Shown piece after piece: positions 1 through 64,000 of a stretch of 64,000 bases of DNA. Source of the DNA: a bacterium. GTDB lineage: Bacteria; Babelota; Babeliae; Babelales; JABGSX01. Where the stretch lies: positions 245 through 64,244 of the forward strand of contig JABGSX010000006.1 of NCBI GenBank assembly GCA_018647505.1. The letters are read 5' to 3'. The position numbers were made by a program, and so were the translations under genes. Position 1 is the first letter of the stretch. Each line of letters begins with the position of its first letter. The notes under the pieces are model-generated. The model saw nothing but the letters and a program-made list of their open reading frames with translations. It had not been told where the DNA came from and ran no database searches.

Positions 1-340
1 TTCTACGTGTTTCCTGATACCGCTTTAACAAAACACGAGAGCTTGATGTCAAAAAGCAAATTTTAACACTTCCTGTGCGATACTCATCAAGAGCTTTAAT
101 ATGGGCCAAAAGTTCGTTCATGTTATGTGCACCACGAACATCAATTCCAAGCGCCACCTTTTGTTCGCACATCTTTGGCTGATGAATAAGATCAAAAAAA
201 GCAGGTAACAAATCCAATGGTAAATTGTCCACACAAAAAAAGTCAAGGTCCTCTAGCGCCCTTAAAACAGTGTTTTTTCCAGACCCAGAATATCCAGTAA
301 CAACAATAACTTCACTTTCTGACTTCTCTATGTGACCCAC
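1..340 (-). CDS. rapZ: RapZ/YvcJ-family nucleotide-binding RNase adapter protein, N-terminal part (3' end lies beyond window start)
   Basis: Own minus-strand translation from GTG 340-338 (SD AAGGGA just upstream): VGHIEKSESEVIVVTGYSGSGKNTVLRALEDLDFFCVDNLPLDLLP... P-loop GYSGSGK followed by LEDL.FFCVDNLP is the RapZ signature. Not in the ORF track because it runs off the window. Confidence 0.8.
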   Translation of the reverse strand, partial: MGHIEKSESEVIVVTGYSGSGKNTVLRALEDLDFFCVDNLPLDLLPAFFDLIHQPKMCEQKVALGIDVRGAHNMNELLAHIKALDEYRTGSVKICFLTSSSRVLLKRYQETRR

Positions 341-588
341 AACAATCCCTTGAATTCAATCAAAAGCTAAATGTAATAATTGTTTTATATGATAACAATT
401 TCCACATTAATAAAAAATAACAATTAATAGTCTAAAAACAAAAAATATTAAAAAGTCTTTAAAATTGACAATAAGAAAAGACGATCCAAGACTACTCTAA
501 AAAAGCAGCAATACAATCTGCAACCGAAATAACCCCCCTCAAAAAAGCAAAAGGCAGAAAAACCATTGCATAAGCCTAACTGCTTTTT

Positions 589-617
589 TTGACAATATGA
601 ATTACTTAGGGTAGAAT
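589..617 (+). promoter_or_regulatory. Near-consensus sigma70-type promoter
   Basis: TTGACA (589-594), 17-nt spacer, TAGAAT (612-617), read directly. Lies ~38 nt upstream of the ATG at 656. Confidence 0.45.
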
Positions 618-621
618 TATA

Positions 622-647
622 CATGAATTTGTTAGTTTAAATTCATG
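622..647 (+). promoter_or_regulatory. Perfect 9-bp inverted repeat in the 5' leader (operator site or RNA hairpin)
   Basis: CATGAATTT (622-630), 8-nt spacer, AAATTCATG (639-647). Sits between the -10 box and the SD GAGGGA (647-652). Confidence 0.4.
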
Positions 648-655
648 AGGGATAT

Positions 656-793
656 ATGGGTAAACGTGGCAGATATATTTTATCTGTGACATTATTTGCA
701 AGCTTGATGTTCGTGTTTCTTTTTATTCTTACAACAGCAAATCCACCAAGAAAAACACCAGTTTCGAAAACAGGCTACGCAATAGAAGCGTAA
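656..793 (+). CDS. Small hypothetical membrane protein (45 aa)
   Basis: Own translation: MGKRGRYILSVTLFASLMFVFLFILTTANPPRKTPVSKTGYAIEA. Has an SD, an upstream promoter and a downstream hairpin terminator. One hydrophobic helix. Below the ORF-track length cutoff. Confidence 0.3.
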   Translation: MGKRGRYILSVTLFASLMFVFLFILTTANPPRKTPVSKTGYAIEA

Positions 794-810
794 AGCAAAG
801 AAAAATAACA

Positions 811-839
811 AACCCCTGATTAAAAAATCGGGGGTTTTT
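811..839. terminator. Hairpin terminator between the small ORF (+) and glmS (-)
   Basis: AACCCC (811-816) pairs with GGGGTT (831-836), followed by a T-run. Confidence 0.6.
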
Positions 840-840
840 A

Positions 841-2685
841 TTATTCTACAGTTACAGATTTTGCAAGATTGCGAGGCTTGTCAATCGGACAGCCAAGCTC
901 ATTGGCAATACAGTAAACAAAAAACTGCATAACCCCAACCATAGCAATAGGCGCCAACAACGGTGCAACTTTAGGAAAAACAAAGCACACATCCGATAGC
1001 TGCTCAAGCTCATGTTGCCCTTCAAATATAAACGACACAAGATGACCACCTCTAGCCTTTACCTCTTGAGCATTGGCTACAATTTTTTGATAAATAAGAT
1101 CGTCTATATGAGAAAATAAAAACACAGGCGTGCGATCATCTATTAGCGCAATTGGGCCATGCTTAAGTTCTCCTGCAGGATAACTTTGAGAAAATATATA
1201 AGAAATTTCTTTCAACTTAAGCGCAGCTTCCAGAGCAAGTGGATACCCAACGTGTCGCCCCAAAAATATAAATCTGTCATACTTGGAATACGTTTTTGCG
1301 TAATCCTTTTTTATAATTCGCTTGTAATTATCAATTGAGCACTCAAGGACCTGCGCACTTATCAGCAAATCTTCAATCGAAGCATCCATCTCTTTTCTAG
1401 ATATAAGCCCTCTCTCAAATGCAATCTTGTTTGCAAGCCAGTACAAAACAGAAATTTGTGTTGTAAAGGCCTTAGTCGATGCAACAGCAATTTCTGGCCC
1501 AGCCTTTGTCAGCAAAAACCCATTGGCCTCTCTTACCATGGTGCTTGACGCAACATTTGCCAAAATAACAGTTGGAGCTCCAGATGCATTTATTTTTCGC
1601 AATGCCTCAAGGGTGTCCGCCGTCTCTCCAGACTGAGAAATAGCAATATAAAGGCATTTTTTATTTGGAAAAAACGGCCTATACCTGAATTCTGAAGCAA
1701 GAGAAACAGACGCTGGAATACCGCAAATCATTTCGAAAAAGAACTGTGCAATACGCCCGGCATGCCATGACGTACCAGCACCAACCATACAGATGCCCTC
1801 CATTTCTTTCAGAAAATTTTCAGAAAGGCCCATATAATCCAATATTTTATTTTCTAACGATTGCTGCATTTTTACAGAAGCATAAATTGCCTCTTTTTGC
1901 TCATAAATCTCTTTAAGCATGTAATGCTCAAAGCCACCTTTTTCATTTTTAGACCAATCAAAATGGATGTCTTCTATGTGTAGCGGCAATGGATTACCAG
2001 AAAAATCGAAAAGCTTTACTTCGTCCTTTTTAATAATGGCAAAACTCTCATCTGGCATAAACAAAACTTTTTTAACATTTCCAGCAAATGCCAAAAAATC
2101 TGATGCTGCAAACACCTCTTTGTCGCCTATTCCAATGCACAAAGGAGATCGCCTTCTTACAGCGATCATCGTGTCAGAAAACTCTTGTGCTAAAGCCAAA
2201 AAGGCAAATGCCCCATCAAGCTCACTAACCAATAAACAAATAGCTTTTTTTAAACTTTTTTCTTGAGAAATAAGCGCACTTAAAAAGTGTGCAATAACCT
2301 CTGTATCAGTCTCAGAATGAAACACATGTCCAGATTTTTTCAAAGTATTGCGAAGCTCATGATGATTTTCTACAATTCCATTATGCACTACCGCAACAGT
2401 TTTTTCACAGTTAAAGTGTGGATGAGCGTTGTTGGTTGTAGCCGGCCCATGAGTCGCCCACCTTGTATGCCCTATTCCTAAAAAGCCATCTATTGGCGCA
2501 TCTTCCAACATTCCAACCAGATTAGATAAACTCCCCTTGGCTTTTATGTAAACCAAGCGATTATCACTAGGATGCATACATGAAAATCCTGCAGAGTCAT
2601 ACCCTCTATACTCTAGTCTACGAAGACCTTCTATAACAAAGTCTCTACAGTTGCGTTTTCCCACATAGCCAACAATACTACACAT
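841..2685 (-). CDS. glmS: Glutamine--fructose-6-phosphate aminotransferase
   Basis: 614 aa. N-terminal MCSIVGY (Cys2 nucleophile of class II amidotransferases), SIS-domain blocks, C-terminal ...AKSVTVE. Confidence 0.97.
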   Translation of the reverse strand: MCSIVGYVGKRNCRDFVIEGLRRLEYRGYDSAGFSCMHPSDNRLVYIKAKGSLSNLVGMLEDAPIDGFLGIGHTRWATHGPATTNNAHPHFNCEKTVAVVHNGIVENHHELRNTLKKSGHVFHSETDTEVIAHFLSALISQEKSLKKAICLLVSELDGAFAFLALAQEFSDTMIAVRRRSPLCIGIGDKEVFAASDFLAFAGNVKKVLFMPDESFAIIKKDEVKLFDFSGNPLPLHIEDIHFDWSKNEKGGFEHYMLKEIYEQKEAIYASVKMQQSLENKILDYMGLSENFLKEMEGICMVGAGTSWHAGRIAQFFFEMICGIPASVSLASEFRYRPFFPNKKCLYIAISQSGETADTLEALRKINASGAPTVILANVASSTMVREANGFLLTKAGPEIAVASTKAFTTQISVLYWLANKIAFERGLISRKEMDASIEDLLISAQVLECSIDNYKRIIKKDYAKTYSKYDRFIFLGRHVGYPLALEAALKLKEISYIFSQSYPAGELKHGPIALIDDRTPVFLFSHIDDLIYQKIVANAQEVKARGGHLVSFIFEGQHELEQLSDVCFVFPKVAPLLAPIAMVGVMQFFVYCIANELGCPIDKPRNLAKSVTVE

Positions 2686-2752
2686 AGCTCCCCTTTAGCA
2701 GGAAATACCTAAACTACAAAATACTGATAAAAAGTTTATAACGGAATGCGAA

Positions 2753-3196
2753 TTAACGCTTAACAAATTGGAACTTACGACGAGCACCACGTTGTCCATA
2801 TTTTTTTCTCTCTTTTACCCGAGAATCAACCGACAATAACTTGTACTCTTTTAAAACAGACCTTAAATCTGGATCGATTGTAACCAACGCACGAGAAATA
2901 CCAAGTTTAACAGCATCGGCCTGTGCGGTTTGCCCACCACCTACAATGTTAACTTTTATGCTATATCCAGAAAAAGTGTCCGAACAAATAGAAATTGGGA
3001 ATACCGCAGTTTTGCGTGTAAGTTCTGTGTCAAAATATTCTTCAAAAGGCCTGTTATTAACTACAATGTCGCCTTTCCCCTTAAGCAACCAAACCCTGGC
3101 AACTGCGCATTTACGACGTCCTACACCGTGAGCAATTTTTTTGGTGACAACTTTCTTAGTCTTCTTTTCAACTTTGGTTGTTTTAGCTTCTTCCAT
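2753..3196 (-). CDS. rpsI: 30S ribosomal protein S9
   Basis: 147 aa. GGGQTAQADAVKLGISRAL block and the C-terminus ...RKKYGQRGARRKFQFVKR. Confidence 0.97.
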   Translation of the reverse strand: MEEAKTTKVEKKTKKVVTKKIAHGVGRRKCAVARVWLLKGKGDIVVNNRPFEEYFDTELTRKTAVFPISICSDTFSGYSIKVNIVGGGQTAQADAVKLGISRALVTIDPDLRSVLKEYKLLSVDSRVKERKKYGQRGARRKFQFVKR

Positions 3197-3348
3197 ATTT
3201 CCAATCGGCCTTCAAATAATACTTAACAATAATTTCATTTAAACAAAACAACGGGAAAATCCCCATGAGAGAATGATACCCCGAGATAAAAGAAAAGTCA
3301 AAGCAATCTCACTAAAAAAGGCACACCCAAACAGTATGCCAATATTTA

Positions 3349-3424
3349 TGGAGCCGATGATCGGATTTGAACCGACGACCTATTGATTACGAATCAATTG
3401 CTCTACCAGCTGAGCTACATCGGC
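3349..3424 (-). tRNA. tRNA-Thr (anticodon CGU), CCA encoded
   Basis: Manual cloverleaf: acceptor GCCGATG/CATCGGC, D-arm GCTC..GAGC, anticodon stem ATTGA/TCAAT with loop TTCGTAA, T-arm GTCGG-TTCAAAT-CCGAT. Confidence 0.9.
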
Positions 3425-3432
3425 ACACGGAT

Positions 3433-3807
3433 CTACATTTCCTGTTTTTCCTCGTACGCCTCCTGACAAGCGACACACCTAGATGCATTTGGATATGCAT
3501 GAAGCCTCTTTTCTGCAATGGCCACGTCACACTCTAGACAGATTCCGTATGTACCATTTTCAATCATTTCAAGCGCACCTATAATTCTAGTGTACTCCTC
3601 AAATTCATTATTTTGAAGAGAGCTTCTTAACGCTTCTAATGAAGACGTCGATGCCTGATCTCCAGGATCTAAAACCTGATCGGTAGATATCTTTTCTGAT
3701 GCCAATTCTGCAAGCTCATTTTCAAGCTCGTCTTTGCGCACCAACATTTCTCTTTTTACCTCATCCAAATTGATCTTTCCAGATGGACTATTTTTCATCT
3801 CTATCAC
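3433..3807 (-). CDS. DksA/TraR-family C4 zinc-finger protein
   Basis: 124 aa. N-terminal coiled-coil-like acidic region followed by CLEC-N17-CVAC. Confidence 0.8.
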   Translation of the reverse strand: MIEMKNSPSGKINLDEVKREMLVRKDELENELAELASEKISTDQVLDPGDQASTSSLEALRSSLQNNEFEEYTRIIGALEMIENGTYGICLECDVAIAEKRLHAYPNASRCVACQEAYEEKQEM

Positions 3808-4291
3808 CTTTTTCTATCCTTCGTTTCTTAAAAAAACACTTTAACAACTTTGCTGCTTGCTCCCCACATACTCCCCCTACAATCTCTTCAACATGTTTCT
3901 TGTATATCTGAATGCCATTAACACTGTCAAGAGGATATCCAAATAATGGGGATTCTGCACCATAAACAAGCCTAGAACAACGACTAACCCCAACTGCATG
4001 AAAACACATTCCACACGGCTGCAAAGTAACATAGATCGAACAACCTTCAAGTCGCCAATCTCCTATTTTCTTCGCCGCCTTTGCAATAGCACAAAGTTCC
4101 GCATGAGCGAGTGGATTATTATTCTTTTCCACAAGATTGTAACCTCGCCCTATAATTTTCCCATCTGGGGCCACAACAACCGCTCCGATTGGCACCTCCC
4201 CAATATCATAAGCCTTTTGTGCCAACTTTATTGCTTTCTTCATAAAATAAATGTCGTCTATTTTCGAACTCCAATTACTTTTACTAAGCAT
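3788..4291 (-). CDS. tadA: tRNA-specific adenosine deaminase
   Basis: 167 aa. CMP/dCMP deaminase zinc motifs HAE (LAHAELCAI) and PCGMC. Confidence 0.9.
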   Translation of the reverse strand: MLSKSNWSSKIDDIYFMKKAIKLAQKAYDIGEVPIGAVVVAPDGKIIGRGYNLVEKNNNPLAHAELCAIAKAAKKIGDWRLEGCSIYVTLQPCGMCFHAVGVSRCSRLVYGAESPLFGYPLDSVNGIQIYKKHVEEIVGGVCGEQAAKLLKCFFKKRRIEKGDRDEK

Positions 4292-4519
4292 ATCTATTGT
4301 CTGCCTCTTCCTTTTTTAAAATAAAAAACTCTTTAACACATATTGCCACATAATTGGCAACTGAGGGCTAATATTACACAAAACTAAAAAAAATCCAACA
4401 TTTTTTAGCAAAAAAAAACATGTAAAAATAAACGCACTCAATCGACAAAATTAGAAAAAAAACACATTATCCTTTATACTATATATACAAATTTGTTACG
4501 CATTAATTTGAGATTTTAA

Positions 4520-6994
<2,475 letters not shown>

Positions 6995-7032
6995 TTAGAA
7001 ATAAAACAACTTCTAGCGGACATTACAAAATT

Positions 7033-7061
7033 AGAGCAGGCACTTTTTAAGCGCCTGCTCT
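7033..7061. terminator. Bidirectional hairpin terminator between convergent gyrB and the HMG-CoA reductase gene
   Basis: AGAGCAGGC (7033-7041) pairs with GCCTGCTCT (7053-7061), followed by TTTTAT. Confidence 0.75.
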
Positions 7062-7073
7062 TTTATCTTTCAG

Positions 7074-8309
7074 TTAACGATTCAATCTTTTGTGCGACCT
7101 TGCCAAATCATGCGAACATAATGCTCCAATAAGCGAAAGTTCTCCGGCCAAAACACCGACTGCAATTATTTCGGCTAATTTTTTTGAATTGTACCCGGTC
7201 TCTTTGATAGGAGCATGCACTCCAAGAATTCTAAGGCATTCATTTTGCGTAGCAAGAACTGTACCTCCACCAATTACACCAACTTGCAACGCAGGCAACG
7301 TAACAGAGAAAAGAACATTTTTACCAGACTTTTCAACTGTTGTAAAACCATGTGAACCATCGACCACATGAGCAACATCTTGGCCCATGGCAATAAACAT
7401 TGCAGCAATTATATTTGCAAAATGAGCGTTATAACCTAAACTGCCCGCACTTGCACTGCCTAAAATATTTTTTCGATAATTTAAATCGACTAAACAATCA
7501 ACAGTTGTTTTTAAGTTGTTCTCAACAATTTCTTTTGAAATCATTACCGACGCAACAACTTTTTTGCCACGCCCATTAATTAAATTCATTGCGCTAGGTT
7601 TTTTATCAACACACATATTTCCCGACTCGGAAATAAATTCAACACCCCTGAAAACACTAACAATATATTCCACAATTTTTTTGCCTGCAATGGTGATCAT
7701 ATTCATACCCATTGCATCGCCAGTATTTGCTTCCAATTGTAACCAAACATTAAGACCAACAACATATGGGTTTATTTTTTCTACTCTTATAAAGTCTTCA
7801 TCCTGCTCGCCAACCTTTTTTAAATCCTCAAAATTTTCATATACCCATATGCAAAATCTTTTTGCTTCTACAATCGAATTGACTTTGAACAATATCGACC
7901 GAGTCTGAAAATCCTTCAGAACGACAACCTGTGCCCCCCCGCTTTTGTTTATTACACTACAACCTCGATTTACAGAAGCCGCCAGCGCACCTTCTGTTGT
8001 AGCAAGCGGCAGGTAAAAATTCCCCGTGGCATACTCACCTACAATTTTGACTGGCCCCACAATAGCCAAAGGAACCTGCACTGTACCAATCATATTTTCA
8101 ATATTTGCCGTGCACGTTTTTGGATCTAAACAAAAATTTCCTATATTTTCTAAGCATAAGTCCAATTGCGATTCTACAAACTCTCGTCTTATTCGTGTTG
8201 CTAGGTCAAGACCAACAAGATCATCAAGCTGATATAATTTTATTTTGCCACTAGATAATTTTTCAAAAATATCTTTCTTTTTACTCTGATAATCTAAATT
8301 TGTAGCCAT
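7074..8309 (-). CDS. hmgA: HMG-CoA reductase, class I type
   Basis: LATTEGALAASVNRG and DAMGMNM motifs. I place the start at ATG 8309 (SD AAGGGGG 8 nt upstream) rather than the ORF-track TTG at 8339. Confidence 0.9.
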   Translation of the reverse strand: MATNLDYQSKKKDIFEKLSSGKIKLYQLDDLVGLDLATRIRREFVESQLDLCLENIGNFCLDPKTCTANIENMIGTVQVPLAIVGPVKIVGEYATGNFYLPLATTEGALAASVNRGCSVINKSGGAQVVVLKDFQTRSILFKVNSIVEAKRFCIWVYENFEDLKKVGEQDEDFIRVEKINPYVVGLNVWLQLEANTGDAMGMNMITIAGKKIVEYIVSVFRGVEFISESGNMCVDKKPSAMNLINGRGKKVVASVMISKEIVENNLKTTVDCLVDLNYRKNILGSASAGSLGYNAHFANIIAAMFIAMGQDVAHVVDGSHGFTTVEKSGKNVLFSVTLPALQVGVIGGGTVLATQNECLRILGVHAPIKETGYNSKKLAEIIAVGVLAGELSLIGALCSHDLARSHKRLNR

Positions 8310-8691
8310 AACAAATTGCCCCCTTGCGACCACTTTCAAAAACTTTCCTAAAGACCACCTCTACATTTTTCCCTATTACAACCTCATCTGCTTCACAATC
8401 GACAATTTGAGCAGTCAAACATGGGCCTTCGCTCAACTGAACAATAGCCAAAGCATATGGTATTTCACATATTATTTTTTCTAAAACATCGTCGCCTGCT
8501 ATAGGAGTTCTTATAATCGTAAATGTTTTTATTACACCTTGACCTTCAAGCTTATGATCCTGCAATTTTGAAGATCCACACTTTTTGCATATCGGTCTTG
8601 CGGGAAAAAATAGCGCTCCGCACTTTTCGCACTCTTTGCCAACCAACTCGTAATACTCAGGCATCTTTCGCCAAATTTTTGCCGACGTCAT
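8281..8691 (-). CDS. DUF35-type zinc-ribbon/OB-fold protein (thiolase/HMG-CoA synthase partner subunit)
   Basis: CEKCG...CKKCGS zinc ribbon followed by a beta-rich region. Start set at ATG 8691 with SD GAGGAA, 7 nt after the thiolase stop. Confidence 0.8.
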   Translation of the reverse strand: MTSAKIWRKMPEYYELVGKECEKCGALFFPARPICKKCGSSKLQDHKLEGQGVIKTFTIIRTPIAGDDVLEKIICEIPYALAIVQLSEGPCLTAQIVDCEADEVVIGKNVEVVFRKVFESGRKGAICYGYKFRLSE

Positions 8692-8698
8692 AATTTCC

Positions 8699-9853
8699 TC
8701 ATTTTTTGAATATGTGAACCACCGCTGTTCCGCCGCTTCCACCAATATTGTGAGTCAGTCCAATCTCAGCGTTAATACATTTTCCCTTCGTCCGACCACT
8801 TAAAATAGATACTATTTCTACAGCTTGCATCACACCAGTCGCTCCAATGGGATGTCCTTTTGCCTTTAGACCCCCCGAAACATTTATAGGTATCTTACCT
8901 GTTATGTCAGTATTTCCCGCCTGAACAAATGGTCCGGATTTTCCTTTCTCAACAAAACCCAAATCTTCTATAGCCAGCAATTCTGCAATTGTAAAACAAT
9001 CATGAACCTCCGCGATTTGCACATCACCGGGACCAACTCCAGCTTGTTGATACGCCTGCTTTGCTGCCAGAACTGTTGCTTTCAGCGTGAGCATATCATC
9101 TCTGTCGTGTAAACTTATTGTGTCAGTTGCGCAACCACTTCCAGCAATCCACACAGGCTCGACACTATTTTTTTGTGCGTAATCTTTGCTTACTAGAATC
9201 AATGCTGCCGCACCATCAGAAATTGGACTAGCGTCCAAAAGCTTAATCGGATCTGCAAGTTTGGTTGACCTAAGAACATCTTCCATCGTAATTTGTCTGT
9301 GAAATTGGGCGTATGGATTTGAAAGCGCATTTTGATGATTCTTAACAGCAACCAACGCCATCTGCTCCTCTGTTGTTCCAAACTTTTCCATATGCATACG
9401 TGCAATCATGGCATACAATCCAGGAAACGTCGCTCCAAAAACAGCTTCATTCTCATAGCTTGCTGCAGTTGAAAGAGCTCTGGTAACAGCAGCCCCTGAA
9501 ATGTCAGTCATTTTTTCCGCACCAACAACGACAACAACATCATGCATACCGGAAGCTACGTCTATGTAGGCCTGCCTCAATGCCAATCCTCCAGATGCAC
9601 AGGCACCCTCCACTCTGGTCGCAGGAACATTTTTTAGACCAGCCCAATCGGCAAACAGACTTCCAAGGTGCTCCTGAGAGGAAAACAATCCACCAGACAT
9701 CGAACCAACATACAGTGATTGCACGCTATCTCGTGAAATTCTTGCATCATTAAGCGACAAATTAATCGCACTTGTTGCCAGATCCTGTAAACCGTTGTCC
9801 CACAACTGCCCAAACTTTGTAGCGCCAACCCCTATTACAGCAACATCTCTCAT
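8699..9853 (-). CDS. Acetyl-CoA acetyltransferase (thiolase), archaeal-like short form
   Basis: 384 aa. Catalytic Cys context VEGACASGG, C-terminal GHPIGATG and NIGGSGG blocks. Confidence 0.9.
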   Translation of the reverse strand: MRDVAVIGVGATKFGQLWDNGLQDLATSAINLSLNDARISRDSVQSLYVGSMSGGLFSSQEHLGSLFADWAGLKNVPATRVEGACASGGLALRQAYIDVASGMHDVVVVVGAEKMTDISGAAVTRALSTAASYENEAVFGATFPGLYAMIARMHMEKFGTTEEQMALVAVKNHQNALSNPYAQFHRQITMEDVLRSTKLADPIKLLDASPISDGAAALILVSKDYAQKNSVEPVWIAGSGCATDTISLHDRDDMLTLKATVLAAKQAYQQAGVGPGDVQIAEVHDCFTIAELLAIEDLGFVEKGKSGPFVQAGNTDITGKIPINVSGGLKAKGHPIGATGVMQAVEIVSILSGRTKGKCINAEIGLTHNIGGSGGTAVVHIFKK

Positions 9854-10884
9854 TCCAATACCCCCGTATTTTTAAGATAATCGGTGTAGCTTATATAAAT
9901 TTTATTTTGTATGTATGATTCTACCGTTCTCGCTCGCGACCGAACCTTTTCGATTTCATCTGTAACGACAATATCAAAGCTGTCACTTCCTGCCCCCGAT
10001 CCATATGAGGTAACCAAAATGCTTTCACCCGGCTTTGCCACATCCAAAACAGCAGACAAACCCAACATCGATGCACCAGAATATGTATTTCCAATACGAT
10101 CAACTAAAAGACCCGGTGCATATTGCTTTTTGGTAAAGCCCAGGACCTTCGCAACTCTTTCTGGAAACTTTCCATTTGGTTGGTGAAATACAACATAATC
10201 GTAATCGTCCGAAGACTTACCAACCTCACCTAGCAACATCTTTGTCGCATTAATAATGTGCTTGTAATATGCTGGCTGGCCGGTAAATGCACCTGCGTGA
10301 GAAGGATATTTTTCATGCTCTCTTCTCCAAAAATCAGGGGTATCTGAAGTAAAGGAAACTGTATGATTTATTTGTGCCACAACATTATCTAATCCCAAAA
10401 TAAAAACTGCACCCCCCGCCGCTGCTGTATATTCAAGCGGATCACCCGGAGATGCCTGTGCTGTATCACACCCTCCAACAAGTACCAGCTTGGCCATTCC
10501 TGATTTAATCCACGCTAAACCAACTTGTATAGCAGCAGTTCCAGCCTTACAGGCAAACTCAAAATCTGCAGTAGTATATTTATTACCAACTCCTAATGCC
10601 TCCGCCAACACCGTTCCGGTAGGTTTTACCGCATATGGATGAGATTCACTTCCAATGTACAAGGCATCCAAGGTATCAGGTTTAATTCCGGCAACCTTTA
10701 TAGCATTCCTTGCAGCCTCCACAGAAATTGTAATTGTGTCCTCATCAATTCCAGGAACAGATTTTTCGATAACTTTAAGTCCAGACTTTATCTTCTCAGC
10801 ATCTGCAGACGACGAATTAGCAACTTCTTCAACCCGAATTCTATTGCGCGGAATATAACAACCCCAACCAACAATGCCAGCCAC
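9850..10884 (-). CDS. HMG-CoA synthase, short (~345 aa) archaeal-like form
   Basis: 344 aa. EFACKAGT catalytic Cys context, HQPNGKF, NTYSGAS. GTG start with SD AGGAGGG. 4-nt overlap with the thiolase start. Confidence 0.9.
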   Translation of the reverse strand: MAGIVGWGCYIPRNRIRVEEVANSSSADAEKIKSGLKVIEKSVPGIDEDTITISVEAARNAIKVAGIKPDTLDALYIGSESHPYAVKPTGTVLAEALGVGNKYTTADFEFACKAGTAAIQVGLAWIKSGMAKLVLVGGCDTAQASPGDPLEYTAAAGGAVFILGLDNVVAQINHTVSFTSDTPDFWRREHEKYPSHAGAFTGQPAYYKHIINATKMLLGEVGKSSDDYDYVVFHQPNGKFPERVAKVLGFTKKQYAPGLLVDRIGNTYSGASMLGLSAVLDVAKPGESILVTSYGSGAGSDSFDIVVTDEIEKVRSRARTVESYIQNKIYISYTDYLKNTGVLE

Positions 10885-10974
10885 TATTAACCCTCCTAAA
10901 AGTTAAAGCTTTAGTTCTATTTATACAAAAAAATTCGCCTTAATATAATACCGTTTAGCCTTTTTTGCAATTAT

Positions 10975-20179: not shown

Positions 20180-20283
20180 AAATTAGCAGGGCCTACGCAA
20201 TGTGGGCCCATTTCTTTTCACCATTTTCTAAGACACTTTTTAAACTAAACAAAAAACAGTATCCTGTGGACATGTAAAATTTT

Positions 20284-21270
20284 ATGTCCAGGATGGTGAT
20301 GAGAGTAAGAACAAAAAGAAAACCATTATTTTTTGCTCTTTTAATAGCTTTAGCGATTAATGTTTCATCTATCGCATGGCTGTTTTTAACCGATCACCCA
20401 TTTAAAATTGTTCCGCTCAAAAAACCCTCTCCCAAAACCACTGTATCAAGGGCTACCTGGTTTGGTTCACCACAAAAAATCAAAGCGTTAGCTCCAAAGC
20501 CAATTCCACAAAAAGCAACTCCTCCTGTAGCACAGCAAAAAACACAAGAACAAAAAAAATACATACCCAAAGCAGAGCAAAAAAAAGAAACACCAGTAAC
20601 AGAAAACCCAAAGTTAAAGAAAAATAAAGAAAAAGTTAAAACAAAAAAATTAGAAAAAACAGTCAAAAAAGCCGAAAAGAAAAGAAAAGTTGAAAAGAAA
20701 AAAGAGACAACGCTTTACAAAAAAGGCAAAATCCCCTTAAACATCTCCGAAGTTTTAGACAAGATTGAATTTACAAGTCCCATTTTAACAGATTCAAGAT
20801 CGGAAGAACCACCGGCACCCAAGCAAAAACCTTTAACCTTTGCGGACCTTTTAAAAGGTTTTATTGAAAAGAAAACTACACAGAATAATAAAAGCACAAG
20901 GCACAATCCTTTGGCACAAAAACATCCTATGCAAGAGGCAATAAGTTATTTTGTGGACAAAAAAACAACATATATCAGAAGAATAATCATAAAAGCAAAT
21001 TCAATTCTGAATCAGGTCATGCGCAAACATCCTGAATTAATAGCAAAAATAAATCCTATTAAATATCACGAATTCACGGTAAAAATAACGTTTAATAAAA
21101 ACGCTGTAATAACGGGTTTACAAATTGCACCGTTACTACCTGAACGAGAACTTAATGAAGTTGTACAAGAGGCTATAGATGCCATGAACCATAGCGAAAT
21201 TATTTCCGACTTACAAAAAACAAATCTAACAGAAATATCTATTCCATTGGTATTCACAAGTAAAAATTGA
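20284..21270 (+). CDS. Hypothetical membrane-anchored Pro/Lys-rich protein (TonB/TolA-like architecture)
   Basis: 328 aa. N-terminal TM helix, a long P/K/E/Q-rich spacer, then a compact C-terminal domain. The call rests on architecture only, with no family motif verified. Confidence 0.45.
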   Translation: MSRMVMRVRTKRKPLFFALLIALAINVSSIAWLFLTDHPFKIVPLKKPSPKTTVSRATWFGSPQKIKALAPKPIPQKATPPVAQQKTQEQKKYIPKAEQKKETPVTENPKLKKNKEKVKTKKLEKTVKKAEKKRKVEKKKETTLYKKGKIPLNISEVLDKIEFTSPILTDSRSEEPPAPKQKPLTFADLLKGFIEKKTTQNNKSTRHNPLAQKHPMQEAISYFVDKKTTYIRRIIIKANSILNQVMRKHPELIAKINPIKYHEFTVKITFNKNAVITGLQIAPLLPERELNEVVQEAIDAMNHSEIISDLQKTNLTEISIPLVFTSKN

Positions 21271-21338
21271 AACTGGACAGATTCAACAATCTTCCTATAA
21301 AATAACCCAGTCAATATGCAAACAAATTAAGGAAGTGT

Positions 21339-22652
21339 ATGGAAAAAATTGTCATAATAGGCGCAGGCCTTACCGGACTGTCAGCAGCATACCACCTCGA
21401 AAAACAGGGTTTCTACAATTACAAAATATTTGAAAAAGAATCAGAACCAGGAGGGCTTTGCAGGTCAATACACCAAGATGGATTCACATTTGATTACACT
21501 GGGCATCTTTTGCACATTGGTGATCAATATTTTAGAAGCCTAATTCAATCTGTTGTAGGCACAAAAAATTTTAATCTTATCAAACGCAAATCATTTATTT
21601 TTTCGCATGATACTTATACACACTACCCTTTCCAGGTTAATCTTCGCGGCCTACCTACCAACATTATTTCCGATTGCATTGAAGGCTTTATTAACAAAAA
21701 AAACTACAAGCACCCCCTTTCAAAAACAATATTTTACTACTGGGCTCTTAAACACTTTGGCCGCGGTATGGCAAAACACTTTTTCTTTCCATATCAGAAA
21801 AAAATATTTTGTTATGACTTAAAAAAACTATCCACCTCTTGGATGGGAAGATTTGTTCCAAAAACATCTCTTGACCAAATCATAGAAGGAATCACACAAG
21901 ATCCAGAAGAAAAAAATATCGGATATAACTCTCAGTTTTATTATCCAAAAAAAGACGGCATAAACTACTGGGTACAAAAATTTGCAGAAACACTTAAAAA
22001 CCCAATTCATATCAGTCACCATGTAAAATATGTCGACCTTAAAAACAAAGCTGTTATTTTTTCAAACGGAACAACGGAAAATTTTACAAAACTTATTACT
22101 ACCATGCCATTAAACATACTACTACGCTCACTAAAGGAGCCTTCAAACTCATTTTTAAAAAGCAAACATCACAAGCTTTTGTGTAACTCAGTGTTAAACT
22201 TTAACCTTGGAATAGATCGGCCAAATATATCTGACATGCACTGGGCATATTTTCCAGAAAAAAAATACCCTTTTTACCGCATGGGCTTCTATCATAATTT
22301 TTCAAACTCTTTAGTACCAAAAAATCACAGTTCCCTATATGGTGAAATTTCTTACCGAAGCGCCTCAGCACAAAAAAAGGAAAACTTGATACTTAATGGG
22401 AAAAATGCTGCCAAAAACATTCTCAATTTTTCTGATAAAAATATTGCGACAGAGAAAATATTGGATATAAAACCAGCATACGTAATTTATGATCGATGGC
22501 GTGACAAAAATTTGAGCAAAATACACAGGCGACTTAATGAAGATTCCGTTCATTCTATTGGTAGATACGGCGAATGGAAATACTCAAGCATGCAAGAAGC
22601 TATTTTGGATGGTAAACAAACAGTTGAAAAAATTTTACCTAGGAAAAATTGA
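21339..22652 (+). CDS. FAD-dependent oxidoreductase, UDP-galactopyranose-mutase/amine-oxidase-like
   Basis: 437 aa. N-terminal dinucleotide-binding IVIIGAGLTGLSAAYHL...EKE..PGG, C-terminal GRYGEWKY block reminiscent of Glf-type enzymes. Confidence 0.65.
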   Translation: MEKIVIIGAGLTGLSAAYHLEKQGFYNYKIFEKESEPGGLCRSIHQDGFTFDYTGHLLHIGDQYFRSLIQSVVGTKNFNLIKRKSFIFSHDTYTHYPFQVNLRGLPTNIISDCIEGFINKKNYKHPLSKTIFYYWALKHFGRGMAKHFFFPYQKKIFCYDLKKLSTSWMGRFVPKTSLDQIIEGITQDPEEKNIGYNSQFYYPKKDGINYWVQKFAETLKNPIHISHHVKYVDLKNKAVIFSNGTTENFTKLITTMPLNILLRSLKEPSNSFLKSKHHKLLCNSVLNFNLGIDRPNISDMHWAYFPEKKYPFYRMGFYHNFSNSLVPKNHSSLYGEISYRSASAQKKENLILNGKNAAKNILNFSDKNIATEKILDIKPAYVIYDRWRDKNLSKIHRRLNEDSVHSIGRYGEWKYSSMQEAILDGKQTVEKILPRKN

Positions 22653-23566
22653 AAATGATCGCTTCAGAATTTTATAAAAATATTATCGTGTTGGTGACTG
22701 GGGGTGCAGGATTTATCGGATCACATATCGTAGAAGACCTTGTAGATCTTGGAGCCAAAGTTAGAGTCATTGACAACCTATCTTCTGGATTCTCTCAAAA
22801 CCTTGAACACATAAAAAACAAAATCGAATTTATAGTTGGAGATATAACAGACGCCAAAACAGTTTTACAAGTTACAAAAGATTGCAAAGTCATATTCCAC
22901 TTAGCAGCCTTTGTTTCAGCTCCAGACTCTGTTAACAAACCACACGAATGCTACAGCACAAACATAGAAGGTACAAAAAATTTATTGGCCGCGGCAGCAA
23001 AAAATAACGTTGAGCGATTTGTTTTTTCATCTTCGTCGGCAGTATACGGAACAAAAGATCAACCATGTACAGAAAGCATGCCCTGCCAACCAGAAAGCCC
23101 TTATGGATTTTCAAAATTTATGGGAGAGCTATGGTGTAAAGAATACTCCCAAACATTTGGTTTAAAAACAGTTTGTTTAAGATATTTTAACGTCCACGGA
23201 TCTAGACAAAATCCAGAAGGTGGCTACGCTGCCGTTGTAGCAAAATTCAAAAGCTTGATGGCACAAAATAAACCTGTCACCATTTTTGGCGATGGAAAAC
23301 AAACACGCGACTACATACCGGTTGAAAGTGTTGCTAACGCAAATGTAACCCTTGCAATGATGCCCAAACATTTGATGGCAGGAGACACCTATAATATCGG
23401 AACTGGTAAATCTATTGACTTGATTGAACTTGTTGGGCTTTTGAAAAAAGATTTTCCGAAATACACCGCGCAAATTAATTTTGAACCAGCACGGCAAGGA
23501 GATATTAAAAATTCGTCTGCCGACATTTCAAAATACAACGGAGCACTCGAATTGCTTAATAAATAA
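22649..23566 (+). CDS. NAD-dependent sugar epimerase/dehydratase (SDR family)
   Basis: 305 aa. VTGGAGFIGSH Rossmann motif and the YxxxK catalytic pair (YGFSK). 4-nt overlap with the upstream gene. Confidence 0.9.
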   Translation: MKMIASEFYKNIIVLVTGGAGFIGSHIVEDLVDLGAKVRVIDNLSSGFSQNLEHIKNKIEFIVGDITDAKTVLQVTKDCKVIFHLAAFVSAPDSVNKPHECYSTNIEGTKNLLAAAAKNNVERFVFSSSSAVYGTKDQPCTESMPCQPESPYGFSKFMGELWCKEYSQTFGLKTVCLRYFNVHGSRQNPEGGYAAVVAKFKSLMAQNKPVTIFGDGKQTRDYIPVESVANANVTLAMMPKHLMAGDTYNIGTGKSIDLIELVGLLKKDFPKYTAQINFEPARQGDIKNSSADISKYNGALELLNK

Positions 23567-23580
23567 GAACAATATAACAA

Positions 23581-23860
23581 TGCCCGCTCGAATCCATTCG
23601 ATGCGTCCTACGGACTTACTCAGGACGAACGGAATTCATACGCTTATAAACTACGTGTAGACACTGGAAATACAAAGATAAAAATCAAAATTGGGATGTA
23701 AACGAACACAAAATAAAATTAATTTGCACCGCTTGAAAACACCCACTCGACTCGGTTTTCAACCTCGCTCAGGGCAAACGGCCATGATAATTTATTTTAG
23801 TAAAAAGTTAGTCCCCCGTTCATACTAAGCGAAATGAGCAACGCAAATTAGGGCATCTAT
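23581..23860. repeat. Cluster of three degenerate G+C-rich REP-like fragments in an AT-rich intergenic region
   Basis: CTCAGGACGAACGG (23619-23632) and CTCAGGGCAAACGG (23770-23783) match at 12 of 14 positions. An inverted, degraded version CCGTTCATACTAAGCGAAATGAG lies at 23816-23838. Local hairpin CGTCCT (23604-23609) / AGGACG (23622-23627). Confidence 0.4.
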
Positions 23861-23935
23861 CCCAAAAAAGTCTTTTATGCTATACTTTTTTTATAAAAAA
23901 TCAGTTATATAAAATAAAAAGAAATTAGAAAAGCC

Positions 23936-25081
23936 ATGAGTAAAAAAGATTATTATGAAACTCTAGGGGTAACAAAAAGTGCCTCTCAAACAGAAATAAA
24001 AGCAGCCTACCGAAAATTGGCTCTTAAACATCATCCAGACAGAAATCCAAACAATAAAGAATCAGAATCCAAATTCAAAGAAGCCGCATCGGCATACGAA
24101 GTTCTATCCAGTCCAGAAAAAAGAAAACAATACGATCAATTTGGTCACGAAGGTTTCCCCAATATGGGTGGCGGTGGAAACTCATGGGGCCAAGACGGCA
24201 TGAGTATGGATGACATTTTTTCAAATTTTTCTGACATTTTTGAAGGATTCTTTGGAGATTCATTCGGCGGAAAAAGACAACATAAAAGCGTAGGACCAAC
24301 ACCCGCAAGAGGGCACGATTTAGCTAAAGAAGTTAAAGTAACACTTAAAGAATCATTCTTAGGTGTAAAAAAAGATGTTGATTTTTACCACTTTGTTCCA
24401 TGCGAAAATTGTAATGGAAAAGGGGTAAAAGCCGGCACATCTGTTTCTAAGTGCTCAGCATGTCAAGGCCATGGTCAAATTCAATATCGCCAAGGTTTTT
24501 TCTCGTACAGCCAAACGTGTGGAAGCTGCACAGGCCAAGGTTACACAATTCCAAATCCGTGTCCAGGCTGCTCCGGACAATCCCGCATACAAAAATATGA
24601 CAAGTTTAAAGTAACAATTCCTGCTGGTATTTTTGATGGCGCAGAATTGCGAATTACCGGAAAAGGTGACGCTGGCATTTATGGTGGATCAGCTGGCAAT
24701 TTGTATCTGCGTGTTAACGTCGAAGAAGATAAAAAATTCAAACGTATCGACAATGATCTTGTCTGCACTGTTATGCTAACATACCCACAATTAGTTCTTG
24801 GCTGCCAAATAGAAATTGAAAATATCGATGAAACAAAAGAAACTGTTAAAATTCCAAAGGGCTGCCCTTCTGGAGAAAAAATTACAATTAAATCAAAAGG
24901 CTTTTCGTCACTAAAAGGTAGCAGCCGAGGAAACTTAATTATTAAGACAAAATGTCACATTCCTAAAAAACTACCAACCGAAACAAAACAACTTTTAAAA
25001 GATTATTCTGAAAAAATTGGAACCGACACAACGGATTCTGATTCCAGTATTACAGGATTTTTTAAAAAATTTTTAGGTTGA
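23936..25081 (+). CDS. dnaJ: Molecular chaperone DnaJ
   Basis: 381 aa. J-domain HPD (KHHPDRN), G/F-rich region, four CxxCxGxG zinc repeats. Confidence 0.97.
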
Positions 25082-25615
25082 CGGTCTAAGTCTGAAAATT
25101 GTTCTGGCTATTTCATTGTCTAGAAATTTTATCTGTCCATCTTTGTCAACAATAACAGCAGAGCACCCTACCGGTCCATCCAAAGACCCTTCCGGGTCTC
25201 TCGCTTCAACAACAGCACAAAATTCATTGTAAGGTTCCCAAACGGCCGTGCGTTCAATCCCGCTCAACCACAACCATGCTCCTCCACGCAAGCGTTTCTG
25301 CAACTCAATTCCAGCCGCCATCATAACTCGGCCACTTGTAAAAATTTGGTTTCCCTCACCCATAAAAGAGACATCAAACGATTCCAAATATCTTGCCCGA
25401 GCCTGGTCAAACAATCTTTTTAATTTAACAGAATATGAAGCAACCAAAATTGGAACAACGGCTACATCCCCACCCTCTTTTACTTCATCATCCTTTTCTT
25501 CTTCGCGATAGTCTTCGGCCCTAGAATCACAACACCAATTCCAACAGCACGCGGCACTCATATATCCACGACCTAAAAAGAAAACGATACTTATAAATAA
25601 AAATATTTTTTTCAT
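25073..25615 (-). CDS. Small secreted/lipo-protein, island member 13 (paralog group A)
   Basis: 180 aa. [37 protein letters not shown]. Overlaps the dnaJ 3' end by 9 nt (convergent). By-eye similarity to 25627-26121. Confidence 0.7.
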
Positions 25616-25626
25616 TTTTAACCCCT

Positions 25627-26121
25627 CTAAACTGCAAATTTAAAAAGCGCATCCCCTTGTTCCGCCGACAAAATTTTTGCAGTAGACCTACCTACATAAA
25701 CATATCCATATGAAGCTGTATCCGCACCATCCAGTTCTTCTACGCATCTTACACTAGCTACAACAACATTTCCTCCTGCAATCTCCTTTGTTACATCAAT
25801 TTCATCTGTAAGCAAGGCCCATTGTCCACCTTTTTGCCGCTCAACCCGCATAGCAGCTTGAACCATTTCCCTCGCTAAATCAGTGCGGTCTTTTTTTCTA
25901 TTTTGAAAATATTTTACTCTTGCTTTTTCAAGCTCCTTCTCCAAAGAAAGGTCTCTTGCTTGAGGCATTTCAACTTCTTCTTGCCTAGAATCACTTGAAA
26001 AGCCCAAAAGCTTTTTTAAGCAATCACACCCCAAACTACTTGTAGTTATTCCGAGTAAGGATAAAAGTAATAAAATTTTGTTATTTTTTTTAATAAAACA
26101 ATACATCTTCATTAAAACCAT
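25627..26121 (-). CDS. Small secreted/lipo-protein, island member 12 (paralog group A)
   Basis: The ORF-track start at 26130 is TTG. In-frame ATGs lie at 26121, 26112 and 26106. Signal sequence ...KILLLLSLLGITTSSLGCDC. The C-terminal half aligns by eye with member 13. Confidence 0.65.
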   Translation of the reverse strand: MVLMKMYCFIKKNNKILLLLSLLGITTSSLGCDCLKKLLGFSSDSRQEEVEMPQARDLSLEKELEKARVKYFQNRKKDRTDLAREMVQAAMRVERQKGGQWALLTDEIDVTKEIAGGNVVVASVRCVEELDGADTASYGYVYVGRSTAKILSAEQGDALFKFAV

Positions 26122-26126
26122 CAAAA

Positions 26127-26681
26127 TCAATATTCTGACCCTTTAAAACAACGAGTAATAAACCCAACCTTGTCAGAATACGAAATTTGCACATCACATC
26201 CATCTCCAGCCACAATGCTCAATTGTCCACGACAACCATCTCCAGGAAACGAAACAAATATTGAAAACTTTTCTAAAACAGGAAGCGTCGTTAGCCTTAC
26301 TCTCTTTATATTCATAGCAATAACAGATTCCGCAAATTTACAAATCTCGTGTGTATCCGAAGCTTTCATTTTTGCAAAATAGGCCCAGATAATATCCCAA
26401 CACGCACGACAAAAATTTCTCTCCACATTGGCTTCAACAACACCGCCCTCGGAATAAAAACTCTCGCTAGAAAAAACTGTTCTTAAAAAATCTCCAATCC
26501 CCCTTGGACCATGACCTTCTAATATTTTGGCTGCCGTGCCAGCCCGCCAAACACTACCAACGGTCACAATACTTTGGGCAAGACTCTTTAACTCTATAAC
26601 CTCTGCACTTGCGCAACACAAAATGGAAGGAAAAATTAATAATATTATCCACAACCATTTAACTCCCCAAACTTTATACAT
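26127..26681 (-). CDS. Small secreted protein, island member 11 (possible group A relative)
   Basis: Start set at ATG 26681 (SD AAGGGGGA). MYKVWGVKWLWIILLIFPSILCCASAEV. Confidence 0.65.
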   Translation of the reverse strand: MYKVWGVKWLWIILLIFPSILCCASAEVIELKSLAQSIVTVGSVWRAGTAAKILEGHGPRGIGDFLRTVFSSESFYSEGGVVEANVERNFCRACWDIIWAYFAKMKASDTHEICKFAESVIAMNIKRVRLTTLPVLEKFSIFVSFPGDGCRGQLSIVAGDGCDVQISYSDKVGFITRCFKGSEY

Positions 26682-26700
26682 TTTAAACAAGTCCCCCTTT

Positions 26701-27153
26701 TTAAGTATCAGGCTCCAAACCAAAAGACCAAGGGCCTAACAGATCTTCATCACTACTACCCAAACTCTCTAAGTATTCCTCCCAAGGAAACTTTTCCCTT
26801 TCAGGTTTTGGCCTCCAAGTTTTAACAGTTTTCAACTTTACAGGCACAACTCTTTTAGCCTCTTCTTTTTTTCTCTTTGCAGAAGAATATGAATCTCCAG
26901 CTCGTTCTAAAAAACCTGTATATCCACCATTTTCCAGAAAAGCATCCACACTCGCAATTTGCATTCTTAAAGCTGTCATATTTCTTTGTAACTGCATGAT
27001 TACCGCACGCCCAGCGTTTTGCAACCTTCTAGAACGCGCTGATTCATGCCTAGAAAGTACAGCACCACGGCTTCTGTATGCCCCAAATTGTGAAGAAGAA
27101 ACAAGATAAGTTGAAAAAGAAAAAAGCAAAATCACTATTAAAAAATTTTTCAC
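26701..27153 (-). CDS. Small secreted Arg-rich protein, island member 10
   Basis: 150 aa. GTG start with SD AGGGAG. MKNFLIVILLFSFSTYLVSS. First gene of a tightly packed four-gene unit. Confidence 0.65.
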   Translation of the reverse strand: MKNFLIVILLFSFSTYLVSSSQFGAYRSRGAVLSRHESARSRRLQNAGRAVIMQLQRNMTALRMQIASVDAFLENGGYTGFLERAGDSYSSAKRKKEEAKRVVPVKLKTVKTWRPKPEREKFPWEEYLESLGSSDEDLLGPWSFGLEPDT

Positions 27154-27245
27154 GATTCGCTCCCTTTAAAAAGGATTTTTCTTTATGATTGGTATAGCAT
27201 ATAGGAAAAAAATTGGAGATGGTATACTTTTTGAAAAAATTCTTA

Positions 27246-27277
27246 ATAAAAAGCAGCCCCCAAAAAACAAGGGCTGC
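27246..27277 (-). terminator. Hairpin terminator after island member 9
   Basis: GCAGCCC (27253-27259) pairs with GGGCTGC (27271-27277). On the minus strand the hairpin is followed by a T-run. Confidence 0.7.
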
Positions 27278-27306
27278 AAAGTTTAACTTTTTATATGTTT
27301 TTATAT

Positions 27307-27615
27307 TTAGATTCTGGTTAGATCTTTCCTGGAAGAAGGACCAGTATCTGTGGCGCCTGTAACACCACCGGTATGAACACCACCAGAACCACCTTTAAAA
27401 CGACGGAACGACATCAAAGCTTCAAAAGCTCTTGCAGCAAGACCTTTCCCCGGCACTAAAGCTCTTCCTGTTGGTACGTAAGCCTTGCCACCACGATCTG
27501 TTTTTATCTCAGCCCCTTTTCCTGCGCACGCACCCAAAAAACACGTTTCTTTATCACCCGCACTTGCCTGAAAAACATAGGCTAAGATAACAGCTGTTAT
27601 CAAAATTCGTTTCAC
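27307..27615 (-). CDS. Small secreted Gly-rich protein, island member 9 (conserved-signal-peptide group B)
   Basis: 102 aa. GTG start with SD GAAGGA. MKRILITAVILAYVFQASA. Confidence 0.7.
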   Translation of the reverse strand: MKRILITAVILAYVFQASAGDKETCFLGACAGKGAEIKTDRGGKAYVPTGRALVPGKGLAARAFEALMSFRRFKGGSGGVHTGGVTGATDTGPSSRKDLTRI

Positions 27616-27725
27616 GTTTTATCCTTCGTAAAATATTTTTAATATAATAGCTTAATGAACACTTAAAAAGGCGACCGCATTTTACAAAGCGGTCGCCTTT
27701 TTACTTATTAAATTTTTATATTTTC
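27616..27725 (-). repeat. Intergenic module copy 1 (3' flank, terminator, leader)
   Basis: Shares AATTTAATAAGT, the GGCGACCGC/GCGGTCGCC hairpin and the TAAGC..ATTA leader with 28122-28276 and 28544-28700. Shorter than the other two copies. Confidence 0.8.
27665..27702 (-). terminator. Hairpin terminator (module copy 1)
   Basis: GGCGACCGC (27670-27678) pairs with GCGGTCGCC (27689-27697), flanked by A and T runs. Confidence 0.85.
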
Positions 27726-28121
27726 CTAATCGCCAGTACCGCCACGAGACTCACCCAAAGCACCTCCTAGTCTGCTTCTGAATTCATCTAATACACCAAG
27801 ACTTTCACCATGTTCGGCAACGGTTCTAGCAAGACCTTCGACAGTTTCTTTTGTTGCGAAAGGGACAAGATCACCTCTTTTTGCACACTCTGCAAGGTCA
27901 CCGTGGACTACCCTATCTCTTTCTAGCTCCACAACTCTTTCTTGAAGTCTCGTAACCAATCCATGAGCTTTTACACCTAAATACGCAGCTCCGACTACTA
28001 ACAGAGCCCCACCAGTTACCTGCGCAGCTCTTCTTCCTGAAATCCTCGGTAAGCGACGTTCAGCTGCACTTGCTTGTGCCACACATGCCAAAAAAATAGC
28101 GGCTATCAAAATTCGTTTCAT
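27726..28121 (-). CDS. Small secreted/membrane-anchored protein, island member 8 (group B)
   Basis: 131 aa. MKRILIAAIFLACVAQASA, then the Gly/Ala-rich hydrophobic helix VTGGALLVVGAAYLGV, then an Arg/Glu/Leu/His-rich tail. SD AAAGG. Confidence 0.75.
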   Translation of the reverse strand: MKRILIAAIFLACVAQASAAERRLPRISGRRAAQVTGGALLVVGAAYLGVKAHGLVTRLQERVVELERDRVVHGDLAECAKRGDLVPFATKETVEGLARTVAEHGESLGVLDEFRSRLGGALGESRGGTGD

Positions 28122-28276
28122 GTATTACCTTTCGTGAAAACTTAGTAATGTTAAAAATGTTTAATACAATGGCTTAACTTTATAGCACATGAACACTTGG
28201 TTGTAAACAAAAAAAGCAACTACCACATAAAACAATAATCGCTTTTTTACTTATTAAATTCTTATATTTTCTATGC
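28122..28276 (-). repeat. Intergenic module copy 2 (3' flank, decayed terminator, promoter, leader)
   Basis: Aligns by eye along nearly its full length with 28544-28700, except that the hairpin arms have decayed. Confidence 0.85.
28179..28207 (-). promoter_or_regulatory. sigma70-type promoter of island member 8
   Basis: Minus strand: TTTACA (28207-28202), 17-nt spacer, TATAAA (28184-28179). The same arrangement is conserved at 28601-28629. Confidence 0.55.
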
Positions 28277-28543
28277 CTACCAATCCAAGCGCTCTTCGAC
28301 GACTCTTATTGTTGCTAACCTTGTCTCACGTTCACGCGCAAGCTCTTCTTCGGTCTTGGCATCAGTATCTACAGCAACCTCTATAGAAGGCCCACCTAGT
28401 TCACGACTTAGTTTGCTAACAGCTTCTTTTTTTGCACAGGCAGCACATTTTACACACACCTTACACTTATGCCGTTTTCCGTCACTTGCGCTTGCTTGTG
28501 CCACACATGCCAAAAGAATAGCCACTATAAAAATTCTTCTCAT
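28277..28543 (-). CDS. Small secreted Cys-motif/acidic protein, island member 7 (group B)
   Basis: 88 aa. MRRIFIVAILLACVAQASA, then HKCKVCVKCAACAKK (CxxCxxCxxC), then a Glu/Arg-rich tail. Confidence 0.7.
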   Translation of the reverse strand: MRRIFIVAILLACVAQASASDGKRHKCKVCVKCAACAKKEAVSKLSRELGGPSIEVAVDTDAKTEEELARERETRLATIRVVEERLDW

Positions 28544-28600
28544 TTGTTAACTTTCGCCAAAACCTTATAATTTAAAAAATGCTTAATACAACGGCTTAAT

Positions 28601-28629
28601 TTTATAGCACATGAACATTTGGTTGTAAA
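28601..28629 (-). promoter_or_regulatory. sigma70-type promoter of island member 7
   Basis: Minus strand: TTTACA (28629-28624), 17-nt spacer, TATAAA (28606-28601). Starts directly after the terminator T-run. Confidence 0.55.
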
Positions 28630-28630
28630 C

Positions 28631-28670
28631 AAAAAAGGCGACCGCCTTTTGCAAAGCGGTCGCCTTTTTT
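28631..28670 (-). terminator. Hairpin terminator (module copy 3)
   Basis: GGCGACCGC (28637-28645) pairs with GCGGTCGCC (28656-28664), flanked by A and T runs. Confidence 0.85.
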
Positions 28671-28700
28671 ACTTATTATTTTCTTTAAAAAGAACTTTTA

Positions 28701-29234
28701 TTATTCGGCGTATGCTCCTGAAGTAAGAGCAACATGCTCGCCTAGAGCGGTTTCCACAGCTACAATTCTTCCTGCGTGAGATCCCAAGGCATCACTATGT
28801 GCTCCAATAGCTCCACCATGTTCTTCAAGAGATGCTTCATGTCTGGAAAGAGTATCCCCCTGTCCGGAAATAACGCGACTCTGTGCGGAAAGAGTTTCTT
28901 CATGTCTCGCTGACGCTTTTCCCAATACTCTCAACGACGCACCTAAATCAGCTGAATCTGTTAACGCTGACAATCGTGCAGCCATTCTTCCACCAAGCCC
29001 CCAAGCCTTTTTACCACCAACATAAAGTAAGGCTAAGGCTCCGGCGCCACCAGCAACTTTGGCTTGTGTTCTATAATCAACACGTGTAAAACGATCTGTT
29101 GCATAACTTCCAGCACCAAGTGTTGCTACAACCGCCGCTCTTTTACCCCATTTTTTAGCGGCCGCTTTTTTTCCGCCAGCCATCATGTGAGCTCCGACAG
29201 ACAACAACAATATTGCAAAAAGTAAACGTTTCAT
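28701..29234 (-). CDS. Secreted/membrane-anchored protein with His-heptad tail, island member 6
   Basis: Start set at ATG 29234 (SD AAAGGG). MKRLLFAILLLSVGAHMMA, G/A-rich helix AGGAGALALLYVGGKKAW, then nine x-H-x-x-x-[LI]-x heptads at the C-terminus. Confidence 0.75.
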   Translation of the reverse strand: MKRLLFAILLLSVGAHMMAGGKKAAAKKWGKRAAVVATLGAGSYATDRFTRVDYRTQAKVAGGAGALALLYVGGKKAWGLGGRMAARLSALTDSADLGASLRVLGKASARHEETLSAQSRVISGQGDTLSRHEASLEEHGGAIGAHSDALGSHAGRIVAVETALGEHVALTSGAYAE

Positions 29235-29343
29235 AAAAAAAACCCTTTCTGAGTTTGAAAAACCTATTAAACACAACTTCCTACCAACTTCAACCTAGTT
29301 TATAACATAGAAGATTTTTAAAGTAAACCCCACAAAATAACAC

Positions 29344-29814
29344 CTAGCAATGTCTTGCTTTCCAACTTGTTTTAGCACTTTTTGCTATATAATATACCGA
29401 GGGAAAATTTCGATTTAAAAATCTTAAAAATCGTCCATCATCACTGCATGAAATTCGCCGTGTAAGAACGCCCTCTATTTCTGGTTGTTCTTGGTCGGCA
29501 ACGGCATTTTCACCTTCGTAACAGCCTCCTTGTGACTTTTCTTCAAGCTTTTTGCTTAAACTTGGACGTTCTTCTTCTTCATGATGTTCCGAATTATTTG
29601 GGGGATTTTCAGAATCCTCTGGCCCACATGGCATATCATCTTCAACGAGAACCGACGGTCCACGATAAGAATCATAAGCTTTTTTTCCAGCTACAGTTAA
29701 ACATGCCAGAACCGCAATCCCCGCAGCTACATTTTGCCCTTTACTCATCTCAGCCCTGGAGGCAAAGTGAACACTCATGGCAAGAAAAACCAGCATCAAT
29801 AAACATTTTTTCAT
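29344..29814 (-). CDS. Secreted/membrane-anchored acidic protein, island member 5
   Basis: 156 aa. MKKCLLMLVFLAMSVHFASRA, second helix VAAGIAVLACLTVAGKKAY, then an acidic segment. Confidence 0.7.
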   Translation of the reverse strand: MKKCLLMLVFLAMSVHFASRAEMSKGQNVAAGIAVLACLTVAGKKAYDSYRGPSVLVEDDMPCGPEDSENPPNNSEHHEEEERPSLSKKLEEKSQGGCYEGENAVADQEQPEIEGVLTRRISCSDDGRFLRFLNRNFPSVYYIAKSAKTSWKARHC

Positions 29815-29999
29815 GTTTGTACTCCTTGTGTAATTGTACGATTAATAAAACAGTATGGTTTATAATATGATTGATATTTTTTACCACAGAAAAAATGATT
29901 TGCCAAGCAAGTTTGATGTTGAATTATCCGTTCTTACTTAGTGGAATAAGCGATAGCGAATGTGGCCAAATGTATACGAACATAAAGAAAAGATTTAAA

Positions 30000-30314
30000 T
30001 TAATTTAATGGCGCCTCTGCAGCCCGAACACCATCGCCTGTATCTAACTCCATTTGCAATTCAGCTTCAAATTGTTTTTGTCTTGCTTGTGCTGCTTCTT
30101 TTTGCTTCGCTTCTCTATCCGCCTGTGCACGTTCTAATGCAAGATCTCGTTGGTCTTCTTGAACTCCACGTATAGTATTGGCCGTCATCATTCGCCTTAA
30201 CTTAGAAGTAATGACCGAAACTTGTCTTGGAACTGCGGATTGTTCTTCTTTGTCAGCTGAATACATAAATACACAAAAGCTCAAACAAAAAAATAAACTA
30301 ATAATTTTTTTCAT
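30000..30314 (-). CDS. Small secreted charged (Q/E/R/A-rich) protein, island member 4
   Basis: 104 aa. MKKIISLFFCLSFCVFMYSA. SD TGGAG. Confidence 0.7.
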   Translation of the reverse strand: MKKIISLFFCLSFCVFMYSADKEEQSAVPRQVSVITSKLRRMMTANTIRGVQEDQRDLALERAQADREAKQKEAAQARQKQFEAELQMELDTGDGVRAAEAPLN

Positions 30315-30359
30315 AAAAACTCCATATTTAATTTTTCTTGAATCTACAATAGATTTTGA

Positions 30360-30722
30360 TTACTTTCTTTTAGCCGCACTAACACTAGATCGCCAAGCAG
30401 AAAAAACTTTTTTTACCAACTCTTTATGATCAATAAAAATACTTCTCATTTCATCCATGCCCTGTTCACGGCTTTCCACCTCTTCTTGATACATACTCTT
30501 TGAATAGTTTGTTACTGTAGACCAATTGTCATCATCATCGCAAGGCACAGCCTCCCCGGGCAATTCAACAACAGAACAATTAGGCCTTAAAAGGCTCTCT
30601 ACTGTTTCACAACCATCCGTGCCTCCTGTCGGTTCACCAAAGGCTCCAGCGTATACACGATTATCAGCCCCCCTCAACCAAAAAGTGAAAAACAATAAAA
30701 GACAAAACAAAGCTCTTTTCAT
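30360..30722 (-). CDS. Small secreted protein, island member 3
   Basis: Start set at ATG 30722 (SD AAGGA) rather than the ORF-track TTG at 30743. MKRALFCLLLFFTFWLRGADN. Confidence 0.65.
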   Translation of the reverse strand: MKRALFCLLLFFTFWLRGADNRVYAGAFGEPTGGTDGCETVESLLRPNCSVVELPGEAVPCDDDDNWSTVTNYSKSMYQEEVESREQGMDEMRSIFIDHKELVKKVFSAWRSSVSAAKRK

Positions 30723-30784
30723 AAAATCCTTAGAAATATTCAAAAAAATTATAATGTTATAGAGTAAAAAGTTTACAAAAAAAA

Positions 30785-30819
30785 GAGGAAAAAGACTATT
30801 AATTTAAGTCTTTTTCCTC
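30785..30819 (-). terminator. Hairpin terminator after island member 2
   Basis: Perfect 12-bp stem: GAGGAAAAAGAC (30785-30796) pairs with GTCTTTTTCCTC (30808-30819). On the minus strand it is followed by a T-run. Confidence 0.85.
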
Positions 30820-30838
30820 AAAAAACAATTTTTACTTT

Positions 30839-31372
30839 TTATCTACTAATACTCCTTTGCTTTCCATCAACCCCACGGTTAAATTGAGCCATCAATGCAT
30901 CAAGAGAATCAAAATCACCGGACCTTTTCGCACTCGATGGTCTTGGTTCCGGCTCTTCTCCGCCCTCATCTAAAGCGTCCAAAACTCTTGTGGGATCTCG
31001 GCGAAGCCTGGTTGCAACTCCGCGAGGAACAAACGAAACCCTTCTACCGCCACGCTCCACTTGCAGGAGACTTGTTGGGACATGCGGAACACCTTTTACA
31101 GCAAGTCTTCCCATTGCACAAAATAACGGTGGCACAGCTGGTGTTTCATCTGCGGTCTCAGCATGGGCTTCTGTAGCATAAGCTTCTCCCCCCGAAGGAG
31201 GCGCATCTTCATGACCCTTCGCCCCAAATATTTTCATAACCAAAGCTGATAAAAATAATTTGTGTGGTTCGCTCGGGCAGGCACCATAGGCACCGGCACG
31301 ATGCCTTGACGCACCCTCTAAAATCCCAGTCGACAAAACTATAAACAAAAAAAGAGCTGCTATTTTTTTCAT
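30839..31372 (-). CDS. Secreted Ala/Gly/Arg/Pro-rich protein, island member 2
   Basis: 177 aa. MKKIAALFLFIVLSTGILEGA. SD AGGGAA. Confidence 0.7.
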   Translation of the reverse strand: MKKIAALFLFIVLSTGILEGASRHRAGAYGACPSEPHKLFLSALVMKIFGAKGHEDAPPSGGEAYATEAHAETADETPAVPPLFCAMGRLAVKGVPHVPTSLLQVERGGRRVSFVPRGVATRLRRDPTRVLDALDEGGEEPEPRPSSAKRSGDFDSLDALMAQFNRGVDGKQRSISR

Positions 31373-31404
31373 GAAATGGTTCCCTAAATTTTGAATTTTA
31401 CAAC

Positions 31405-31737
31405 TTACCTCTTACTTAAAGCACACGGATCATCTAAAACAATTCTAATTCCATCAAGTAGTCCAACGTCAGCTCTAGAAGAATCATCTTCCCCTTCTAA
31501 ACCATCATAACGCTCATGCCGTGGAGAAAATACATCAAATTGATTGCGCGGATACGACAAACCTCTAAAACCCGGATGCTTAACGTCTGTCATATCAACA
31601 CATCTATGAACAACCGGCCTTAAAAGAACAAATCTTGCCGCGCATGCAACAAGACCTTTTTGTGCTCCAGGATCTCCAGGAAAAGATTTTTGAGAAATCG
31701 ACAACAAAACAATCGCAATCATAACAACCTTCTTCAT
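31405..31737 (-). CDS. Small secreted protein, island member 1
   Basis: 110 aa. MKKVVMIAIVLLSISQKSFPG. SD GGGGGGAG. Confidence 0.7.
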   Translation of the reverse strand: MKKVVMIAIVLLSISQKSFPGDPGAQKGLVACAARFVLLRPVVHRCVDMTDVKHPGFRGLSYPRNQFDVFSPRHERYDGLEGEDDSSRADVGLLDGIRIVLDDPCALSKR

Positions 31738-32079
31738 TTTTTCTCCCCCCTATAAGGATTGTATTATTTTCAACTCTTAAGAAAATAATACAAATACACA
31801 AAGGTTAAAATCAATAACCTACTGTTATTTTTCTTTATTGCAATCCTCAGGGATATAATCCAAAAAATGCCGAAGTAGTAACCGTACAACCTTGTCCAAA
31901 TCAAGCTAAACTTCAAGAGGACGTTTCATACCCCTTTCTCCATCTTTAAAAGCTCTCCTTGAAAGGTCTTGTCGGGAAAATCTTTCTACAAACGTCTCTG
32001 CATCTTCACTAGCAATTAATGGAAAAAATAGACAAGCGACAAATAAATAAAATCTACCAACAACCGCCCCTTTTTATTT

Positions 32080-33189
32080 TCACACACCTAACTTTCGCTT
32101 CTTTAAACTTTTTTGCGAAAATACTATTTTCCTTTTTTCTTTTATGCTCAATTGATTAAGAACATAATAAAAAAAATCACGGTCCGCACCTTTTACCACC
32201 GCCTGCTCATGAGCCTCCGACAAACATACCGGATAGCCTTGGCCCTTTTTGCTCTGATCAAAACAAACCGATGCTACAACATCAACCAAACTTTGATCGT
32301 TTGCAATCCATGCTGGAAATTCAACACGAGCAACCTCTTGCCCAACGTTCATGTAAAAAAAATGCGGAACTAAGTGTTCCGGATACTGTTTGGTAATTCG
32401 ACTGTTGTTTTTAAAAACAATGGACCTCTGTCCCTCTTGCAAATAAAAACTTGCTATCGAGCTGTCGACCAAGTGATCAACTGAATTTGCCGAGTTATAT
32501 TTACTGTGATCAAAAGCACATAACTCTAAACGAATCAAATTTACAAGCTCCTTGCTTTTTGGAAAGCTTATGTAGCTTGCTGTTATTATTTTTTTCTCAT
32601 ACACCCGCTCAAGAAGAGCGATATAGATTGACAAGAATCTTTGTTTTATTTCATGTCCATAATTTTCCAAATGCCAAAAAATTAATGAGCCATCAAAAAG
32701 CAAAATTGTCCCGGGATTTTTTGAAGCATAATCAATACCGACCTTGAATTCCAGTTCTTGCCTGCGGCAATCTACAATCTCAGATGAAAAACTTTCTGCA
32801 ATATCAGAAACATCCTTCATTGAAAAAACATACGGAACAGTGATCATTTTTGCAGGAATATAATTTTTGGAATAATTAAGATGAACAATCCCTACATTAA
32901 CCAAAAAACAAGATGCCCCATAATGCCTATCGGGATAAATTTGGGAACCATCAACGGCCACAACCTTGTATTCAGAACTTGGCTTAACATTATATTTTCT
33001 ACCAAGCAATCCACCCCAATGTGGTACAAGCCACGGACTTTGAGACGCCTTAACCTTTTGATCAAAAGTACTCTCTTGAGAAATTTTGGTCCACACTTTT
33101 TCTGCACGCAAATATTCATCTGAAAAGTCTAAAAATAATTCATCCGTCGCTAAAGACAAGGCTTTTACAACCTTGGCACGGTCAAGCAT
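32080..33189 (-). CDS. NurA-domain-like nuclease (tentative)
   Basis: 369 aa. VVAVDGSQIYPDR and LLFDGSLIFW (two DGS blocks), and GQGYPVCLSEAHEQAVV near the C-terminus. This matches my memory of the NurA 5'-3' nuclease domain pattern. Start overlaps the sufU stop by 8 nt. Confidence 0.55.
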   Translation of the reverse strand: MLDRAKVVKALSLATDELFLDFSDEYLRAEKVWTKISQESTFDQKVKASQSPWLVPHWGGLLGRKYNVKPSSEYKVVAVDGSQIYPDRHYGASCFLVNVGIVHLNYSKNYIPAKMITVPYVFSMKDVSDIAESFSSEIVDCRRQELEFKVGIDYASKNPGTILLFDGSLIFWHLENYGHEIKQRFLSIYIALLERVYEKKIITASYISFPKSKELVNLIRLELCAFDHSKYNSANSVDHLVDSSIASFYLQEGQRSIVFKNNSRITKQYPEHLVPHFFYMNVGQEVARVEFPAWIANDQSLVDVVASVCFDQSKKGQGYPVCLSEAHEQAVVKGADRDFFYYVLNQLSIKEKRKIVFSQKSLKKRKLGV

Positions 33190-33580
33190 TTTTATCTCGA
33201 TATTTTTTTATTCCATCTTGAATTGCTCTCAACGACAAAACTGCGCATTTTATTCGCGCAGGACCAAGCTCCATTTTGATCAAATTTAAAACATCATGTT
33301 CTTCTAGTTTATCAATTTCCTTAATAGTCTTTCCCTTACAAAACTCAGTAAGTATCGATGCTGTTGCCATACTTATCACGCAACCGTCTCCACTAAATTT
33401 TATTTCTGTAATAACACCATTATTGACCTTCGCATCTATATTAACCTGATCACCACAGGTTGGATTGTGATGCAAACTAGAAATGTCTGGGGTTTTCAAT
33501 AAACCTTTGTTTTTTGGATTTTTGTAGTGCTCCTGCATGTGATGCGCATATAGATTTTTAATGCTCATTTTGTGCTTCAC
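33182..33580 (-). CDS. sufU: SufU/IscU-type Fe-S cluster scaffold/sulfur acceptor protein
   Basis: 132 aa. NPTCGD, GDGCVISMATAS and a C-terminal KCAVLS cysteine. Confidence 0.85.
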   Translation of the reverse strand: MKHKMSIKNLYAHHMQEHYKNPKNKGLLKTPDISSLHHNPTCGDQVNIDAKVNNGVITEIKFSGDGCVISMATASILTEFCKGKTIKEIDKLEEHDVLNLIKMELGPARIKCAVLSLRAIQDGIKKYRDKNA

Positions 33581-33720
33581 TTTCTTTTAAAAATGAATTA
33601 ACATGCCGACTAATTAGAGATTATAACACGAATATAAAAAAAATATTCCAATATACAATCACATTTTTCTATACTTGTTTAGGTCTAATCGGTCTTGACA
33701 ATACACAAAGGGAGTTTGGC

Positions 33721-35460
33721 ATGAAAATAAAAAATAATTATAAAAAAACTTTTGTTAAAATTTTTCTTATTTTTTTACTTATAGCCAGCACAAATTCACA
33801 TACAGCCTCTGAAGGACTTAGGTTATTTTATACAGAATGCGACAGACTAACAGCTGAAATTGAAGCGACTCCAGGCCTAAGCCCTTCTCTGTTAAGTCGA
33901 TCAGAGAAAATGCTCGCAACTGTTGCAAAAGAAATTAACTCTGTTGAATGGAGCCAAGAAATTTTTACAAGAGTCTCACAATTGGTTCAAGCAATAGGAA
34001 AAAAAACATTAGAAGGAGACGGGCTTTCACCAGAAGCTGACATAAAGCAAATCGCATTGGCATTTTCCATGTTCCCAGATTCTCACAAAGATGCAAGACA
34101 CCCTGTAAACATTCTAGGATTATCAAATACTCTGCTTATGCTTTGTGGTCAATCAGCATCCAGAACAAGCGGTTTATTAACGGACGGGTCTCATAACATA
34201 TTTTTGCCAAGTATTCTGCGAAGCTTGTTTACCATAACCGACTCATTGCACAGAACAATTACAACAAGGCAGCTAAGGGAGGTTGCACAGTTCAACCTAG
34301 CAGAACATGGAATTGCGGTCATTCCACCTAGCATGGCAGCAGAATTCGGGCAGCACCTTATTTGCGATTCATGGGTAGCAGCAGAAGCACTTCCCGCTAA
34401 CTTGTTTGGCCCTCGGCCACCATCAGAAGTTGAACGGTTACTTTCCGAATATGGTGCAATTTCTGACGAGGTAGGAAGACACATAGAAATACTTAGACAA
34501 AAAGCCGAACAACTAGGACGACCACTGACGGCTGAAGATCTTCTTGGAGATGCCCCCGAGGAAAAAGAAGAAGAAGAGGAAGAAGAAGCACCAACGTTTC
34601 CAGCCGCGGAGGAAGAAGATCCAATGTTGTCCTCCAATAGCCCCCGTGCAATTTTTGCGCAAATAACAGGGCTGGTTACACGAGGCAAAAAACTGTTTAT
34701 AGCAATTATAGCACTTGGAACCGCCACAGGAACAATGGGAGCCCTATTTAAACGCCAATCAAATGGAACAAGAGTCTTTGACGGCGGGCTTTCTGCTTTA
34801 ATGGCAATTCCAGCAATATTTTCTGGAGTTAAAGTTGCCGGTGCAGCAGTTATAGCATTACTATCAGCATGGTACACCTCATGGAAAATAAAACGACTTT
34901 TACACGCTGACTGCAGAGCTGAAAGAAAGCTTGATCAAGACCGATTCAGATTGACATATGAACGTCATGGCGAACAAACATTATTAAAGCTTAAAGACAT
35001 CAAGCGTGTACAAAAAGAGATACTACGCGAACAAAAAGCAGACAAAAAAGAAAGACAACGACTGAGGGAAGAATTGGCGGCATCAGTTGCAAGTGTAACA
35101 ACCGTAGCACAAGGCACAAAGGCTGTTATGGACCAACAATTTAAAGCAATAATGGACAAACATCAAAGCGCAGAGGGAATTGTCCAAGAACTACAAGCAC
35201 TTGTTTTACAATGCTCTGATATGGCATTGCACGTCAGGGATGGCGTCGGCGCATACCTAGAAGGACACGAAGCTCAACTTATGGATGCAGCTATAAGTCG
35301 CGGGGTACCACAGTTGGTTCGCGATGACGAATTGAGAAGATTAGAATATATAGTTGCACATCATGGCCGATTTGGAAAAGGCAAATATAAAGAACGGCAA
35401 AAAGTAACACAGGCAATAGCAGATGTTCCTAGTGAAGCTCTTGTTGTTATTGAAACATAA
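33721..35460 (+). CDS. Hypothetical G+C-rich protein with signal sequence, poly-Glu tract, paired TM helices and a coiled-coil-like C-terminus
   Basis: 579 aa. MKIKNNYKKTFVKIFLIFLLIAS, EEKEEEEEEEA (around 34561-34590), hydrophobic pair KLFIAIIALGTATGTMGALF and LSALMAIPAIFSGVKVAGAAVIALLSAWY (around 34690-34885), and a K/E/R/Q-rich tail. Confidence 0.7.
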   Translation: MKIKNNYKKTFVKIFLIFLLIASTNSHTASEGLRLFYTECDRLTAEIEATPGLSPSLLSRSEKMLATVAKEINSVEWSQEIFTRVSQLVQAIGKKTLEGDGLSPEADIKQIALAFSMFPDSHKDARHPVNILGLSNTLLMLCGQSASRTSGLLTDGSHNIFLPSILRSLFTITDSLHRTITTRQLREVAQFNLAEHGIAVIPPSMAAEFGQHLICDSWVAAEALPANLFGPRPPSEVERLLSEYGAISDEVGRHIEILRQKAEQLGRPLTAEDLLGDAPEEKEEEEEEEAPTFPAAEEEDPMLSSNSPRAIFAQITGLVTRGKKLFIAIIALGTATGTMGALFKRQSNGTRVFDGGLSALMAIPAIFSGVKVAGAAVIALLSAWYTSWKIKRLLHADCRAERKLDQDRFRLTYERHGEQTLLKLKDIKRVQKEILREQKADKKERQRLREELAASVASVTTVAQGTKAVMDQQFKAIMDKHQSAEGIVQELQALVLQCSDMALHVRDGVGAYLEGHEAQLMDAAISRGVPQLVRDDELRRLEYIVAHHGRFGKGKYKERQKVTQAIADVPSEALVVIET

Positions 35461-35486
35461 AATATATAATTAACTTCTCAATAAAA

Positions 35487-35517
35487 ACACCTCGCAACTT
35501 TGCGAGGTGTTTTTATT
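35487..35517 (+). terminator. Rho-independent terminator
   Basis: ACACCTCGCA (35487-35496) pairs with TGCGAGGTGT (35501-35510), followed by TTTTATT. Confidence 0.85.
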
Positions 35518-35588
35518 GTGTTAAAAAGCCAATCTGATACAATCTAATAAATATTTTTAAATCAGAAACAGTACCACCGAGATGATAC

Positions 35589-36554
35589 TTGAAAAACAGA
35601 CTTTTTGCCCGAACATTGAATTTACACAGAAAAAGATTACAATTATGGTCTACTGTAAAATTAAGTATGGTTTTGTTATTAACATTTTTTATGGCACAGT
35701 GCGGCCTAAGCGAGAGATCAATGATAGAACATAAGAACGAAGCTCAAGAAGAAGACCCTCCCTCTTTATCTAAGTCTAAAACCACAAAACATATTATCTT
35801 TGACCTTGGCGGAGTAATGATACACTTTCCAAAAATTCGCCCTCTGTTTTATATTGGAATTGGAAATATTTTGTGGTACACACTCATAAAACGAAAAAAT
35901 CCAACCAAAATTTTGTACCATCTACTAGATATCGCTTACAAAATGGTCGACGAAAAAGAAAAAACCGATATCGTATTTAAAGACCACGTAATGTTTAGAA
36001 ACCACCCGCTAACAGCACTAACAAAAGAAGCCCTTTTGGGACACGTTACTTGTAACCAATTGCTAAAAGCAACAAAAGAGGCTTTGGTGAAAGCACAAGC
36101 TAAAAAGTTAATTGAACCACGAGAGCGAATGATCTTAGAAAAATTTGCAGATTTAATTATCGATCCAAAAACTGGCACACAGTATCTTGAAATATCAAGT
36201 TCATGCGTAAGCTTAATCCGTAAACTTAAAGAAGACAAAAACAACAAACTATATATTTTATCCAATTGGCCTGCAGACTCATTTGAGCTTTTAAGCCACT
36301 TACACAACGATGTTTTTAATCTATTTTACGGAATGGTAATCTCATCACATGTTCATCTGATAAAACCAGACAAAAAAATATACGAAAAACTATTAGTAAA
36401 ATACAATCTTGACCCTAGGTGTTGTTATTTTGTTGACGACCAGCAGGAAAACTTGGATGCCGCCAAAGATGTTGGAATCCACGGAGTTCTATGGAAAAAT
36501 GCAAGTGACGCAGAAATCAAACTAAAGAAACTTCACGTTATAGAAGATGTATGA
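35589..36554 (+). CDS. HAD-superfamily hydrolase with N-terminal membrane/signal segment
   Basis: 321 aa. Motif I IIFDLGGVM and motif IV YFVDDQQENLDAAKDVG. The TTG start in the ORF track is uncertain. Confidence 0.7.
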   Translation: MKNRLFARTLNLHRKRLQLWSTVKLSMVLLLTFFMAQCGLSERSMIEHKNEAQEEDPPSLSKSKTTKHIIFDLGGVMIHFPKIRPLFYIGIGNILWYTLIKRKNPTKILYHLLDIAYKMVDEKEKTDIVFKDHVMFRNHPLTALTKEALLGHVTCNQLLKATKEALVKAQAKKLIEPRERMILEKFADLIIDPKTGTQYLEISSSCVSLIRKLKEDKNNKLYILSNWPADSFELLSHLHNDVFNLFYGMVISSHVHLIKPDKKIYEKLLVKYNLDPRCCYFVDDQQENLDAAKDVGIHGVLWKNASDAEIKLKKLHVIEDV

Positions 36555-37018
36555 AATCATTTCTTGTAATCTCTACAATCATTTTTGATCTTGCTGGAGT
36601 AATATTTAATTTCCAACCTTCCGATTTAACACTTGCCTTAAAACAAGATGTTCCTAGCAACCCTTTTTCCGTTTTTGACCAAGGACTTGCTACAGTAAAA
36701 AGATTAAAAGAAAAAAATTTCAAAGTTATTGCTTGCACAAATTTTGGCAAGGGGCCAATGGACCTTTTAAACAAATATCACAAAGACGTAATGGATTTAT
36801 TTGAAGATGTAATTACACCATCTGAATCTAAACACAGTAAACCTGACGCTAGAATGTATTCATACATTTTGAAAAAGCATAACGTTGTAGCAGAAGAATG
36901 TTTATTTATAGATGACTGCCAAAGTAATGCAATAGGCGCAAACGATGTTGGCCTTAATGCAATACATCTAAAAAACTGGGAACAAGCTATAAAAGAACTT
37001 AAAGAATTAGGCCTTTAA
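36551..37018 (+). CDS. HAD-superfamily hydrolase (short)
   Basis: 155 aa. IIFDLAGVIF and LFIDDCQSNAIGANDVG. 4-nt overlap with the upstream HAD gene. Confidence 0.75.
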   Translation: MKSFLVISTIIFDLAGVIFNFQPSDLTLALKQDVPSNPFSVFDQGLATVKRLKEKNFKVIACTNFGKGPMDLLNKYHKDVMDLFEDVITPSESKHSKPDARMYSYILKKHNVVAEECLFIDDCQSNAIGANDVGLNAIHLKNWEQAIKELKELGL

Positions 37019-37840
37019 AGCACTTTCACTTAAAGATTTGGCAAACGCCTCAATTCTCTTGCCAAGAACAAACCTGGAAAATGAATCAAAATGTTTATCT
37101 TTACTCCAACGCTCAAGCACACCGCAAGCTGATTTTGTCAGTTCCGGCATTTTTTTTACAACCAACGCATCTGCAGCAATTTCTTGTCTTACAAATAACC
37201 ATGAAATAACCGGAGAATAAAACCAATTAGTGACAGGCTTTGAAGCATATTTGGCCACAAGACCAAATTTAATCAACCCTGCACACCAATTAACAACTGG
37301 ACCAATAAACTTCCACGAGAAAGAAAGCCCTGGTATTAAAGAGTTAACCTGTGTAGCAACAGCAATGTTAAGCCCCTTAGCCAAAGTTTGAACAAGATAT
37401 GTCTTTTTATAATCACCATTCATGACATGGGCAACTGCATTTGCAAGAAGAAACAACCGATCATTTTCTTTTAATGCATATAGTGTTTGCTCATTGACAT
37501 AAACAAAATTGCACGTTGCAAAAGCACCAAACGCCCTGCTTTTGGATTTCATTTGCCTAAGCTGCAGGCTGTGAGAACAACCCATTTTGTAAACAACAAA
37601 ATCAAACATTTTCTGAGTTTGTTCTGAAACAGAATCTTCGCCAAAGGTCTGTTCATCAAAAGGATCCATAATTGGAACATTTCTTGGAACACCAAGAACA
37701 TGCTTAACTGGAGCAATTTTTACAATTTCTCTTTCTACAGGAGACAAAAATGAACATGAAAAAAATATGAATAAAAAGGATAGAATAAGATTAGAAGATT
37801 TCATAAAACGACCTCCATCGCTTAAAGCAAAACCCCACAT
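37007..37840 (-). CDS. M48-like peptidase homolog with degenerate active site (probable pseudo-enzyme)
   Basis: 277 aa. Aligns by eye with 39223-40089, but HEIAH is replaced by NAVAH. The E..AD block is retained as RQEIAADAL. Has an N-terminal signal/TM segment. Confidence 0.5.
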   Translation of the reverse strand: MWGFALSDGGRFMKSSNLILSFLFIFFSCSFLSPVEREIVKIAPVKHVLGVPRNVPIMDPFDEQTFGEDSVSEQTQKMFDFVVYKMGCSHSLQLRQMKSKSRAFGAFATCNFVYVNEQTLYALKENDRLFLLANAVAHVMNGDYKKTYLVQTLAKGLNIAVATQVNSLIPGLSFSWKFIGPVVNWCAGLIKFGLVAKYASKPVTNWFYSPVISWLFVRQEIAADALVVKKMPELTKSACGVLERWSKDKHFDSFSRFVLGKRIEAFAKSLSESALKA

Positions 37841-37894
37841 TTAAAAATCTAAATACGTATTTTTTAATATACTAAAAAAAACAAAATTGTCCAT

Positions 37895-39124
37895 TTACTT
37901 AAGCATTTGCTCTATAGCAAACAAGAACAATTCAACTTCTTTTAGCGTGTTATAAACATGAAAACTTACACGAATTGACGCCTTTATTCCAAGTTCTTTA
38001 TGAAGAGGCTGGGCACAGTGATGACCCGCACGAACACAAATATTTTTCGTATCCAAATATGCGGCAACATCATGTGCATGAACATCAAATACGTCTTCTA
38101 CAACAAAGGAAACAAGGTGCCCAGAATTTTTAAGCTGTTCAACAGGACCCAAAATACGAATCTGCTCAAATTGCGACAAACCATCTATTGTTCGCGTACA
38201 CAATGACGCCTCATGATTTTTTAAGCTTTCCCAACCAATATTATCTTTATAATAATCTATGGCAGCACCTAGCCCAACAACCTGCGCAATTGGTGGAGTC
38301 CCTGCCTCATATCTGTAGGGAGGTTGTTGAAATGTTGATTGATCATAAAAAACTTCACAAACCATTGAGCCCCCAAATTGGTATGGTGCAACCTCATCTT
38401 GAATGGATTTTTTTATGTACAAAATACCAACACCAGAAGGACCAAGCATTTTATGACTTGAAAAAACAAGAAAGTCACAATCCAAACTTTTAACATCTAT
38501 TTTTTTGTGTGGTGAAGACTGTGCAGCATCGATTAAAACTTTTGCGCCAACACTTTTTGCTGCGCTAACAATTTTTTTCACAGGAGCATGAGTTCCCAAA
38601 ACATTCGAAACATGCGCAAAGGAAACCAATTTTGTTTTTTTTGTTATAATTTGGTCAAGATTTGTAAGATCTAAATAACCATCTTTTGTAATTGGTATAA
38701 ACTTTAAAATTACGCCTTTTTTGAGAGCAATTTGCTGCCAAGGAATAAGATTAGAATGGTGCTCAAGATGCGTTAGAACAATTTCATCACCCTTTTTCAA
38801 ATGCTTTTGTGCCCATGCTGTCGCTACAAAATTGATTCCCTCGGTTGTTCCTTTGGTAAAAATAACTTCACATGCATCTGAAGCCCCAATAAAATTTTTT
38901 ATCTTTCTTCGAACATCTTCATACACAATTGTTGATTTTTCACCCAAAGAATAAATCCCTCTGTGAACAGGAGCATACTCATAAGAATAAAAATCATGTA
39001 ATTTTTGAATTACCGAATTAGGTTTTTGAGATGTTGCAGCACTGTCAAGATAAATAAGTTCATCCGAAATATTTTTCGAAAGAAAAGGAAAATCTTTGCG
39101 ACACATTTTAATAACCCAAGCCAT
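37895..39124 (-). CDS. sufS: Cysteine desulfurase SufS (class V aminotransferase)
   Basis: 409 aa. PLP-lysine context SSHKMLGP and catalytic Cys RAGHHCAQP. Confidence 0.95.
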   Translation of the reverse strand: MAWVIKMCRKDFPFLSKNISDELIYLDSAATSQKPNSVIQKLHDFYSYEYAPVHRGIYSLGEKSTIVYEDVRRKIKNFIGASDACEVIFTKGTTEGINFVATAWAQKHLKKGDEIVLTHLEHHSNLIPWQQIALKKGVILKFIPITKDGYLDLTNLDQIITKKTKLVSFAHVSNVLGTHAPVKKIVSAAKSVGAKVLIDAAQSSPHKKIDVKSLDCDFLVFSSHKMLGPSGVGILYIKKSIQDEVAPYQFGGSMVCEVFYDQSTFQQPPYRYEAGTPPIAQVVGLGAAIDYYKDNIGWESLKNHEASLCTRTIDGLSQFEQIRILGPVEQLKNSGHLVSFVVEDVFDVHAHDVAAYLDTKNICVRAGHHCAQPLHKELGIKASIRVSFHVYNTLKEVELFLFAIEQMLK

Positions 39125-39222
39125 ATTTTAAAGAGCTAAACACACTACAAAATTATTCTATCTCACAAAATTAAAATGGTAAAATTTTAGCAATTCAAAA
39201 ATGAATATCTTAAATCATCAAA

Positions 39223-40089
39223 TTAGGCCAACACATTTTCAATTTCCATATCTGTTGCCCCCAGTTTTTTTGCCATTTCAATTGCATATTTTTTTCTGGA
39301 ATTTATTGAAGGATGCGTCAGCTGAACTGAACGCAATCTTTTAAGCCAAGAATACTGTCTACCAGAAAAAGAACCTTTTTCTAGCTGATTTCCATATTGA
39401 CTAAAAAATGTAACTGCACCTAAAGCACTTTCTTTACTATCTACAATGGCCGCCTTGTCTGCTCTTTTTTCAGCAAATTTTGAACATAAAGAAAAAACTA
39501 TAAACGGAATCATTAAAGCAAAAAAACTAGAATATAAAGATACTGTTGGAGCAACCAAATAATAACCGAACTGAAAAAAAAGACCAAGGAAAAGGCCTTT
39601 AAAAAAAATCCCAGGAAATTTTGCATCTTCGTATAAGCAGTGAGCAATTTCATGCCTGATTACAAAAGAATATTTACCAATTTCATTACAGGACAGCTTA
39701 TCAAACTCTTTTTCCTCAAAAATATGAACATTGTTTCCCGAAGCAAAATATTTGAATTTTTCATTCTTACAACCCTTGAACATAATTTTTTTGGAAAAAT
39801 TTTTTGGCTTAATATCGTTTAGACACTTGTTTGCGAGTTTTTTCATTGGCTCAGACATTACAACATTACGTTGTTTTTTTACAATTCGTCCTACAAGTAA
39901 TAAATATGAAATAAAAATTAAAACAGTTGGAAGAAAAATACTGATGTATTCATCGGCTAAATGGAAAGAAACAGGAATTGATAGTAAATCAAATAAAATA
40001 AAAACAAGAGCGCAACACGCTATAAATAAAAAAATATAATTTAGAAGCAAAAAAGCAAAATTAAATATTTTTTTTAAGCTAAACATCAC
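39223..40089 (-). CDS. Membrane M48-family-like zinc metallopeptidase
   Basis: 288 aa. HEIAH zinc motif, downstream EKRADKAAI and THPSINSR blocks, several TM helices. Confidence 0.6.
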   Translation of the reverse strand: MMFSLKKIFNFAFLLLNYIFLFIACCALVFILFDLLSIPVSFHLADEYISIFLPTVLIFISYLLLVGRIVKKQRNVVMSEPMKKLANKCLNDIKPKNFSKKIMFKGCKNEKFKYFASGNNVHIFEEKEFDKLSCNEIGKYSFVIRHEIAHCLYEDAKFPGIFFKGLFLGLFFQFGYYLVAPTVSLYSSFFALMIPFIVFSLCSKFAEKRADKAAIVDSKESALGAVTFFSQYGNQLEKGSFSGRQYSWLKRLRSVQLTHPSINSRKKYAIEMAKKLGATDMEIENVLA

Positions 40090-40157
40090 TCAACCTCCTT
40101 TAAACAAAAATCGTAATCTATTAAAAATATATTAATAATATTACAATTTGTCAAGAT

Positions 40158-40976
40158 TTAAGCAATATCTAGACCTAAAAAACCATTAATTAAAAGTTTA
40201 TTTGCCTCTTCAATATCAATGCCAAATAGTTGGCAATAGGCTATCTGTTCCTCATCTAGGTAACCGCTTGTACTTCCATGTGAACACTCAACATTATTGT
40301 TTAAAATTTCCAATGAAGGGGTTGAAATCACTTGAGAGTTTTTGGAAAGAATAATATTTTTGTTCGCCTGGGTTGCAACACTCTTATTCGCGTTTTTGTC
40401 GATATATATTTTTCCATTGTACTCAAGCCGAGCACCGCTGTTCACAACCGATTTGACCAACACCGTTGTTCTTGCATTGCAATCTAAATGACTTTGCTCT
40501 GTAAAAACAATAGCCTTTTTGTTCGGTTTTATGTCCATACCAATTTTTAAATCTATGCTTCCACCTTCTCCAACACACTTTAACAAATATTTATGCTCAA
40601 CAACATTGTCTACTAAAACCCTTCCGCTAACAACAATAGAGGAATTCAAATCAGCAAAAAAGTTACGTGATAGCTCCTCGCTACGATCCAAGCCATTTTT
40701 AACTTTAATATTTAAAAAACTATTTTTTGATGCAAGATAAGTAACCTTGTTTACGCCAAAATTATCTGTTACTACACATTTTTGCTCTGCTATTAATAAA
40801 ACCTTGTTGTTCCGTTTGCATAGCTTATCAACATTAATATCGTTACCATCTACAGCAAAAATAATCCAATCAAAAAACAAATCGGATAGAAAGCTTACAA
40901 AATATTTTTCCGCCTTTTTGGGGTATTTCGCACAAAAGTCATACTTGGAAAATAATAACACTTGCTGACGTTCCAT
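40158..40976 (-). CDS. sufD: Fe-S cluster assembly protein SufD (short form)
   Basis: 272 aa. Beta-helix-like repeat region and C-terminal ...ANKLLINGFL, similar to the SufB C-terminus. Located directly after sufB. Confidence 0.8.
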   Translation of the reverse strand: MERQQVLLFSKYDFCAKYPKKAEKYFVSFLSDLFFDWIIFAVDGNDINVDKLCKRNNKVLLIAEQKCVVTDNFGVNKVTYLASKNSFLNIKVKNGLDRSEELSRNFFADLNSSIVVSGRVLVDNVVEHKYLLKCVGEGGSIDLKIGMDIKPNKKAIVFTEQSHLDCNARTTVLVKSVVNSGARLEYNGKIYIDKNANKSVATQANKNIILSKNSQVISTPSLEILNNNVECSHGSTSGYLDEEQIAYCQLFGIDIEEANKLLINGFLGLDIA

Positions 40977-42349
40977 TATCCTACAGATCCTTCCATTTCC
41001 AGATCAATAAGCCTGCTAATTTCAACCGCATATTCATCAGGAAGTTCGCAAATGAATGGTTCTAAAAATCCGTTAACAACAAGTGATCGCGCAGCTTGTT
41101 CATTAATCCCATTTAGCATAAGATACTCAAGCTTTTCCTCGTTTATTTTACTCACAAAAGCCTCATGCTCAACACACGCTTTTTGTTCTTTAACATCAAT
41201 TTTTGGGTAAGTATCAGAACGAGAACATTCATCTAAGATTAGTGAATCACATTGCACTTTACTTCTGGCCCCAGTTGCCCCTTTTGCCACCGACACCAGA
41301 CCTCTATAACTTACTCTTCCACCATCTTTGCAAATAGATTTAGAAATAACATGCGAACTTGTATCTGCCCCTAAGTGAATAATTTTTGCACCCGAATCTT
41401 GGTGTTGCCCTTCTTTAGCAACAGATATAGAAACTACCTCGCCCCTAGCACCCTGTTCTTTTAATACCATACATGGATATTTCATTGTAACTTTGCTACC
41501 AAAATTTCCATCAACCCATTGCATGGTTGCATTTTTATAAACAAAAGCTCGTTTTGTCACCAGATTATAAACGTTTGAAGTCCAATTTTGTATCGTGCTG
41601 TATTTAATGGATGAGTTTTCCATAGCAACAATTTCTACTACAGCACTGTGCAAAGAATGAGCCCTGTACACAGGAGCGCTGCACCCTTCAACATAATGGA
41701 ACTTTGAACCTTTTTCTGCAATAATCAACGTCCGCTCAAACTGGCCAAACTGCTCCGCCTCAATCCTAAAGTAAGTTTGTAAAGGTTGGTCTATTTCTAC
41801 CCCGCAAGGAACATATACAAAGCTTCCACCACTCCATACAGCACTGTTAAGAGCAGCAAGCTTATGTTCACTTTGCGAAACAACCGATGCAAAATATTTT
41901 TTCACAATTTGCGGATGTAACCTAACCCCATCATCCATGCTGCAAAAAATTACGCCCTTATCCGAATATTGCTTTTTTATATTTTTGTAAATTATCTCAG
42001 AATCAAACTGCGCACCAAGTCCGGCCAACATTTCTTTTTCTGCTTGAGGAACCCCAATGCGATCGAAAGTCTTTTTTATATTCTCAGGGACATCTTCCCA
42101 TGTACGTTTTTTTTCATTTACTGGCTGCACGTAATAAAAAAGATCATCAAAATCAAGAGCACTAATATCTGGACCCCACGTTGGAACCTTCAACTTGTAA
42201 AACATTTCCAAAGAGAAAAGTCTAAAGTCTGTCATCCAACCTGGTTCATTTTTTCTATCGGAAATTTCGGATACAATTTGTTTGCTTAAGCCCTTTTGGC
42301 GAACTGAAAAAAAAGGCTTAGACTGCTCTCGCTGTTGCATATTCGTCAA
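40976..42349 (-). CDS. sufB: Fe-S cluster assembly protein SufB
   Basis: 457 aa. FHYVEGCSAP block and conserved C-terminal half. The true start may be a few codons downstream of the ORF-track start. Confidence 0.95.
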   Translation of the reverse strand: MTNMQQREQSKPFFSVRQKGLSKQIVSEISDRKNEPGWMTDFRLFSLEMFYKLKVPTWGPDISALDFDDLFYYVQPVNEKKRTWEDVPENIKKTFDRIGVPQAEKEMLAGLGAQFDSEIIYKNIKKQYSDKGVIFCSMDDGVRLHPQIVKKYFASVVSQSEHKLAALNSAVWSGGSFVYVPCGVEIDQPLQTYFRIEAEQFGQFERTLIIAEKGSKFHYVEGCSAPVYRAHSLHSAVVEIVAMENSSIKYSTIQNWTSNVYNLVTKRAFVYKNATMQWVDGNFGSKVTMKYPCMVLKEQGARGEVVSISVAKEGQHQDSGAKIIHLGADTSSHVISKSICKDGGRVSYRGLVSVAKGATGARSKVQCDSLILDECSRSDTYPKIDVKEQKACVEHEAFVSKINEEKLEYLMLNGINEQAARSLVVNGFLEPFICELPDEYAVEISRLIDLEMEGSVG

Positions 42350-43070
42350 ATCCTTTTTGTTCTATTTCTAAAGCCAATTTCCGGTCTCCAGACCGTATTA
42401 TTTTACCTTTACGAATAACATGAACAGAGTCAAAATCAATCGTATTTAAAAGACGGGTAGAATGTGAAATTATAATTACAGAGAAATCTGGATTTTTTTT
42501 TTTCATAATTAACAAAGACTTAGAAACTAATCCCAGAGAGTCAACATCGAGCCCAGAATCAATCTCATCTAAAATAACAATCTTTGGCTGCAACGAAAGC
42601 ATCTGTAGTAACTCTATTTTTTTCTTTTCTCCACCAGAAAATCCATCATTCAAACTTTTGTCCAAAAATGATAAATCTATATTTAATGTCTTACACAACA
42701 AAGCAACATCCTCATGAAATTCAAACAGAGAAAAATCTGCTCCAGTGATAGCTTTCTTGGCCTCTTTTAAAAAAGAAAAAACAGAAACCCCTTCAATAAT
42801 CGGCGGACTTTGAACACCCAAAAACAAACCCATTCTGGCACGCTCGAACATTTTCTTTTCGGTAATATCTTGGCCATCAAATAATATTTTTCCCGATGTA
42901 ACAGAATATTTGGGATGCCCCATAATGGTGTAAGCTAAAGAGCTTTTCCCTGCACCATTTTGCCCCATTAAAAGATGTGTTGTACCAGGCCTCAGACGGA
43001 GAGAGCACTCATCCACAACGCACGTTGAATTAACCAAAGAAGACAATTTAGAAACTGATAACACATACAT
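42318..43070 (-). CDS. sufC: Fe-S cluster assembly ATPase SufC
   Basis: 250 aa. Walker A GQNGAGKS, ABC signature FSGGEKKK, Walker B ILDEIDSGLD. Confidence 0.95.
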   Translation of the reverse strand: MYVLSVSKLSSLVNSTCVVDECSLRLRPGTTHLLMGQNGAGKSSLAYTIMGHPKYSVTSGKILFDGQDITEKKMFERARMGLFLGVQSPPIIEGVSVFSFLKEAKKAITGADFSLFEFHEDVALLCKTLNIDLSFLDKSLNDGFSGGEKKKIELLQMLSLQPKIVILDEIDSGLDVDSLGLVSKSLLIMKKKNPDFSVIIISHSTRLLNTIDFDSVHVIRKGKIIRSGDRKLALEIEQKGFDEYATARAV

Positions 43071-43091
43071 TATTAATATCTCTATAAAAAA

Positions 43092-43535
43092 TTATTCGGA
43101 AAGGAAAGAAAGACATTCTGATGAACGTTCACGTATCGCACAAAAATCTGCTAGCTTCAACCAGTAAGAAATAAATTTTTTACCGCCAACATCCTTTAAT
43201 CCTATAAGATAGGATCTTTTTTTATACTCATTAAGCATTTCATTGAACATATCTGAGTCATAGCGAAGCGGAAAAGAAAAAGACTTTTCCCTTAGTCCCA
43301 TTTGGCCAATAACACGATCGGCTAAAAGTTTAGACAATTTAACTCCAGCCGTGAACTCAACACTACCATAGCTTACAGGCTTACATGTCGTAAGGCCTTT
43401 ATCATCAGCAACAAGCTGTAAATTAACGACAATTAATGAAAACAACAGGAAAAGATACTTTTTTTCTAAAGTCATAATATTTACTCCAAAAATTAAAAGG
43501 GATTTAATGTTTAAAAAGTATAGCGAATAAAGCAC
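43092..43535 (-). CDS. Hypothetical secreted protein
   Basis: 147 aa ORF. Probable start at the internal MTLEKKYLFLLFSLIVVNLQLVA. No motif recognised. Confidence 0.5.
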   Translation of the reverse strand: MLYSLYFLNIKSLLIFGVNIMTLEKKYLFLLFSLIVVNLQLVADDKGLTTCKPVSYGSVEFTAGVKLSKLLADRVIGQMGLREKSFSFPLRYDSDMFNEMLNEYKKRSYLIGLKDVGGKKFISYWLKLADFCAIRERSSECLSFLSE

Positions 43536-43587
43536 TTAACATCAATTTGAACTTTGGAATAAACGACTGCGGTTAAAGCTTGCAAAC

Positions 43588-44760
43588 TTACAAAATAACC
43601 CGCACAAATTCCTGCATAGAAATAATGCCATCTTTTACTTTTTGCAGACCATCTTCTTTTAGTGTTTTCATGCCATCTAATTCGGCCTGTTTGTGTATTT
43701 TGTCAAAATGAGGATCGTGTATAATAAGCGAACGAAGATTACTTGTCATTTTTAATAACTCAAACAATCCAACCCGACCTTTATAACCAACATTACAGCA
43801 TTTTTGGCAACCAGAAGACTTCCAAAGAGTTTTTAAGTCCAACTTTAATCGACGTAATATTGTTTTTTCATGTTCGTCAGGTAAAATTTGTTTTTTGCAG
43901 TTCTGGCACAACTTTCTGGCAAGTCGCTGCGCCAACACACCAGAAACAGAAGCATTAATTAAAAACGGCTCAACACCCATATCAAGCAATCGCATAATGG
44001 CGCCAGGGGCATCATTAGTATGCAGCGTGCTAAAAACCAAATGCCCGGTAAGAGCAGCTTCGACAGCTACTCCAGCAGTTTCTTTATCACGAATTTCACC
44101 AATCATAGCAATGTCTGGGTCTTGTCTTAATAAAGAACGCATTCCCTTTGCAAAAGTGAATCCCGCCTGATTGTTAACCTGTCCCTGAACAACACCATCG
44201 ATATTGTACTCAACAGGGTCTTCCAATGTTATAATATTTTTTTCTGGACTTTTAAACTCAGAGAGCGTCGCATATAACGTTGTCGTCTTTCCAGAACCAG
44301 TTGGCCCTGTAACCAGAAAAAATCCACTTGAATGTGATACAAGGTCTCGATACAAACTCAAAACATCTTCTTCAAAGCCAAGTTCGTCCAATGATAATGT
44401 CTGATTTGAGCTATCTAAAATCCTGATAACTACATTTTCGCCATAAATAGAAGGAAATGTGGAAACTCGAAGATCAACCGTCCGGTCCAACAAAAAAAAA
44501 TTGAACTTACCATCCTGTGGAATGCGCTTTTCGGAGATGTCTATATTAGCTAAAACTTTAACTCGAGATACAACCTGTTGTTTAACGGAATCCGAAAGGG
44601 AGCCAACAGGGATTAACACTCCATCGACACGGCAACGCACATTCAGGCAATTTTTGCTAGGCTCAAGGTGAATGTCTGACGCCCTGTATGATACCGCATT
44701 TTCAATTAGCTCACTAACAGTCTCAACAACTGAAAGATCACCCCTTACTTCAAACAACAT
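43588..44760 (-). CDS. Type IV pilus / type II secretion ATPase (PilB/GspE family), N2 + ATPase part
   Basis: 390 aa. ASDIHLEP, Walker A GPTGSGKTTT, Walker B and His-box region, tetracysteine CQNC...CQKC. Confidence 0.9.
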   Translation of the reverse strand: MLFEVRGDLSVVETVSELIENAVSYRASDIHLEPSKNCLNVRCRVDGVLIPVGSLSDSVKQQVVSRVKVLANIDISEKRIPQDGKFNFFLLDRTVDLRVSTFPSIYGENVVIRILDSSNQTLSLDELGFEEDVLSLYRDLVSHSSGFFLVTGPTGSGKTTTLYATLSEFKSPEKNIITLEDPVEYNIDGVVQGQVNNQAGFTFAKGMRSLLRQDPDIAMIGEIRDKETAGVAVEAALTGHLVFSTLHTNDAPGAIMRLLDMGVEPFLINASVSGVLAQRLARKLCQNCKKQILPDEHEKTILRRLKLDLKTLWKSSGCQKCCNVGYKGRVGLFELLKMTSNLRSLIIHDPHFDKIHKQAELDGMKTLKEDGLQKVKDGIISMQEFVRVIL

Positions 44761-44784
44761 GCTCTTTACCTTTTTTTCAACTAG

Positions 44785-45243
44785 CTACTCACCAGGAGCA
44801 GAATCATAATACTCACGAATAGAATCTAAGATCCCTTGATAAATGCCAACTCTAAATTGAATGTCATATGAAACATGCTCACCAATTTTTGCCAATAACT
44901 CTTGATCGCTTGGGTCATTAGCAACCATAATTAAAATGTTCTCATCACGCTCTACCGGTACGACAACATTGCGAATTAAAAAGTCTTTGGGAAAAACATG
45001 TAATAAATCTTTTTTGAAAAAATATCCACGGCAGTCAAAGCTAGGAACGTCATAATGCTGACTTAAAACTTTAAGCAAATCATCCTTAGCAATAATTCCC
45101 TCACTTAAAAGAAAATCATCAAATGATTCCTTCGCTCGATGAGAAAAAGACTCCTGAAGCTGAAACGATTCCTCAAGTGATATTAAGTTGTTTTTGGTCA
45201 ATAGCTTCACAACTTCTCTTACAAAAACCTTTTTTTTCGACAT
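44785..45243 (-). CDS. GspE/PilB N-terminal (T2SSE_N-type) domain protein, in frame with the ATPase ORF
   Basis: 152 aa, with the typical ...VPVERDENILIMVANDPSDQELLAKIGE block. Separated from the ATPase ORF only by one TAG and 8 sense codons in the same frame. Confidence 0.8.
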   Translation of the reverse strand: MSKKKVFVREVVKLLTKNNLISLEESFQLQESFSHRAKESFDDFLLSEGIIAKDDLLKVLSQHYDVPSFDCRGYFFKKDLLHVFPKDFLIRNVVVPVERDENILIMVANDPSDQELLAKIGEHVSYDIQFRVGIYQGILDSIREYYDSAPGE

Positions 45244-45254
45244 AAATTCGCCTC

Positions 45255-45662
45255 TTAACCTACTTTATACCCAATTAGAAAACCAACGCCAAAACCAGCA
45301 GAATACGGAGCATTCGCTTTTACCCAATCAACACAGGCATAAAAAACGGCCTCTAAACCTGTTATGTTGTTTGATGATAAAAATGTCTGTACAGAGTCCC
45401 AATGAAATGTAATGAATCCTGATGATTCAAAATATTTCAGAGAAATCACCAAAATAATCATAGCCACAAAAAGATAACGAAAATATTTTTTGAATAAAAA
45501 ACCAGAGAAGAAACCAATTCCAAAGTAAGTCGCAATTTCAATAAGCTGAGATTGAGAAAAATCAAATTTCCCTTTTACACTATCCCAACTGATTTTATCT
45601 TTTACTGTGTCAAGGACTCCCCTTGTTGTTTCTTTAGTAGCTTCGGCAGCTGTATAATCCAT
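45255..45662 (-). CDS. Small membrane protein, FUN14-like (tentative)
   Basis: 135 aa. Three hydrophobic helices with a Gly-rich GIGFFSGFLFKK segment. Family call is from memory only. Confidence 0.45.
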   Translation of the reverse strand: MDYTAAEATKETTRGVLDTVKDKISWDSVKGKFDFSQSQLIEIATYFGIGFFSGFLFKKYFRYLFVAMIILVISLKYFESSGFITFHWDSVQTFLSSNNITGLEAVFYACVDWVKANAPYSAGFGVGFLIGYKVG

Positions 45663-45870
45663 GATTTACCTTTCAATTCAATTACAAACTTCACATCCAT
45701 TTAATATTATTTATTTAAGCACGAGAAGAGCAACTTGTCTAGATCCAGAATCACACACAACCTATTAATATGACCAATTAGAAACCCAAATATTCACCGT
45801 CTAGAAGAAACTGCAAATGAAAATAGTTGGATAATCACCAGGGCCACTTTTTAGAAAAAAACACAATAAA

Positions 45871-45898
45871 AGAGAGGCGCCTTTTACGGCGCCTCTCT
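45871..45898 (-). terminator. Rho-independent terminator after hup
   Basis: AGAGAGGCGCC (45871-45881) pairs with GGCGCCTCTCT (45888-45898). A T-rich tract follows on the minus strand. Confidence 0.85.
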
Positions 45899-45921
45899 TA
45901 AAACCTTTGGCTAGAAAAGTA

Positions 45922-46194
45922 TTAGGCAACTAATTCTCTCAAAGCTTTACCTGGTTTGAATTTAGGAACTTTTTTAGCAGGAATTTGCATTTTTTTACCT
46001 GTTGCAGGGTTAATGCCGACTCTGCTTTTTCTCTTCATAACCGAGAATGTTCCAAATCCTGTGAGAACAACAGCATTATTTTGCTTTAATCCACCTTTAA
46101 CTGTTGCGATAAAGGCTTCTAGTGCAGCCTTGCAAGCAGCTTTTGACAGCTTAGCATGTTTTGCCATTTGTTCAACCAATTTTGCCTTATTCAT
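45922..46194 (-). CDS. hup: DNA-binding protein HU
   Basis: 90 aa. MNKAKLVEQMA..., GFGTFSV, RVGINPATGKKMQIPAKKVPKFKPGKAL. Confidence 0.95.
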   Translation of the reverse strand: MNKAKLVEQMAKHAKLSKAACKAALEAFIATVKGGLKQNNAVVLTGFGTFSVMKRKSRVGINPATGKKMQIPAKKVPKFKPGKALRELVA

Positions 46195-46319
46195 AACTTC
46201 CCTTCAAAATCTTTTCAGCCTCGGCAAATCACTAGTACTTATCTGGTACATTAATCTCTGAAGAACTTTTGTCAAGTGATTTTTTCAAAAAAAACATAGT
46301 ATTTTTGGGGGCAACAAAA

Positions 46320-46340
46320 AAGGGCTTAGTTAAAAGCCCT
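46320..46340. terminator. Hairpin terminator downstream of the tRNA pair
   Basis: AAGGGCTT (46320-46327) pairs with AAGCCCTT (46333-46340), flanked by A and T runs. Confidence 0.6.
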
Positions 46341-46358
46341 TTTTTGTTTTTGTAAATT

Positions 46359-46444
46359 TGGTACCGAGGGCCGGACTCGAACCGGCACAGGCTTAGCCCG
46401 AGGGATTTTAAGTCCCTTGCGTCTACCAATTCCGCCACCCCGGC
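46359..46444 (-). tRNA. tRNA-Leu (anticodon UAA), long variable arm, CCA encoded
   Basis: Manual fold: acceptor GCCGGGG/CCTCGGT (two G-U pairs), anticodon stem AGGGA/TCCCT with loop CTTAAAA, variable stem-loop, T-arm GCCGG-TTCGAGT-CCGGC, discriminator A. Confidence 0.9.
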
Positions 46445-46483
46445 ACAAAATTTTACGAAGAATTTCAAATATTCTAAATATCT

Positions 46484-46557
46484 TGGAGGCGGCACCCGGA
46501 CTCGAACCGGGGATCAGGGTTTTGCAAACCCATGCCTTACCACTTGGCCATGCCGCC
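46484..46557 (-). tRNA. tRNA-Cys (anticodon GCA), CCA encoded
   Basis: Manual fold: acceptor GGCGGCA/TGCCGCC, anticodon loop TTGCAAA, T-arm CCCGG-TTCGAGT-CCGGG, discriminator U. Confidence 0.9.
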
Positions 46558-46578
46558 CAATATTACTTTAGTTGTAAT

Positions 46579-47106
46579 CTATTTTTGGACCTCTTGCAAC
46601 GTTTTTTTGTCGTAAACATACTTTTCAAGAAGCCCTTTAAGCTCCTGAGCGCTTATAACGGCCATACCATCCTGATGTTCCACTTCGTGTGGCTCGATCT
46701 TTTGCGAAAGAAACGCATTCTTGCATTTTCCATTACAGTGGAAATCTTTACCTTCGTTGCCAAGCTGGTGCCATTCTGCTATTCCGCCTTCATACACCGA
46801 AATATCTTTAAACCCTTTTCGTTTCAAAATCTTTGCCGCTTCAAGGCTAGACGTACACTCATAATTTGTACAATATAAAACAACTTTTCCATCTTTATTT
46901 AATTTTCTGGCCTTTATCTCAACCTTATCAAAGGGAATATTAACAGCCCCATTGATATGGCAATCAGAAAAAACATCTTTAAACGAAACATCTATTAATA
47001 AAAATTCGTCTTTCTTGTGCGAAGGCCCTCCACAAGAAGCAAATATTATCGCAAAAAAACCGGCAACAACATAAAACTTACAAATCTGCTTATACAAAGA
47101 TTTCAT
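46579..47106 (-). CDS. Rhodanese-domain lipoprotein (sulfurtransferase-like)
   Basis: 175 aa. Lipobox-like IFASCGG, rhodanese pattern LIDV...INGAVNIP...VVLYCTNYECTSS...GGIAEW. Confidence 0.75.
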   Translation of the reverse strand: MKSLYKQICKFYVVAGFFAIIFASCGGPSHKKDEFLLIDVSFKDVFSDCHINGAVNIPFDKVEIKARKLNKDGKVVLYCTNYECTSSLEAAKILKRKGFKDISVYEGGIAEWHQLGNEGKDFHCNGKCKNAFLSQKIEPHEVEHQDGMAVISAQELKGLLEKYVYDKKTLQEVQK

Positions 47107-47144
47107 AAAAACACCCCTAACGAGTAAATATGTTAAATTCTACG

Positions 47145-48032
47145 TCACCCTAGCCGCTGCATACACCGCCCCCATCTCATCCTTTTCCAAAAATCAATTG
47201 GGTGGCAAATTAAGTCGGTTATCCAAAATGATGCACTACCATCATGCGACCACAATCTAAAAATTATTTTTCCGTGAATATCTTTTTCCTTCAGAGGTCC
47301 CCAGACCCGAGAGTCATGGCTTCCAAGTCTATTATCACCAATGCAACAATACTCATCATTTTTTAATTTATAATCAAAAACATCTGGGAAACTACCATCT
47401 TCTCGTCGAGGATAAGGTGTACCAGGATAAACAAGGTTTAAAACTCCATTAGCCCTTAAACTTTGCTTAGCCCTTAAAACAGAGTACGAATCAAATCTAT
47501 AAAATGGCTGGTTTTCCAACGAAAATTTTGGATCATAAGTTTTGTGCTGGAACTTTCCATCCGAACCTATGTAGTAAATTAGCGGATACGGATTTATGTA
47601 AGATTCTTTTAATTTTTTGCCATTAAGATATATCTCTGGGTGGCCCTCATCATTAATAACACCCTTAATGTGGTCACCAGGAATTGCAATAACTCGTTTT
47701 GTCCAGTTTGCAGGCCCCCAAGGAAGCCACAAATACCGTTCTACAAGCTCAACACCTTTGTTTTTGGAATACTTATACGTTGGATCATTGAAAGAAATGA
47801 TCTCCCCCCTTTTTGGAGAAGAAAACCAGACGCTCAACTTATCAGCCAAAAATCTTTCCCCAATTAACATGGTTGGCTCCATGGAACCGCTAGGGACCTG
47901 ATACAACCCATACAAAAAGGTTCTAATAACAAACGCAATTGGTAAAATAACCAAAAACGCTTCTACATATTGGACTAAAACTGATTTATTCGGACGCCGA
48001 AACCACGCAATAATTTTTGGAAAAAACTCCAT
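47145..48032 (-). CDS. lepB: Signal peptidase I
   Basis: 295 aa. Catalytic Ser box PSGSMEPT and GDNRLGSHDSR box. Confidence 0.93.
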   Translation of the reverse strand: MEFFPKIIAWFRRPNKSVLVQYVEAFLVILPIAFVIRTFLYGLYQVPSGSMEPTMLIGERFLADKLSVWFSSPKRGEIISFNDPTYKYSKNKGVELVERYLWLPWGPANWTKRVIAIPGDHIKGVINDEGHPEIYLNGKKLKESYINPYPLIYYIGSDGKFQHKTYDPKFSLENQPFYRFDSYSVLRAKQSLRANGVLNLVYPGTPYPRREDGSFPDVFDYKLKNDEYCCIGDNRLGSHDSRVWGPLKEKDIHGKIIFRLWSHDGSASFWITDLICHPIDFWKRMRWGRCMQRLG

Positions 48033-48148
48033 CGAATCCCTTTAAAAAACTCTGAACATCTAACAAGCGATCTCTATTCTCAATTTACCTCTAAAGTTTA
48101 AAACATAAAAAAGCAATGAACAAATTAATTTCCAAAAATATTCACAAA

Positions 48149-49078
48149 TTATATCAAAAAAGCTAGAGGATTAACATGTCTACCATTAGAATACACCTCA
48201 AAATGAAGATGTGACGCATCCTTTCCTGATTTTCTAACCAACCCTGTATTACCAACTTTTCCTATCAGCTGTCCACGAGAAACACGCTGTCCTGTCTTTA
48301 CTTTGATATAGCTTAAATGTGCATATCGAGTTTTATACTTTTTGTTGTGCGTAACCACAATCGTCTTGCCATAACCAGAGTTGAAATTTGCCTCCGTCAC
48401 CACCCCAGATGCTACGGCCTTTACTGGCGTGCCAGAAAGCGCAGCCATATCAATACCGTAGTGATAACCCAACGTTCCATTTGCTTTTTTTCTACGCCCA
48501 AAAAGAGAACTAATCCAAAAAGAATCCAATTTAATCGGCCAAATTAAATCAATATCTTTTTTCCTAACCCGTTTTTTTCTCAAAAATCCTGCAAGTTGTT
48601 TTACCGAAAGACTGGTCGGCTTGCTCTTTTTTCTGGCTAAAACCTTCTTTACAGGCTTTTGTGATTTCTTTTCTGGCTCGTCACAAACCACAACAACACC
48701 CGTATCATCCAATGAAGTTATAGATTGGTCTGACCACTGCTGCAGATAAGAAATAGCAGAACTTTTTAAGTATTCGTCGTCCCGATTAACAACAATAAAC
48801 GGATAACACATTGAGCAATTTGACTCGTCACTCGAGTAAACTCTAACACCATCTGGAAATCCATTTTCACAGTTTACCGTCCCATTTTCAGAGCAACTAC
48901 ACTCGCTTTTGCACTTATCAAGAAATTCTTTAAAAATTTTACAATAACTTGAATACTGTTTTTTTAGTAAAAAAACATCGTTAAGCTGTTTCCTAAATTG
49001 ATAATACTCCACAATTAGCAACAAGCTAACAACAGCAATAACAATTAAAAAAATGATATTTATATACTTTCGTATCAT
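48149..49078 (-). CDS. M23-family (LytM-type) metallopeptidase
   Basis: 309 aa. N-terminal TM helix, HYGIDMA and HLHFEV zinc-ligand blocks. Confidence 0.9.
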   Translation of the reverse strand: MIRKYINIIFLIVIAVVSLLLIVEYYQFRKQLNDVFLLKKQYSSYCKIFKEFLDKCKSECSCSENGTVNCENGFPDGVRVYSSDESNCSMCYPFIVVNRDDEYLKSSAISYLQQWSDQSITSLDDTGVVVVCDEPEKKSQKPVKKVLARKKSKPTSLSVKQLAGFLRKKRVRKKDIDLIWPIKLDSFWISSLFGRRKKANGTLGYHYGIDMAALSGTPVKAVASGVVTEANFNSGYGKTIVVTHNKKYKTRYAHLSYIKVKTGQRVSRGQLIGKVGNTGLVRKSGKDASHLHFEVYSNGRHVNPLAFLI

Positions 49079-49091
49079 ACTCTACCGAACA

Positions 49092-49847
49092 TCACACAAT
49101 AATTATGTTTTTTTCTTCTATCCATCCACCAAGAGAATCATAATTTATTTTGTACCACCCTTTTTCCTGCTTTTTAATTTCTACGCAGTCAACTAAAGAA
49201 ACTTTTCCTCGGACAGCTCCTTTAGAATCTGTAATAGCATAAACGGATGTCTTATCATCACGAACAACAGCAACAACCATGTTTTGCAAAACGTATTTAC
49301 GATATAATAATGCACCAAAAAAAGAACACAACAAAACTAAGACAAAAAATAATACATTCTTTCTTCTTCTGCTAAAACAAAATACAGTTAAAATCAAACA
49401 AATCCATAAAACTAAAAATATAGCTTGCCACAGAAGCAAAGAATGCTCATACAAAACCAAATCTGTAAACTCAAGGCCTTTATTATACATAGACCTTTCA
49501 GTTGTTTTATTAAGAATCGTGTTAACAATATTTATATTGTTGTCGATCGATTTCAACAATAATTTATCTGCGCCATCTTTTGCTCTCATCCAATATACAA
49601 CAGCATGGGCATAATCATTTTTTTTAAAATGACAATTACCAATGTTATACAAAATCACCGGTCCTGCGTATTTTACCTGGGAATATGTACGAAGGGCCTC
49701 TTCCAAATCATTTTTTTCATACAAAAGATTACCACGCAAAAACAACTCTTCTGTCGTAAGACATTTGGTAAAAGGTGCAGAAAAAAATAATAAATGTGTT
49801 GCTAAAAAACACGCTGCTACAAAATATTTTCTAGTTCTTCTATCCAT
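49092..49847 (-). CDS. BatE-like TPR / SH3b-like membrane protein
   Basis: 251 aa. N-terminal TPR-like units, central TM helices, C-terminal ...GWYKINYDSLGGWIEEKNI (SH3b-like). Sits at the end of the bat-like cluster. Confidence 0.5.
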   Translation of the reverse strand: MDRRTRKYFVAACFLATHLLFFSAPFTKCLTTEELFLRGNLLYEKNDLEEALRTYSQVKYAGPVILYNIGNCHFKKNDYAHAVVYWMRAKDGADKLLLKSIDNNINIVNTILNKTTERSMYNKGLEFTDLVLYEHSLLLWQAIFLVLWICLILTVFCFSRRRKNVLFFVLVLLCSFFGALLYRKYVLQNMVVAVVRDDKTSVYAITDSKGAVRGKVSLVDCVEIKKQEKGWYKINYDSLGGWIEEKNIIIV

Positions 49848-51646
49848 TTATCAGCCATTTCGAATATTTTGTTATATTTACTTTGATCAACCTTTTCTCG
49901 GAAAAACACAAACCCTGCCAGTGTAGAATAAAAATCTCCCCATTCGTCTATTTTCTTTTTTTCCAATCCACAGACCAAAAACTTCTTGGCAATAATGTCT
50001 TCAGATAAAGCACCTTTGTCAATTCCAAGTTTATCCGAAATTAAAGTGTTGAAAATATCGTATAAAGCTAAGATGTTATTTTTTTTCTGTTCGGACAACA
50101 ATTTTTTACGCGCAAGTTTAAAAGCTTTTCTTTTTTTTCTTTCTGGTTCAACTATTTTTCGATAACACAAAAACACTCTGCCAAAAATCGGAACAAACAC
50201 AAAAATACCAGAACAAAAAGTTATAACAAAAAAAATCCACCAAGGAATTTTGTGTTGAGCCACAGGAAACCATGGACCATAGTTTCTTATCGGACAGACT
50301 TTACTATCATTCCTATCAACAGTTTGGGGCAAATCTTTGCTATCAGGGTTCTTTTCTTTTACAGGAACGCTAGCCAGGGCCTCTATCGTTAACATAATTG
50401 GATTTGTTTTTATCTTTTTATAAGACTTTGATCCTGTATCAAAATACAAAAAACTTTGCCGCGGAATTTCCCAGGTTCCAGGTTTTACCCCTTGCACAAC
50501 ATATGAAAACTTTTTTGCTCTGTCGGTAAGGCTGTTAGATAAATTTACAATATCATGAGAAGATTCGTACGCCTTTAATGTACTTGGCAAGCGTAATTTT
50601 GGATATTCAAGCATTTCAAAATTTCCCTCACCCTCAAGCGTAAGCGACAAAATTATTCCCTCCCCCTCTTGCACCTTTTTCCTATCAACATCAGCAGAAA
50701 AAGAACGGAAATGTCCAATAGCCTTGATTTCATTTTTATTGTTTGGCAATAAACTAGAATTAATTTTTATTGCATTAGAATACGCATGTTTCTTTAAAGC
50801 GTAAGAATGAGAAAGTCCAACAAAGCCCCATAGACCCCGAGACCTATCATCACGTTCCTCCACTGCATACTGAATTGTTATAGCAGGAATAACAATTTCC
50901 CCGAATTCTTTTGGAAATATCAAGGATCGCCATTCAAAATACTCCCTTACTTCGTCCCCTCTCTTTTCCCTCCTCTTAAAAGGTCCTTCCAATTTTGTTG
51001 CAGAAAATTTTTGAAAATCCGGTTCTGATATACCATCTATTTTCGCACCACCAAAATAATAAGCCTTAATTTTAAACAAGGCCTGTTCTCCAACAAACAA
51101 ATTTCCCTTGTCCACACTAGCTTCAACAATAACCCCTCTTTTCTTTTTTTCATCTTTTACATTTTCTGTAGAGGATTGCAAGCTAACTTCAATATCCACC
51201 TGGTCTGATCTATAAGAATCCCCGTCAACGTCTAATAGTGCCGGACCCAATATATATTTTCCAGGCTTTGCAGCCTTGATTGTATATTGAAAAATTCTTT
51301 TCTTGGATACAACACCGTTAGTTATTGTTGCCCTGGTCATTGACAGGCTATTGATTCGTGAAAATTTTTCTAATCCGTCAACCTCAGGGGCACCAATTGA
51401 ATCCGGTGCATTATCAACAACAACCTCCAACAAAAAGGGAATTCCAACCCCAACCGTTTTTATTTCGCCACCAGAGTCCCGCCCCTTTACATGCAAAGAG
51501 ACACTCACCTGCGAAAAAACTTTACCAAAAAAGCACAAAGACAATAAAACTAAAATTACTTTTTTACCAATTTTTCTTTCCATGCTGAGCAGACATTTCA
51601 TTTTTAATTTTTGCTTTAACCATTTGCTTATAATACTGAGCATCAC
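49817..51646 (-). CDS. BatD-like protein
   Basis: 609 aa ORF. The probable start is internal (MERKIGKKVILVLLSLCFF...). Signal peptide, long beta-rich ectodomain, C-terminal TM helices. Position after batC. Confidence 0.6.
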   Translation of the reverse strand: MMLSIISKWLKQKLKMKCLLSMERKIGKKVILVLLSLCFFGKVFSQVSVSLHVKGRDSGGEIKTVGVGIPFLLEVVVDNAPDSIGAPEVDGLEKFSRINSLSMTRATITNGVVSKKRIFQYTIKAAKPGKYILGPALLDVDGDSYRSDQVDIEVSLQSSTENVKDEKKKRGVIVEASVDKGNLFVGEQALFKIKAYYFGGAKIDGISEPDFQKFSATKLEGPFKRREKRGDEVREYFEWRSLIFPKEFGEIVIPAITIQYAVEERDDRSRGLWGFVGLSHSYALKKHAYSNAIKINSSLLPNNKNEIKAIGHFRSFSADVDRKKVQEGEGIILSLTLEGEGNFEMLEYPKLRLPSTLKAYESSHDIVNLSNSLTDRAKKFSYVVQGVKPGTWEIPRQSFLYFDTGSKSYKKIKTNPIMLTIEALASVPVKEKNPDSKDLPQTVDRNDSKVCPIRNYGPWFPVAQHKIPWWIFFVITFCSGIFVFVPIFGRVFLCYRKIVEPERKKRKAFKLARKKLLSEQKKNNILALYDIFNTLISDKLGIDKGALSEDIIAKKFLVCGLEKKKIDEWGDFYSTLAGFVFFREKVDQSKYNKIFEMADKWIEELENIL

Positions 51647-52682
51647 GCCCCTCTAAAATTTTTAATAACTTTACCATTTTCTTGTCTAATTTTTTATCCA
51701 GTTCCTGTTCGCTGTTTTTGTCATCCGATAACGCAGCAGCCTTATGATCTTGCAAATTTCCATCTTTTTTATTATTTTCTTCTTGTGCCCGTTTATCTAC
51801 GCTACTTTCTGAAGGAAGCTCTTGATGTTGTTCGCCGTTTTGTTCTTCTCCCTTATTTCCCTCTTGTGTTTGAGATTCTTGCTGAGCATCGCCTCTTTCT
51901 TCGTCAGACTTGTCATTGGCTCCATTTTTCTTCTTTTGTTCTTCGTTTTTATTCCTGTCTTGGTCCCTATTTTCTCCATCTTGTTTTTTGTTTTCCTGGC
52001 CCTGTCCTTGCTCCCCATTTTCGTCCTTGGGGGAGTTTTGTTCTTTTTGTTGAGAGCCTGACTTCTGCTCTTCTTCCTTTTTTTCTGTCTTTTTTGAGTT
52101 TTCCTCTTGTTGCTCTTTTTTTTCTTCTTTCTCTGAAGATTTATTCTGTTTTTTCTTCTGATTTTCTTTTTCTTCCTCTTTCTTTTCTTGCTTTTCCTTT
52201 TGTTCATCACTGTTGTTTTGGTTCTCCATCTCACGTTGCTTCTGCTCTCTAAGCTTCTTTTTTGCAACTTCAAGATTGTGCTTTGCCTTTTTATTATCTG
52301 AATTTATTTCCAAAACCTTTTCATACGCCCTGCATGCTGTTGCGTATTTTTCAAGCTGAAAGCTGGCATTCCCATAATTAAAGTTAGCCTCTTCAGTATT
52401 ACTAGATGAAAGCAGATTCAATGACCGAACCTTGTCAAAATAGAGTTCGGCTTTATCGTATTTTTTTTCTTTATAAAAGGTATCTCCACAATTAAACAGT
52501 AATTTGGCATCTTTAGGGTTATCAACCAACAAATCAGAAAACGCTTTTTCTGCCTCTTCGAACTTGCCCTCATTATATAAGCCTGCAGCCCGATACTCAT
52601 CAAACCAAGCCAGACAATCTAACGACGTACAACAAAAAACAAATAAAAAGGTTAAAACCGTCACAATTTTCATATAAGCCAT
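51564..52682 (-). CDS. BatC-like TPR protein with long K/E/Q/N low-complexity tail
   Basis: 372 aa. Signal peptide, two to three TPR units, then about 200 aa of charged low-complexity sequence. Confidence 0.55.
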   Translation of the reverse strand: MAYMKIVTVLTFLFVFCCTSLDCLAWFDEYRAAGLYNEGKFEEAEKAFSDLLVDNPKDAKLLFNCGDTFYKEKKYDKAELYFDKVRSLNLLSSSNTEEANFNYGNASFQLEKYATACRAYEKVLEINSDNKKAKHNLEVAKKKLREQKQREMENQNNSDEQKEKQEKKEEEKENQKKKQNKSSEKEEKKEQQEENSKKTEKKEEEQKSGSQQKEQNSPKDENGEQGQGQENKKQDGENRDQDRNKNEEQKKKNGANDKSDEERGDAQQESQTQEGNKGEEQNGEQHQELPSESSVDKRAQEENNKKDGNLQDHKAAALSDDKNSEQELDKKLDKKMVKLLKILEGRDAQYYKQMVKAKIKNEMSAQHGKKNW

Positions 52683-53665
52683 TCAAGCAAAAAGCACAAA
52701 AAACTGGCAAACGCAAAATAACAATACTGTTCTTCGGGACGAATAACATTTTTGTCTTCAAGGCGCTCTTTTTCAATTTTTTGCACCCTGTCCATTAATA
52801 ATATAATATCCGAATCATCTTGTGTTGAGCGAACAAAAATTCCCCCAGAATCGTGTGACAACGACTTTAAAAGCCCCACGTTTAATTTAGAAATAACAAC
52901 CTTTCCAAATTCATCTTTCTGGTGTCCATTCTCCTTTACCAGTGGAATGGGTGCCCCGCCTTCTGTTCCAACTCCAAAGGTAAATATTGTTGCCCCCTTG
53001 CTAAAAGCTAATTCTTTTATGCCCTTTAGGTTCGTAGAAAAATCCTCTCCGTCAGTAAACAAAGCTAGCAACTTATTTTTTCTATTTCCAATTTTTTCAA
53101 AAGACTCCAAGGCTTTTTTTATGGCTTGATCAATGGCCGTAGTACCCGTAGATATTGTTTCAACATCAACATCATCCAAGAACAAAAAGAACGCCCCATA
53201 ATCATTTGTTAATGGGCACTGAATAAATGCTGCCCCAGAAAAAAGAATAAGACCAACGCGCTCACAAGAAAGATTTTTTACAAGCTTTTTTATTTTTTTC
53301 TTAGCTGCCTCTAGCCTACTGGGCTTTTCATCCTCCGCAAGCATGCTTCTAGAAATATCCAACGCTATAAATAAATCCCTACCTTCTTGTTCAACCCTGT
53401 CCTGTTTTTTATCCCATTGTGGTCTTAAAAAAGCCACAGACAAAAACAAAAAACCTGCAAACAAAAAAATCATTTTAAAATAAATCCGCAATTTAGAAAA
53501 ATGCTTGAGCAACAATTTTGCCCATCTATTAGAAACAAGCATAGATGAACATAAAACACTTTTTTTTGTTTTATACACAATAAGAATACAAAACAAAACA
53601 GCAATAGGGATCAAGAAAAAAATGGACTCTAGGGCCCCAAACGAAAAATCTGTAAATAATATCAT
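52670..53665 (-). CDS. BatB-like von Willebrand factor A domain membrane protein
   Basis: 331 aa. N-terminal TM helices, MIDAS motif DISRSM, LFTDGED block. Confidence 0.8.
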   Translation of the reverse strand: MILFTDFSFGALESIFFLIPIAVLFCILIVYKTKKSVLCSSMLVSNRWAKLLLKHFSKLRIYFKMIFLFAGFLFLSVAFLRPQWDKKQDRVEQEGRDLFIALDISRSMLAEDEKPSRLEAAKKKIKKLVKNLSCERVGLILFSGAAFIQCPLTNDYGAFFLFLDDVDVETISTGTTAIDQAIKKALESFEKIGNRKNKLLALFTDGEDFSTNLKGIKELAFSKGATIFTFGVGTEGGAPIPLVKENGHQKDEFGKVVISKLNVGLLKSLSHDSGGIFVRSTQDDSDIILLMDRVQKIEKERLEDKNVIRPEEQYCYFAFASFLCFLLEWLI

Positions 53666-54654
53666 AATCTAAACCAAACAAATGACCGAGCAACAGTCTC
53701 TAACAAAATAAGAATTAGTACCAACCACAAAATATGCTCAAAATAATCTTGATAACGAGAAAAAACAACCGTTTCATACTCGCTTGTTTCCAATCTATCA
53801 ATTGTACTATAAATCATTTTCATTTGATGTGGATTTTGTGCTTCGAAAAATTTTCCGCCCGTTTCTTTTGCAATACGTTCCAACAAAGGCTTGTTCAACT
53901 CACCACCAACACGCCTGAATCCGAAAAACGGGTCTTGTGCAATGCCACCTCTTATATCTCCAACTCCTATTGTATATATCTTTATTCCCAAATCCTTTGC
54001 TATTTTTATTGGGACGTCAGGATTGATATCATTTTCTGTTGGAGCACCGTCAGTTAATAAAATAATAACCTTACTTTTTGCCTTGGAATTTTTTAGTCTA
54101 TTGATTGCTGTTGCCATGCCAATAGCTACAACTGTGCCCTCGTACGGAACAACTCCTAGTTCAATTTCAGATATAATTTCAGACAAAATATTTTTATCCA
54201 AAGTCAAAGGGCACCTAGAAACAGCAACGTTACCAAAAATAACAAGACCGATCTGATCGCTTTCCCTTCTTTTGACAAAATTTAAGGCCTCTTTTTTTGC
54301 AACATCAATTCTCCGCTGAGGATCATCTTCGTCATCAATCAAACTCATGCTTCCAGAAACATCAATGGCCAATACAATGTCTCGACCCTCAACATAGACC
54401 TTTGATGTGTTGTCTGCTATCTGCAATTTTCCGGCCAACATAGCCAACAAAAACAAACAAATCATGCGAATTGTGAACAAAACAGGCTTACCAATAGAGT
54501 AACCCTTAGCTCCCGATCGCTTTAACACAGAGCCCAATGGATACATATATGTTGGTTCTTTTTTTACGTAAAGACGATACACGGTACCAACAAATAGCAG
54601 GACCAGGCAAATTAAAAAAATATAAATGTGAGCAAAATGTAAAGTTGTTCCCAT
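53662..54654 (-). CDS. BatA-like von Willebrand factor A domain membrane protein
   Basis: MIDAS motif DVSGSM and LLTDGAPT block. Start set at ATG 54654 (MGTTLHFAHIY...) instead of the ORF-track TTG at 54714. Confidence 0.8.
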   Translation of the reverse strand: MGTTLHFAHIYIFLICLVLLFVGTVYRLYVKKEPTYMYPLGSVLKRSGAKGYSIGKPVLFTIRMICLFLLAMLAGKLQIADNTSKVYVEGRDIVLAIDVSGSMSLIDDEDDPQRRIDVAKKEALNFVKRRESDQIGLVIFGNVAVSRCPLTLDKNILSEIISEIELGVVPYEGTVVAIGMATAINRLKNSKAKSKVIILLTDGAPTENDINPDVPIKIAKDLGIKIYTIGVGDIRGGIAQDPFFGFRRVGGELNKPLLERIAKETGGKFFEAQNPHQMKMIYSTIDRLETSEYETVVFSRYQDYFEHILWLVLILILLETVARSFVWFRL

Positions 54655-54730
54655 AACAATTAGATGTTTTTCTAAATACAAATCATATTTAACAATATAG
54701 TAGTGTAAATACAAATCGTGAAATTACATA

Positions 54731-55480
54731 TTATTTCTTGCTTGTTCCCTGCTGAGCAAACCAACCGTAAACACGCTTTGTAAACTCATCGTATGATTCA
54801 TTACTTTTACATACGAAAGCCGGTCCAATTGTAACATAAATAGTCTCATCTTTTAAGAAAATACTCCCAGGAGGATAAACCTTATAAGCATTGTTTATCA
54901 TCACGGGAACAACTGGGCATCCAATTCTTTTTGCTATCACCGCAAAACCCTTAAAAAAAGGATGCAGCTTTCCATCCGTATAACGACCACCCTCAGGGAA
55001 CATTGCTCCACTTAATTTATATTTCTTCATCAATGAAATTCCACGAAGCAAAGCCTTTGAAGATTTATACTTACACCTGTAGTCAACCAATGCAGACATT
55101 CTTCTCATCCATAGCCCCATAATAAAATTTTTACCGAGCTCATACTTTGCAAACCAAACGTGAGGAAAAGAGCCAATAATCTTTCCCATAATAATAATGT
55201 CTAACGTTGACTGATGATTAGATACAAATAAGATCTGTTGATTAAATTTCTGTCTGTCCCCTTTTATTTTTATACGAACAAAAGTAGAAAATAAAATTAG
55301 ATTATAAAAAACACTTAGAAGCGAAAAAATGCATCTACTTCTAAACCGATATCTTCTAGGAAGTAAACTTAATAACAAAATCGGTGGCCATAAAAATAGA
55401 AATAATGATCCAATTAAACCGTAGGAGAACAACGACTTAAAAATACTAATCACCTTTTTTAACATAACAAAAAACCTCAT
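54731..55480 (-). CDS. plsC: 1-acyl-sn-glycerol-3-phosphate acyltransferase
   Basis: 249 aa. HX4D motif NHQSTLD and the FPEGGR block. Confidence 0.9.
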   Translation of the reverse strand: MRFFVMLKKVISIFKSLFSYGLIGSLFLFLWPPILLLSLLPRRYRFRSRCIFSLLSVFYNLILFSTFVRIKIKGDRQKFNQQILFVSNHQSTLDIIIMGKIIGSFPHVWFAKYELGKNFIMGLWMRRMSALVDYRCKYKSSKALLRGISLMKKYKLSGAMFPEGGRYTDGKLHPFFKGFAVIAKRIGCPVVPVMINNAYKVYPPGSIFLKDETIYVTIGPAFVCKSNESYDEFTKRVYGWFAQQGTSKK

Positions 55481-55491
55481 TTACTCGTGTA

Positions 55492-56187
55492 TTAAATTTT
55501 CAAAAAAACGTTCCTATAATTATAAAATTCTGTGTAAGAATCATGCACATTTTTAATATACAAGTTTACCATAAAAGAAACCTGAAGGGGTAAAAGAAGT
55601 AAAGCATAACCATAAATAAAACCGATATCCATACCGTAAGACAAAATAAAGTAATTTAAAAAAGCTCTATCTATAGCACCAAACACGAGTGAATACAACA
55701 AGCAAACCGGTAAAGCAAACAAAAACAAAATTATTGTCCTTATAAAGACTCTTGCCGCTGGAAGAATTTCACCAGAATCTATCCAGAAAAAAATAAAAAA
55801 TGCAAAAAGAGGAGATGAAACAATAAAAGCCTTTGATATTTTTAAAAGAAAAAACATACACAATACAAAAACCAGTAAATGCCAAAGATATTTTTTATAG
55901 TAAGAAAACGTTTTTTTATCTACAGACGGTCTGGTAGTAATAAATATCAAAAATGTAATGCATGAAAATAAGGTATTCAAAAACATATTACGATGAGAAA
56001 AATAAAAAAAAGAAAAAGCACAAAAAGCTAAAAAAAGCCACCAAAAACGACTGAAAATAACAATGTAAACTCTAACAACAGACTTAAGCGTCACCAACAA
56101 AAAAAGTTTTAAATTTTTTGGCAACAAAATAGCGCAAGATCGAGCCCAAGCACCTAAAAAAGTCTTAAATAGTTTTACAATACTCAT
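55492..56187 (-). CDS. Hypothetical polytopic membrane protein
   Basis: 231 aa. At least five hydrophobic helices. No motif recognised. Confidence 0.55.
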   Translation of the reverse strand: MSIVKLFKTFLGAWARSCAILLPKNLKLFLLVTLKSVVRVYIVIFSRFWWLFLAFCAFSFFYFSHRNMFLNTLFSCITFLIFITTRPSVDKKTFSYYKKYLWHLLVFVLCMFFLLKISKAFIVSSPLFAFFIFFWIDSGEILPAARVFIRTIILFLFALPVCLLYSLVFGAIDRAFLNYFILSYGMDIGFIYGYALLLLPLQVSFMVNLYIKNVHDSYTEFYNYRNVFLKI

Positions 56188-56405
56188 AATTTTACCTTTT
56201 TTAAAAATTACATTACCTTAGATTCATTATACTTATAGTTATAATGTAATATAAAAAAAATGACCATAGAAAATGCCAAAAAAGCAAAGAACAAACAGTA
56301 CGATAAAAAAATAAAACTGAAAACAAATTTGACATTTAGAAAATAATGCTTTTATTATAAAAATTATTGATGGAACAAAAAAGAGGTTATTAAACGGTAA
56401 AAATT

Positions 56406-64000: not shown

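Follow-up and report, generated by a model that had tools for sequence, protein, structure and literature searches.

An archaeal-type upper mevalonate operon in a Candidatus Dependentiae bacterium, with affinity to Woesearchaeota-like DPANN loci

The closest described counterpart of the locus considered here is the thiolase/HMG-CoA synthase (HMGS)/DUF35 complex of Methanothermococcus (6ESQ), solved in work of 2018 as cited in PMC12960953. Homologous three- and two-component assemblies of the thiolase superfamily with a DUF35 subunit are also found in bacteria, namely PhlABC/MucABC and BbsAB, and the HMGS tetrad and the HDxF motif are reported to be lost from the repurposed PhlABC/MucABC complexes (PMC12960953), which make no HMG-CoA. 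Bacterial mvaS/mvaE systems of the Enterococcus/Staphylococcus type carry out the same overall chemistry, from acetyl-CoA to mevalonate, but unlike the locus described below they do so with another HMGS subfamily, thiolase II and a class II HMG-CoA reductase (HMGR), and without DUF35. For the Dependentiae themselves, Hoshino and Gaucher (2018; PMC6107057) reported that the MEP pathway is absent, which makes this the sole bacterial phylum reported to be without it, that only the mevalonate (MVA) pathway is present, and that AACT and HMGS are of archaeal/CPR type; DUF35 and operon structure are not mentioned there. Mevalonate goes unmentioned in the text of Yeoh 2016.

Our locus lies in a stretch of 64,000 nucleotides, here called the window. 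It shares with the Methanothermococcus complex the same three proteins and gene order, and has kept the tetrad, thiolase motifs and zinc ribbon; it differs in that the host is bacterial, the proteins are clearly diverged, and an HMGR gene with an overlapping start belongs to the same operon. The same HMGS-thiolase-DUF35-HMGR core recurs in the MVA superclusters of Woesearchaeota-like DPANN contigs (L085, L087, L093, L094, L005 and L006), where it is wrapped in genes for an MDD-like protein, two GHMP kinases and a polyprenyl synthase, with IDI2 in addition in L005, whereas the window has the upper four genes only, flanked by bacterial genes. We consider it likely that these genes form a functional, translationally coupled upper-MVA operon in Candidatus Dependentiae, and that they came as a block from Woesearchaeota-like DPANN archaea or from a recent source common to both.

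Operon layout and protein identities

A sequence-only reading of the window had described four minus-strand genes with the sizes, the overlaps of 4 nt and 29 nt and the 7-nt gap given in Table 1, and both the ORF listing and the sequence agree with it. The HMGS, thiolase and DUF35 genes are adjacent and co-directional, and the HMGR start codon sits within the C-terminal YGYKF codons of DUF35, which produces the 29-nt overlap. The terminator-like hairpin lies 13 nt past the stop codon of HMGR and separates this gene from gyrB, which converges on it. At the other end of the operon, the promoter-like site is a consensus match only, of a kind whose frequency here does not exceed that in shuffled sequence. 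A longer DUF35 protein, of 153-154 aa, is called in the mechanical ORF list and by metagenome gene callers; the 136-aa form of the sequence-only reading is the better call, because its alignment with 6ESQ chain E starts from its own residue 5 and archaeal orthologs have 137-139 aa.

Table 1. Coordinates of the operon and its neighbours in the window
Feature	Position	Strand	Details
gyrB	4559..6994	+	811 aa; PRK14939 1052 bits; convergent with the operon; host-lineage marker
Intrinsic-terminator-like hairpin	7033..7061	-	13 pairs, 7 of them G-C; T-rich tail; from terminator scan and sequence
Class I NADPH HMG-CoA reductase (HMGR)	7074..8309	-	411 aa; ATG at 8309; contains GDAMGMNM
DUF35 scaffold protein	8281..8691	-	136 aa; ATG at 8691; zinc ribbon CEKC...CKKC and OB fold; start separated from the thiolase TGA by 7 nt
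Acetoacetyl-CoA thiolase, archaeal SCP-x-like type	8699..9853	-	384 aa; ATG at 9853; ATGA 4-nt overlap with HMGS
HMG-CoA synthase (HMGS), archaeal short type	9850..10884	-	344 aa; GTG at 10884, TGA at 9850; AGGAGG Shine-Dalgarno (SD) 8 nt upstream
Upstream intergenic region	10885..10974	-	90 nt; contains the SD and, at 10970-10942, a promoter-like site (TTGCAA-17-TATATT)
Four tandem TPR plus SAM-methyltransferase paralogs	10975..18468	-	upstream of the operon

In profile searches, the HMGS scores well above the cut-offs of two archaeal-type models (498 bits against 353 for TIGR00748, archaeal HMGS, and 523 against 244 for PRK04262) and below that of the bacterial mvaS model TIGR01835 (126 bits, cut-off 360). 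All four residues of the Glu-Cys-His-Asn tetrad of 6ESQ chain I (E82, C114, H238 and N270) are aligned to identical residues. The thiolase scores 555 bits with PRK06064, has 6ESQ chain A as its best PDB match (E 7e-109) and contains the CAS (CxS), HDCF (HDxF) and GHP (GHx) motifs. Searched in the same manner for the DUF35 fold, the small ORF yields Pfam zf-ChsH2 (E 6e-10) and OB_ChsH2_C (E 2e-12), and its best PDB match, 6ESQ chain E (E 1e-28), aligns with the four-cysteine ribbon. The HMGR scores 463 bits with the NADPH HMGR model TIGR00533 (cut-off 442) and only 34 bits with the class II model TIGR00532 (cut-off 260); its best PDB match is the Methanothermococcus thermolithotrophicus enzyme 6HR7 (E 9e-113), with which TTEGAL, GDAMGMNM, DKKP and the C-terminal His region are all aligned. 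The best profile and PDB matches are thus the archaeal HMGS/thiolase/DUF35 complex and an archaeal class I HMGR, in keeping with the archaeal-type module that had been proposed.

Bacterial host and nearest relatives

The host is a Candidatus Dependentiae (TM6) bacterium. Pfam and NCBIfam scans of the window backbone find bacterial uS9, DksA, TadA, TilS, DnaJ, LepB, TopA and SufBCDS, and the best named matches of GyrB, at 65-68% identity, are all Candidatus Dependentiae/Babeliales, so that the bacterial backbone noted earlier now has a phylum. We rejected the idea that the whole window comes from a DPANN archaeon, which the exclusively archaeal names among HMGS matches might suggest, on the strength of uS9, DksA, TadA, TilS, LepB, TopA and the Dependentiae GyrB. 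The TPR-methyltransferase family upstream of the operon has no match among ~85 archaeal and other loci, and these genes mark a Dependentiae-type context because a member of the family also lies directly upstream of HMGS in contig L090. The L090 HMGS is 72% identical to that of the window, and the contig is probably a sister Dependentiae contig with the same layout. Three related Dependentiae contigs (L088, L089 and L092) keep the glmS-rpsI-dksA-tadA-gyrB order; an MVA operon was sought beside gyrB in all three and other genes were found there, and a 26-aa fragment at the end of L092 was rejected as an HMGR C-terminus.

The same Woesearchaeota-type contigs are nearest for all four proteins. Identities to the window HMGS, thiolase, DUF35 and HMGR are 72/65/53/63% for L085 and 68/64/56/64% for L087, the top archaeal values per protein being up to 72/66/56/64%; the window HMGS is likewise 72% identical to Woesearchaeota P0003. 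The neighbours of the core in L087 and L005 are the archaeal markers Nop56/58, fibrillarin and RpoN/RpoL. Gene order adds to this picture. The HMGS/thiolase/DUF35 order is the same in nearly all of the at least 80 related loci listed, while among these loci an HMGR gene directly after DUF35 occurs only in the clade of the window and, with a 52-nt gap, in one Thermoproteota locus. Moreover, an HMGR start embedded in the YGYKF codons is common to the window, L085, L087 and L091, and the 29-nt overlap is found also in L094 and L091. Contig L091 shares its source assembly with a 74% GyrB relative and encodes an HMGR of 411 aa; because neither this HMGR nor its DUF35 is nearer to the window than the archaeal counterparts are, we did not count L091 as Dependentiae. 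Searches for relatives within the phylum gave no Dependentiae locus among the at least 80 listed in the species-representative genome scan, and no confirmed relative in a metagenome scan with the DUF35 query.

The sequence-only reading had put forward phylogenies as a check on its proposal, and we built four neighbor-joining (NJ) trees, which place the window with Woesearchaeota-like DPANN rather than in ordinary bacterial clades. In these unrooted trees, based on simple distances and few close taxa, with a single CPR locus (L008) and without HMGS from typical Dependentiae, the clade of the window and the DPANN-type loci has bootstrap values of 92-96% for HMGS, 100% for thiolase, 92-93% for DUF35 and 71-92% for HMGR. 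CPR and Ignavibacteria sequences branch outside it, and the L090 HMGS is sister to that of the window (84%). The window is the longest branch in the clade, whose archaeal members resemble one another (up to 78%) more than they resemble the window, so for the thiolase a basal rather than a nested position is possible.

Competing explanations and the origin of the block

Two explanations would remove the locus from consideration as a mevalonate operon of this bacterium. The HMGS/thiolase/DUF35 trio might be a repurposed HMGS/ACAT/DUF35 acyltransferase of PhlABC/MucABC or BbsAB type in secondary or aromatic metabolism, since the known bacterial complexes of this composition include Friedel-Crafts acylases (PMC12960953) and PhlA, PhlB and PhlC are among the weaker PDB matches of the trio. 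We regard this as very improbable: the tetrad and the HDxF motif, lost in those acylases, are intact here, the best PDB match of HMGS by phmmer is 6ESQ chain I with E 6e-120 as against 4e-57 for PhlA, the NCBIfam models for BbsA (30 bits, cut-off 250) and BbsB (221 bits, cut-off 750) are both missed by a wide margin, and translational coupling links the trio to a biosynthetic class I HMGR. Judged by homology, the four genes are a working mevalonate module and not a PhlABC-type acylase, because all four best match the Methanothermococcus thermolithotrophicus enzymes (6ESQ, 6HR7) and the motifs are kept. Still less credible is an archaeal fragment mis-assembled or mis-binned into a bacterial contig, an idea that the archaeal closest homologs and the presence of DPANN-type contigs with related clusters in the same sample series could favor. 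The identical operon is present in four independent assemblies from different runs (L001-L004), half of which span both flanks, with gyrB on one side and the TPR-methyltransferase genes and tilS on the other, which argues against an assembly chimera; in addition, GC3 and codon usage match the host, and an identity of only 54-72% to any archaeal sequence speaks against a recent archaeal fragment.

Vertical inheritance is the more serious competitor, although we still think it unlikely. According to this explanation, the operon is the ancestral Dependentiae/CPR form of an ancient archaeal/CPR-type upper MVA pathway, and its likeness to Woesearchaeota reflects transfer from bacterium to DPANN or slow evolution. 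Hoshino and Gaucher (PMC6107057) indeed clustered Dependentiae AACT and HMGS with CPR and proposed deep ancestry, the codon usage of the operon is fully host-like, the module is shared by the probable sister lineage L090, and no member of the clade diverges more than the window in thiolase and DUF35, as would be compatible with a basal position. However, the outer branches of the clade are archaeal (L006, labelled as Woesearchaeota, and L005, which has Nop56 and fibrillarin), and we find affinity to DPANN where the earlier study found CPR: the sole CPR locus that we sampled, L008, lies outside the clade with a DUF35 identity of only 37.5%. Also, neither the best 120 HMGS matches nor the best 120 HMGR matches include a Dependentiae name, every named one being archaeal, and in the DPANN loci the four genes are part of a larger, complete MVA supercluster, in agreement with DPANN as the source.

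The horizontal acquisition suggested as possible by the sequence-only reading is thus supported by the DPANN clade for all four proteins and by the common operon architecture. While the affinity to DPANN loci is plain from trees and gene order, the direction and age of a transfer have to be judged indirectly. The four genes were probably taken as one block from Woesearchaeota-like DPANN archaea, or from a recent common source with them. Such a transfer looks old, because codon usage is host-like and the layout recurs in a contig that is probably from a sister Dependentiae; it would be fully ameliorated and probably older than the divergence from one or more sister lineages of the phylum. A compositional signature of recent transfer was sought, and none was seen: the GC3 of the operon (0.28-0.34) and its codon usage are within the range of host genes, and its higher GC stems from codon positions 1 and 2 only. 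A further possibility, though less likely than not, is that a Woesearchaeota-like DPANN archaeon donated the coupled four-gene core, minus the surrounding lower-pathway genes, to one Dependentiae lineage, where it replaced or supplemented the reported CPR-like version. If so, the event would be a mirror image of the spread, reported in PMC8204110, of the bacterial MEP pathway into a clade of Woesearchaeota, and it would imply direct gene exchange between two groups of obligate symbionts, both ultra-small, that are found together in the same samples.

Pathway role and significance

Drawing on the homologous enzymes, we suggest that the thiolase joins two acetyl-CoA into acetoacetyl-CoA, a thermodynamically unfavorable step, and that the short archaeal-type HMGS, which the DUF35 zinc-ribbon/OB-fold scaffold would tie to the thiolase, adds a third acetyl-CoA at once. 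The three proteins would form a complex with a shared CoA-binding site that channels the intermediate and thereby draws the first step forward, on the model of the solved Methanothermococcus complex. With NADPH, the class I HMGR would then produce mevalonate, and the overlapping stops and starts should hold the four proteins at matched amounts. Mevalonate would presumably pass to lower-pathway enzymes encoded elsewhere in the genome and yield isopentenyl diphosphate, chiefly for bactoprenol-type carriers. Within the 64-kb window, Pfam and NCBIfam scans of ~50 ORFs detect no MVK, PMK/IPK, MDD, IDI or polyprenyl synthase, tblastn searches with MDD, GHMP kinase and polyprenyl synthase from archaea find no lower-pathway genes, as had been noted before, and MEP genes are likewise not found.

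The pathway type of Dependentiae and the biochemistry of the complex are already published, so the locus overturns nothing and should be seen as a good example, not as a discovery; its novelty is low because Hoshino and Gaucher (2018) had already reported Dependentiae without MEP and with archaeal/CPR-like AACT and HMGS. The modestly interesting angle is the proposed transfer of an operon from DPANN to Dependentiae, which offers a well-delimited case for the debate over ancestry versus transfer of mevalonate genes in bacteria. The compact four-gene cassette might also serve engineering. Metabolically very reduced, the Dependentiae live inside protists as obligate intracellular parasites, and isoprenoids are needed for the lipid carrier of the cell wall. 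If the phylum indeed does without MEP, its isoprenoid supply would depend on the upper-MVA module, and a DUF35-scaffolded, channelling upper pathway best known from archaea would appear here as a compact single operon in a parasitic bacterium.

Organisation and identity of the four genes

Judged from their sequences, the four genes are most clearly read as a genuine acetyl-CoA-to-mevalonate module. Strand, coordinates, lengths and overlaps in the ORF listing and the sequence agree exactly with those of the sequence-only reading, and the overlapping gene junctions imply translational coupling. In metagenome copies of the operon, gene callers place the DUF35 start further upstream, giving 153 aa; the 136-aa form first proposed is to be preferred, because the solved DUF35 subunit (PDB 6ESQ) aligns with it from residue 5 of this 136-aa form and archaeal orthologs have 137-139 aa.

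Profile and structure matches bear out the proposal that the module is of archaeal type. HMG-CoA synthase (HMGS) scores above the cut-off of the archaeal equivalog TIGR00748 (498 bits vs 353) and below that of the bacterial mvaS model TIGR01835 (126 bits vs 360), PRK06064 matches the thiolase at 555 bits, and the reductase (HMGR) exceeds the cut-off of the NADPH class I model TIGR00533 (463 bits vs 442) and fails to pass the class II model. The small protein had been correctly recognised as DUF35, an old name for the zinc-ribbon and OB-fold domains that curated profiles detect in it. Among all PDB sequences, the top match of HMGS, thiolase and DUF35 is the Methanothermococcus thermolithotrophicus thiolase/HMGCS/DUF35 complex (6ESQ; E 6e-120, 7e-109 and 1e-28, respectively), and that of HMGR is the reductase of the same species (6HR7; E 9e-113). 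Alignment to the solved complex reveals that HMGS keeps the tetrad Glu82-Cys114-His238-Asn270, the thiolase its CxS, HDxF and GHx motifs, and DUF35 the zinc ribbon CxxC...CxxC. Some characterised bacterial HMGS/ACAT/DUF35 assemblies, PhlABC and MucABC, work as Friedel-Crafts acylases, and in these the tetrad and the HDxF motif have disappeared (PMC12960953), whereas the window proteins retain both. This retention, together with the coupled HMGR, is why we favour a role in making mevalonate.

By homology with the solved Methanothermococcus complex, the DUF35 protein would scaffold thiolase and HMGS in a predicted complex, where acetoacetyl-CoA from the unfavourable thiolase step would be consumed at once by HMGS. 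The HMG-CoA would then be reduced by the class I HMGR, probably with NADPH, to mevalonate whose downstream fate we infer.

Features of the window and HMGR starts embedded in DUF35 (operon genes from ORF listing and sequence; hairpin from a terminator scan)
Feature	Contig	Position	Strand	Details
HMGS	window	10884-9850	minus	GTG start, 344 aa, AGGAGG 8 nt upstream
Thiolase	window	9853-8699	minus	ATG start, 384 aa, 4-nt ATGA overlap with HMGS
DUF35	window	8691-8281	minus	ATG start, 136 aa, begins 7 nt past thiolase TGA
HMGR	window	8309-7074	minus	ATG start, 411 aa, 29-nt overlap with DUF35, GDAMGMNM present
Hairpin	window	7061-7033		13 bp, G+C-rich, T-rich tail; operon end, before convergent gyrB
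Embedded HMGR start	window	8281-8309		overlaps 26-29 nt across the four contigs
Embedded HMGR start	L085	12610-12635
Embedded HMGR start	L087	12567-12592
Embedded HMGR start	L091	1243-1271
TPR-methyltransferase paralogs	window	10975-18468	minus	four in tandem, 562-617 aa
Amine-oxidase/desaturase-like and GalE-like genes	window	21339-23566	plus	overlapping; amine-oxidase-like protein 437 aa
Small ORF run	window	25073-31372	minus	~9 ORFs, 127-198 aa
NurA and NifU-like genes	window	32080-33580	minus	overlapping
Divergent ORF	window	33721-35460	plus	579 aa
HAD-family hydrolase	window	35589-37018	plus	two overlapping ORFs, 321 aa and 155 aa
PilB/GspE-type ATPase	window	43588-45243	minus	two ORFs 24 nt apart: MshEN N-domain 44785-45243, T2SSE ATPase 43588-44760

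Genomic setting of the operon

Top matches of HMGS and HMGR are 72% and 63% identical, respectively, and the named matches among the best 120 for each are all archaeal, mostly Woesearchaeota/Nanoarchaeota. Because every named HMGS homolog is archaeal, we considered that the window itself might be archaeal. We reject this reading: the uS9 protein is of bacterial type (149 bits with the bacterial profile, while the archaeal profile stays under its cut-off), and the window also encodes the bacterial proteins DksA, TadA, TilS, DnaJ, SufBCDS, NifU, signal peptidase I, an M23 peptidase, a PilB-type ATPase, BatA-D-like proteins, PlsC, bacterial topoisomerase I and MetRS. The top named matches of GyrB, at 65-68% identity, are exclusively Candidatus Dependentiae/Babeliales. 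An assembly chimera is likewise ruled out, since the operon recurs in independent assemblies of different runs (L001-L004), in two of them with both bacterial flanks.

The window holds no lower-pathway genes, as had been noted from the sequence: profile scans of ~50 of its ORFs detect no lower mevalonate (MVA) or MEP enzyme, and tblastn with archaeal MDD-like, GHMP-kinase and polyprenyl-synthase queries finds no match within it.

Several neighbouring features deserve mention. The TPR-methyltransferase paralogs between the operon and tilS (35-52% mutual identity) all combine TPR repeats and a SAM-methyltransferase domain with a signal-peptide-like N-terminus and a C-terminal region that is conserved. 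The related Dependentiae contig L089 lacks the block in its syntenic region, and the products may be secreted effectors of this intracellular parasite. Between tilS and dnaJ, the gene for a flavin amine-oxidase/phytoene-desaturase-like protein, a match to the PRK07208 family that stays under its cut-off, runs into the beginning of a GalE-like epimerase/dehydratase gene; L089 has unrelated small ORFs there. The run of small ORFs, with no Pfam matches, could represent a gene family or cassette specific to the lineage. The gene for the NurA-domain nuclease, whose usual partner is the HerA helicase, overlaps one for a NifU-like scaffold protein, and the divergent ORF beside this pair has no Pfam match. 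The secretion ATPase could be encoded by a split gene, or its apparent division could stem from a frameshift or from a sequencing error; the paired hydrolase ORFs, which both align with the C-terminal region of the HAD profile, could reflect duplication or a frameshift.

Affinity to DPANN-type loci

Species-representative genomes hold at least 80 loci of this kind, nearly all archaeal; at least one comes from Saccharimonadales (CPR) and at least four from Ignavibacteriaceae, one of the latter bacterial by its T9SS proteins and RF-1. This bacterium is thus not alone in having an archaeal-type trio with DUF35. In the other bacterial loci (L049, L050, L064 and L074 from Ignavibacteriaceae, L008 from Saccharimonadales), HMGS and thiolase are 55-61% and DUF35 37-41% identical to the window's. 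The L074 trio may serve a different pathway, because it is followed by AtuA (acyclic terpene utilisation), with no HMGR detected within 10 kb downstream.

A tblastn comparison of the four window proteins with all loci indicates that the order HMGS-thiolase-DUF35 is almost universal. Few loci have HMGR immediately after DUF35: the Woesearchaeota-like DPANN loci L005, L006, L085, L087, L093 and L094, and one Thermoproteota (52-nt gap). Among the loci compared, L085 (HMGS 72%, thiolase 65%, DUF35 53%, HMGR 63%) and L087 (68%, 64%, 56%, 64%) are nearest in sequence for all four proteins. Nop56/58 and fibrillarin genes beside the cluster demonstrate that L005 and the 472-kb contig L087 are archaeal; L087 also has RpoN and RpoL. 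In the window, L085, L087 and L091 (a further contig), HMGR begins within the conserved YGYKF codons at the C-terminal end of DUF35. This translational-coupling junction is conserved across domains, between Dependentiae and Woesearchaeota-like archaea, and speaks for movement of the four genes as a single block.

A complete MVA supercluster surrounds the core in L005, L085, L087, L093, L094 and the short contig L095. The DPANN-type loci thus wrap the core in lower-pathway genes (an MDD-like decarboxylase, two GHMP kinases, a polyprenyl synthase and, in L005, IDI2), whereas the window has the four-gene core only. The MDD-like and GHMP-kinase genes common to L085 and L087 are 65% and 43% identical. 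These lower genes resemble the kinase/decarboxylase (eukaryote-like) route, not the IPK route.

Neighbour-joining trees (Kimura-corrected distances, 200 bootstraps; 64-69 sequences per trio protein and 10-13 for HMGR, with the window and, for HMGS, its probable relative L090 representing Dependentiae) group the window with DPANN-type loci for all four proteins, at 92-96% for HMGS, 100% for thiolase, 92-93% for DUF35 and 71-92% for HMGR. L005 and L006 branch outermost in this clade, and CPR and Ignavibacteria sequences fall outside it. Its longest branch is the window's, and archaeal members share up to 78% thiolase identity with one another vs 60-66% with the window. The long branch fits a fast-evolving endosymbiont, and leaves room for a near-basal position of the window in the clade as well.

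Age, spread and origin in Dependentiae

Any transfer is probably old, because the GC3 (0.28-0.34) and codon usage of the operon are indistinguishable from those of host genes; codon positions 1 and 2 alone account for the operon's higher overall GC. The closest HMGS (72%), on contig L090, is sister to the window's in the HMGS tree (84% bootstrap). The ORF immediately upstream of it is a homolog (37-49% identity, E down to 3e-31) of the methyltransferase portion of the four TPR-methyltransferase paralogs in the window, a family with no match in ~85 other loci, all archaeal ones included. This neighbour and the sister placement indicate that L090 probably belongs to a sister lineage within Dependentiae that shares the layout; its accession series is that of GyrB relatives at 74% identity. 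L091, from the same assembly as one such relative, is no closer to the window than archaeal sequences are and is therefore assigned to neither group. The operon's location is lineage-specific, since three Dependentiae contigs with conserved glmS-rpsI-dksA-tadA-gyrB synteny have no MVA operon next to gyrB.

The core of the sequence-only reading is correct but was already known for the phylum: Dependentiae are reported to be the only bacterial phylum without MEP, relying on MVA alone, and their AACT and HMGS cluster with CPR homologs in an archaeal/CPR clade far from bacterial and eukaryotic enzymes (Hoshino & Gaucher 2018, PMC6107057). That paper makes no mention of DUF35 or operon structure. 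This analysis adds that the operon is specifically related to Woesearchaeota-like DPANN loci, that it shares the embedded start with them, that the lower-pathway genes around the core have been lost, and that DPANN-type clusters co-occur in the same series of samples. The converse exchange is also on record, the bacterial MEP pathway being widespread in one Woesearchaeota clade (Castelle et al. 2021, PMC8204110).

The short contigs L095 (ERZ4200950) and L096 (ERZ27237574) have an MDD-like and/or GHMP-kinase gene directly upstream of HMGS, as in the DPANN-type layout, and their HMGS is 68% identical to the window's. They share accession series with the window-operon assemblies L002 (ERZ4200951) and L001 (ERZ27237606), so organisms of the two types appear to co-occur. 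The possibility of horizontal acquisition, raised earlier, gains support from the tree clade and the shared four-gene architecture. Although transfer is not proven, the DPANN affinity, embedded start, lower-gene loss and sample co-occurrence make block transfer from DPANN archaea to Dependentiae the best-supported origin of the operon.

Follow-up and report, generated by a model that had tools for sequence, protein, structure and literature searches.

What are the 13 successive minus-strand ORFs at 25073-31737 in a 64,000-nucleotide window (the whole stretch of contig JABGSX010000006.1 analysed here) of a Dependentiae (TM6) MAG? Dependentiae is a phylum of intracellular parasites of protists. 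They occupy the 6,998 bp that separate the stop codon of dnaJ (23936-25081, plus strand) from that of NurA (32080-33189, minus strand), next to which lies an IscU/NifU-like gene (33182-33580, minus strand). The initial annotation had proposed either an undescribed arsenal of secreted or surface proteins or a horizontally acquired block. Our preferred reading, with a probability of roughly 60%, is a lineage-specific tandem array of 13 native genes, predicted from their sequences to encode fast-evolving, Sec-exported proteins of the envelope or host interface, in a slot that is used recurrently.

We first consider whether the ORFs are genes. Under a codon model trained on the window's other 47 genes, the annotated frame ranked top of six for all 13. 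Open stretches of 88 or more codons without a stop add up to 6,243 bp of the array, versus a mean of 180 bp and a maximum of 1,245 bp in 300 shuffles. The coordinates and the lengths of 88-184 aa (at the likeliest starts) agree with the 13 co-directional small ORFs annotated earlier, the array genes were called independently in four other assemblies, and in three other assemblies independent gene callers arrived at the same lengths. The five assemblies that carry the array are 99.99-100% identical and structurally identical. The convergent overlap of 9 nt between dnaJ and the stop-proximal end of gene 1 is present at 25073-25081. Each gene had been credited with its own purine-rich Shine-Dalgarno (SD) sequence; SD-like purine runs do occur upstream of about 11 of the 13 starts, but not of all. 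Chance ORFs or annotation artefacts have practically no probability as an explanation: the absence of homologues is the sole point in their favour, against the long open frames, the frame ranking, the independent calls and a signal-peptide architecture in 13 of 13, and the shuffling and six-frame tests refute them. The array is a non-random cluster of real, native coding genes.

Each of the 13 predicted proteins begins with a basic n-region, mostly M-K/R-K/R, and continues with 12-18 uncharged residues. In most of them, small residues at -3 and -1 then mark an AXA-type site (for example ASA↓G, ASA↓A, ASA↓S, ASA↓E or LEG↓A). A crude signal-peptide rule was positive for 13 of 13 array genes versus 10 of the window's 48 other genes, in line with the N-termini noted earlier; export, cleavage and localisation of the array proteins are predictions from this one simple rule. 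In detail, gene 1 (25073-25615, 180 aa) combines its signal peptide with a CCWNWCC cysteine cluster, an acidic linker and a globular-looking C-terminal part. Gene 2 (25627-26112, 161 aa) has a signal peptide with a lipobox-like SSLG↓C, and its product is possibly a lipoprotein; it weakly matches PHROG 6233, of unknown function (E = 1.8e-4), and has no match in PDB. Gene 3 (26127-26681, 184 aa) has a signal peptide (ASA↓E) and six Cys in the mature part. Gene 4 (26701-27153, 150 aa, GTG start) pairs a signal peptide with an Arg-rich mature N-terminus. Genes 5-7 share the leader MKRILITAVILAYVFQASA: it precedes a Gly-rich mature part in gene 5 (27307-27615, 102 aa, GTG start), a second Gly/Ala-rich hydrophobic helix and a helical tail in gene 6 (27726-28121, 131 aa), and a CxxCxxCxxC cluster and an acidic helical tail in gene 7 (28277-28543, 88 aa). 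The signal peptide of gene 8 (28701-29234, 177 aa) is followed by Gly/Ala-rich hydrophobic segments and His-x3-Leu heptad-like repeats, and gene 9 (29344-29814, 156 aa) has a second hydrophobic helix at residues 27-44 behind its signal peptide and ends in an acidic tail. Behind their signal peptides, gene 10 (30000-30314, 104 aa) has a charged and, by visual inspection, apparently helical tail, gene 11 (30360-30722, 120 aa) an acidic mature part, gene 12 (30839-31372, 177 aa) an Ala/Pro/Arg-rich mature part, and gene 13 (31405-31737, 110 aa) a second hydrophobic segment (residues 29-43). The second Gly/Ala-rich helix is clear in genes 6, 9 and 13 and weaker in genes 1 and 8. The mature parts are heterogeneous, with net charges of -7 to +8; no single function is implied for the array.

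As the earlier reading had it, the proteins belong to no recognisable family: there was no family-level match in Pfam for any of the 13, or in NCBIfam and PHROGs for the 10 members scanned in each, and these family searches revealed no ankyrin, F-box or similar host-like domains. Effective database-wide homology searches cover genes 1 and 3. Gene 1 matched only itself among 5.8e9 proteins, and gene 3 matched itself and one spurious repeat protein in an exhaustive HMMER search of 1.84e9 representatives. Ten array proteins were looked up, and the nine on record fall in 90% clusters of one or two members. None of the 13 genes has a match, in any frame, in about 0.92 Mb of related loci. AF2 models of genes 1 and 3 reached pLDDT values of 47 and 55.6, the latter with a best Foldseek match of E = 0.47. 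Within the array, the 13 proteins are unrelated to one another except for one small group of paralogues; genes 8 and 6 have weak similarity (composition-adjusted E = 0.009).

The proposal of an undescribed system is not supported: the members show no sign of joint working, and their class has already been described. They belong to the genome-wide class of signal-peptide-bearing ORFans of Dependentiae. In Chromulinavorax, 44% of CDS have a signal peptide, and this set is enriched in ORFans (PMC6561590). In Babela, ORFans make up about 20% of the proteins, 37 tandem duplications were reported, and the type II secretion system (T2SS) is the sole secretion system (PMC4378268). The array agrees with what had been described for this phylum of parasites, and is neither imported DNA nor a new system. 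It resembles the putative Sec (and T2SS) effectors of Chromulinavorax destructans and Babela massiliensis in its N-terminal Sec-type leaders, lack of database homologues, frequent tandem duplication and presumed route, which is Sec and then T2SS or vesicles. However, the emphasis in the published cases is on ankyrin-repeat proteins, proteases and nucleases, whereas the 13 array proteins are domainless, and neither PMC6561590 nor PMC4378268 describes a phylum-wide NurA/dnaJ slot or an Arg/Ala/Gly-rich composition.

This composition bears on the question of foreign origin. The mature parts are enriched in Arg (2.2-fold), Ala (1.8-fold), Gly (1.6-fold) and Glu (1.3-fold), and depleted in Asn (0.36-fold), Ile (0.41-fold) and Lys (0.6-fold). 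The G+C content is 0.33 in signal-peptide-coding DNA and 0.45 in mature-coding DNA, versus 0.364 in the window, in line with the earlier observation that only the signal-peptide codons look like the rest of the window; gene 12 is the richest (0.50 in its mature part). The compositional distinctness claimed for the block as a whole is less marked, as the overall excess is modest (0.40 vs 0.36), and at 8.7-10.9 kb there are ordinary genes with a still higher G+C content. The extra G+C sits in codon positions 1 and 2. GC3 is 0.24-0.35 in the array and 0.22-0.37 in the flanks, the synonymous codon distance between array and flanks is 0.148 (0.144 ± 0.033 for random gene sets), and the preference for AGA as Arg codon is the native pattern. 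A relative's array in locus L001 has the same shift (GARP 0.355 vs 0.22, R/K 1.9 vs 0.5), although it is not homologous to the 13-gene array. The Arg/Ala/Gly-rich composition, poor in order-promoting residues, is kept at the amino-acid level and is no trace of foreign DNA.

An island acquired beside dnaJ from a G+C-richer bacterium, virus or eukaryotic host would account for the raised G+C, the GARP-rich proteins with R exceeding K, and the presence of the block in some relatives and not in others. It is nevertheless very improbable, as GC3 and synonymous codon choice, on which the earlier proposal was to be judged, cannot be told apart from those of the flanks. We found no tRNA, integrase, transposase, other mobility gene or flanking repeat at the array, no match of its DNA in phages or plasmids, and no match of three of its proteins in viral contigs. 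The homology searches that ran effectively, database-wide for genes 1 and 3 and against related loci for all 13, gave no homologue, part of the array was duplicated in place, and different genes occupy the same slot in other lineages. The foreign-island reading is thus largely refuted. Like classical genomic or pathogenicity islands, the array is an accessory block between housekeeping genes and is patchy among relatives; unlike them, it has no foreign codon usage, tRNA, integrase or repeats, and it would have been built in place rather than imported.

The duplicated part is a cassette of promoter, 5′UTR and leader on the minus strand at 28060-28220, with other copies at 28482-28642 and 27554-27643. 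The first two are 84% identical over 161 nt, and the similarity ends exactly at the signal-peptide boundary. Palindromic, G+C-rich, terminator-like hairpins lie between array genes at 27665-27702, 28632-28669 and 27253-27277. For genes 5-7, the similarity z-score is 13.6 in the leader versus 0.6 in the mature part, and the related loci L120 (5.0 vs 1.2) and L106 (3.7 vs 0.8) behave alike. As these patterns show, the arrays expand by tandem duplication in which promoter and leader stay and the mature part diverges beyond recognition. Conotoxin superfamilies, and the paralogous lipoprotein families of Borrelia, whose upstream and leader regions are conserved, are secreted families with conserved leaders and hypervariable mature parts. 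Genes 5-7 and the L120 and L106 arrays may be compared with these as tandem or multicopy genes, with promoter, 5′UTR and signal peptide alike and the mature part unalignable; this is analogy, not homology, and the five assemblies with the array are structurally identical.

What is new here is the position. In 44 related loci IscU-NurA and dnaJ keep their convergent arrangement, with gaps of -4 bp to 5.9 kb that hold 0-9 lineage-specific ORFs each. In 10 of the 44 nothing lies between NurA and dnaJ, and the others have different, unrelated ORFs there, which answers the earlier question of whether the two genes are neighbours elsewhere without the block. Among 86 slot ORFs, 64 are co-oriented with NurA and 52 (60%) are signal-peptide-like, versus 43% outside the slot (p = 0.003). 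Homology between slot ORFs of different lineages is very rare: of 110 slot proteins, 71 are singletons, the clusters are confined to one locus or to close lineages, and even loci whose DnaJ proteins are 55-65% identical have no slot content in common. The 13-gene array is the biggest closed array in the slot. The convergent 3′-3′ junction of the IscU-NurA operon and dnaJ is a recurrent gene-insertion hot spot that gathers lineage-specific signal-peptide ORFs, and its contents are dispensable because it is empty in 10 of the 44 loci.

Such a junction tolerates insertions, and the slot could be a nursery of young ORFs that arose de novo or were scrambled following duplication, are expressed by read-through from IscU-NurA and are not yet, or no longer, functional. 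The orientation of most slot ORFs, the ORFan status and shortness of the proteins, the low AF2 confidence for both of those tested, and a GC3 that in slot ORFs elsewhere is below that of their anchor genes would suit this, and leader-like N-termini are easily born from A+T-rich sequence. We consider it improbable, however, as de novo ORFs from 36% G+C DNA are expected to be Lys/Asn/Ile-rich and the array is the opposite, a bias that recurs in the non-homologous L001 array. Many members also have their own SD, some have their own promoter-like and terminator-like elements, and the long intact ORFs and conserved leader imply maintenance.

Under the preferred reading of a native array, the genes would have evolved in place, each product being small with a Sec-type signal peptide, in a NurA/dnaJ slot that gathers and turns over such genes phylum-wide. 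Growth, as shown for genes 5-7, proceeds by tandem duplication of the promoter-5′UTR-leader unit, with the leader conserved and the mature part diverging. The products are expected to be exported via Sec and cleaved by signal peptidase I (Peptidase_S26; 47145-48032, minus strand). This enzyme is encoded in the same window, as is a type II/IV secretion (T2SS/T4P) ATPase (43588-45243, minus strand; a T2SSE ORF at 43588-44760 and a separate MshEN-domain ORF at 44785-45243). Several products would be held in the membrane by the second Gly/Ala-rich helix (genes 6, 9 and 13, more weakly 1 and 8) or the lipobox (gene 2), and the others may be soluble in the periplasm or released via the type II machinery or vesicles. 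Rapid lineage-specific evolution would then take place at the cell envelope or host interface of an intracellular parasite.

Because Dependentiae are intracellular parasites of protists, the host-directed or surface role suggested initially is plausible, though not as an "undescribed" arsenal; it fits proposals in PMC6561590 and PMC4378268. Having a signal peptide does not by itself imply that a protein is secreted into the host, as few extracellular proteins were predicted for Dependentiae in an activated-sludge MAG survey (PMC11495043). Small periplasmic, inner- or outer-membrane structural or stress proteins with no host role, diverging under weak constraint rather than in an arms race, are an unlikely but by no means negligible alternative. 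The second helix or lipobox would retain several members in the envelope, and no host-like domains turned up in the family searches. Moreover, basic residues follow the second helix in gene 9 and the L001 family, and by the positive-inside rule the tail would lie in the bacterial cytoplasm, not outside. Yet housekeeping proteins of this kind are normally conserved within a phylum, and neither the lack of shared slot content among loci with similar DnaJ nor the empty slots agree with that.

Chlamydial inclusion-membrane (Inc) proteins, type III substrates with a bilobed hydrophobic domain, offer another comparison. Both they and the array proteins are ORFan-like, come from an intracellular bacterium and are often clustered; hydrophobic segments lie close to their N-termini, and their tails are disordered or coiled. 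In the array, however, the first segment is a classical Sec leader and the second occurs in some members only, most clearly genes 6, 9 and 13. Dependentiae are not known to have a type III system, and the sole Inc family match to the array was to CT529 (E = 0.1).

Beyond the IscU/NifU-like gene lies a 579-aa ORFan (33721-35460, plus strand) with a signal peptide, two internal hydrophobic helices and a GARP-rich composition in which R exceeds K. It resembles the array genes in character, and is missing at that position in the related loci L003 and L088.

The region at 25073-31737 of the window contains 13 consecutive minus-strand ORFs of 88-184 aa (with the likeliest starts), which we numbered from gene 1 on the dnaJ side to gene 13 on the NurA side. 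The same ORF lengths were obtained by independent gene callers in other assemblies of the same organism. A codon-frequency model was trained on the other 47 genes in the window; under it, 13 of 13 genes scored best of six in the annotated frame. Stop-free stretches of at least 88 codons on the gene strand cover 6,243 bp, against a mean of 180 bp in 300 shuffled sequences (maximum 1,245 bp). The codon model and the shuffles uphold the initial annotation of these ORFs as 13 small co-directional genes, and the alternative that they are an artefact and not genes is extremely improbable. The overlap of gene 1 with the convergent dnaJ stop was confirmed as 9 nt. SD-like purine runs were found 5′ of ~11 of the 13 starts. 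Genes 1-4 are packed with a spacing of 11-19 bp, whereas genes 4-9 are separated by A+T-rich spacers of 109-185 bp, and G+C-rich hairpins followed by T-runs occur between several array genes (27253-27277, 27665-27702 and 28632-28669). Based on this arrangement, transcription of the array looks operon-like in part and single-gene in part.

In all 13 proteins, the N-terminus is a basic n-region, M-K/R-K/R in most, and an uncharged run of 12-18 aa comes next. A crude rule for Sec-type signal peptides (a basic n-region, then a hydrophobic h-region of ~7-18 residues, within the first ~30 residues) flagged 13 of 13 island genes and 10 of the 48 other genes in the window. AXA-type cleavage sites, with small residues at -3/-1, are clear in genes 3, 5, 6 and 7 (cleavage after ASA), plausible in genes 2, 4, 11 and 12, and weak in genes 1, 8, 9, 10 and 13. 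Signal-peptide-like N-termini had been noted on all members, and this holds, with cleavage motifs of varying clarity. A second hydrophobic segment is clear in genes 6, 9 and 13 and weaker in genes 1 and 8; after some of these second helices a positive-inside pattern would place the tails in the bacterial cytoplasm. We also searched the leader ends (the leader being the N-terminal signal-peptide part) for a lipobox of the pattern [LVI][ASTVI][GAS]C. Only gene 2 (SSLG, then C) fits the relaxed PROSITE-type pattern. A lipobox is absent at the right place in the remaining genes, gene 1 (SAA, then C) fails the charge rule, and LPAM_1 matches to island proteins are below threshold. With gene 2 alone fitting the pattern, the bacterial lipoprotein class does not fit the array as a whole.

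The window encodes a signal peptidase I (Peptidase_S26, LepB; 47145-48032, minus strand; E = 1.8e-35) and a type II/IV secretion ATPase, the latter as a T2SSE ORF (43588-44760, minus strand) and a separate MshEN ORF (44785-45243, minus strand). These two ORFs are 24 bp apart; the arrangement could be naturally bipartite, or it could result from a frameshift or the splitting of a gene. Substrates of the T2SS, which have a Sec or Tat leader and pass through a folded periplasmic intermediate, have no sequence signature. Judging from the predicted leaders, the array proteins would be exported by Sec and then cleaved by LepB. Some would be kept in the envelope by the second helix or a lipid anchor, others may be periplasmic or released via the T2SS or vesicles, and the probable site of action is the envelope or the host interface.

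No Pfam family was detected for any of the 13 proteins, and no NCBIfam or PHROGs family for the 10 members scanned in each; the C-terminus of gene 2 aligned to a PHROG of unknown function with an E-value of 1.8e-4. Gene 1 had no relative among 5.8e9 proteins. An exhaustive HMMER search of 1.84e9 representatives with the mature part of gene 3 (the remainder after the leader) found no relative, the sole other match being a translated tandem repeat. Among 10 island proteins looked up, nine were on record, in 90% clusters of 1-2 members differing solely in start-codon translation, and they are annotated as “hypothetical protein HN446_005xx.” Searches against PDB, both by sequence and with Foldseek, returned only noise, and AF2 models built without an alignment had pLDDT values of 47 (gene 1) and 55.6 (gene 3). 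The statement that the members belong to no recognisable family thus stands for the family, PDB and Foldseek searches in the scopes covered. Within the array, genes 6 and 8 are weakly similar across a hydrophobic, Gly/Ala-rich helix plus a helical tail (E = 4.5e-6 unadjusted, 0.009 composition-adjusted), and a kinship of genes 1 and 2 suggested by eye is not significant (E = 0.13). Cysteine clusters occur in genes 1 and 7, genes 8 and 10 appear helical by eye, and the net charge of the mature parts ranges from -7 to +8. The array is not a system of cooperating parts.

Two further classes were considered. Chlamydial Inc proteins belong to a type III secretion context, and their hydrophobic domain is bilobed, two helices of ~20 aa being joined by a short loop. 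In the array, only some of the 13 proteins (most clearly 6, 9 and 13) have a second segment, and it lies apart from a Sec-type leader. Given this hydrophobic architecture, an E-value of 0.1 for the CT529 Inc model against the array proteins, and the T2SS as the only secretion system of Babela (PMC4378268), an Inc-like class was rejected. Mitochondrial presequences were dropped as a general explanation because a basic, amphipathic N-terminus is seen in just ~4 of the 13 mature parts, and some others are strongly acidic.

An NCBI “bacterium” MAG encodes a protein with 100% identity to the DnaJ of the window. The next relatives share 73-74% identity and then ~64%, and include proteins named Candidatus Dependentiae and Babeliales. 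DnaJ and synteny together place the contig in Dependentiae (TM6), a widespread and almost uncultured group whose members parasitise protists and are obligately intracellular. Four further assemblies, available as DNA or protein, match the window at 99.99-100% identity. The same 12-kb region was recovered at 99.99-100% identity in three retrieved loci (L083-L085) and JGI 3300072015, assembled from at least four other samples, and this near-identity points to a clonal population that has been sampled widely, or to a common sampling site.

Signal peptides occur on 44% of the CDS of Chromulinavorax destructans; ORFans are over-represented among these, and export is assumed to proceed via Sec (PMC6561590). 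Babela massiliensis has ~20% ORFan proteins and 37 tandem duplications, its sole secretion system is type II, and its proteins with signal peptides are assumed to end up in the host (PMC4378268). Given this background, and the SPase I and secretion ATPase in the window, we consider the block an instance of the genome-wide class of signal-peptide ORFans described in Dependentiae, a descriptive class and not a homology family: it lies in such a genome, and its proteins have predicted signal peptides and no detected homologue or domain. The initial annotation had regarded it as a candidate undescribed system, and this view is not sustained, as the array adds further members to a class already described.

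A second proposal was horizontal acquisition, suggested by G+C content. The mature-coding DNA has a G+C content of 0.45 compared with 0.33 for the leader-coding DNA and 0.364 for the window, which agrees with the description of a G+C-richer block, but ordinary genes at 8.7-10.9 kb are richer still. The mature proteins are enriched in Arg (2.2-fold), Ala (1.8-fold) and Gly (1.6-fold) and depleted in Asn, Ile and Lys. Island GC3 is 0.24-0.35 versus 0.22-0.37 in the flanks, and the excess G+C is in codon positions 1 and 2. When amino-acid usage was controlled, the codon-preference distance of the island was 0.148, against 0.144 ± 0.033 for random gene sets, 35% of which were at least as distant. 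Synonymous GC3 was 0.261 (expected 0.287), and Arg is encoded mainly by AGA, as in the rest of the window. GC3 and synonymous codon usage are therefore those of the flanks, the outcome that the initial annotation had itself named as speaking against horizontal acquisition. No tRNA or Rfam element was detected near the island (the closest tRNAs lie at 3.3 and 46.4 kb), no mobility gene or domain (integrase, transposase) at it, and no flanking or bounding repeat around it. The island had no match in phage and plasmid DNA, nor did the three island proteins tried against viral contigs, and no homologue from a plausible donor was identified (genes 1 and 3 database-wide, all 13 against related loci, and the phage, plasmid and viral sets). 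Although the mature parts are G+C-rich, transfer of the island from a G+C-richer donor is very unlikely given the native GC3 and codon choice and this lack of a tRNA, mobility gene, repeats or phage/plasmid match. Where a genome is A+T-rich, a local rise in G+C can reflect amino-acid composition alone, and should be read as a sign of horizontal transfer only with caution. Overall, the genes are real and native and have predicted Sec-type leaders. They add new members to a class already known in Dependentiae, that of signal-peptide ORFans, and are neither a foreign island nor a new system; what was originally observed is confirmed, and its interpretation is partly supported.

We then compared the convergent 3′-3′ junction between the IscU-NurA operon and dnaJ (hereafter “the slot”) across relatives. 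These were found via DnaJ; the scan of genome contigs returned mostly generic DnaJ loci (L003 and L004 were useful), a scan of metagenome contigs with NurA alone found nothing, and an alignment-based NurA-profile scan of metagenome contigs added 80 loci. The relatives found via DnaJ share the order amine oxidase, epimerase, dnaJ (plus strand), NurA (minus strand) and IscU (minus strand), and vary in what lies between dnaJ and NurA. The slot contains two unrelated Lys-rich genes in L003, a GH1 gene together with one ORFan in L086, and eight and five ORFans in L087 and L088, respectively. In L001/L002 it contains a single family with at least 11 paralogues, up to the end of the contig. In 44 loci with both anchors convergent, in which metagenome loci were assigned to the taxon by synteny and 55-65% DnaJ identity, not by phylogeny, the gap ranges from -4 bp to 5.9 kb. 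NurA and dnaJ are directly adjacent (≤66 bp) in 10 of the 44, so the anchors do occur together without the block, and the other loci are filled by unrelated ORFs. These number 1-9 per locus and 86 in total, of which 64 are co-oriented with NurA. A liberal rule applied alike inside and outside the slot classed 52 of the 86 as signal-peptide-like, and 43% of the ORFs found outside it (odds ratio 2.0, p = 0.003). The largest closed array is that of the window, with 13 genes in 6,998 bp. Among 110 slot proteins, 71 are singletons, and clusters are limited to one locus or close lineages. The 13 window proteins had no significant match to any slot ORF or, in any frame, to ~0.92 Mb of related loci (tblastx, blastn), and an HMM of the L001 paralogue family did not match them. 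The array therefore sits in a recurrent, rapidly turning-over slot.

The L001 paralogues (11152-20965; DnaJ 64% identical) are at least 11 tandem copies of one architecture, with no Pfam match. A signal peptide and ~25 aa precede a hydrophobic helix with the motif NAF..GF...VA; a basic stretch comes next, and then a disordered tail of Ala/Ser/Pro/Arg in which the motif [FY][ST]P[KR]T.A[IL] recurs. The gap between IscU and the HAD hydrolase is a second variable slot, with other ORFans in L086 and L087 and none in L003 and L088. In the window it holds a 579-aa ORFan (33721-35460, plus strand) that has two internal hydrophobic helices in addition to a signal peptide and, like the array, a composition rich in Gly/Ala/Arg/Pro (GARP index) with R>K.

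Within the array, genes 5, 6 and 7 have the leader MKRILI..QASA in common. The segments 28060-28220 and 28482-28642 are 84% identical over 161 nt, spanning ~100 nt upstream, the SD and the leader, and the DNA similarity of this duplicated cassette stops exactly at the signal-peptide boundary. Similarity z-scores for leader versus mature part are 13.6 versus 0.6 in genes 5-7, 5.0 versus 1.2 in an eight-gene array of another locus (L120) and 3.7 versus 0.8 in L106; the cross-locus control is 1.3. Duplication in the array thus keeps the leader while the mature part is lost. This pattern and the anchored, phylum-wide slot are what is added here to the known class.

The composition of the array (GARP 0.325 versus 0.19, R/K 1.48 versus 0.39) coexists with native codon usage. 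The non-homologous L001 array has a like shift (GARP 0.355 versus 0.22, R/K 1.9 versus 0.52), with GC3 even below its flanks. As a general trait of slot genes GARP-richness was rejected, being on average absent in the 34 other loci and seen just in the window and L001. Disorder-promoting residues are enriched and order-promoting residues depleted relative to other window proteins (p ~3e-6). As neutral drift in a 36% G+C genome should erode a GARP bias, we infer that amino-acid composition is under selection in the sub-lineage of the window. Less probably, the composition derives from a G+C-richer source so ancient that third positions have since been fully ameliorated.

Tentatively, with a probability of roughly one in four, we propose that the NurA/dnaJ junction is a phylum-wide nursery of secreted proteins. 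A promoter-plus-leader cassette would be duplicated repeatedly and the mature part replaced, or diverged beyond detectable homology, giving each lineage a private host-interface set, with selection in this sub-lineage for an Arg/Ala/Gly-rich, disorder-prone composition against A+T pressure. As a rival to the probable role at the envelope or host interface, the genes may possibly encode plain envelope proteins, in line with a MAG survey that predicts few extracellular proteins in Dependentiae (PMC11495043); non-functional proto-genes are improbable. If the nursery reading is true, a composition held by selection would imply a common mode of action on the protist host. This locus bears on the question of how Dependentiae, which have no type III, IV or VI systems, deal with their hosts. 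The IscU-NurA...dnaJ locus is an anchored site at which lineage-specific, predicted exported proteins can be compared across the phylum and, given the clear leader-conserving duplication, is therefore a practical entry point to the turnover of effector or surface proteins.

Elsewhere in the window, an overlapping minus-strand operon (7074-10884) encodes HMG-CoA reductase, a DUF35/ChsH2-type protein with an OB-fold and zinc ribbon, an HMG-CoA-synthase-like gene and a thiolase, which corresponds to the archaeal-type thiolase/HMGCS/DUF35 arrangement. At 0.41-0.45, the G+C content of this operon is the highest in the window, again via codon positions 1 and 2. Next to it (10975-18468, minus strand) are four tandem paralogues of ~600 aa, 34-52% identical, with signal-peptide-like N-termini that are clear in three and borderline in the fourth. 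A direct scan of the first (10975-12828) identified TPR repeats plus a methyltransferase-like domain; for two others, TPR is given by precomputed Pfam annotations. Two adjacent plus-strand HAD-family ORFs (35589-37018) overlap by 4 nt; the second, of 155 aa, aligns with the C-terminal part of its neighbour at 35% identity, and the pair may be a partial duplication. Lastly, a heparinase II/III-like protein with N and C domains is encoded at 58664-60559 (minus strand) in this reduced parasite genome, and could be a polysaccharide lyase acting on host glycans.

Follow-up and report, generated by a model that had tools for sequence, protein, structure and literature searches.

How do three neighbouring genes come to carry one set of expression and export signals in front of proteins that do not align? 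Genes A (27307-27615), B (27726-28121) and C (28277-28543) encode small putative exported proteins on the minus strand of the chromosome of an uncultured marine Dependentiae (TM6) bacterium, in an array that sits between dnaJ and nurA-nifU; positions refer to the window, the whole 64-kb (64,000-nucleotide) stretch of DNA analyzed here. The Dependentiae live as parasites inside protist cells and have been cultured barely or not at all; ORFans with signal peptides make up a large share of their genes. In the cultured member C. destructans, signal peptides are found on 44% of coding sequences, an ORFan-enriched set (PMC6561590). The original prediction for the locus offered two answers: either one module is set before different payloads by recombination, or the module is constrained and the payloads diverge very fast.

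A single block, comprising a candidate terminator, a promoter-like site, a leader and a signal peptide, precedes each of A, B and C, and spans from the stop codon of the upstream gene to nucleotide 62 of the open reading frame, just beyond the Ala-Ser-Ala cleavage motif (Table 1). The copies in front of B and C are 80-87% identical across ~205 nt (28263 to 28060 for B, 28685 to 28482 for C), and a repeat search returned both a 161-nt direct repeat with 84% identity (28060-28220 and 28482-28642) and a 90-nt family of three copies spanning the start codons. The repeat is far above chance, with three copies only across ~74 kb of this genome. The proposal that the intergenic segments 27616-27725, 28122-28276 and 28544-28700 are copies of one module is borne out by both the repeat search and the alignment.

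Table 1. Positions of the array features in the window
Feature	Position	Strand	Description
Module copy 1	27554-27728	-	Upstream of gene A
Module copy 2	28060-28276	-	Upstream of gene B
Module copy 3	28482-28700	-	Upstream of gene C, from the stop codon of D; likeness to copy 2 begins at 28685
Hairpin after gene A	27253-27277	-	Separate, terminator-like, unrelated to hp1-hp3
Hairpin hp1	27670-27697	-	Same stem as hp3; candidate terminator of gene B
Hairpin hp2	28215-28243	-	AGCGATTAT-N11-GTAGTTGCT, then U-run; candidate terminator of gene C
Hairpin hp3	28637-28664	-	GGCGACCGC-N10-GCGGTCGCC, A-run before and U-run after; candidate intrinsic terminator of gene D
TTTACA-17-TATAAA	28179-28207	-	TGcTATAAA; candidate promoter of gene B
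TTTACA-17-TATAAA	28601-28629	-	TGcTATAAA; candidate promoter of gene C, read from sequence
TTTACT-17-TATAA	29300-29327	-	Upstream of D, TGtTATAAA; module-like in type and spacing, no wider sequence likeness
Leader of gene B	28122-28178	-	Shine-Dalgarno AAAGG
Leader of gene C	28544-28600	-	A/U-rich, weak Shine-Dalgarno (GAAAG)
Signal peptide A	27559-27615	-	MKRILITAVILAYVFQASA; GTG start
Signal peptide B	28065-28121	-	MKRILIAAIFLACVAQASA
Signal peptide C	28487-28543	-	MRRIFIVAILLACVAQASA; 19 codons
Payload A	27310-27558	-	83 aa, Gly/Ala/Lys-rich; orphan
Payload B	27729-28064	-	112 aa: basic linker, hydrophobic Gly-rich helix (~aa 32-50), His-containing heptads
Payload C	28280-28486	-	69 aa, CxxCxxCxxC cluster, then acidic, probably helical tail; orphan
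Gene D	28701-29234	-	177 aa, own signal peptide, hydrophobic helix, nine xHxxxL(S/G) heptads
Gene 29344-29814 and upstream region	29344-29900	-	156 aa; hydrophobic segment resembles that of D

Mapping of the homology breakpoints by pairwise alignment gave step-like borders at both ends of the block. In 20-nt segments, B and C agree at 14-19 of 20 positions outside the hairpin and at 15-19 in the five segments up to 28061; past nucleotide 62 of the open reading frame, the values are 6, 3, 3 and 5, in keeping with the predicted conservation through ~19 codons followed by an abrupt stop. Over the 150 nt beyond the break, B and C compare at 0.52, against 0.52 ± 0.018 for shuffled sequences. The fall to the level of shuffled sequence takes place within ~5 nt at both ends (from ~85-95%), and the 5' border lies at, or no more than ~15 nt from, the upstream stop codon. 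Within the block, the promoter spacer (16/17 identical) and the leader (~85%) are well conserved between copies, and the signal-peptide codons of B and C differ at 7 of 57 nt, about the same divergence as in the non-coding part. Across the 62-nt signal-peptide segment, copies 2 and 3 agree at 53 positions and copy 1 matches the others at 41-46, although A groups with B in the first six codons. In copy 1, three deletions have taken out both promoter boxes (-35 and -10) and 16 nt of the leader, as the original prediction had implied. Informative sites fall into clusters (29 runs where 39.3 would be expected; runs test, P = 0.003), giving mosaic patterns, which with three sequences can also stem from segment-specific rate changes on single branches, such as one hairpin decaying, one promoter being lost or a different upstream gene. 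At their longest, the runs of identity between copies measure 17-25 nt, which is no more than RecA-type exchange requires.

The exact pattern GGCGACCGC-N10-GCGGTCGCC was found only at 27670-27697 and 28637-28664 in the 64 kb (0 expected), confirming that these two hairpins are intact. The hp3 hairpin folds at -31.5 kcal/mol (z = -9.3) and was listed by a terminator scan, hp1 folds at -27.4 kcal/mol (z = -7.7), and hp2 forms a 15-pair hairpin followed by a U-run at -11.8 kcal/mol (z = -2.9). Thus, while every element of the copies had been placed correctly, the middle hairpin is not decayed as had been claimed: it differs from hp1 and hp3 by nine transitions, and all nine core stem pairs are kept (Watson-Crick or G.U) in the minus-strand RNA. 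Relative to hp3, the changes include three that are double compensatory and three that yield G.U pairs valid in the sense RNA alone, a pair-preserving pattern that is marginally unlikely (P = 0.065) under a simple model. Copies 1 and 3 of the hairpin are identical at 25 of 27 positions and copy 2 at 10 of 27, with the stems more conserved than the loops. All three hairpins are followed by T5-T7 and fold better than shuffles, and their combination of a G+C-rich stem-loop and a U-run is that of predicted intrinsic terminators. Searches against Rfam gave sub-threshold matches only, which were driven by the terminator hairpin.

The promoter-like site TTTACA-17 nt-TATAAA, predicted for copies 2 and 3 (28207-28179 and 28629-28601), was confirmed in both and occurs nowhere else in the 64 kb at up to three mismatches (0 expected from shuffles). 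It matches the sigma-70 consensus at 5/6 and 5/6 positions, with a TG one base before the -10 box, in a phylum, the Dependentiae, whose promoters are uncharacterised. The sites upstream of B, C and D (the last as TTTACT) account for three of the four matches in the window, against 0.93 expected. The module sites were not listed by a consensus promoter scan because their -10 box ends in A where the consensus has T. No stable RNA structure was found in the leaders (z = +1.0 for that of gene C), which are unstructured.

Translation confirmed the three signal-peptide strings as originally given. Each begins with MKR or MRR, continues with 12-13 hydrophobic residues (Kyte-Doolittle 15-residue mean >2) and closes with Gln-Ala-Ser-Ala, so that on a rule-based reading the N-termini of A, B and C are those of putative Sec-type substrates of signal peptidase I. 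None has a canonical lipobox: B and C carry F/L-L-A-C at residues 10-13, which is non-canonical at -2, and in A a Tyr replaces the Cys of that stretch. The Pfam profile LPAM_1 matched A alone, at 12.6 bits with a cut-off of 20.

The mature parts present a different picture. The earlier descriptions of a Gly-rich payload of 83 aa, a transmembrane plus Arg/Glu/His-rich payload of 112 aa and a CxxCxxCxxC plus acidic payload of 69 aa are correct, as is the remark that they cannot be aligned: A, B and C score against each other like shuffles (z = -0.2 to 1.4). The payload of B, however, is similar to that of D (z = 6.9-7.3, with none of 1000 shuffles reaching the score), and this is the second strongest of 231 pairs. 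The similarity persists against shuffles that preserve local composition (z = 6.2-6.5), and across four kinds of shuffle test at most 1 in 2000 shuffles reached the observed score. Composition-adjusted BLASTP of the single pair gave 27% identity with a weak E value of 0.03, and the match was not recovered by tblastn against a larger database. On these alignments, the B payload is probably homologous to the D payload, and the 5' region of D is unlike the module (z ~0). D is also similar to the next gene, at 29344, in the hydrophobic segment only (z = 4.5-5.0). The region upstream of that gene resembles the module (z = 8.1 versus B and 3.1 versus C), and its stretch from promoter to signal peptide is possibly a distant collinear relative of the block. 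B, D and the next gene have a common architecture of a transmembrane segment plus heptads, so that at least some members of the set probably form a single old tandem family. The payloads have a GC content of 0.46-0.49 and a GC3 of 0.24-0.32, and the GC3 of the array (0.286) is host-like (housekeeping genes, 0.294; P = 0.43), which identifies the payloads as real, long-resident coding sequences, neither recent imports nor young ORFs.

No origin for the payloads was found elsewhere in the window or in related loci (tblastn), and no frame-shifted similarity was detected between them (tblastx). Neither the window nor related loci nor a set of 5.8 billion proteins contained a match to the payloads of A and C, and a search of the same 5.8 billion proteins for homologues of B and D returned their own cluster only, at E values up to 10. 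A full HMMER search with D against 1.84 billion representatives gave two weak matches, both to the heptad-repeat tail and one of them a YadA-like adhesin stalk, which are uninformative on the module. None of ten array proteins scored above threshold with Pfam or NCBIfam, and an AlphaFold model of B, calculated with no alignment, was all-helical at low confidence (mean pLDDT 44.6).

The island from dnaJ to nurA-nifU is hypervariable. Relatives with NurA just 57-59% identical also hold arrays of small signal-peptide ORFans at the same position, and in two relatives (L088 and L089) no common 5' modules were detected in the arrays of small signal-peptide genes. All 13 array genes lie on one strand, and the gene tables, read out to 10 kb on both flanks, list no recombinase or integrase family. 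The locus sequence is 100% identical in at least six independently assembled samples processed with different assemblers, so the repeat is not an assembly artefact; among independent contigs carrying the flanking NurA or gene B, the array is likewise 100% identical, with no structural variants. An additional 10 kb to the left of the window contains housekeeping genes and no module copy. In a syntenic relative found by a DnaJ search of genome contigs, which also supplied the taxonomic placement, the dnaJ-nurA interval contains two different large genes. Beyond this genome, a metagenome scan with the signal-peptide alignment gave 599 pattern matches, none of which was confirmed, and a scan with a DNA pattern fitting all three copies gave four chance matches on unrelated contigs; the locus of the window was not among them, so this genome is absent from the collection scanned. 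Viral contigs and plasmids contained no match to the module.

The account that we favour, and consider reasonably probable, is a lineage-specific tandem family in which partial gene conversion or duplication carried the 5' block from gene to gene or made its copies alike. A, B, C, D and probably the next gene would form this family of small Sec-exported proteins, each gene being transcribed as a unit of its own. Such a unit would open with a promoter of sigma-70-like type (TTTACA-17-TGnTATAAA) and an A/U-rich, unstructured leader (~50 nt, with a Shine-Dalgarno sequence), continue with a signal peptide of 19 residues that closes in Ala-Ser-Ala and with the mature part, and finish at a hairpin plus U-run as terminator. 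Homology-dependent recombination, either as partial gene conversion or as partial duplication, may have passed the whole stretch between payloads to three neighbours or evened it out among them; this stretch contains the terminator of one gene together with the signals that start the next (promoter, leader and signal peptide). The exchange tracts would have ended at the cleavage site and the stop codon because the sequences coding for the mature parts had by then diverged far or lacked homology altogether. The outcome would be three different exported proteins with common transcription, translation and export signals, presumably co-expressed, whose block copies later drifted to 80-85% identity, copy 1 losing its promoter boxes. 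Since there are three copies from one clonal population, the polarity and timing of the events are not derivable.

The nearest rival is true payload swapping, in which a portable block multiplied by duplication and illegitimate recombination joined it to ORFs of separate origin that had no ancestral mature part in common. Borders placed exactly at the cleavage site and the stop codon are consistent with such fusions, as are the matchless payloads of A and C, and a like conclusion has been drawn for the Borrelia erp genes (PMC10016077). We nevertheless judge swapping to be unlikely here, although it deserves consideration: the architecture common to B, D and the next gene, together with the faint module-like 5' region of the latter, points to an old tandem family, the payloads carry the GC3 of the host, and the ~74 kb searched contain the module in this cluster only. 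The present data fit both swapping and conversion among far-diverged paralogues.

A bolder version, that the block is a portable express-and-export module repeatedly capturing new or unrelated ORFs, making secreted proteins of them in a RecA-based, integrase-free cassette array and acting as an engine of effector birth in a host-dependent bacterium, appears improbable. The direct repeats of the block flank each payload, and gain, loss and reshuffling are conceivable for such an arrangement. 

The recombination answer of the original prediction is supported in its core, through the mosaic sites (P = 0.003) and a B payload that probably has an old paralogue in D with an unrelated 5' region. Its "unrelated payloads", given the architecture of B, D and the next gene, claim more than the data show, and so does its "cassette-like diversification", as the locus has no recombinase within 10 kb, no variants among the independent assemblies and no identical run longer than 17-25 nt.

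The second original answer amounts to ordinary tandem paralogues, with a block under purifying selection and mature parts that diverged by point mutation under diversifying selection. Each segment of the block can plausibly be given a function, conservation in the hairpins is higher in the stems than in the loops, and fast evolution is common in secreted proteins of host-dependent bacteria. Constraint would nevertheless have to account for a spacer and a leader that are as conserved as the functional boxes with no obvious function of their own, for signal-peptide codons that diverge as much as non-coding DNA, and for a stepwise drop at both ends, with no gradient between ~85-95% identity and randomness. 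Payload lengths of 69, 83 and 112 aa, the absence of residual DNA or frame-shifted similarity and the probable paralogue of the B payload behind an unrelated 5' region argue in the same direction, leaving this explanation with little probability.

Less probable still is programmed variation, in which the direct repeats serve as sites for high-frequency deletion, duplication or exchange of payloads (phase or antigenic variation). Repeats that flank each payload would in principle allow unequal crossing-over, and the Mycoplasma vsp/vpma loci provide an analogy (PMC2268961). Against it stand the lack, over 10 kb to each side, of any recombinase or integrase family, the common orientation of all genes, the promoter-like sites that two of the three possess for themselves, an array that is 100% identical in all independent contigs carrying NurA or gene B, and identical runs between copies that reach no more than 17-25 nt. 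Finally, it is scarcely credible that the hairpin with its flanks is a REP- or MITE-like mobile palindrome inserted independently, or that the repeat is an assembly artefact, since, for all the near identity of hp1 and hp3 (25/27, with flanks at 80-85%) and their perfect palindromes with A-runs and T-runs on both sides, only two perfect copies exist in 64 kb, hp2 occupies the homologous position within the same flanks and differs by pair-preserving transitions only, the repeat continues ~150 nt past the hairpin into coding sequence, and different samples and assemblers gave the identical sequence.

The sharing of a 5' block by genes whose mature parts defy alignment is real at this locus, and it is a pattern already known from surface-protein families of Borrelia and Mycoplasma. 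The erp genes of Borrelia burgdorferi (OspE/OspF/Elp, with their upstream homology box) likewise have a conserved promoter/operator, leader peptide and first mature residues, behind which stand mature parts of diverse origin. Their evolutionary pattern is that of A, B and C, and its consequence, co-expression and a common export route, is probably alike. The erp products, however, are lipoproteins, and their genes, controlled by defined regulators that bind the operator, sit at a single locus on each cp32 prophage plasmid, whereas A, B and C are chromosomal and in tandem, have a signal-peptidase-I-type Ala-Ser-Ala motif and no canonical lipobox, and possess a block that also takes in the terminator of the upstream gene. 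Membership of the Borrelia Erp/UHB group itself was rejected, as neither sequence nor Pfam comparison revealed a relationship, no Pfam or NCBIfam family reached threshold for any array protein and the context is the chromosomal dnaJ-nurA interval.

The clustered vsp, vpma and vlp genes of Mycoplasma have highly conserved 5' UTRs and signal-peptide codons and no significant homology in the remainder (PMC2268961). Their products are lipoproteins, marked by an AAKC lipobox and by repeats in the mature part, and the genes switch by inversions through an adjacent Xer-type recombinase or by promoter slippage; the array described here lacks a lipobox and repeats of that type, shows neither inversions nor variants, and has no recombinase in the 10 kb to either side. 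A phase-variable locus of the Vsp/Vpma type was rejected on the missing recombinase, the single strand of the 13 genes, the missing lipobox and the lack of variants. Concerted evolution of the 5' regions of bacterial tandem paralogues likewise produces sharp tract ends and nearest neighbours that change from segment to segment; partial gene conversion is usually inferred from many genomes and a phylogeny, and here from three copies in one clonal population. Integron cassette arrays and the orphan modules of polymorphic toxins (CDI/Rhs) also have different payloads split by a repeated element, but those systems include an integrase, attC-type sites, a large delivery domain or toxin-immunity pairs, all absent from this locus, whose repeated element consists of ordinary expression and export signals. 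An integron gene-cassette array was rejected because there is no integrase within 10 kb and the hairpin is a perfect G+C stem with a U-run, as terminators typically have, followed by the promoter and leader.

At present, the finding is a local observation on three copies and orphan proteins. The locus is a small-scale example of genes that gain common expression and export signals yet encode different proteins, seemingly by the process described for the Borrelia erp and Mycoplasma vsp/vpma surface proteins. If further copies exist in the genome, the block would offer a handle on co-regulated secreted proteins, a promoter, leader and signal-peptide set for expression work in the phylum, and a test of module sharing as a driver of effector diversification.

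Genes A, B and C, three minus-strand neighbours, sit within 13 co-oriented small ORFs (25073-31737) between dnaJ and nurA-nifU, all 13 of which have hydrophobic N-termini. In GenBank, the proteins are entered as HN446_00530-00550, hypothetical proteins of an unclassified 'bacterium' MAG, and a Pfam and NCBIfam search of the array proteins (ten) gave zero family matches. The top relative of DnaJ is from a Candidatus Dependentiae single-cell genome (60% identity) and the NurA homologues are Dependentiae/TM6 proteins, the nearest 57-59% identical at most; on these best identities, the source is taken to be a marine Dependentiae lineage that is fairly isolated. Since different assemblers recovered the locus, 100% identical, from six or more samples, an assembly artefact is ruled out as the source of the repeat described below.

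Coordinates of genes and intervals (window positions, or positions in the named locus of a relative)
Feature	Coordinates	Strand	Remarks
ORF A	27307-27615	minus	102 aa, GTG start
ORF B	27726-28121	minus	131 aa
ORF C	28277-28543	minus	88 aa
ORF D	28701-29234	minus	177 aa counted from ATG
dnaJ	23936-25081	plus	one flank of small-ORF run
nurA-nifU	32080-33580	minus	other flank of small-ORF run
dnaJ-to-nurA interval, window	25073-31737
dnaJ-to-nurA interval, L007	10839-13324
dnaJ-to-nurA interval, L088	5175-7882
dnaJ-to-nurA interval, L089	1122-4183

The observation that the segments upstream of A, B and C are copies (1, 2 and 3) of one terminator-promoter-leader-signal-peptide block is real and statistically solid, and was reproduced by both repeat search and alignments. 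The repeat search returned a direct repeat of 161 nt at 84% identity (28060-28220 vs 28482-28642) and a three-copy 90-nt family across the start codons, while relaxed blastn aligned B and C over 205 nt at 80.5% (28263 to 28060 vs 28685 to 28482). Per 20-nt window, B/C identity is 14-19/20 outside the hairpin; the five windows reaching to 28061 have 15-19/20 and the following four 6, 3, 3 and 5. The next 150 nt past the border align at 0.52 (shuffled, 0.52 ± 0.018) and tblastx detected no B/C similarity in any other frame. The drop to 3-6/20 followed by shuffle-level alignment confirms the abrupt end of conservation that had been noted near the end of the signal peptide. At its 3′ end the block stops at ORF nucleotide 62, two codons beyond ...Q-A-S-A, and at its 5′ end it reaches to the upstream gene's stop codon or to within ~15 nt of it. 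Between copies 1 and 2 the 5′ border is the stop codon itself, where the TAG of B aligns with another in-frame TAG that lies 6 nt past the stop of C. Copy 1 is the same block after three deletions, which took out both promoter boxes (−35 and −10) along with 16 nt of leader.

The motif GGCGACCGC-N10-GCGGTCGCC matches in the window only at 27670-27697 and 28637-28664 (0 expected), where intact hairpins had been placed. These hairpins of copies 1 and 3 (hp1 and hp3) fold at −27.4 kcal/mol (z = −7.7) and −31.5 kcal/mol (z = −9.3), respectively, each with a U-run after it. The middle hairpin (hp2, 28215-28243) had been described as decayed, a description contradicted by its 15-pair stem and U-run (−11.8 kcal/mol, z = −2.9). 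Between hp3 and hp2 the 9-bp core shows nine transitions, and every pair is kept: in three pairs both bases have changed (G-C to A-U twice, C-G to U-A once) and three further pairs become G.U, where the opposite strand would have A.C mismatches. In a simple model, nine random transitions retain all pairs with P = 0.065; the retention suggests, without proving, that selection has kept an RNA hairpin in the sense transcript, which would be the terminator of the upstream gene. Rfam matches to the block were all sub-threshold and terminator-driven.

As noted for copies 2 and 3, TTTACA-17-TATAAA occurs at 28207-28179 and 28629-28601 and nowhere else in the window (0 expected), with TG one base ahead of the −10 box; a consensus promoter scan omits these sites since the last base of their −10 box is A. 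Upstream of D, the gene preceding C, TTTACT-17-TATAA is of the same type and spacing, and the candidate promoters of B, C and D make up three of the four matches in the window (0.93 expected). The leader (~50 nt) is A/U-rich without a stable fold (z = +0.8 and +1.0), with AAAGG or GAAAG at its end, 7-9 nt ahead of the start codon. The first 19 residues (M-K/R-R, 12-13 hydrophobic residues, then Q-A-S-A) give A, B and C a predicted N-terminus of classical SPase I layout; position 13 is Cys in B and C, without a canonical lipobox, and Tyr in A.

Beyond the signal peptide, the mature parts (payloads) of A, B and C score pairwise at shuffle level (z = −0.2 to 1.4), in line with their description as unrelated; that framing nevertheless exceeds the evidence, as B is probably homologous to D. 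This likeness between the mature parts of B and D is our main new result. The two score 76 when aligned, whereas shuffles score 35 ± 6 (z = 6.9, 0/1000 as high). With shuffling confined to 10-20-residue blocks z remains 6.2-6.5 (reversed controls score 32), and when every array protein of the window and of two relatives is compared, giving 231 pairs, B-D ranks second. A basic linker, a hydrophobic helix rich in Gly that ends in K-A-H/W-G-L, and heptads containing His (EHGESLG and EHGGAIG in the comparison; nine xHxxxL(S/G) in D) are common to B and D. Homology is graded as probable only, because composition-adjusted BLASTP is marginal (27% identity, 104 aa, E = 0.03). The nine heptads of D (aa 110-172; 28701-28910) show as a 42-nt DNA periodicity. 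A HMMER search gave them two weak matches, one to the heptad stalk of a protein of 431 aa whose C-terminus carries a YadA-like anchor (E = 3.5e-6), the other to an SHGxTIS-repeat protein of 220 aa (E = 2e-4). Against the protein collections, B, D and the clusters of A and C come out as orphans.

The upstream region and signal-peptide codons of D have no similarity to the block (z about 0). The next gene, 29344-29814, has a hydrophobic segment in common with D (z = 4.5-5.0), and its promoter-to-signal-peptide region resembles the block weakly but collinearly (z = 8.1 vs B, 3.1 vs C). Similarity in the array is therefore reticulate, the 5′ block linking A, B, C and, faintly, the 29344 gene, and the payloads linking B, D and the 29344 gene. 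The four payloads have GC 0.46-0.49 and GC3 0.24-0.32, the intergenic copies GC 0.26-0.30, and the array mean GC3 (0.286) equals that of the housekeeping genes in the window (0.294, P = 0.43). The four payloads are thus real coding sequences that have long been resident, and this composition speaks against both a recent import and the emergence of young ORFs from non-coding DNA.

The most economical account is one of conversion or duplication. The starting point would be a tandem family of small exported proteins, already old. Gene conversion or partial duplication would have spread the inter-payload block to three neighbours, or evened it out among them, in tracts stopping where homology stops, at the stop codon on one side and the cleavage site on the other. 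The copies would then have drifted to 80-85% identity, copy 1 losing its promoter boxes and hp2 building up structure-preserving changes. Consistent with recombination, the nearest neighbour changes by segment: copies 1 and 2 in the 3′ flank (33 nt at 94%), copies 1 and 3 in the hairpin (25/27; copy 2, 10/27), and copies 2 and 3 in the signal peptide (53/62; copy 1, 41-46/62), with A grouping with B in the first six codons. Informative sites in the block are clustered (29 runs vs 39.3 expected, P = 0.003). This mosaic is supportive rather than decisive, since with three sequences segment-specific decay on a single branch could give the same pattern. The original prediction was right in its core of recombination, but the evidence falls short of its framing as cassette diversification. 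An active system of cassettes or of phase variation is unlikely: within 10 kb no recombinase was found, all array genes are co-oriented, the contigs compared are 100% identical without variants, and the longest identical runs between copies (17, 18 and 25 nt) are marginal for homologous exchange by the substrate requirements of RecA. The other reading offered originally, a constrained block with fast-diverging payloads, does not fit, as positions of no obvious function show as much conservation as the boxes (promoter spacer 16/17, leader ~85%, 3′ flank 75-84%), signal-peptide codons differ about as much as non-coding DNA (B vs C, 7/57 nt; two codons synonymous-only), and the block borders show no identity gradient.

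Repeats also occur elsewhere in the window. Four tandem TPR paralogues of ~600 aa (10975-18468, minus) contain DNA blocks 60-85% identical at a spacing of ~1.7-2.1 kb. After the TPR gene 14546-16372, intergenic DNA at 16429-16661 carries three fragments (61-84 nt, 87% identical to 18543-19203) of a TilS-like gene (18522-19493, PF01171), from its 5′ portion and the DNA upstream of it; they look like a relic of the segmental duplication behind the TPR paralogues. The ORF at 62731-63966 has coding tandem repeats of 33 nt (at least seven copies) and 63 nt (four copies) at 62930-63235 and 63624-63938.

In two relatives with NurA 57-59% identical (loci L088 and L089), arrays of small signal-peptide ORFs immediately follow nurA, and the sole recognisable protein common to the window and those arrays is that of gene 30000-30314, which matches a 97-aa protein of L088 (z = 9.4). 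The same interval in the Dependentiae single-cell genome AM-311-O15 (L007) holds two unrelated large genes. Given these differing contents, the dnaJ-to-nurA interval is a hypervariable island, with exported ORFans here and in two relatives. Many small array proteins (window 25073-31737; L089 1617-4183) have a Cys cluster directly after the predicted signal peptide (CKVCVKCAAC in the window; WWQCLCC and FCGC in the relative), which could form disulfide knots or be lipidation sites. An intergenic element of 55-60 nt with a terminal inverted repeat, GTTCGTATACATT...AGTAAGAACGG, occurs once in the window (29926-29981, minus) and twice in L088 (4913-4965 and 7896-7957; NurA 57% identical), where the copies flank the small secreted-protein gene array. 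RNAalifold predicts an 11-bp closing stem and Rfam gave no match; the element could be a small RNA of no known family, or it could serve the variable island as a boundary or in recombination.

In Borrelia, erp genes have promoter/operator, leader peptide and sorting residues in common (PMC10016077), and in Mycoplasma, vpma and vsp genes have the 5′ UTR and signal-peptide sequence in common with no significant homology past them (PMC2268961). The present locus resembles both in joining one expression/export module to differing exported products, but is a member of neither, having no sequence relationship, lipobox, prophage plasmid or recombinase. Unlike them, it has an SPase-I-type signal, the terminator of the upstream gene inside the common unit, and a chromosomal tandem arrangement in a different phylum. 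The evidence comes from three copies in a single clonal population, and the proteins are orphans. An island of exported ORFans agrees with the cultured marine Dependentiae C. destructans, in which 44% of CDS carry signal peptides and that set is ORFan-enriched (PMC6561590). Set beside the Borrelia and Mycoplasma genes, the locus is a new Dependentiae example of an already known evolutionary pattern.

Follow-up and report, generated by a model that had tools for sequence, protein, structure and literature searches.

The gene under study encodes a protein of 579 amino acids and occupies positions 33721–35460 on the forward strand of the window, the whole 64-kb stretch of DNA that was analysed. 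The ORF opens with an AT-rich stretch coding for a K/I/F-rich N-terminus, as the preliminary description of this DNA had it, and the N-terminal residues are those quoted there. An AT-rich intergenic region of 140 bp is common to this gene and to sufU, and holds a Shine-Dalgarno-like GGGAG. On the + strand upstream of the gene, a consensus scan detected no sigma-70 promoter. The features of the locus and of the encoded protein are as follows.

33182–33580, − strand: sufU (Pfam NifU_N, E = 1.4e-31), the synteny anchor, divergent to the gene
33710–33714, + strand: Shine-Dalgarno-like GGGAG, 6 nt 5' of the ATG, read from the sequence
33721–33810, + strand: predicted Sec-type (type I) signal peptide, residues 1–30, assigned by rule from the sequence and three orthologues
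33811–34545, + strand: acidic N-domain, residues 31–275, net charge about −9, all-helical in AF2 models of low confidence
34191–34877, − strand: antisense ORF of 228 aa, a compositional by-product and not a gene
34546–34638, + strand: variable acidic linker, residues 276–306, net charge −13
34558–34587, + strand: poly-Glu tract EEKEEEEEEE inside the acidic linker, residues 280–289
34639–34692, + strand: conserved pre-hairpin helix SPRAIFAQITGLVTRGKK, residues 307–324, with P308 and I311 invariant in the orthologue alignments
34693–34749, + strand: hydrophobic segment 1, LFIAIIALGTATGTMGALF, residues 325–343, Gly/Ala/Thr-rich, Kyte-Doolittle peak 1.9
34750–34788, + strand: basic loop KRQSNGTRVFDGG, residues 344–356, with R351 and G356 invariant in the orthologue alignment
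34789–34884, + strand: hydrophobic segment 2, residues 357–388, with S368-G369-x-K371 invariant in mid-segment
34885–34929, + strand: basic juxtamembrane motif KIKRLLHADCRAERK, residues 389–403, the best-conserved stretch of the family
34930–35460, + strand: K/E/R/Q-rich tail, residues 404–579 and stop codon, long helices in AF2 models of low confidence
35479–35518, + strand: intrinsic terminator, an 18-bp stem with a U-run

The gene is genuine: it is an ORF of 579 codons in a genome of 36% GC, with a Shine-Dalgarno sequence, a strong terminator and a native GC3. Four copies of it, one in the window and three on metagenomic contigs, do not differ in their DNA. The clean terminator noticed earlier 3' of the gene is borne out by its RNA fold (dG −26.8 kcal/mol, z = −9.46), which none of 200 shuffled sequences equalled, and was missed by a simple consensus scan. 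Because its A-run and U-run are symmetric, it could act bidirectionally. The 228-aa antisense ORF, which had also been pointed out, does exist and its length is no more than chance. When the amino-acid sequence was held fixed and synonymous codons were resampled, the longest antisense open run was 247 codons as observed against resampled means of 174–222 (p = 0.11 and 0.33), and the antisense ORF is a by-product of composition. An antisense ORF of 324 aa also lies opposite the Ala-rich L011/L012 orthologue, and none of at least 80 aa lies opposite the less GC-rich L010 orthologue.

The surrounding backbone has the conserved order DnaJ, NurA-SufU and HAD, with clade-specific genes for putative exported proteins on both sides; among these is an island at 25073–31737 of small signal-peptide ORFs (88–198 aa). 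A T2SS/T4P-type ATPase is encoded nearby (43588–45243), and no T3SS genes were found within the 64-kb window. The window carries genes of the mevalonate (MVA) pathway, and Dependentiae have been reported as the one bacterial phylum with only this pathway (PMC6107057). All NurA homologues that bear an organism name belong to TM6/Dependentiae, and the backbone gene order matches that of the Dependentiae genome GCA_035444025.1. A GTDB genome scan seeded with SufS gave only distant matches (44–52% identity), to archaeal and CPR-labelled MAGs. Judged by its gene content and gene order, the organism is an uncultured Dependentiae (TM6) bacterium. Members of this phylum live inside protist cells and are obligately intracellular, so that a host-interface role is plausible.

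Composition and codon usage

The first 25 codons of the gene are AT-rich (GC 0.15) and the remainder is G+C-richer (0.43), as had been described. Taken 200 nt at a time, GC peaks at 0.47–0.485 within the gene and is about 0.30–0.37 in its flanks. The AT-richness of the N-terminal part is due to its K/I/F/N/L content, as in most signal peptides of the island. For the gene as a whole, the observed GC is 0.420, and backbone codon usage applied to its amino acids predicts the same value, 0.420. Its GC3 is 0.283 where the backbone averages 0.295 ± 0.032 (dGC3 −0.019, sd 0.032 among the other genes), and the G+C excess sits in codon positions 1 (0.565) and 2 (0.411). The mature protein contains 10.9% Ala compared with 5.9% in the backbone, and the Arg/Lys ratio of the whole protein is 1.09 compared with 0.17–0.47 in the neighbours. 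The same compositional shift, with GC3 native or low, is present in the L012 orthologue and in the island ORFs of the window and of loci L012 and L013.

The extra G+C is fully explained by the Ala/Arg/Glu-rich amino-acid composition and does not come from foreign DNA. The preliminary description had named as evidence against itself a codon usage fully accounted for by amino-acid composition together with synteny conserved across unrelated free-living bacteria; the first half of this is what we observe. As a methodological point, a local rise in G+C with a native GC3 reflects selected amino-acid composition and not foreign DNA. A foreign gene recently acquired from the host or from a GC-richer bacterium would also explain the G+C richness, and the local GC of 0.42–0.48 against about 0.36 in the backbone would fit such an origin, as would an Arg/Lys ratio above 1 inside a Lys-rich genome. 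However, GC3 and overall codon choice are indistinguishable from those of the backbone, and the deviation of GC3 from the host backbone that marks a horizontally acquired island is not seen in this gene.

Homologues and synteny

An exhaustive phmmer search of 1.84 billion protein representatives yielded just two sequences, P0002 (E = 2e-9) and P0003 (E = 7e-6), and the family is known from three related genomes only. Both remote homologues are syntenic orthologues placed divergent to sufU, an arrangement found at loci L010 and L012. The protein is 28% and 21% identical overall to its two orthologues, while the neighbouring proteins are 57% (NurA), 50% (SufU) and 44% (HAD) identical to those of L012, and SufU is 44% identical to that of L010. 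A word-indexed search with the full protein returned the protein itself only, and with a three-sequence profile recovered only P0003, a poor yield that is probably caused by coiled-coil and low-complexity words filling the candidate list. A scan of JGI metagenomes with the family profile found nothing, and tblastn against the window and all fetched loci gave only the three orthologues and no paralogues.

The orphan status proposed earlier stands, as no housekeeping family matches the protein. No family was found in Pfam at E ≤ 0.01 or in NCBIfam at E ≤ 1e-5, and none in PHROG reached E < 0.06. With the Pfam threshold relaxed to E ≤ 10, the protein, P0002 and the orthologue encoded at L011 gave only sub-threshold matches at chance level, IncA (PF04156) being included in this test. 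Searches of PDB sequences with the single sequence and with a profile likewise returned chance-level matches only.

In loci L014, L015, L018 and L019 HAD directly adjoins SufU and the slot is without the gene. Because other Dependentiae have HAD directly next to SufU, the gene is a clade-specific addition. In L016 the slot is occupied by unrelated small ORFs. One of the slot proteins in that locus has 299 aa and combines a signal peptide and a single TM segment with a basic stretch and a helical tail; it was considered as a member of the family and rejected, as hhalign detected no homology (probability 0.9%). A functional link to Fe-S cluster assembly through the adjacency of sufU was also rejected, since other Dependentiae are without the gene at this conserved junction.

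Synteny of the gene is conserved only within a narrow Dependentiae clade and not across free-living bacteria, so that the second half of what the preliminary description had set against its own reading is not observed. The best explanation of this distribution is that the gene has been vertically inherited after it was gained within one Dependentiae clade. The fact that most Dependentiae are without the gene would also fit a recent foreign acquisition. However, the orthologues are syntenic in genomes whose SufU proteins are only 44–50% identical, which makes the gene old within the clade, and no donor-like homologue is present among the 1.84 billion representatives. We regard recent acquisition as highly improbable, and this explanation is already largely refuted.

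The preliminary description had related the gene in origin to the island. Both have a Sec signal peptide, an Ala/Arg/Glu/Gly-rich and Lys/Asn-poor composition and a native GC3, both lie beside the conserved NurA-SufU pair, and they co-occur in the relative L012. In several island proteins, moreover, a hydrophobic segment rich in Gly and Ala precedes GKK and a helical tail. However, the island proteins are much smaller (88–198 aa), and BLASTP detected no significant similarity to them outside the signal peptide, where its best match had E = 0.008. The relation in signal peptide, composition, position and co-occurrence is thus retained, and a common origin by sequence homology is not. The small signal-peptide ORFs of the island are a clade-specific addition as well, and the best explanation is that the gene belongs to a clade-specific set of Ala/Arg/Glu-rich, Sec-signal genes flanking the DnaJ, NurA-SufU and HAD backbone.

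Architecture of the protein

Each of the two orthologues is built of the same parts, namely a signal peptide, a helical N-domain and an acidic linker, then the hairpin with the basic motif and the helical tail. The signal peptide has an n-region MKIKNNYKKTFVK with five Lys, a hydrophobic core FVKIFLIFLLIA with the h-region IFLIFLLIA, and the site T-A-S↓E-G. Ser30 at −1 and Gly32 at +2 are invariant in all three orthologues, whose sites read TAS↓EG, AAS↓EG and TQS↓KG. By rule, the features of a type I signal peptide are present, namely a basic n-region, an h-region of 7–15 residues and small residues at −3 and −1, and the signal peptide contains no lipobox Cys. On these features the N-terminus is a conserved, putatively cleavable Sec-type signal peptide and not a type III secretion signal.

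The N-domain is the fastest-evolving part of the protein, with identities to the orthologues of 27% and 16% and many gaps. The linker that follows contains the poly-Glu tract seen in the preliminary description; in the L012 orthologue an insertion bearing an IQ-like motif lies at the same place (linker sequence LTIQCAFRRMRARDR). The pre-hairpin helix is amphipathic in our reading of the sequence. The two hydrophobic segments reported earlier were recovered at residues 325–343 and 357–388 (nt 34693–34884), 13 residues apart, and identity in the hairpin reaches 38%. In segment 1, G333 and G337 form a GxxxG motif which is invariant among the three orthologues. The loop has 13 residues in the window and about 13 in L010; that of L012 is Arg-rich and has 31. 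Segment 2 looks amphipathic and not membrane-spanning, because its first half carries Glu in the orthologues.

Conservation is highest just after the hairpin, where residues 389–410 are 59% identical to the L010 orthologue (sequence KIKRLLHAECRAKEK) and K389, K391, A396 and A400 are invariant among the three orthologues. The K/E/R/Q-rich tail, which had been described as helical, is indeed predicted to form helices; its residues 404–500 are moderately conserved and the last 80 are not (identity 20–30% over 411–500 and 13–16% over 501–579). This conservation pattern is drawn from three orthologues and is weak evidence to that extent. AF2 models from the single sequence and from the three-sequence alignment are helical throughout but of low confidence, with pLDDT 44–46, pTM 0.29–0.32 and no confident bundle. 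The Foldseek comparison of such a model with the PDB gave no match at E ≤ 0.001 and generic helical bundles only, a result that a model of this poor quality cannot make decisive. A simple heptad score was weak and gave no discrimination of canonical coiled-coil heptads, and the coiled-coil claim was reduced to 'helical, charged'.

Topology, localisation and known systems

Hydrophobicity of the hairpin was estimated with crude Hessa sums, which are position-independent and carry no correction for length or position. On this measure segment 1 gives 0.03 kcal/mol in the window, +2.8 in L010 and +3.4 in L012, and segment 2 gives +3.0, +5.2 and +3.4, respectively, compared with −3.6 to +2 for control true TM helices of the same clade. 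Integration mediated by SecYEG goes with an apparent dG of about 0 or below. Both segments of the hairpin are probably only marginally hydrophobic, and integration into the inner membrane may fail altogether.

A fast-evolving, all-helical, Sec-exported and clade-specific Dependentiae protein that is anchored in the inner membrane through segment 1 is our best explanation, and in this full form we give it about an even chance of being right. The narrower statement, that this is a real, Sec-exported, membrane-associated and clade-specific Dependentiae orphan with native codon usage, is very probably correct. The type I signal peptide would direct the protein to SecYEG, with cleavage after Ser30 at A/T/Q-S↓E/K-G, and the acidic helical N-domain and variable acidic linker would end outside the cytoplasm. 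A module at about residues 305–500, composed of the pre-hairpin helix, the GxxxG segment 1, the basic loop, the SGxK segment 2, the motif KIKRLLHA(D/E)CRA and the helical tail, would hold the protein at the membrane. As to topology, the most likely arrangement has segment 1 as a stop-transfer anchor in the inner membrane of the bacterium, and the basic loop, the weakly hydrophobic segment 2 (interfacial or re-entrant) and the basic motif with the tail would lie on the cytoplasmic side. This topology is drawn from the charge distribution and the crude Hessa sums. Of the four charged flanks, three obey the positive-inside rule in this arrangement. The basic residues RGKK just before segment 1 speak against a periplasmic location of that flank. 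The topology also agrees with the conservation, since variability lies in the exposed N-domain and the C-terminal module is better conserved.

It could also be that the protein is a soluble periplasmic or secreted helical bundle, in which the two moderately hydrophobic segments, rich in Gly and Ala, make up a buried core or a latent insertion hairpin, as in colicin, Bcl-2 and diphtheria-toxin T domains, and are not constitutive TM helices. The Sec signal peptide, the prediction of helices for the whole protein, the invariant Lys of segment 2 with the Glu of its orthologues, and orthologue sums (+2.8 to +5.2) that exceed those of the control TM helices would agree with this. However, strongly basic flanks and loop and a conserved GxxxG are both typical of membrane-embedded hairpins, and AF2 packs no confident bundle. 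Pfam and PDB sequence searches gave no match to pore-forming colicin, Bcl-2 or diphtheria-T helical toxins, nor to Pfam Colicin or any toxin family. We consider a soluble bundle unlikely.

The inner-membrane anchor has also to be weighed against an Inc-like effector that is exported by Sec, released through a T2SS-like secretin or outer-membrane vesicles, and inserted by its Gly/Ala-rich hairpin into the membrane of the host vacuole or mitochondrion, with the acidic N-region and basic tail facing the host cytosol. The obligately intracellular life of Dependentiae, the clade restriction and fast evolution of the family and the nearby T2SS/T4P-type ATPase gene speak for such a role, as do the basic flanks on both sides of the hairpin, which suit the placement of both ends on the same side of a membrane. 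In the cultured Dependentiae C. destructans, many signal-peptide proteins have been proposed as effectors and outer-membrane vesicles have been seen (PMC6561590). The hairpin values of 0 to +5 kcal/mol are weaker than those of the true inner-membrane TM helices of the clade, and secreted TM effectors have been reported to fall slightly short of the hydrophobicity at which targeting to the inner membrane sets in (PMC6110835), on a scale not directly comparable with crude Hessa sums. The IQ-like motif in the L012 linker is of the calmodulin-binding type (Pfam IQ, E = 0.011); however, it scores 15.9 bits against a Pfam threshold of 20.3 and occurs in one of the three orthologues only. Against this role stand also the better conservation of the putatively host-facing tail than of the N-domain, and the loop, which is charged and of varying length where Inc loops are not. 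Nor is a route known by which a protein with a hairpin, once exported by Sec, could cross the outer membrane and reach a host membrane. We hold an effector of this kind to be possible but doubtful. The earlier proposal of a membrane-inserted effector or surface protein survives in so far as the protein is predicted to be exported and a host-interface role is plausible; an envelope or host-interface role is what we favour.

It is conceivable, though we think it distinctly improbable, that Dependentiae have independently evolved Sec-dependent, hairpin-anchored proteins which exit the bacterium and insert in host membranes, as an analogue of Inc proteins by a different route. In that case the marginal hydrophobicity of the hairpin would let the protein pass SecYEG untrapped, the linker, variable and acidic or IQ-like, would bind calmodulin or other factors of the host, and the neighbouring small Ala/Arg/Glu-rich signal-peptide proteins would be part of the same host-directed arsenal. 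Dependentiae are widespread intracellular parasites of protists, and nearly half of their proteins have signal peptides, most of these proteins being without an assigned function. Taken alone, the finding is an uncharacterised orphan whose importance hinges on localisation. The family is a tractable candidate for the study of how an envelope or host interface is built without type III/IV injection systems, because of its conserved hairpin and KIKRLLHAxCRA module, its defined insertion slot between HAD and SufU, and the adjoining island of fast turnover.

Likeness to Inc proteins such as IncA lies in the obligately intracellular source and in two close hydrophobic segments, after which comes a C-terminal region that is charged and largely helical; both are also lineage-specific and fast-evolving, with little similarity between members. 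Inc hairpins are usually near the N-terminus, whereas the hairpin described here is central, behind a domain of about 290 aa. Inc proteins are T3SS substrates with an N-terminal type III signal and are specific to Chlamydiae, in contrast to the conserved Sec-type signal peptide and the Dependentiae origin of this protein. The Inc hallmark has been described as a bilobed hydrophobic domain of two TM helices of 15–32 residues with a loop of fewer than 30 residues that is without Lys, Arg, Asp or Glu, known loops having 3–22 residues with a mean of 8 (PMC3048545). Segments of 19 and 32 residues and a loop of 13 residues agree with these lengths. However, K, R, R and D are present in the loop, which reaches 31 residues in L012, and the segments are marginally hydrophobic. 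The searches gave no match to Pfam IncA or to a PDB chain, nor any homology to Inc proteins or known effectors. Two spaced hydrophobic segments with a helical tail thus remain of the Inc-like architecture first proposed, while signal type, the charged loop of variable length, central position and phylum do not agree with it. As its sequence features indicate, the protein is not an Inc, and the likeness is a loose resemblance in outline only.

Dependentiae are not known to have a type III or IV injection system. TM effectors of T3SS and T4BSS (SseF, Tir, Legionella TMD-effectors) resemble the protein in having hairpins or TM segments of intermediate hydrophobicity, but they are without Sec signal peptides and need dedicated injection systems and chaperones, none of which is seen in the window. 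The closest parallel in setting is the secretome of Chromulinavorax destructans, in which 44% of CDS carry signal peptides and the set is enriched in ORFans, and no T3SS/T4SS-type injection system is described in that paper (PMC6561590). The protein resembles these ORFans in phylum, signal peptide, lack of recognisable homology and presumed host-interface role. However, that secretome is a descriptive category and not a family, whereas the homologues detected here are confined to a clade of three members, whose hairpin with the KIKRLLHAxCRA module had no earlier description.

The gene, its signals and its base composition

The 579-aa ORF (33721-35460, + strand) is present in the sequence with the N-terminus quoted for it in the preliminary description. 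Its ATG is preceded, at a distance of 6 nt, by a GGGAG Shine-Dalgarno sequence. The terminator described 3' of the gene is an 18-bp stem (35479-35518) followed by a U-run, with a folding energy of -26.8 kcal/mol (z = -9.5); none of 200 shuffled sequences folds equally well, and the terminator is absent from the output of a simple consensus scan. The poly-Glu tract (residues 280-289), the two hydrophobic stretches (residues 325-343 and 357-388) and the K/E/R/Q-rich tail were all found in the protein, and the antisense ORF of 228 aa exists at 34191-34877. The preliminary description is confirmed as an observation, and partly supported as an interpretation.

The local G+C content of the gene does peak at 0.47-0.485 (200-nt windows) against about 0.30-0.37 in the surroundings.

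G+C content by codon position in the target and the other 48 window ORFs
GC1: target 0.565; mean of the others 0.460
GC2: target 0.411; mean of the others 0.349
GC3: target 0.283; the others 0.295 +/- 0.032

Encoding the target's amino acids with backbone codon preferences gives an expected GC of 0.420, which is also the observed value (0.420). The excess is therefore entirely a matter of amino-acid composition, and the idea that it marks foreign DNA is not borne out by codon usage. The mature protein contains 10.9% Ala (backbone 5.9%), 6.7% Arg (3.4%), 5.3% Lys (9.6%) and 1.5% Asn (4.8%). The N-terminus is AT-rich as reported (GC 0.15), but the cause is the K/I/F/N/L content of the signal peptide. 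An AT-rich signal peptide ahead of a G+C-richer mature part is also seen, if slightly in some, in most of the 13 ORFs of the neighbouring island. Nor does the antisense ORF stand out: its observed open run of 247 codons compares with mean longest runs of 174-222 codons when synonymous codons are resampled under an unchanged protein sequence (p = 0.11 and 0.33). The 228-aa antisense ORF is a compositional by-product.

Source genome, orthologues and gene order

The window is bacterial, with genes for GyrB, TopA, DnaJ, signal peptidase I and an M23 peptidase. A mevalonate cluster of archaeal style lies at 7074-10884 (- strand):

7074-8339, - strand, HMG-CoA reductase
8281-8745, - strand, DUF35-type zinc-ribbon/OB-fold protein
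8699-9853, - strand, thiolase
9850-10884, - strand, HMG-CoA synthase-like protein

This cluster is consistent with the report that Dependentiae (TM6) are the sole bacterial phylum having only the mevalonate pathway (PMC6107057). Among the best 120 NurA homologues, all that carry an organism name are named "candidate division TM6" or "Candidatus Dependentiae". The order amine oxidase - epimerase - DnaJ - NurA - SufU - HAD - HAD - ... - SufS is common to the window and a Dependentiae genome (GCA_035444025.1, locus L019), and its amine oxidase-to-SufU part recurs in L016, a contig whose NurA protein is listed by NCBI under TM6 bacterium GW2011_GWF2_32_72. The mevalonate genes, the names of the NurA homologues and the backbone gene order thus place the source genome in the Dependentiae, whose known members are all obligate intracellular parasites of protists (PMC6561590).

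The target has no family match in Pfam, NCBIfam or PHROG and no match among PDB sequences, and among 5.8 billion proteins a word-indexed search returned the target itself only. Exhaustive phmmer against 1.84 billion representatives yielded two remote homologues, P0002 (E = 2e-9) and P0003 (E = 7e-6). The gene for P0002, on contig L010, is divergent from sufU, the same arrangement as in the window. P0003 is a fragment of a 675-aa protein encoded at L012:1236-3263 (- strand), where the order, flipped relative to the window, is HAD - 675-aa protein - SufU - NurA - run of small signal-peptide ORFs. This shared placement beside sufU makes the three proteins syntenic orthologues. Overall, the two orthologues share 28% and 21% of their residues with the window protein. 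For comparison, the L012 neighbours match their window counterparts at 57% (NurA), 50% (SufU) and 44% (HAD) identity, and the SufU of L010 does so at 44%. No paralogues of the target were found in the window or the fetched loci.

Dependentiae that are more distantly related lack the gene in this slot: at four loci (L014, L015, L018, L019) the slot is empty and HAD directly adjoins SufU, and in L016 it is filled by unrelated small ORFs. In L019 DnaJ adjoins NurA, and in L016 it almost does; in the window the 7-kb island lies between them. It follows that target gene and island were both added within the clade, one on each side of the conserved NurA-SufU pair. In L018 the NurA-DnaJ junction, which in the window is occupied by the island, carries a 468-aa WD40 beta-propeller protein with eukaryote-like domains (7261-8667), which suggests that lineage-specific genes have been gained there repeatedly. 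Upstream of sufU in L016, a 299-aa protein (6271-7170, - strand) has an analogous design, combining a signal peptide with a single TM segment rich in Ala/Ile, the basic stretch KKIKERL and a tail of helical character; it was rejected as a family member, as hhalign detected no homology to the target family.

The island (25073-31737, - strand) consists of 13 ORFs of 88-198 aa, each with a Sec-like signal peptide at its start. The mature parts are rich in Ala/Gly/Arg/Glu and poor in Lys/Asn, with native GC3, and no Pfam match was found among those tested. In three of them (27307-27615, 27726-28121 and 28277-28543) the signal peptides are almost the same, M(K/R)RI(L/F)I.A..LA(C/Y)V.QASA. Equivalent, fast-changing islands of similar composition and design are present in L012 and L013. 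Of the proposed kinship between target and island, composition and general design are indeed common to both, but BLASTP gives no homology beyond the signal peptide. The shared composition is kept in orthologues only 28% identical, at native or low GC3, which suggests selection on amino-acid composition and not un-ameliorated foreign DNA.

Other features of the window were observed alongside. The suf cluster (32080-43070) is split:

within 32080-43070, - strand, sufC, sufB, sufD, a 288-aa gene, sufS and a 277-aa gene
following these, + strand, HAD, HAD and the target
following these, - strand, sufU and nurA, overlapping by 8 nt (33182-33189)

The two genes of this cluster given by length alone lie at 37007-37840 and 39223-40089, and Pfam gave no match for either. 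Four tandem paralogues of about 560-617 aa with TPR repeats occupy 10975-18468 (- strand), at least the first two also having a methyltransferase domain. A T2SS/type IV pilus-type ATPase (43588-45243, - strand) is encoded in two ORFs, an MshEN N-domain (44785-45243) and a T2SSE ATPase (43588-44760); it could be a genuine split gene, a frameshift or an assembly artefact. For topoisomerase I (56406-58661, + strand) the best NCBIfam model is the generic bacterial topA (766 bits), the second being PRK06319, "DNA topoisomerase I/SWI domain fusion protein", at 660 bits, under its cut-off of 868. A Bat-like (Bacteroides aerotolerance) cluster spans 49817-54714 (- strand):

49817-51646, - strand, BatD-like
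51564-52682, - strand, TPR BatC-like protein
52670-53665, - strand, BatB-like VWA protein
53662-54714, - strand, BatA-like VWA protein

Family anatomy and predicted topology

All three orthologues begin with a signal peptide of basic n-region and hydrophobic core, without a lipobox, followed by the cleavage-type motifs T-A-S|E-G, A-A-S|E-G and T-Q-S|K-G, in which Ser and Gly are invariant. The next region, of about 250 aa, is acidic and shows little conservation (16-27% identity); its predicted structure is helical. The acidic linker behind it differs among orthologues, being poly-Glu in the window protein and containing in the L012 orthologue an insertion with the IQ-like motif LTIQCAFRRMRAR (Pfam IQ, E = 0.011; 15.9 bits, under the gathering score of 20.3). 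This calmodulin-binding-type motif, LTIQCAFRRMRARDR, at residues about 315-330, stands at the place of the window poly-Glu and could be either a chance match or a host-directed motif. P308 and I311 are invariant in the helix preceding the hairpin, as are a GxxxG motif (G333, G337) in segment 1 and an S-G-x-K motif in the middle of segment 2; the basic loop between the segments measures 13, about 13 and 31 residues. A KIKRLLHA(D/E)CRA motif follows within residues 389-410, a stretch 59% identical between the window and L010 proteins. The helical tail has scattered invariant residues to about residue 500, and no conservation is seen over the final 80 residues. AF2 models the target as all-helical with a pLDDT of only 44-46, and Foldseek with this model gave no match at E <= 0.001.

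Hydrophobicity of the two segments (crude position-independent Hessa scale; sums over 19 residues in kcal/mol; lower is more hydrophobic)
Window protein: segment 1, 0.03; segment 2, +3.0
L010 orthologue: segment 1, +2.8; segment 2, +5.2
L012 orthologue: segment 1, +3.4; segment 2, +3.4

True TM helices of the same clade (MFS transporter, VTT protein, LepB) score -3.6 to +2 on this scale. The two segments of the TM hairpin claimed earlier are thus only marginally hydrophobic by this crude measure. Less likely than the topology favoured below are a hairpin proper, whose two ends would both lie outside the bacterial cytoplasm or which would sit in a host membrane, and a soluble protein in which the hairpin is buried. 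Basic residues lie in the flank before segment 1 (RGKK), in the loop and above all in the stretch after segment 2. We favour a topology in which, after Sec export and signal-peptide cleavage, segment 1 would serve as a stop-transfer anchor. The variable acidic N-domain would then lie outside the cytoplasm. On the cytoplasmic side would be the basic loop, segment 2 in an interfacial or re-entrant position, and the tail together with the basic motif. Such a stop-transfer topology would match the conservation gradient, variable outside and conserved inside.

Comparison with inclusion-membrane proteins

The architecture had been called Inc-like, after the chlamydial inclusion-membrane proteins. 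Dehoux et al. define Incs by one or more bilobed domains, in which two TM helices are joined by a loop of <30 residues (known Incs: 3-22, mean 8) without charged residues, and by localisation to the inclusion membrane (PMC3048545). Most of the defining points differ in the target. Incs have a TTS signal whereas the target has a conserved Sec-type signal peptide; the phylum is different; the loop of the target is charged and reaches 31 residues in one orthologue; and its hairpin sits behind a domain of about 290 aa. The target is not an Inc. That it might nevertheless work like one, at a host membrane, seems to us unlikely: there is no known route of delivery, and conservation is higher in the tail than in the N-domain. 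In its favour, intermediate hydrophobicity is characteristic of secreted TM effectors (PMC6110835), and the Dependentiae member Chromulinavorax destructans sheds outer-membrane vesicles and has a large secretome of signal-peptide proteins.

The target is a real, clade-restricted and fast-evolving orphan of the Dependentiae secretome, predicted from its sequence to be Sec-exported and membrane-associated. It represents a new three-member family of a kind already known, the signal-peptide ORFans of intracellular bacteria.
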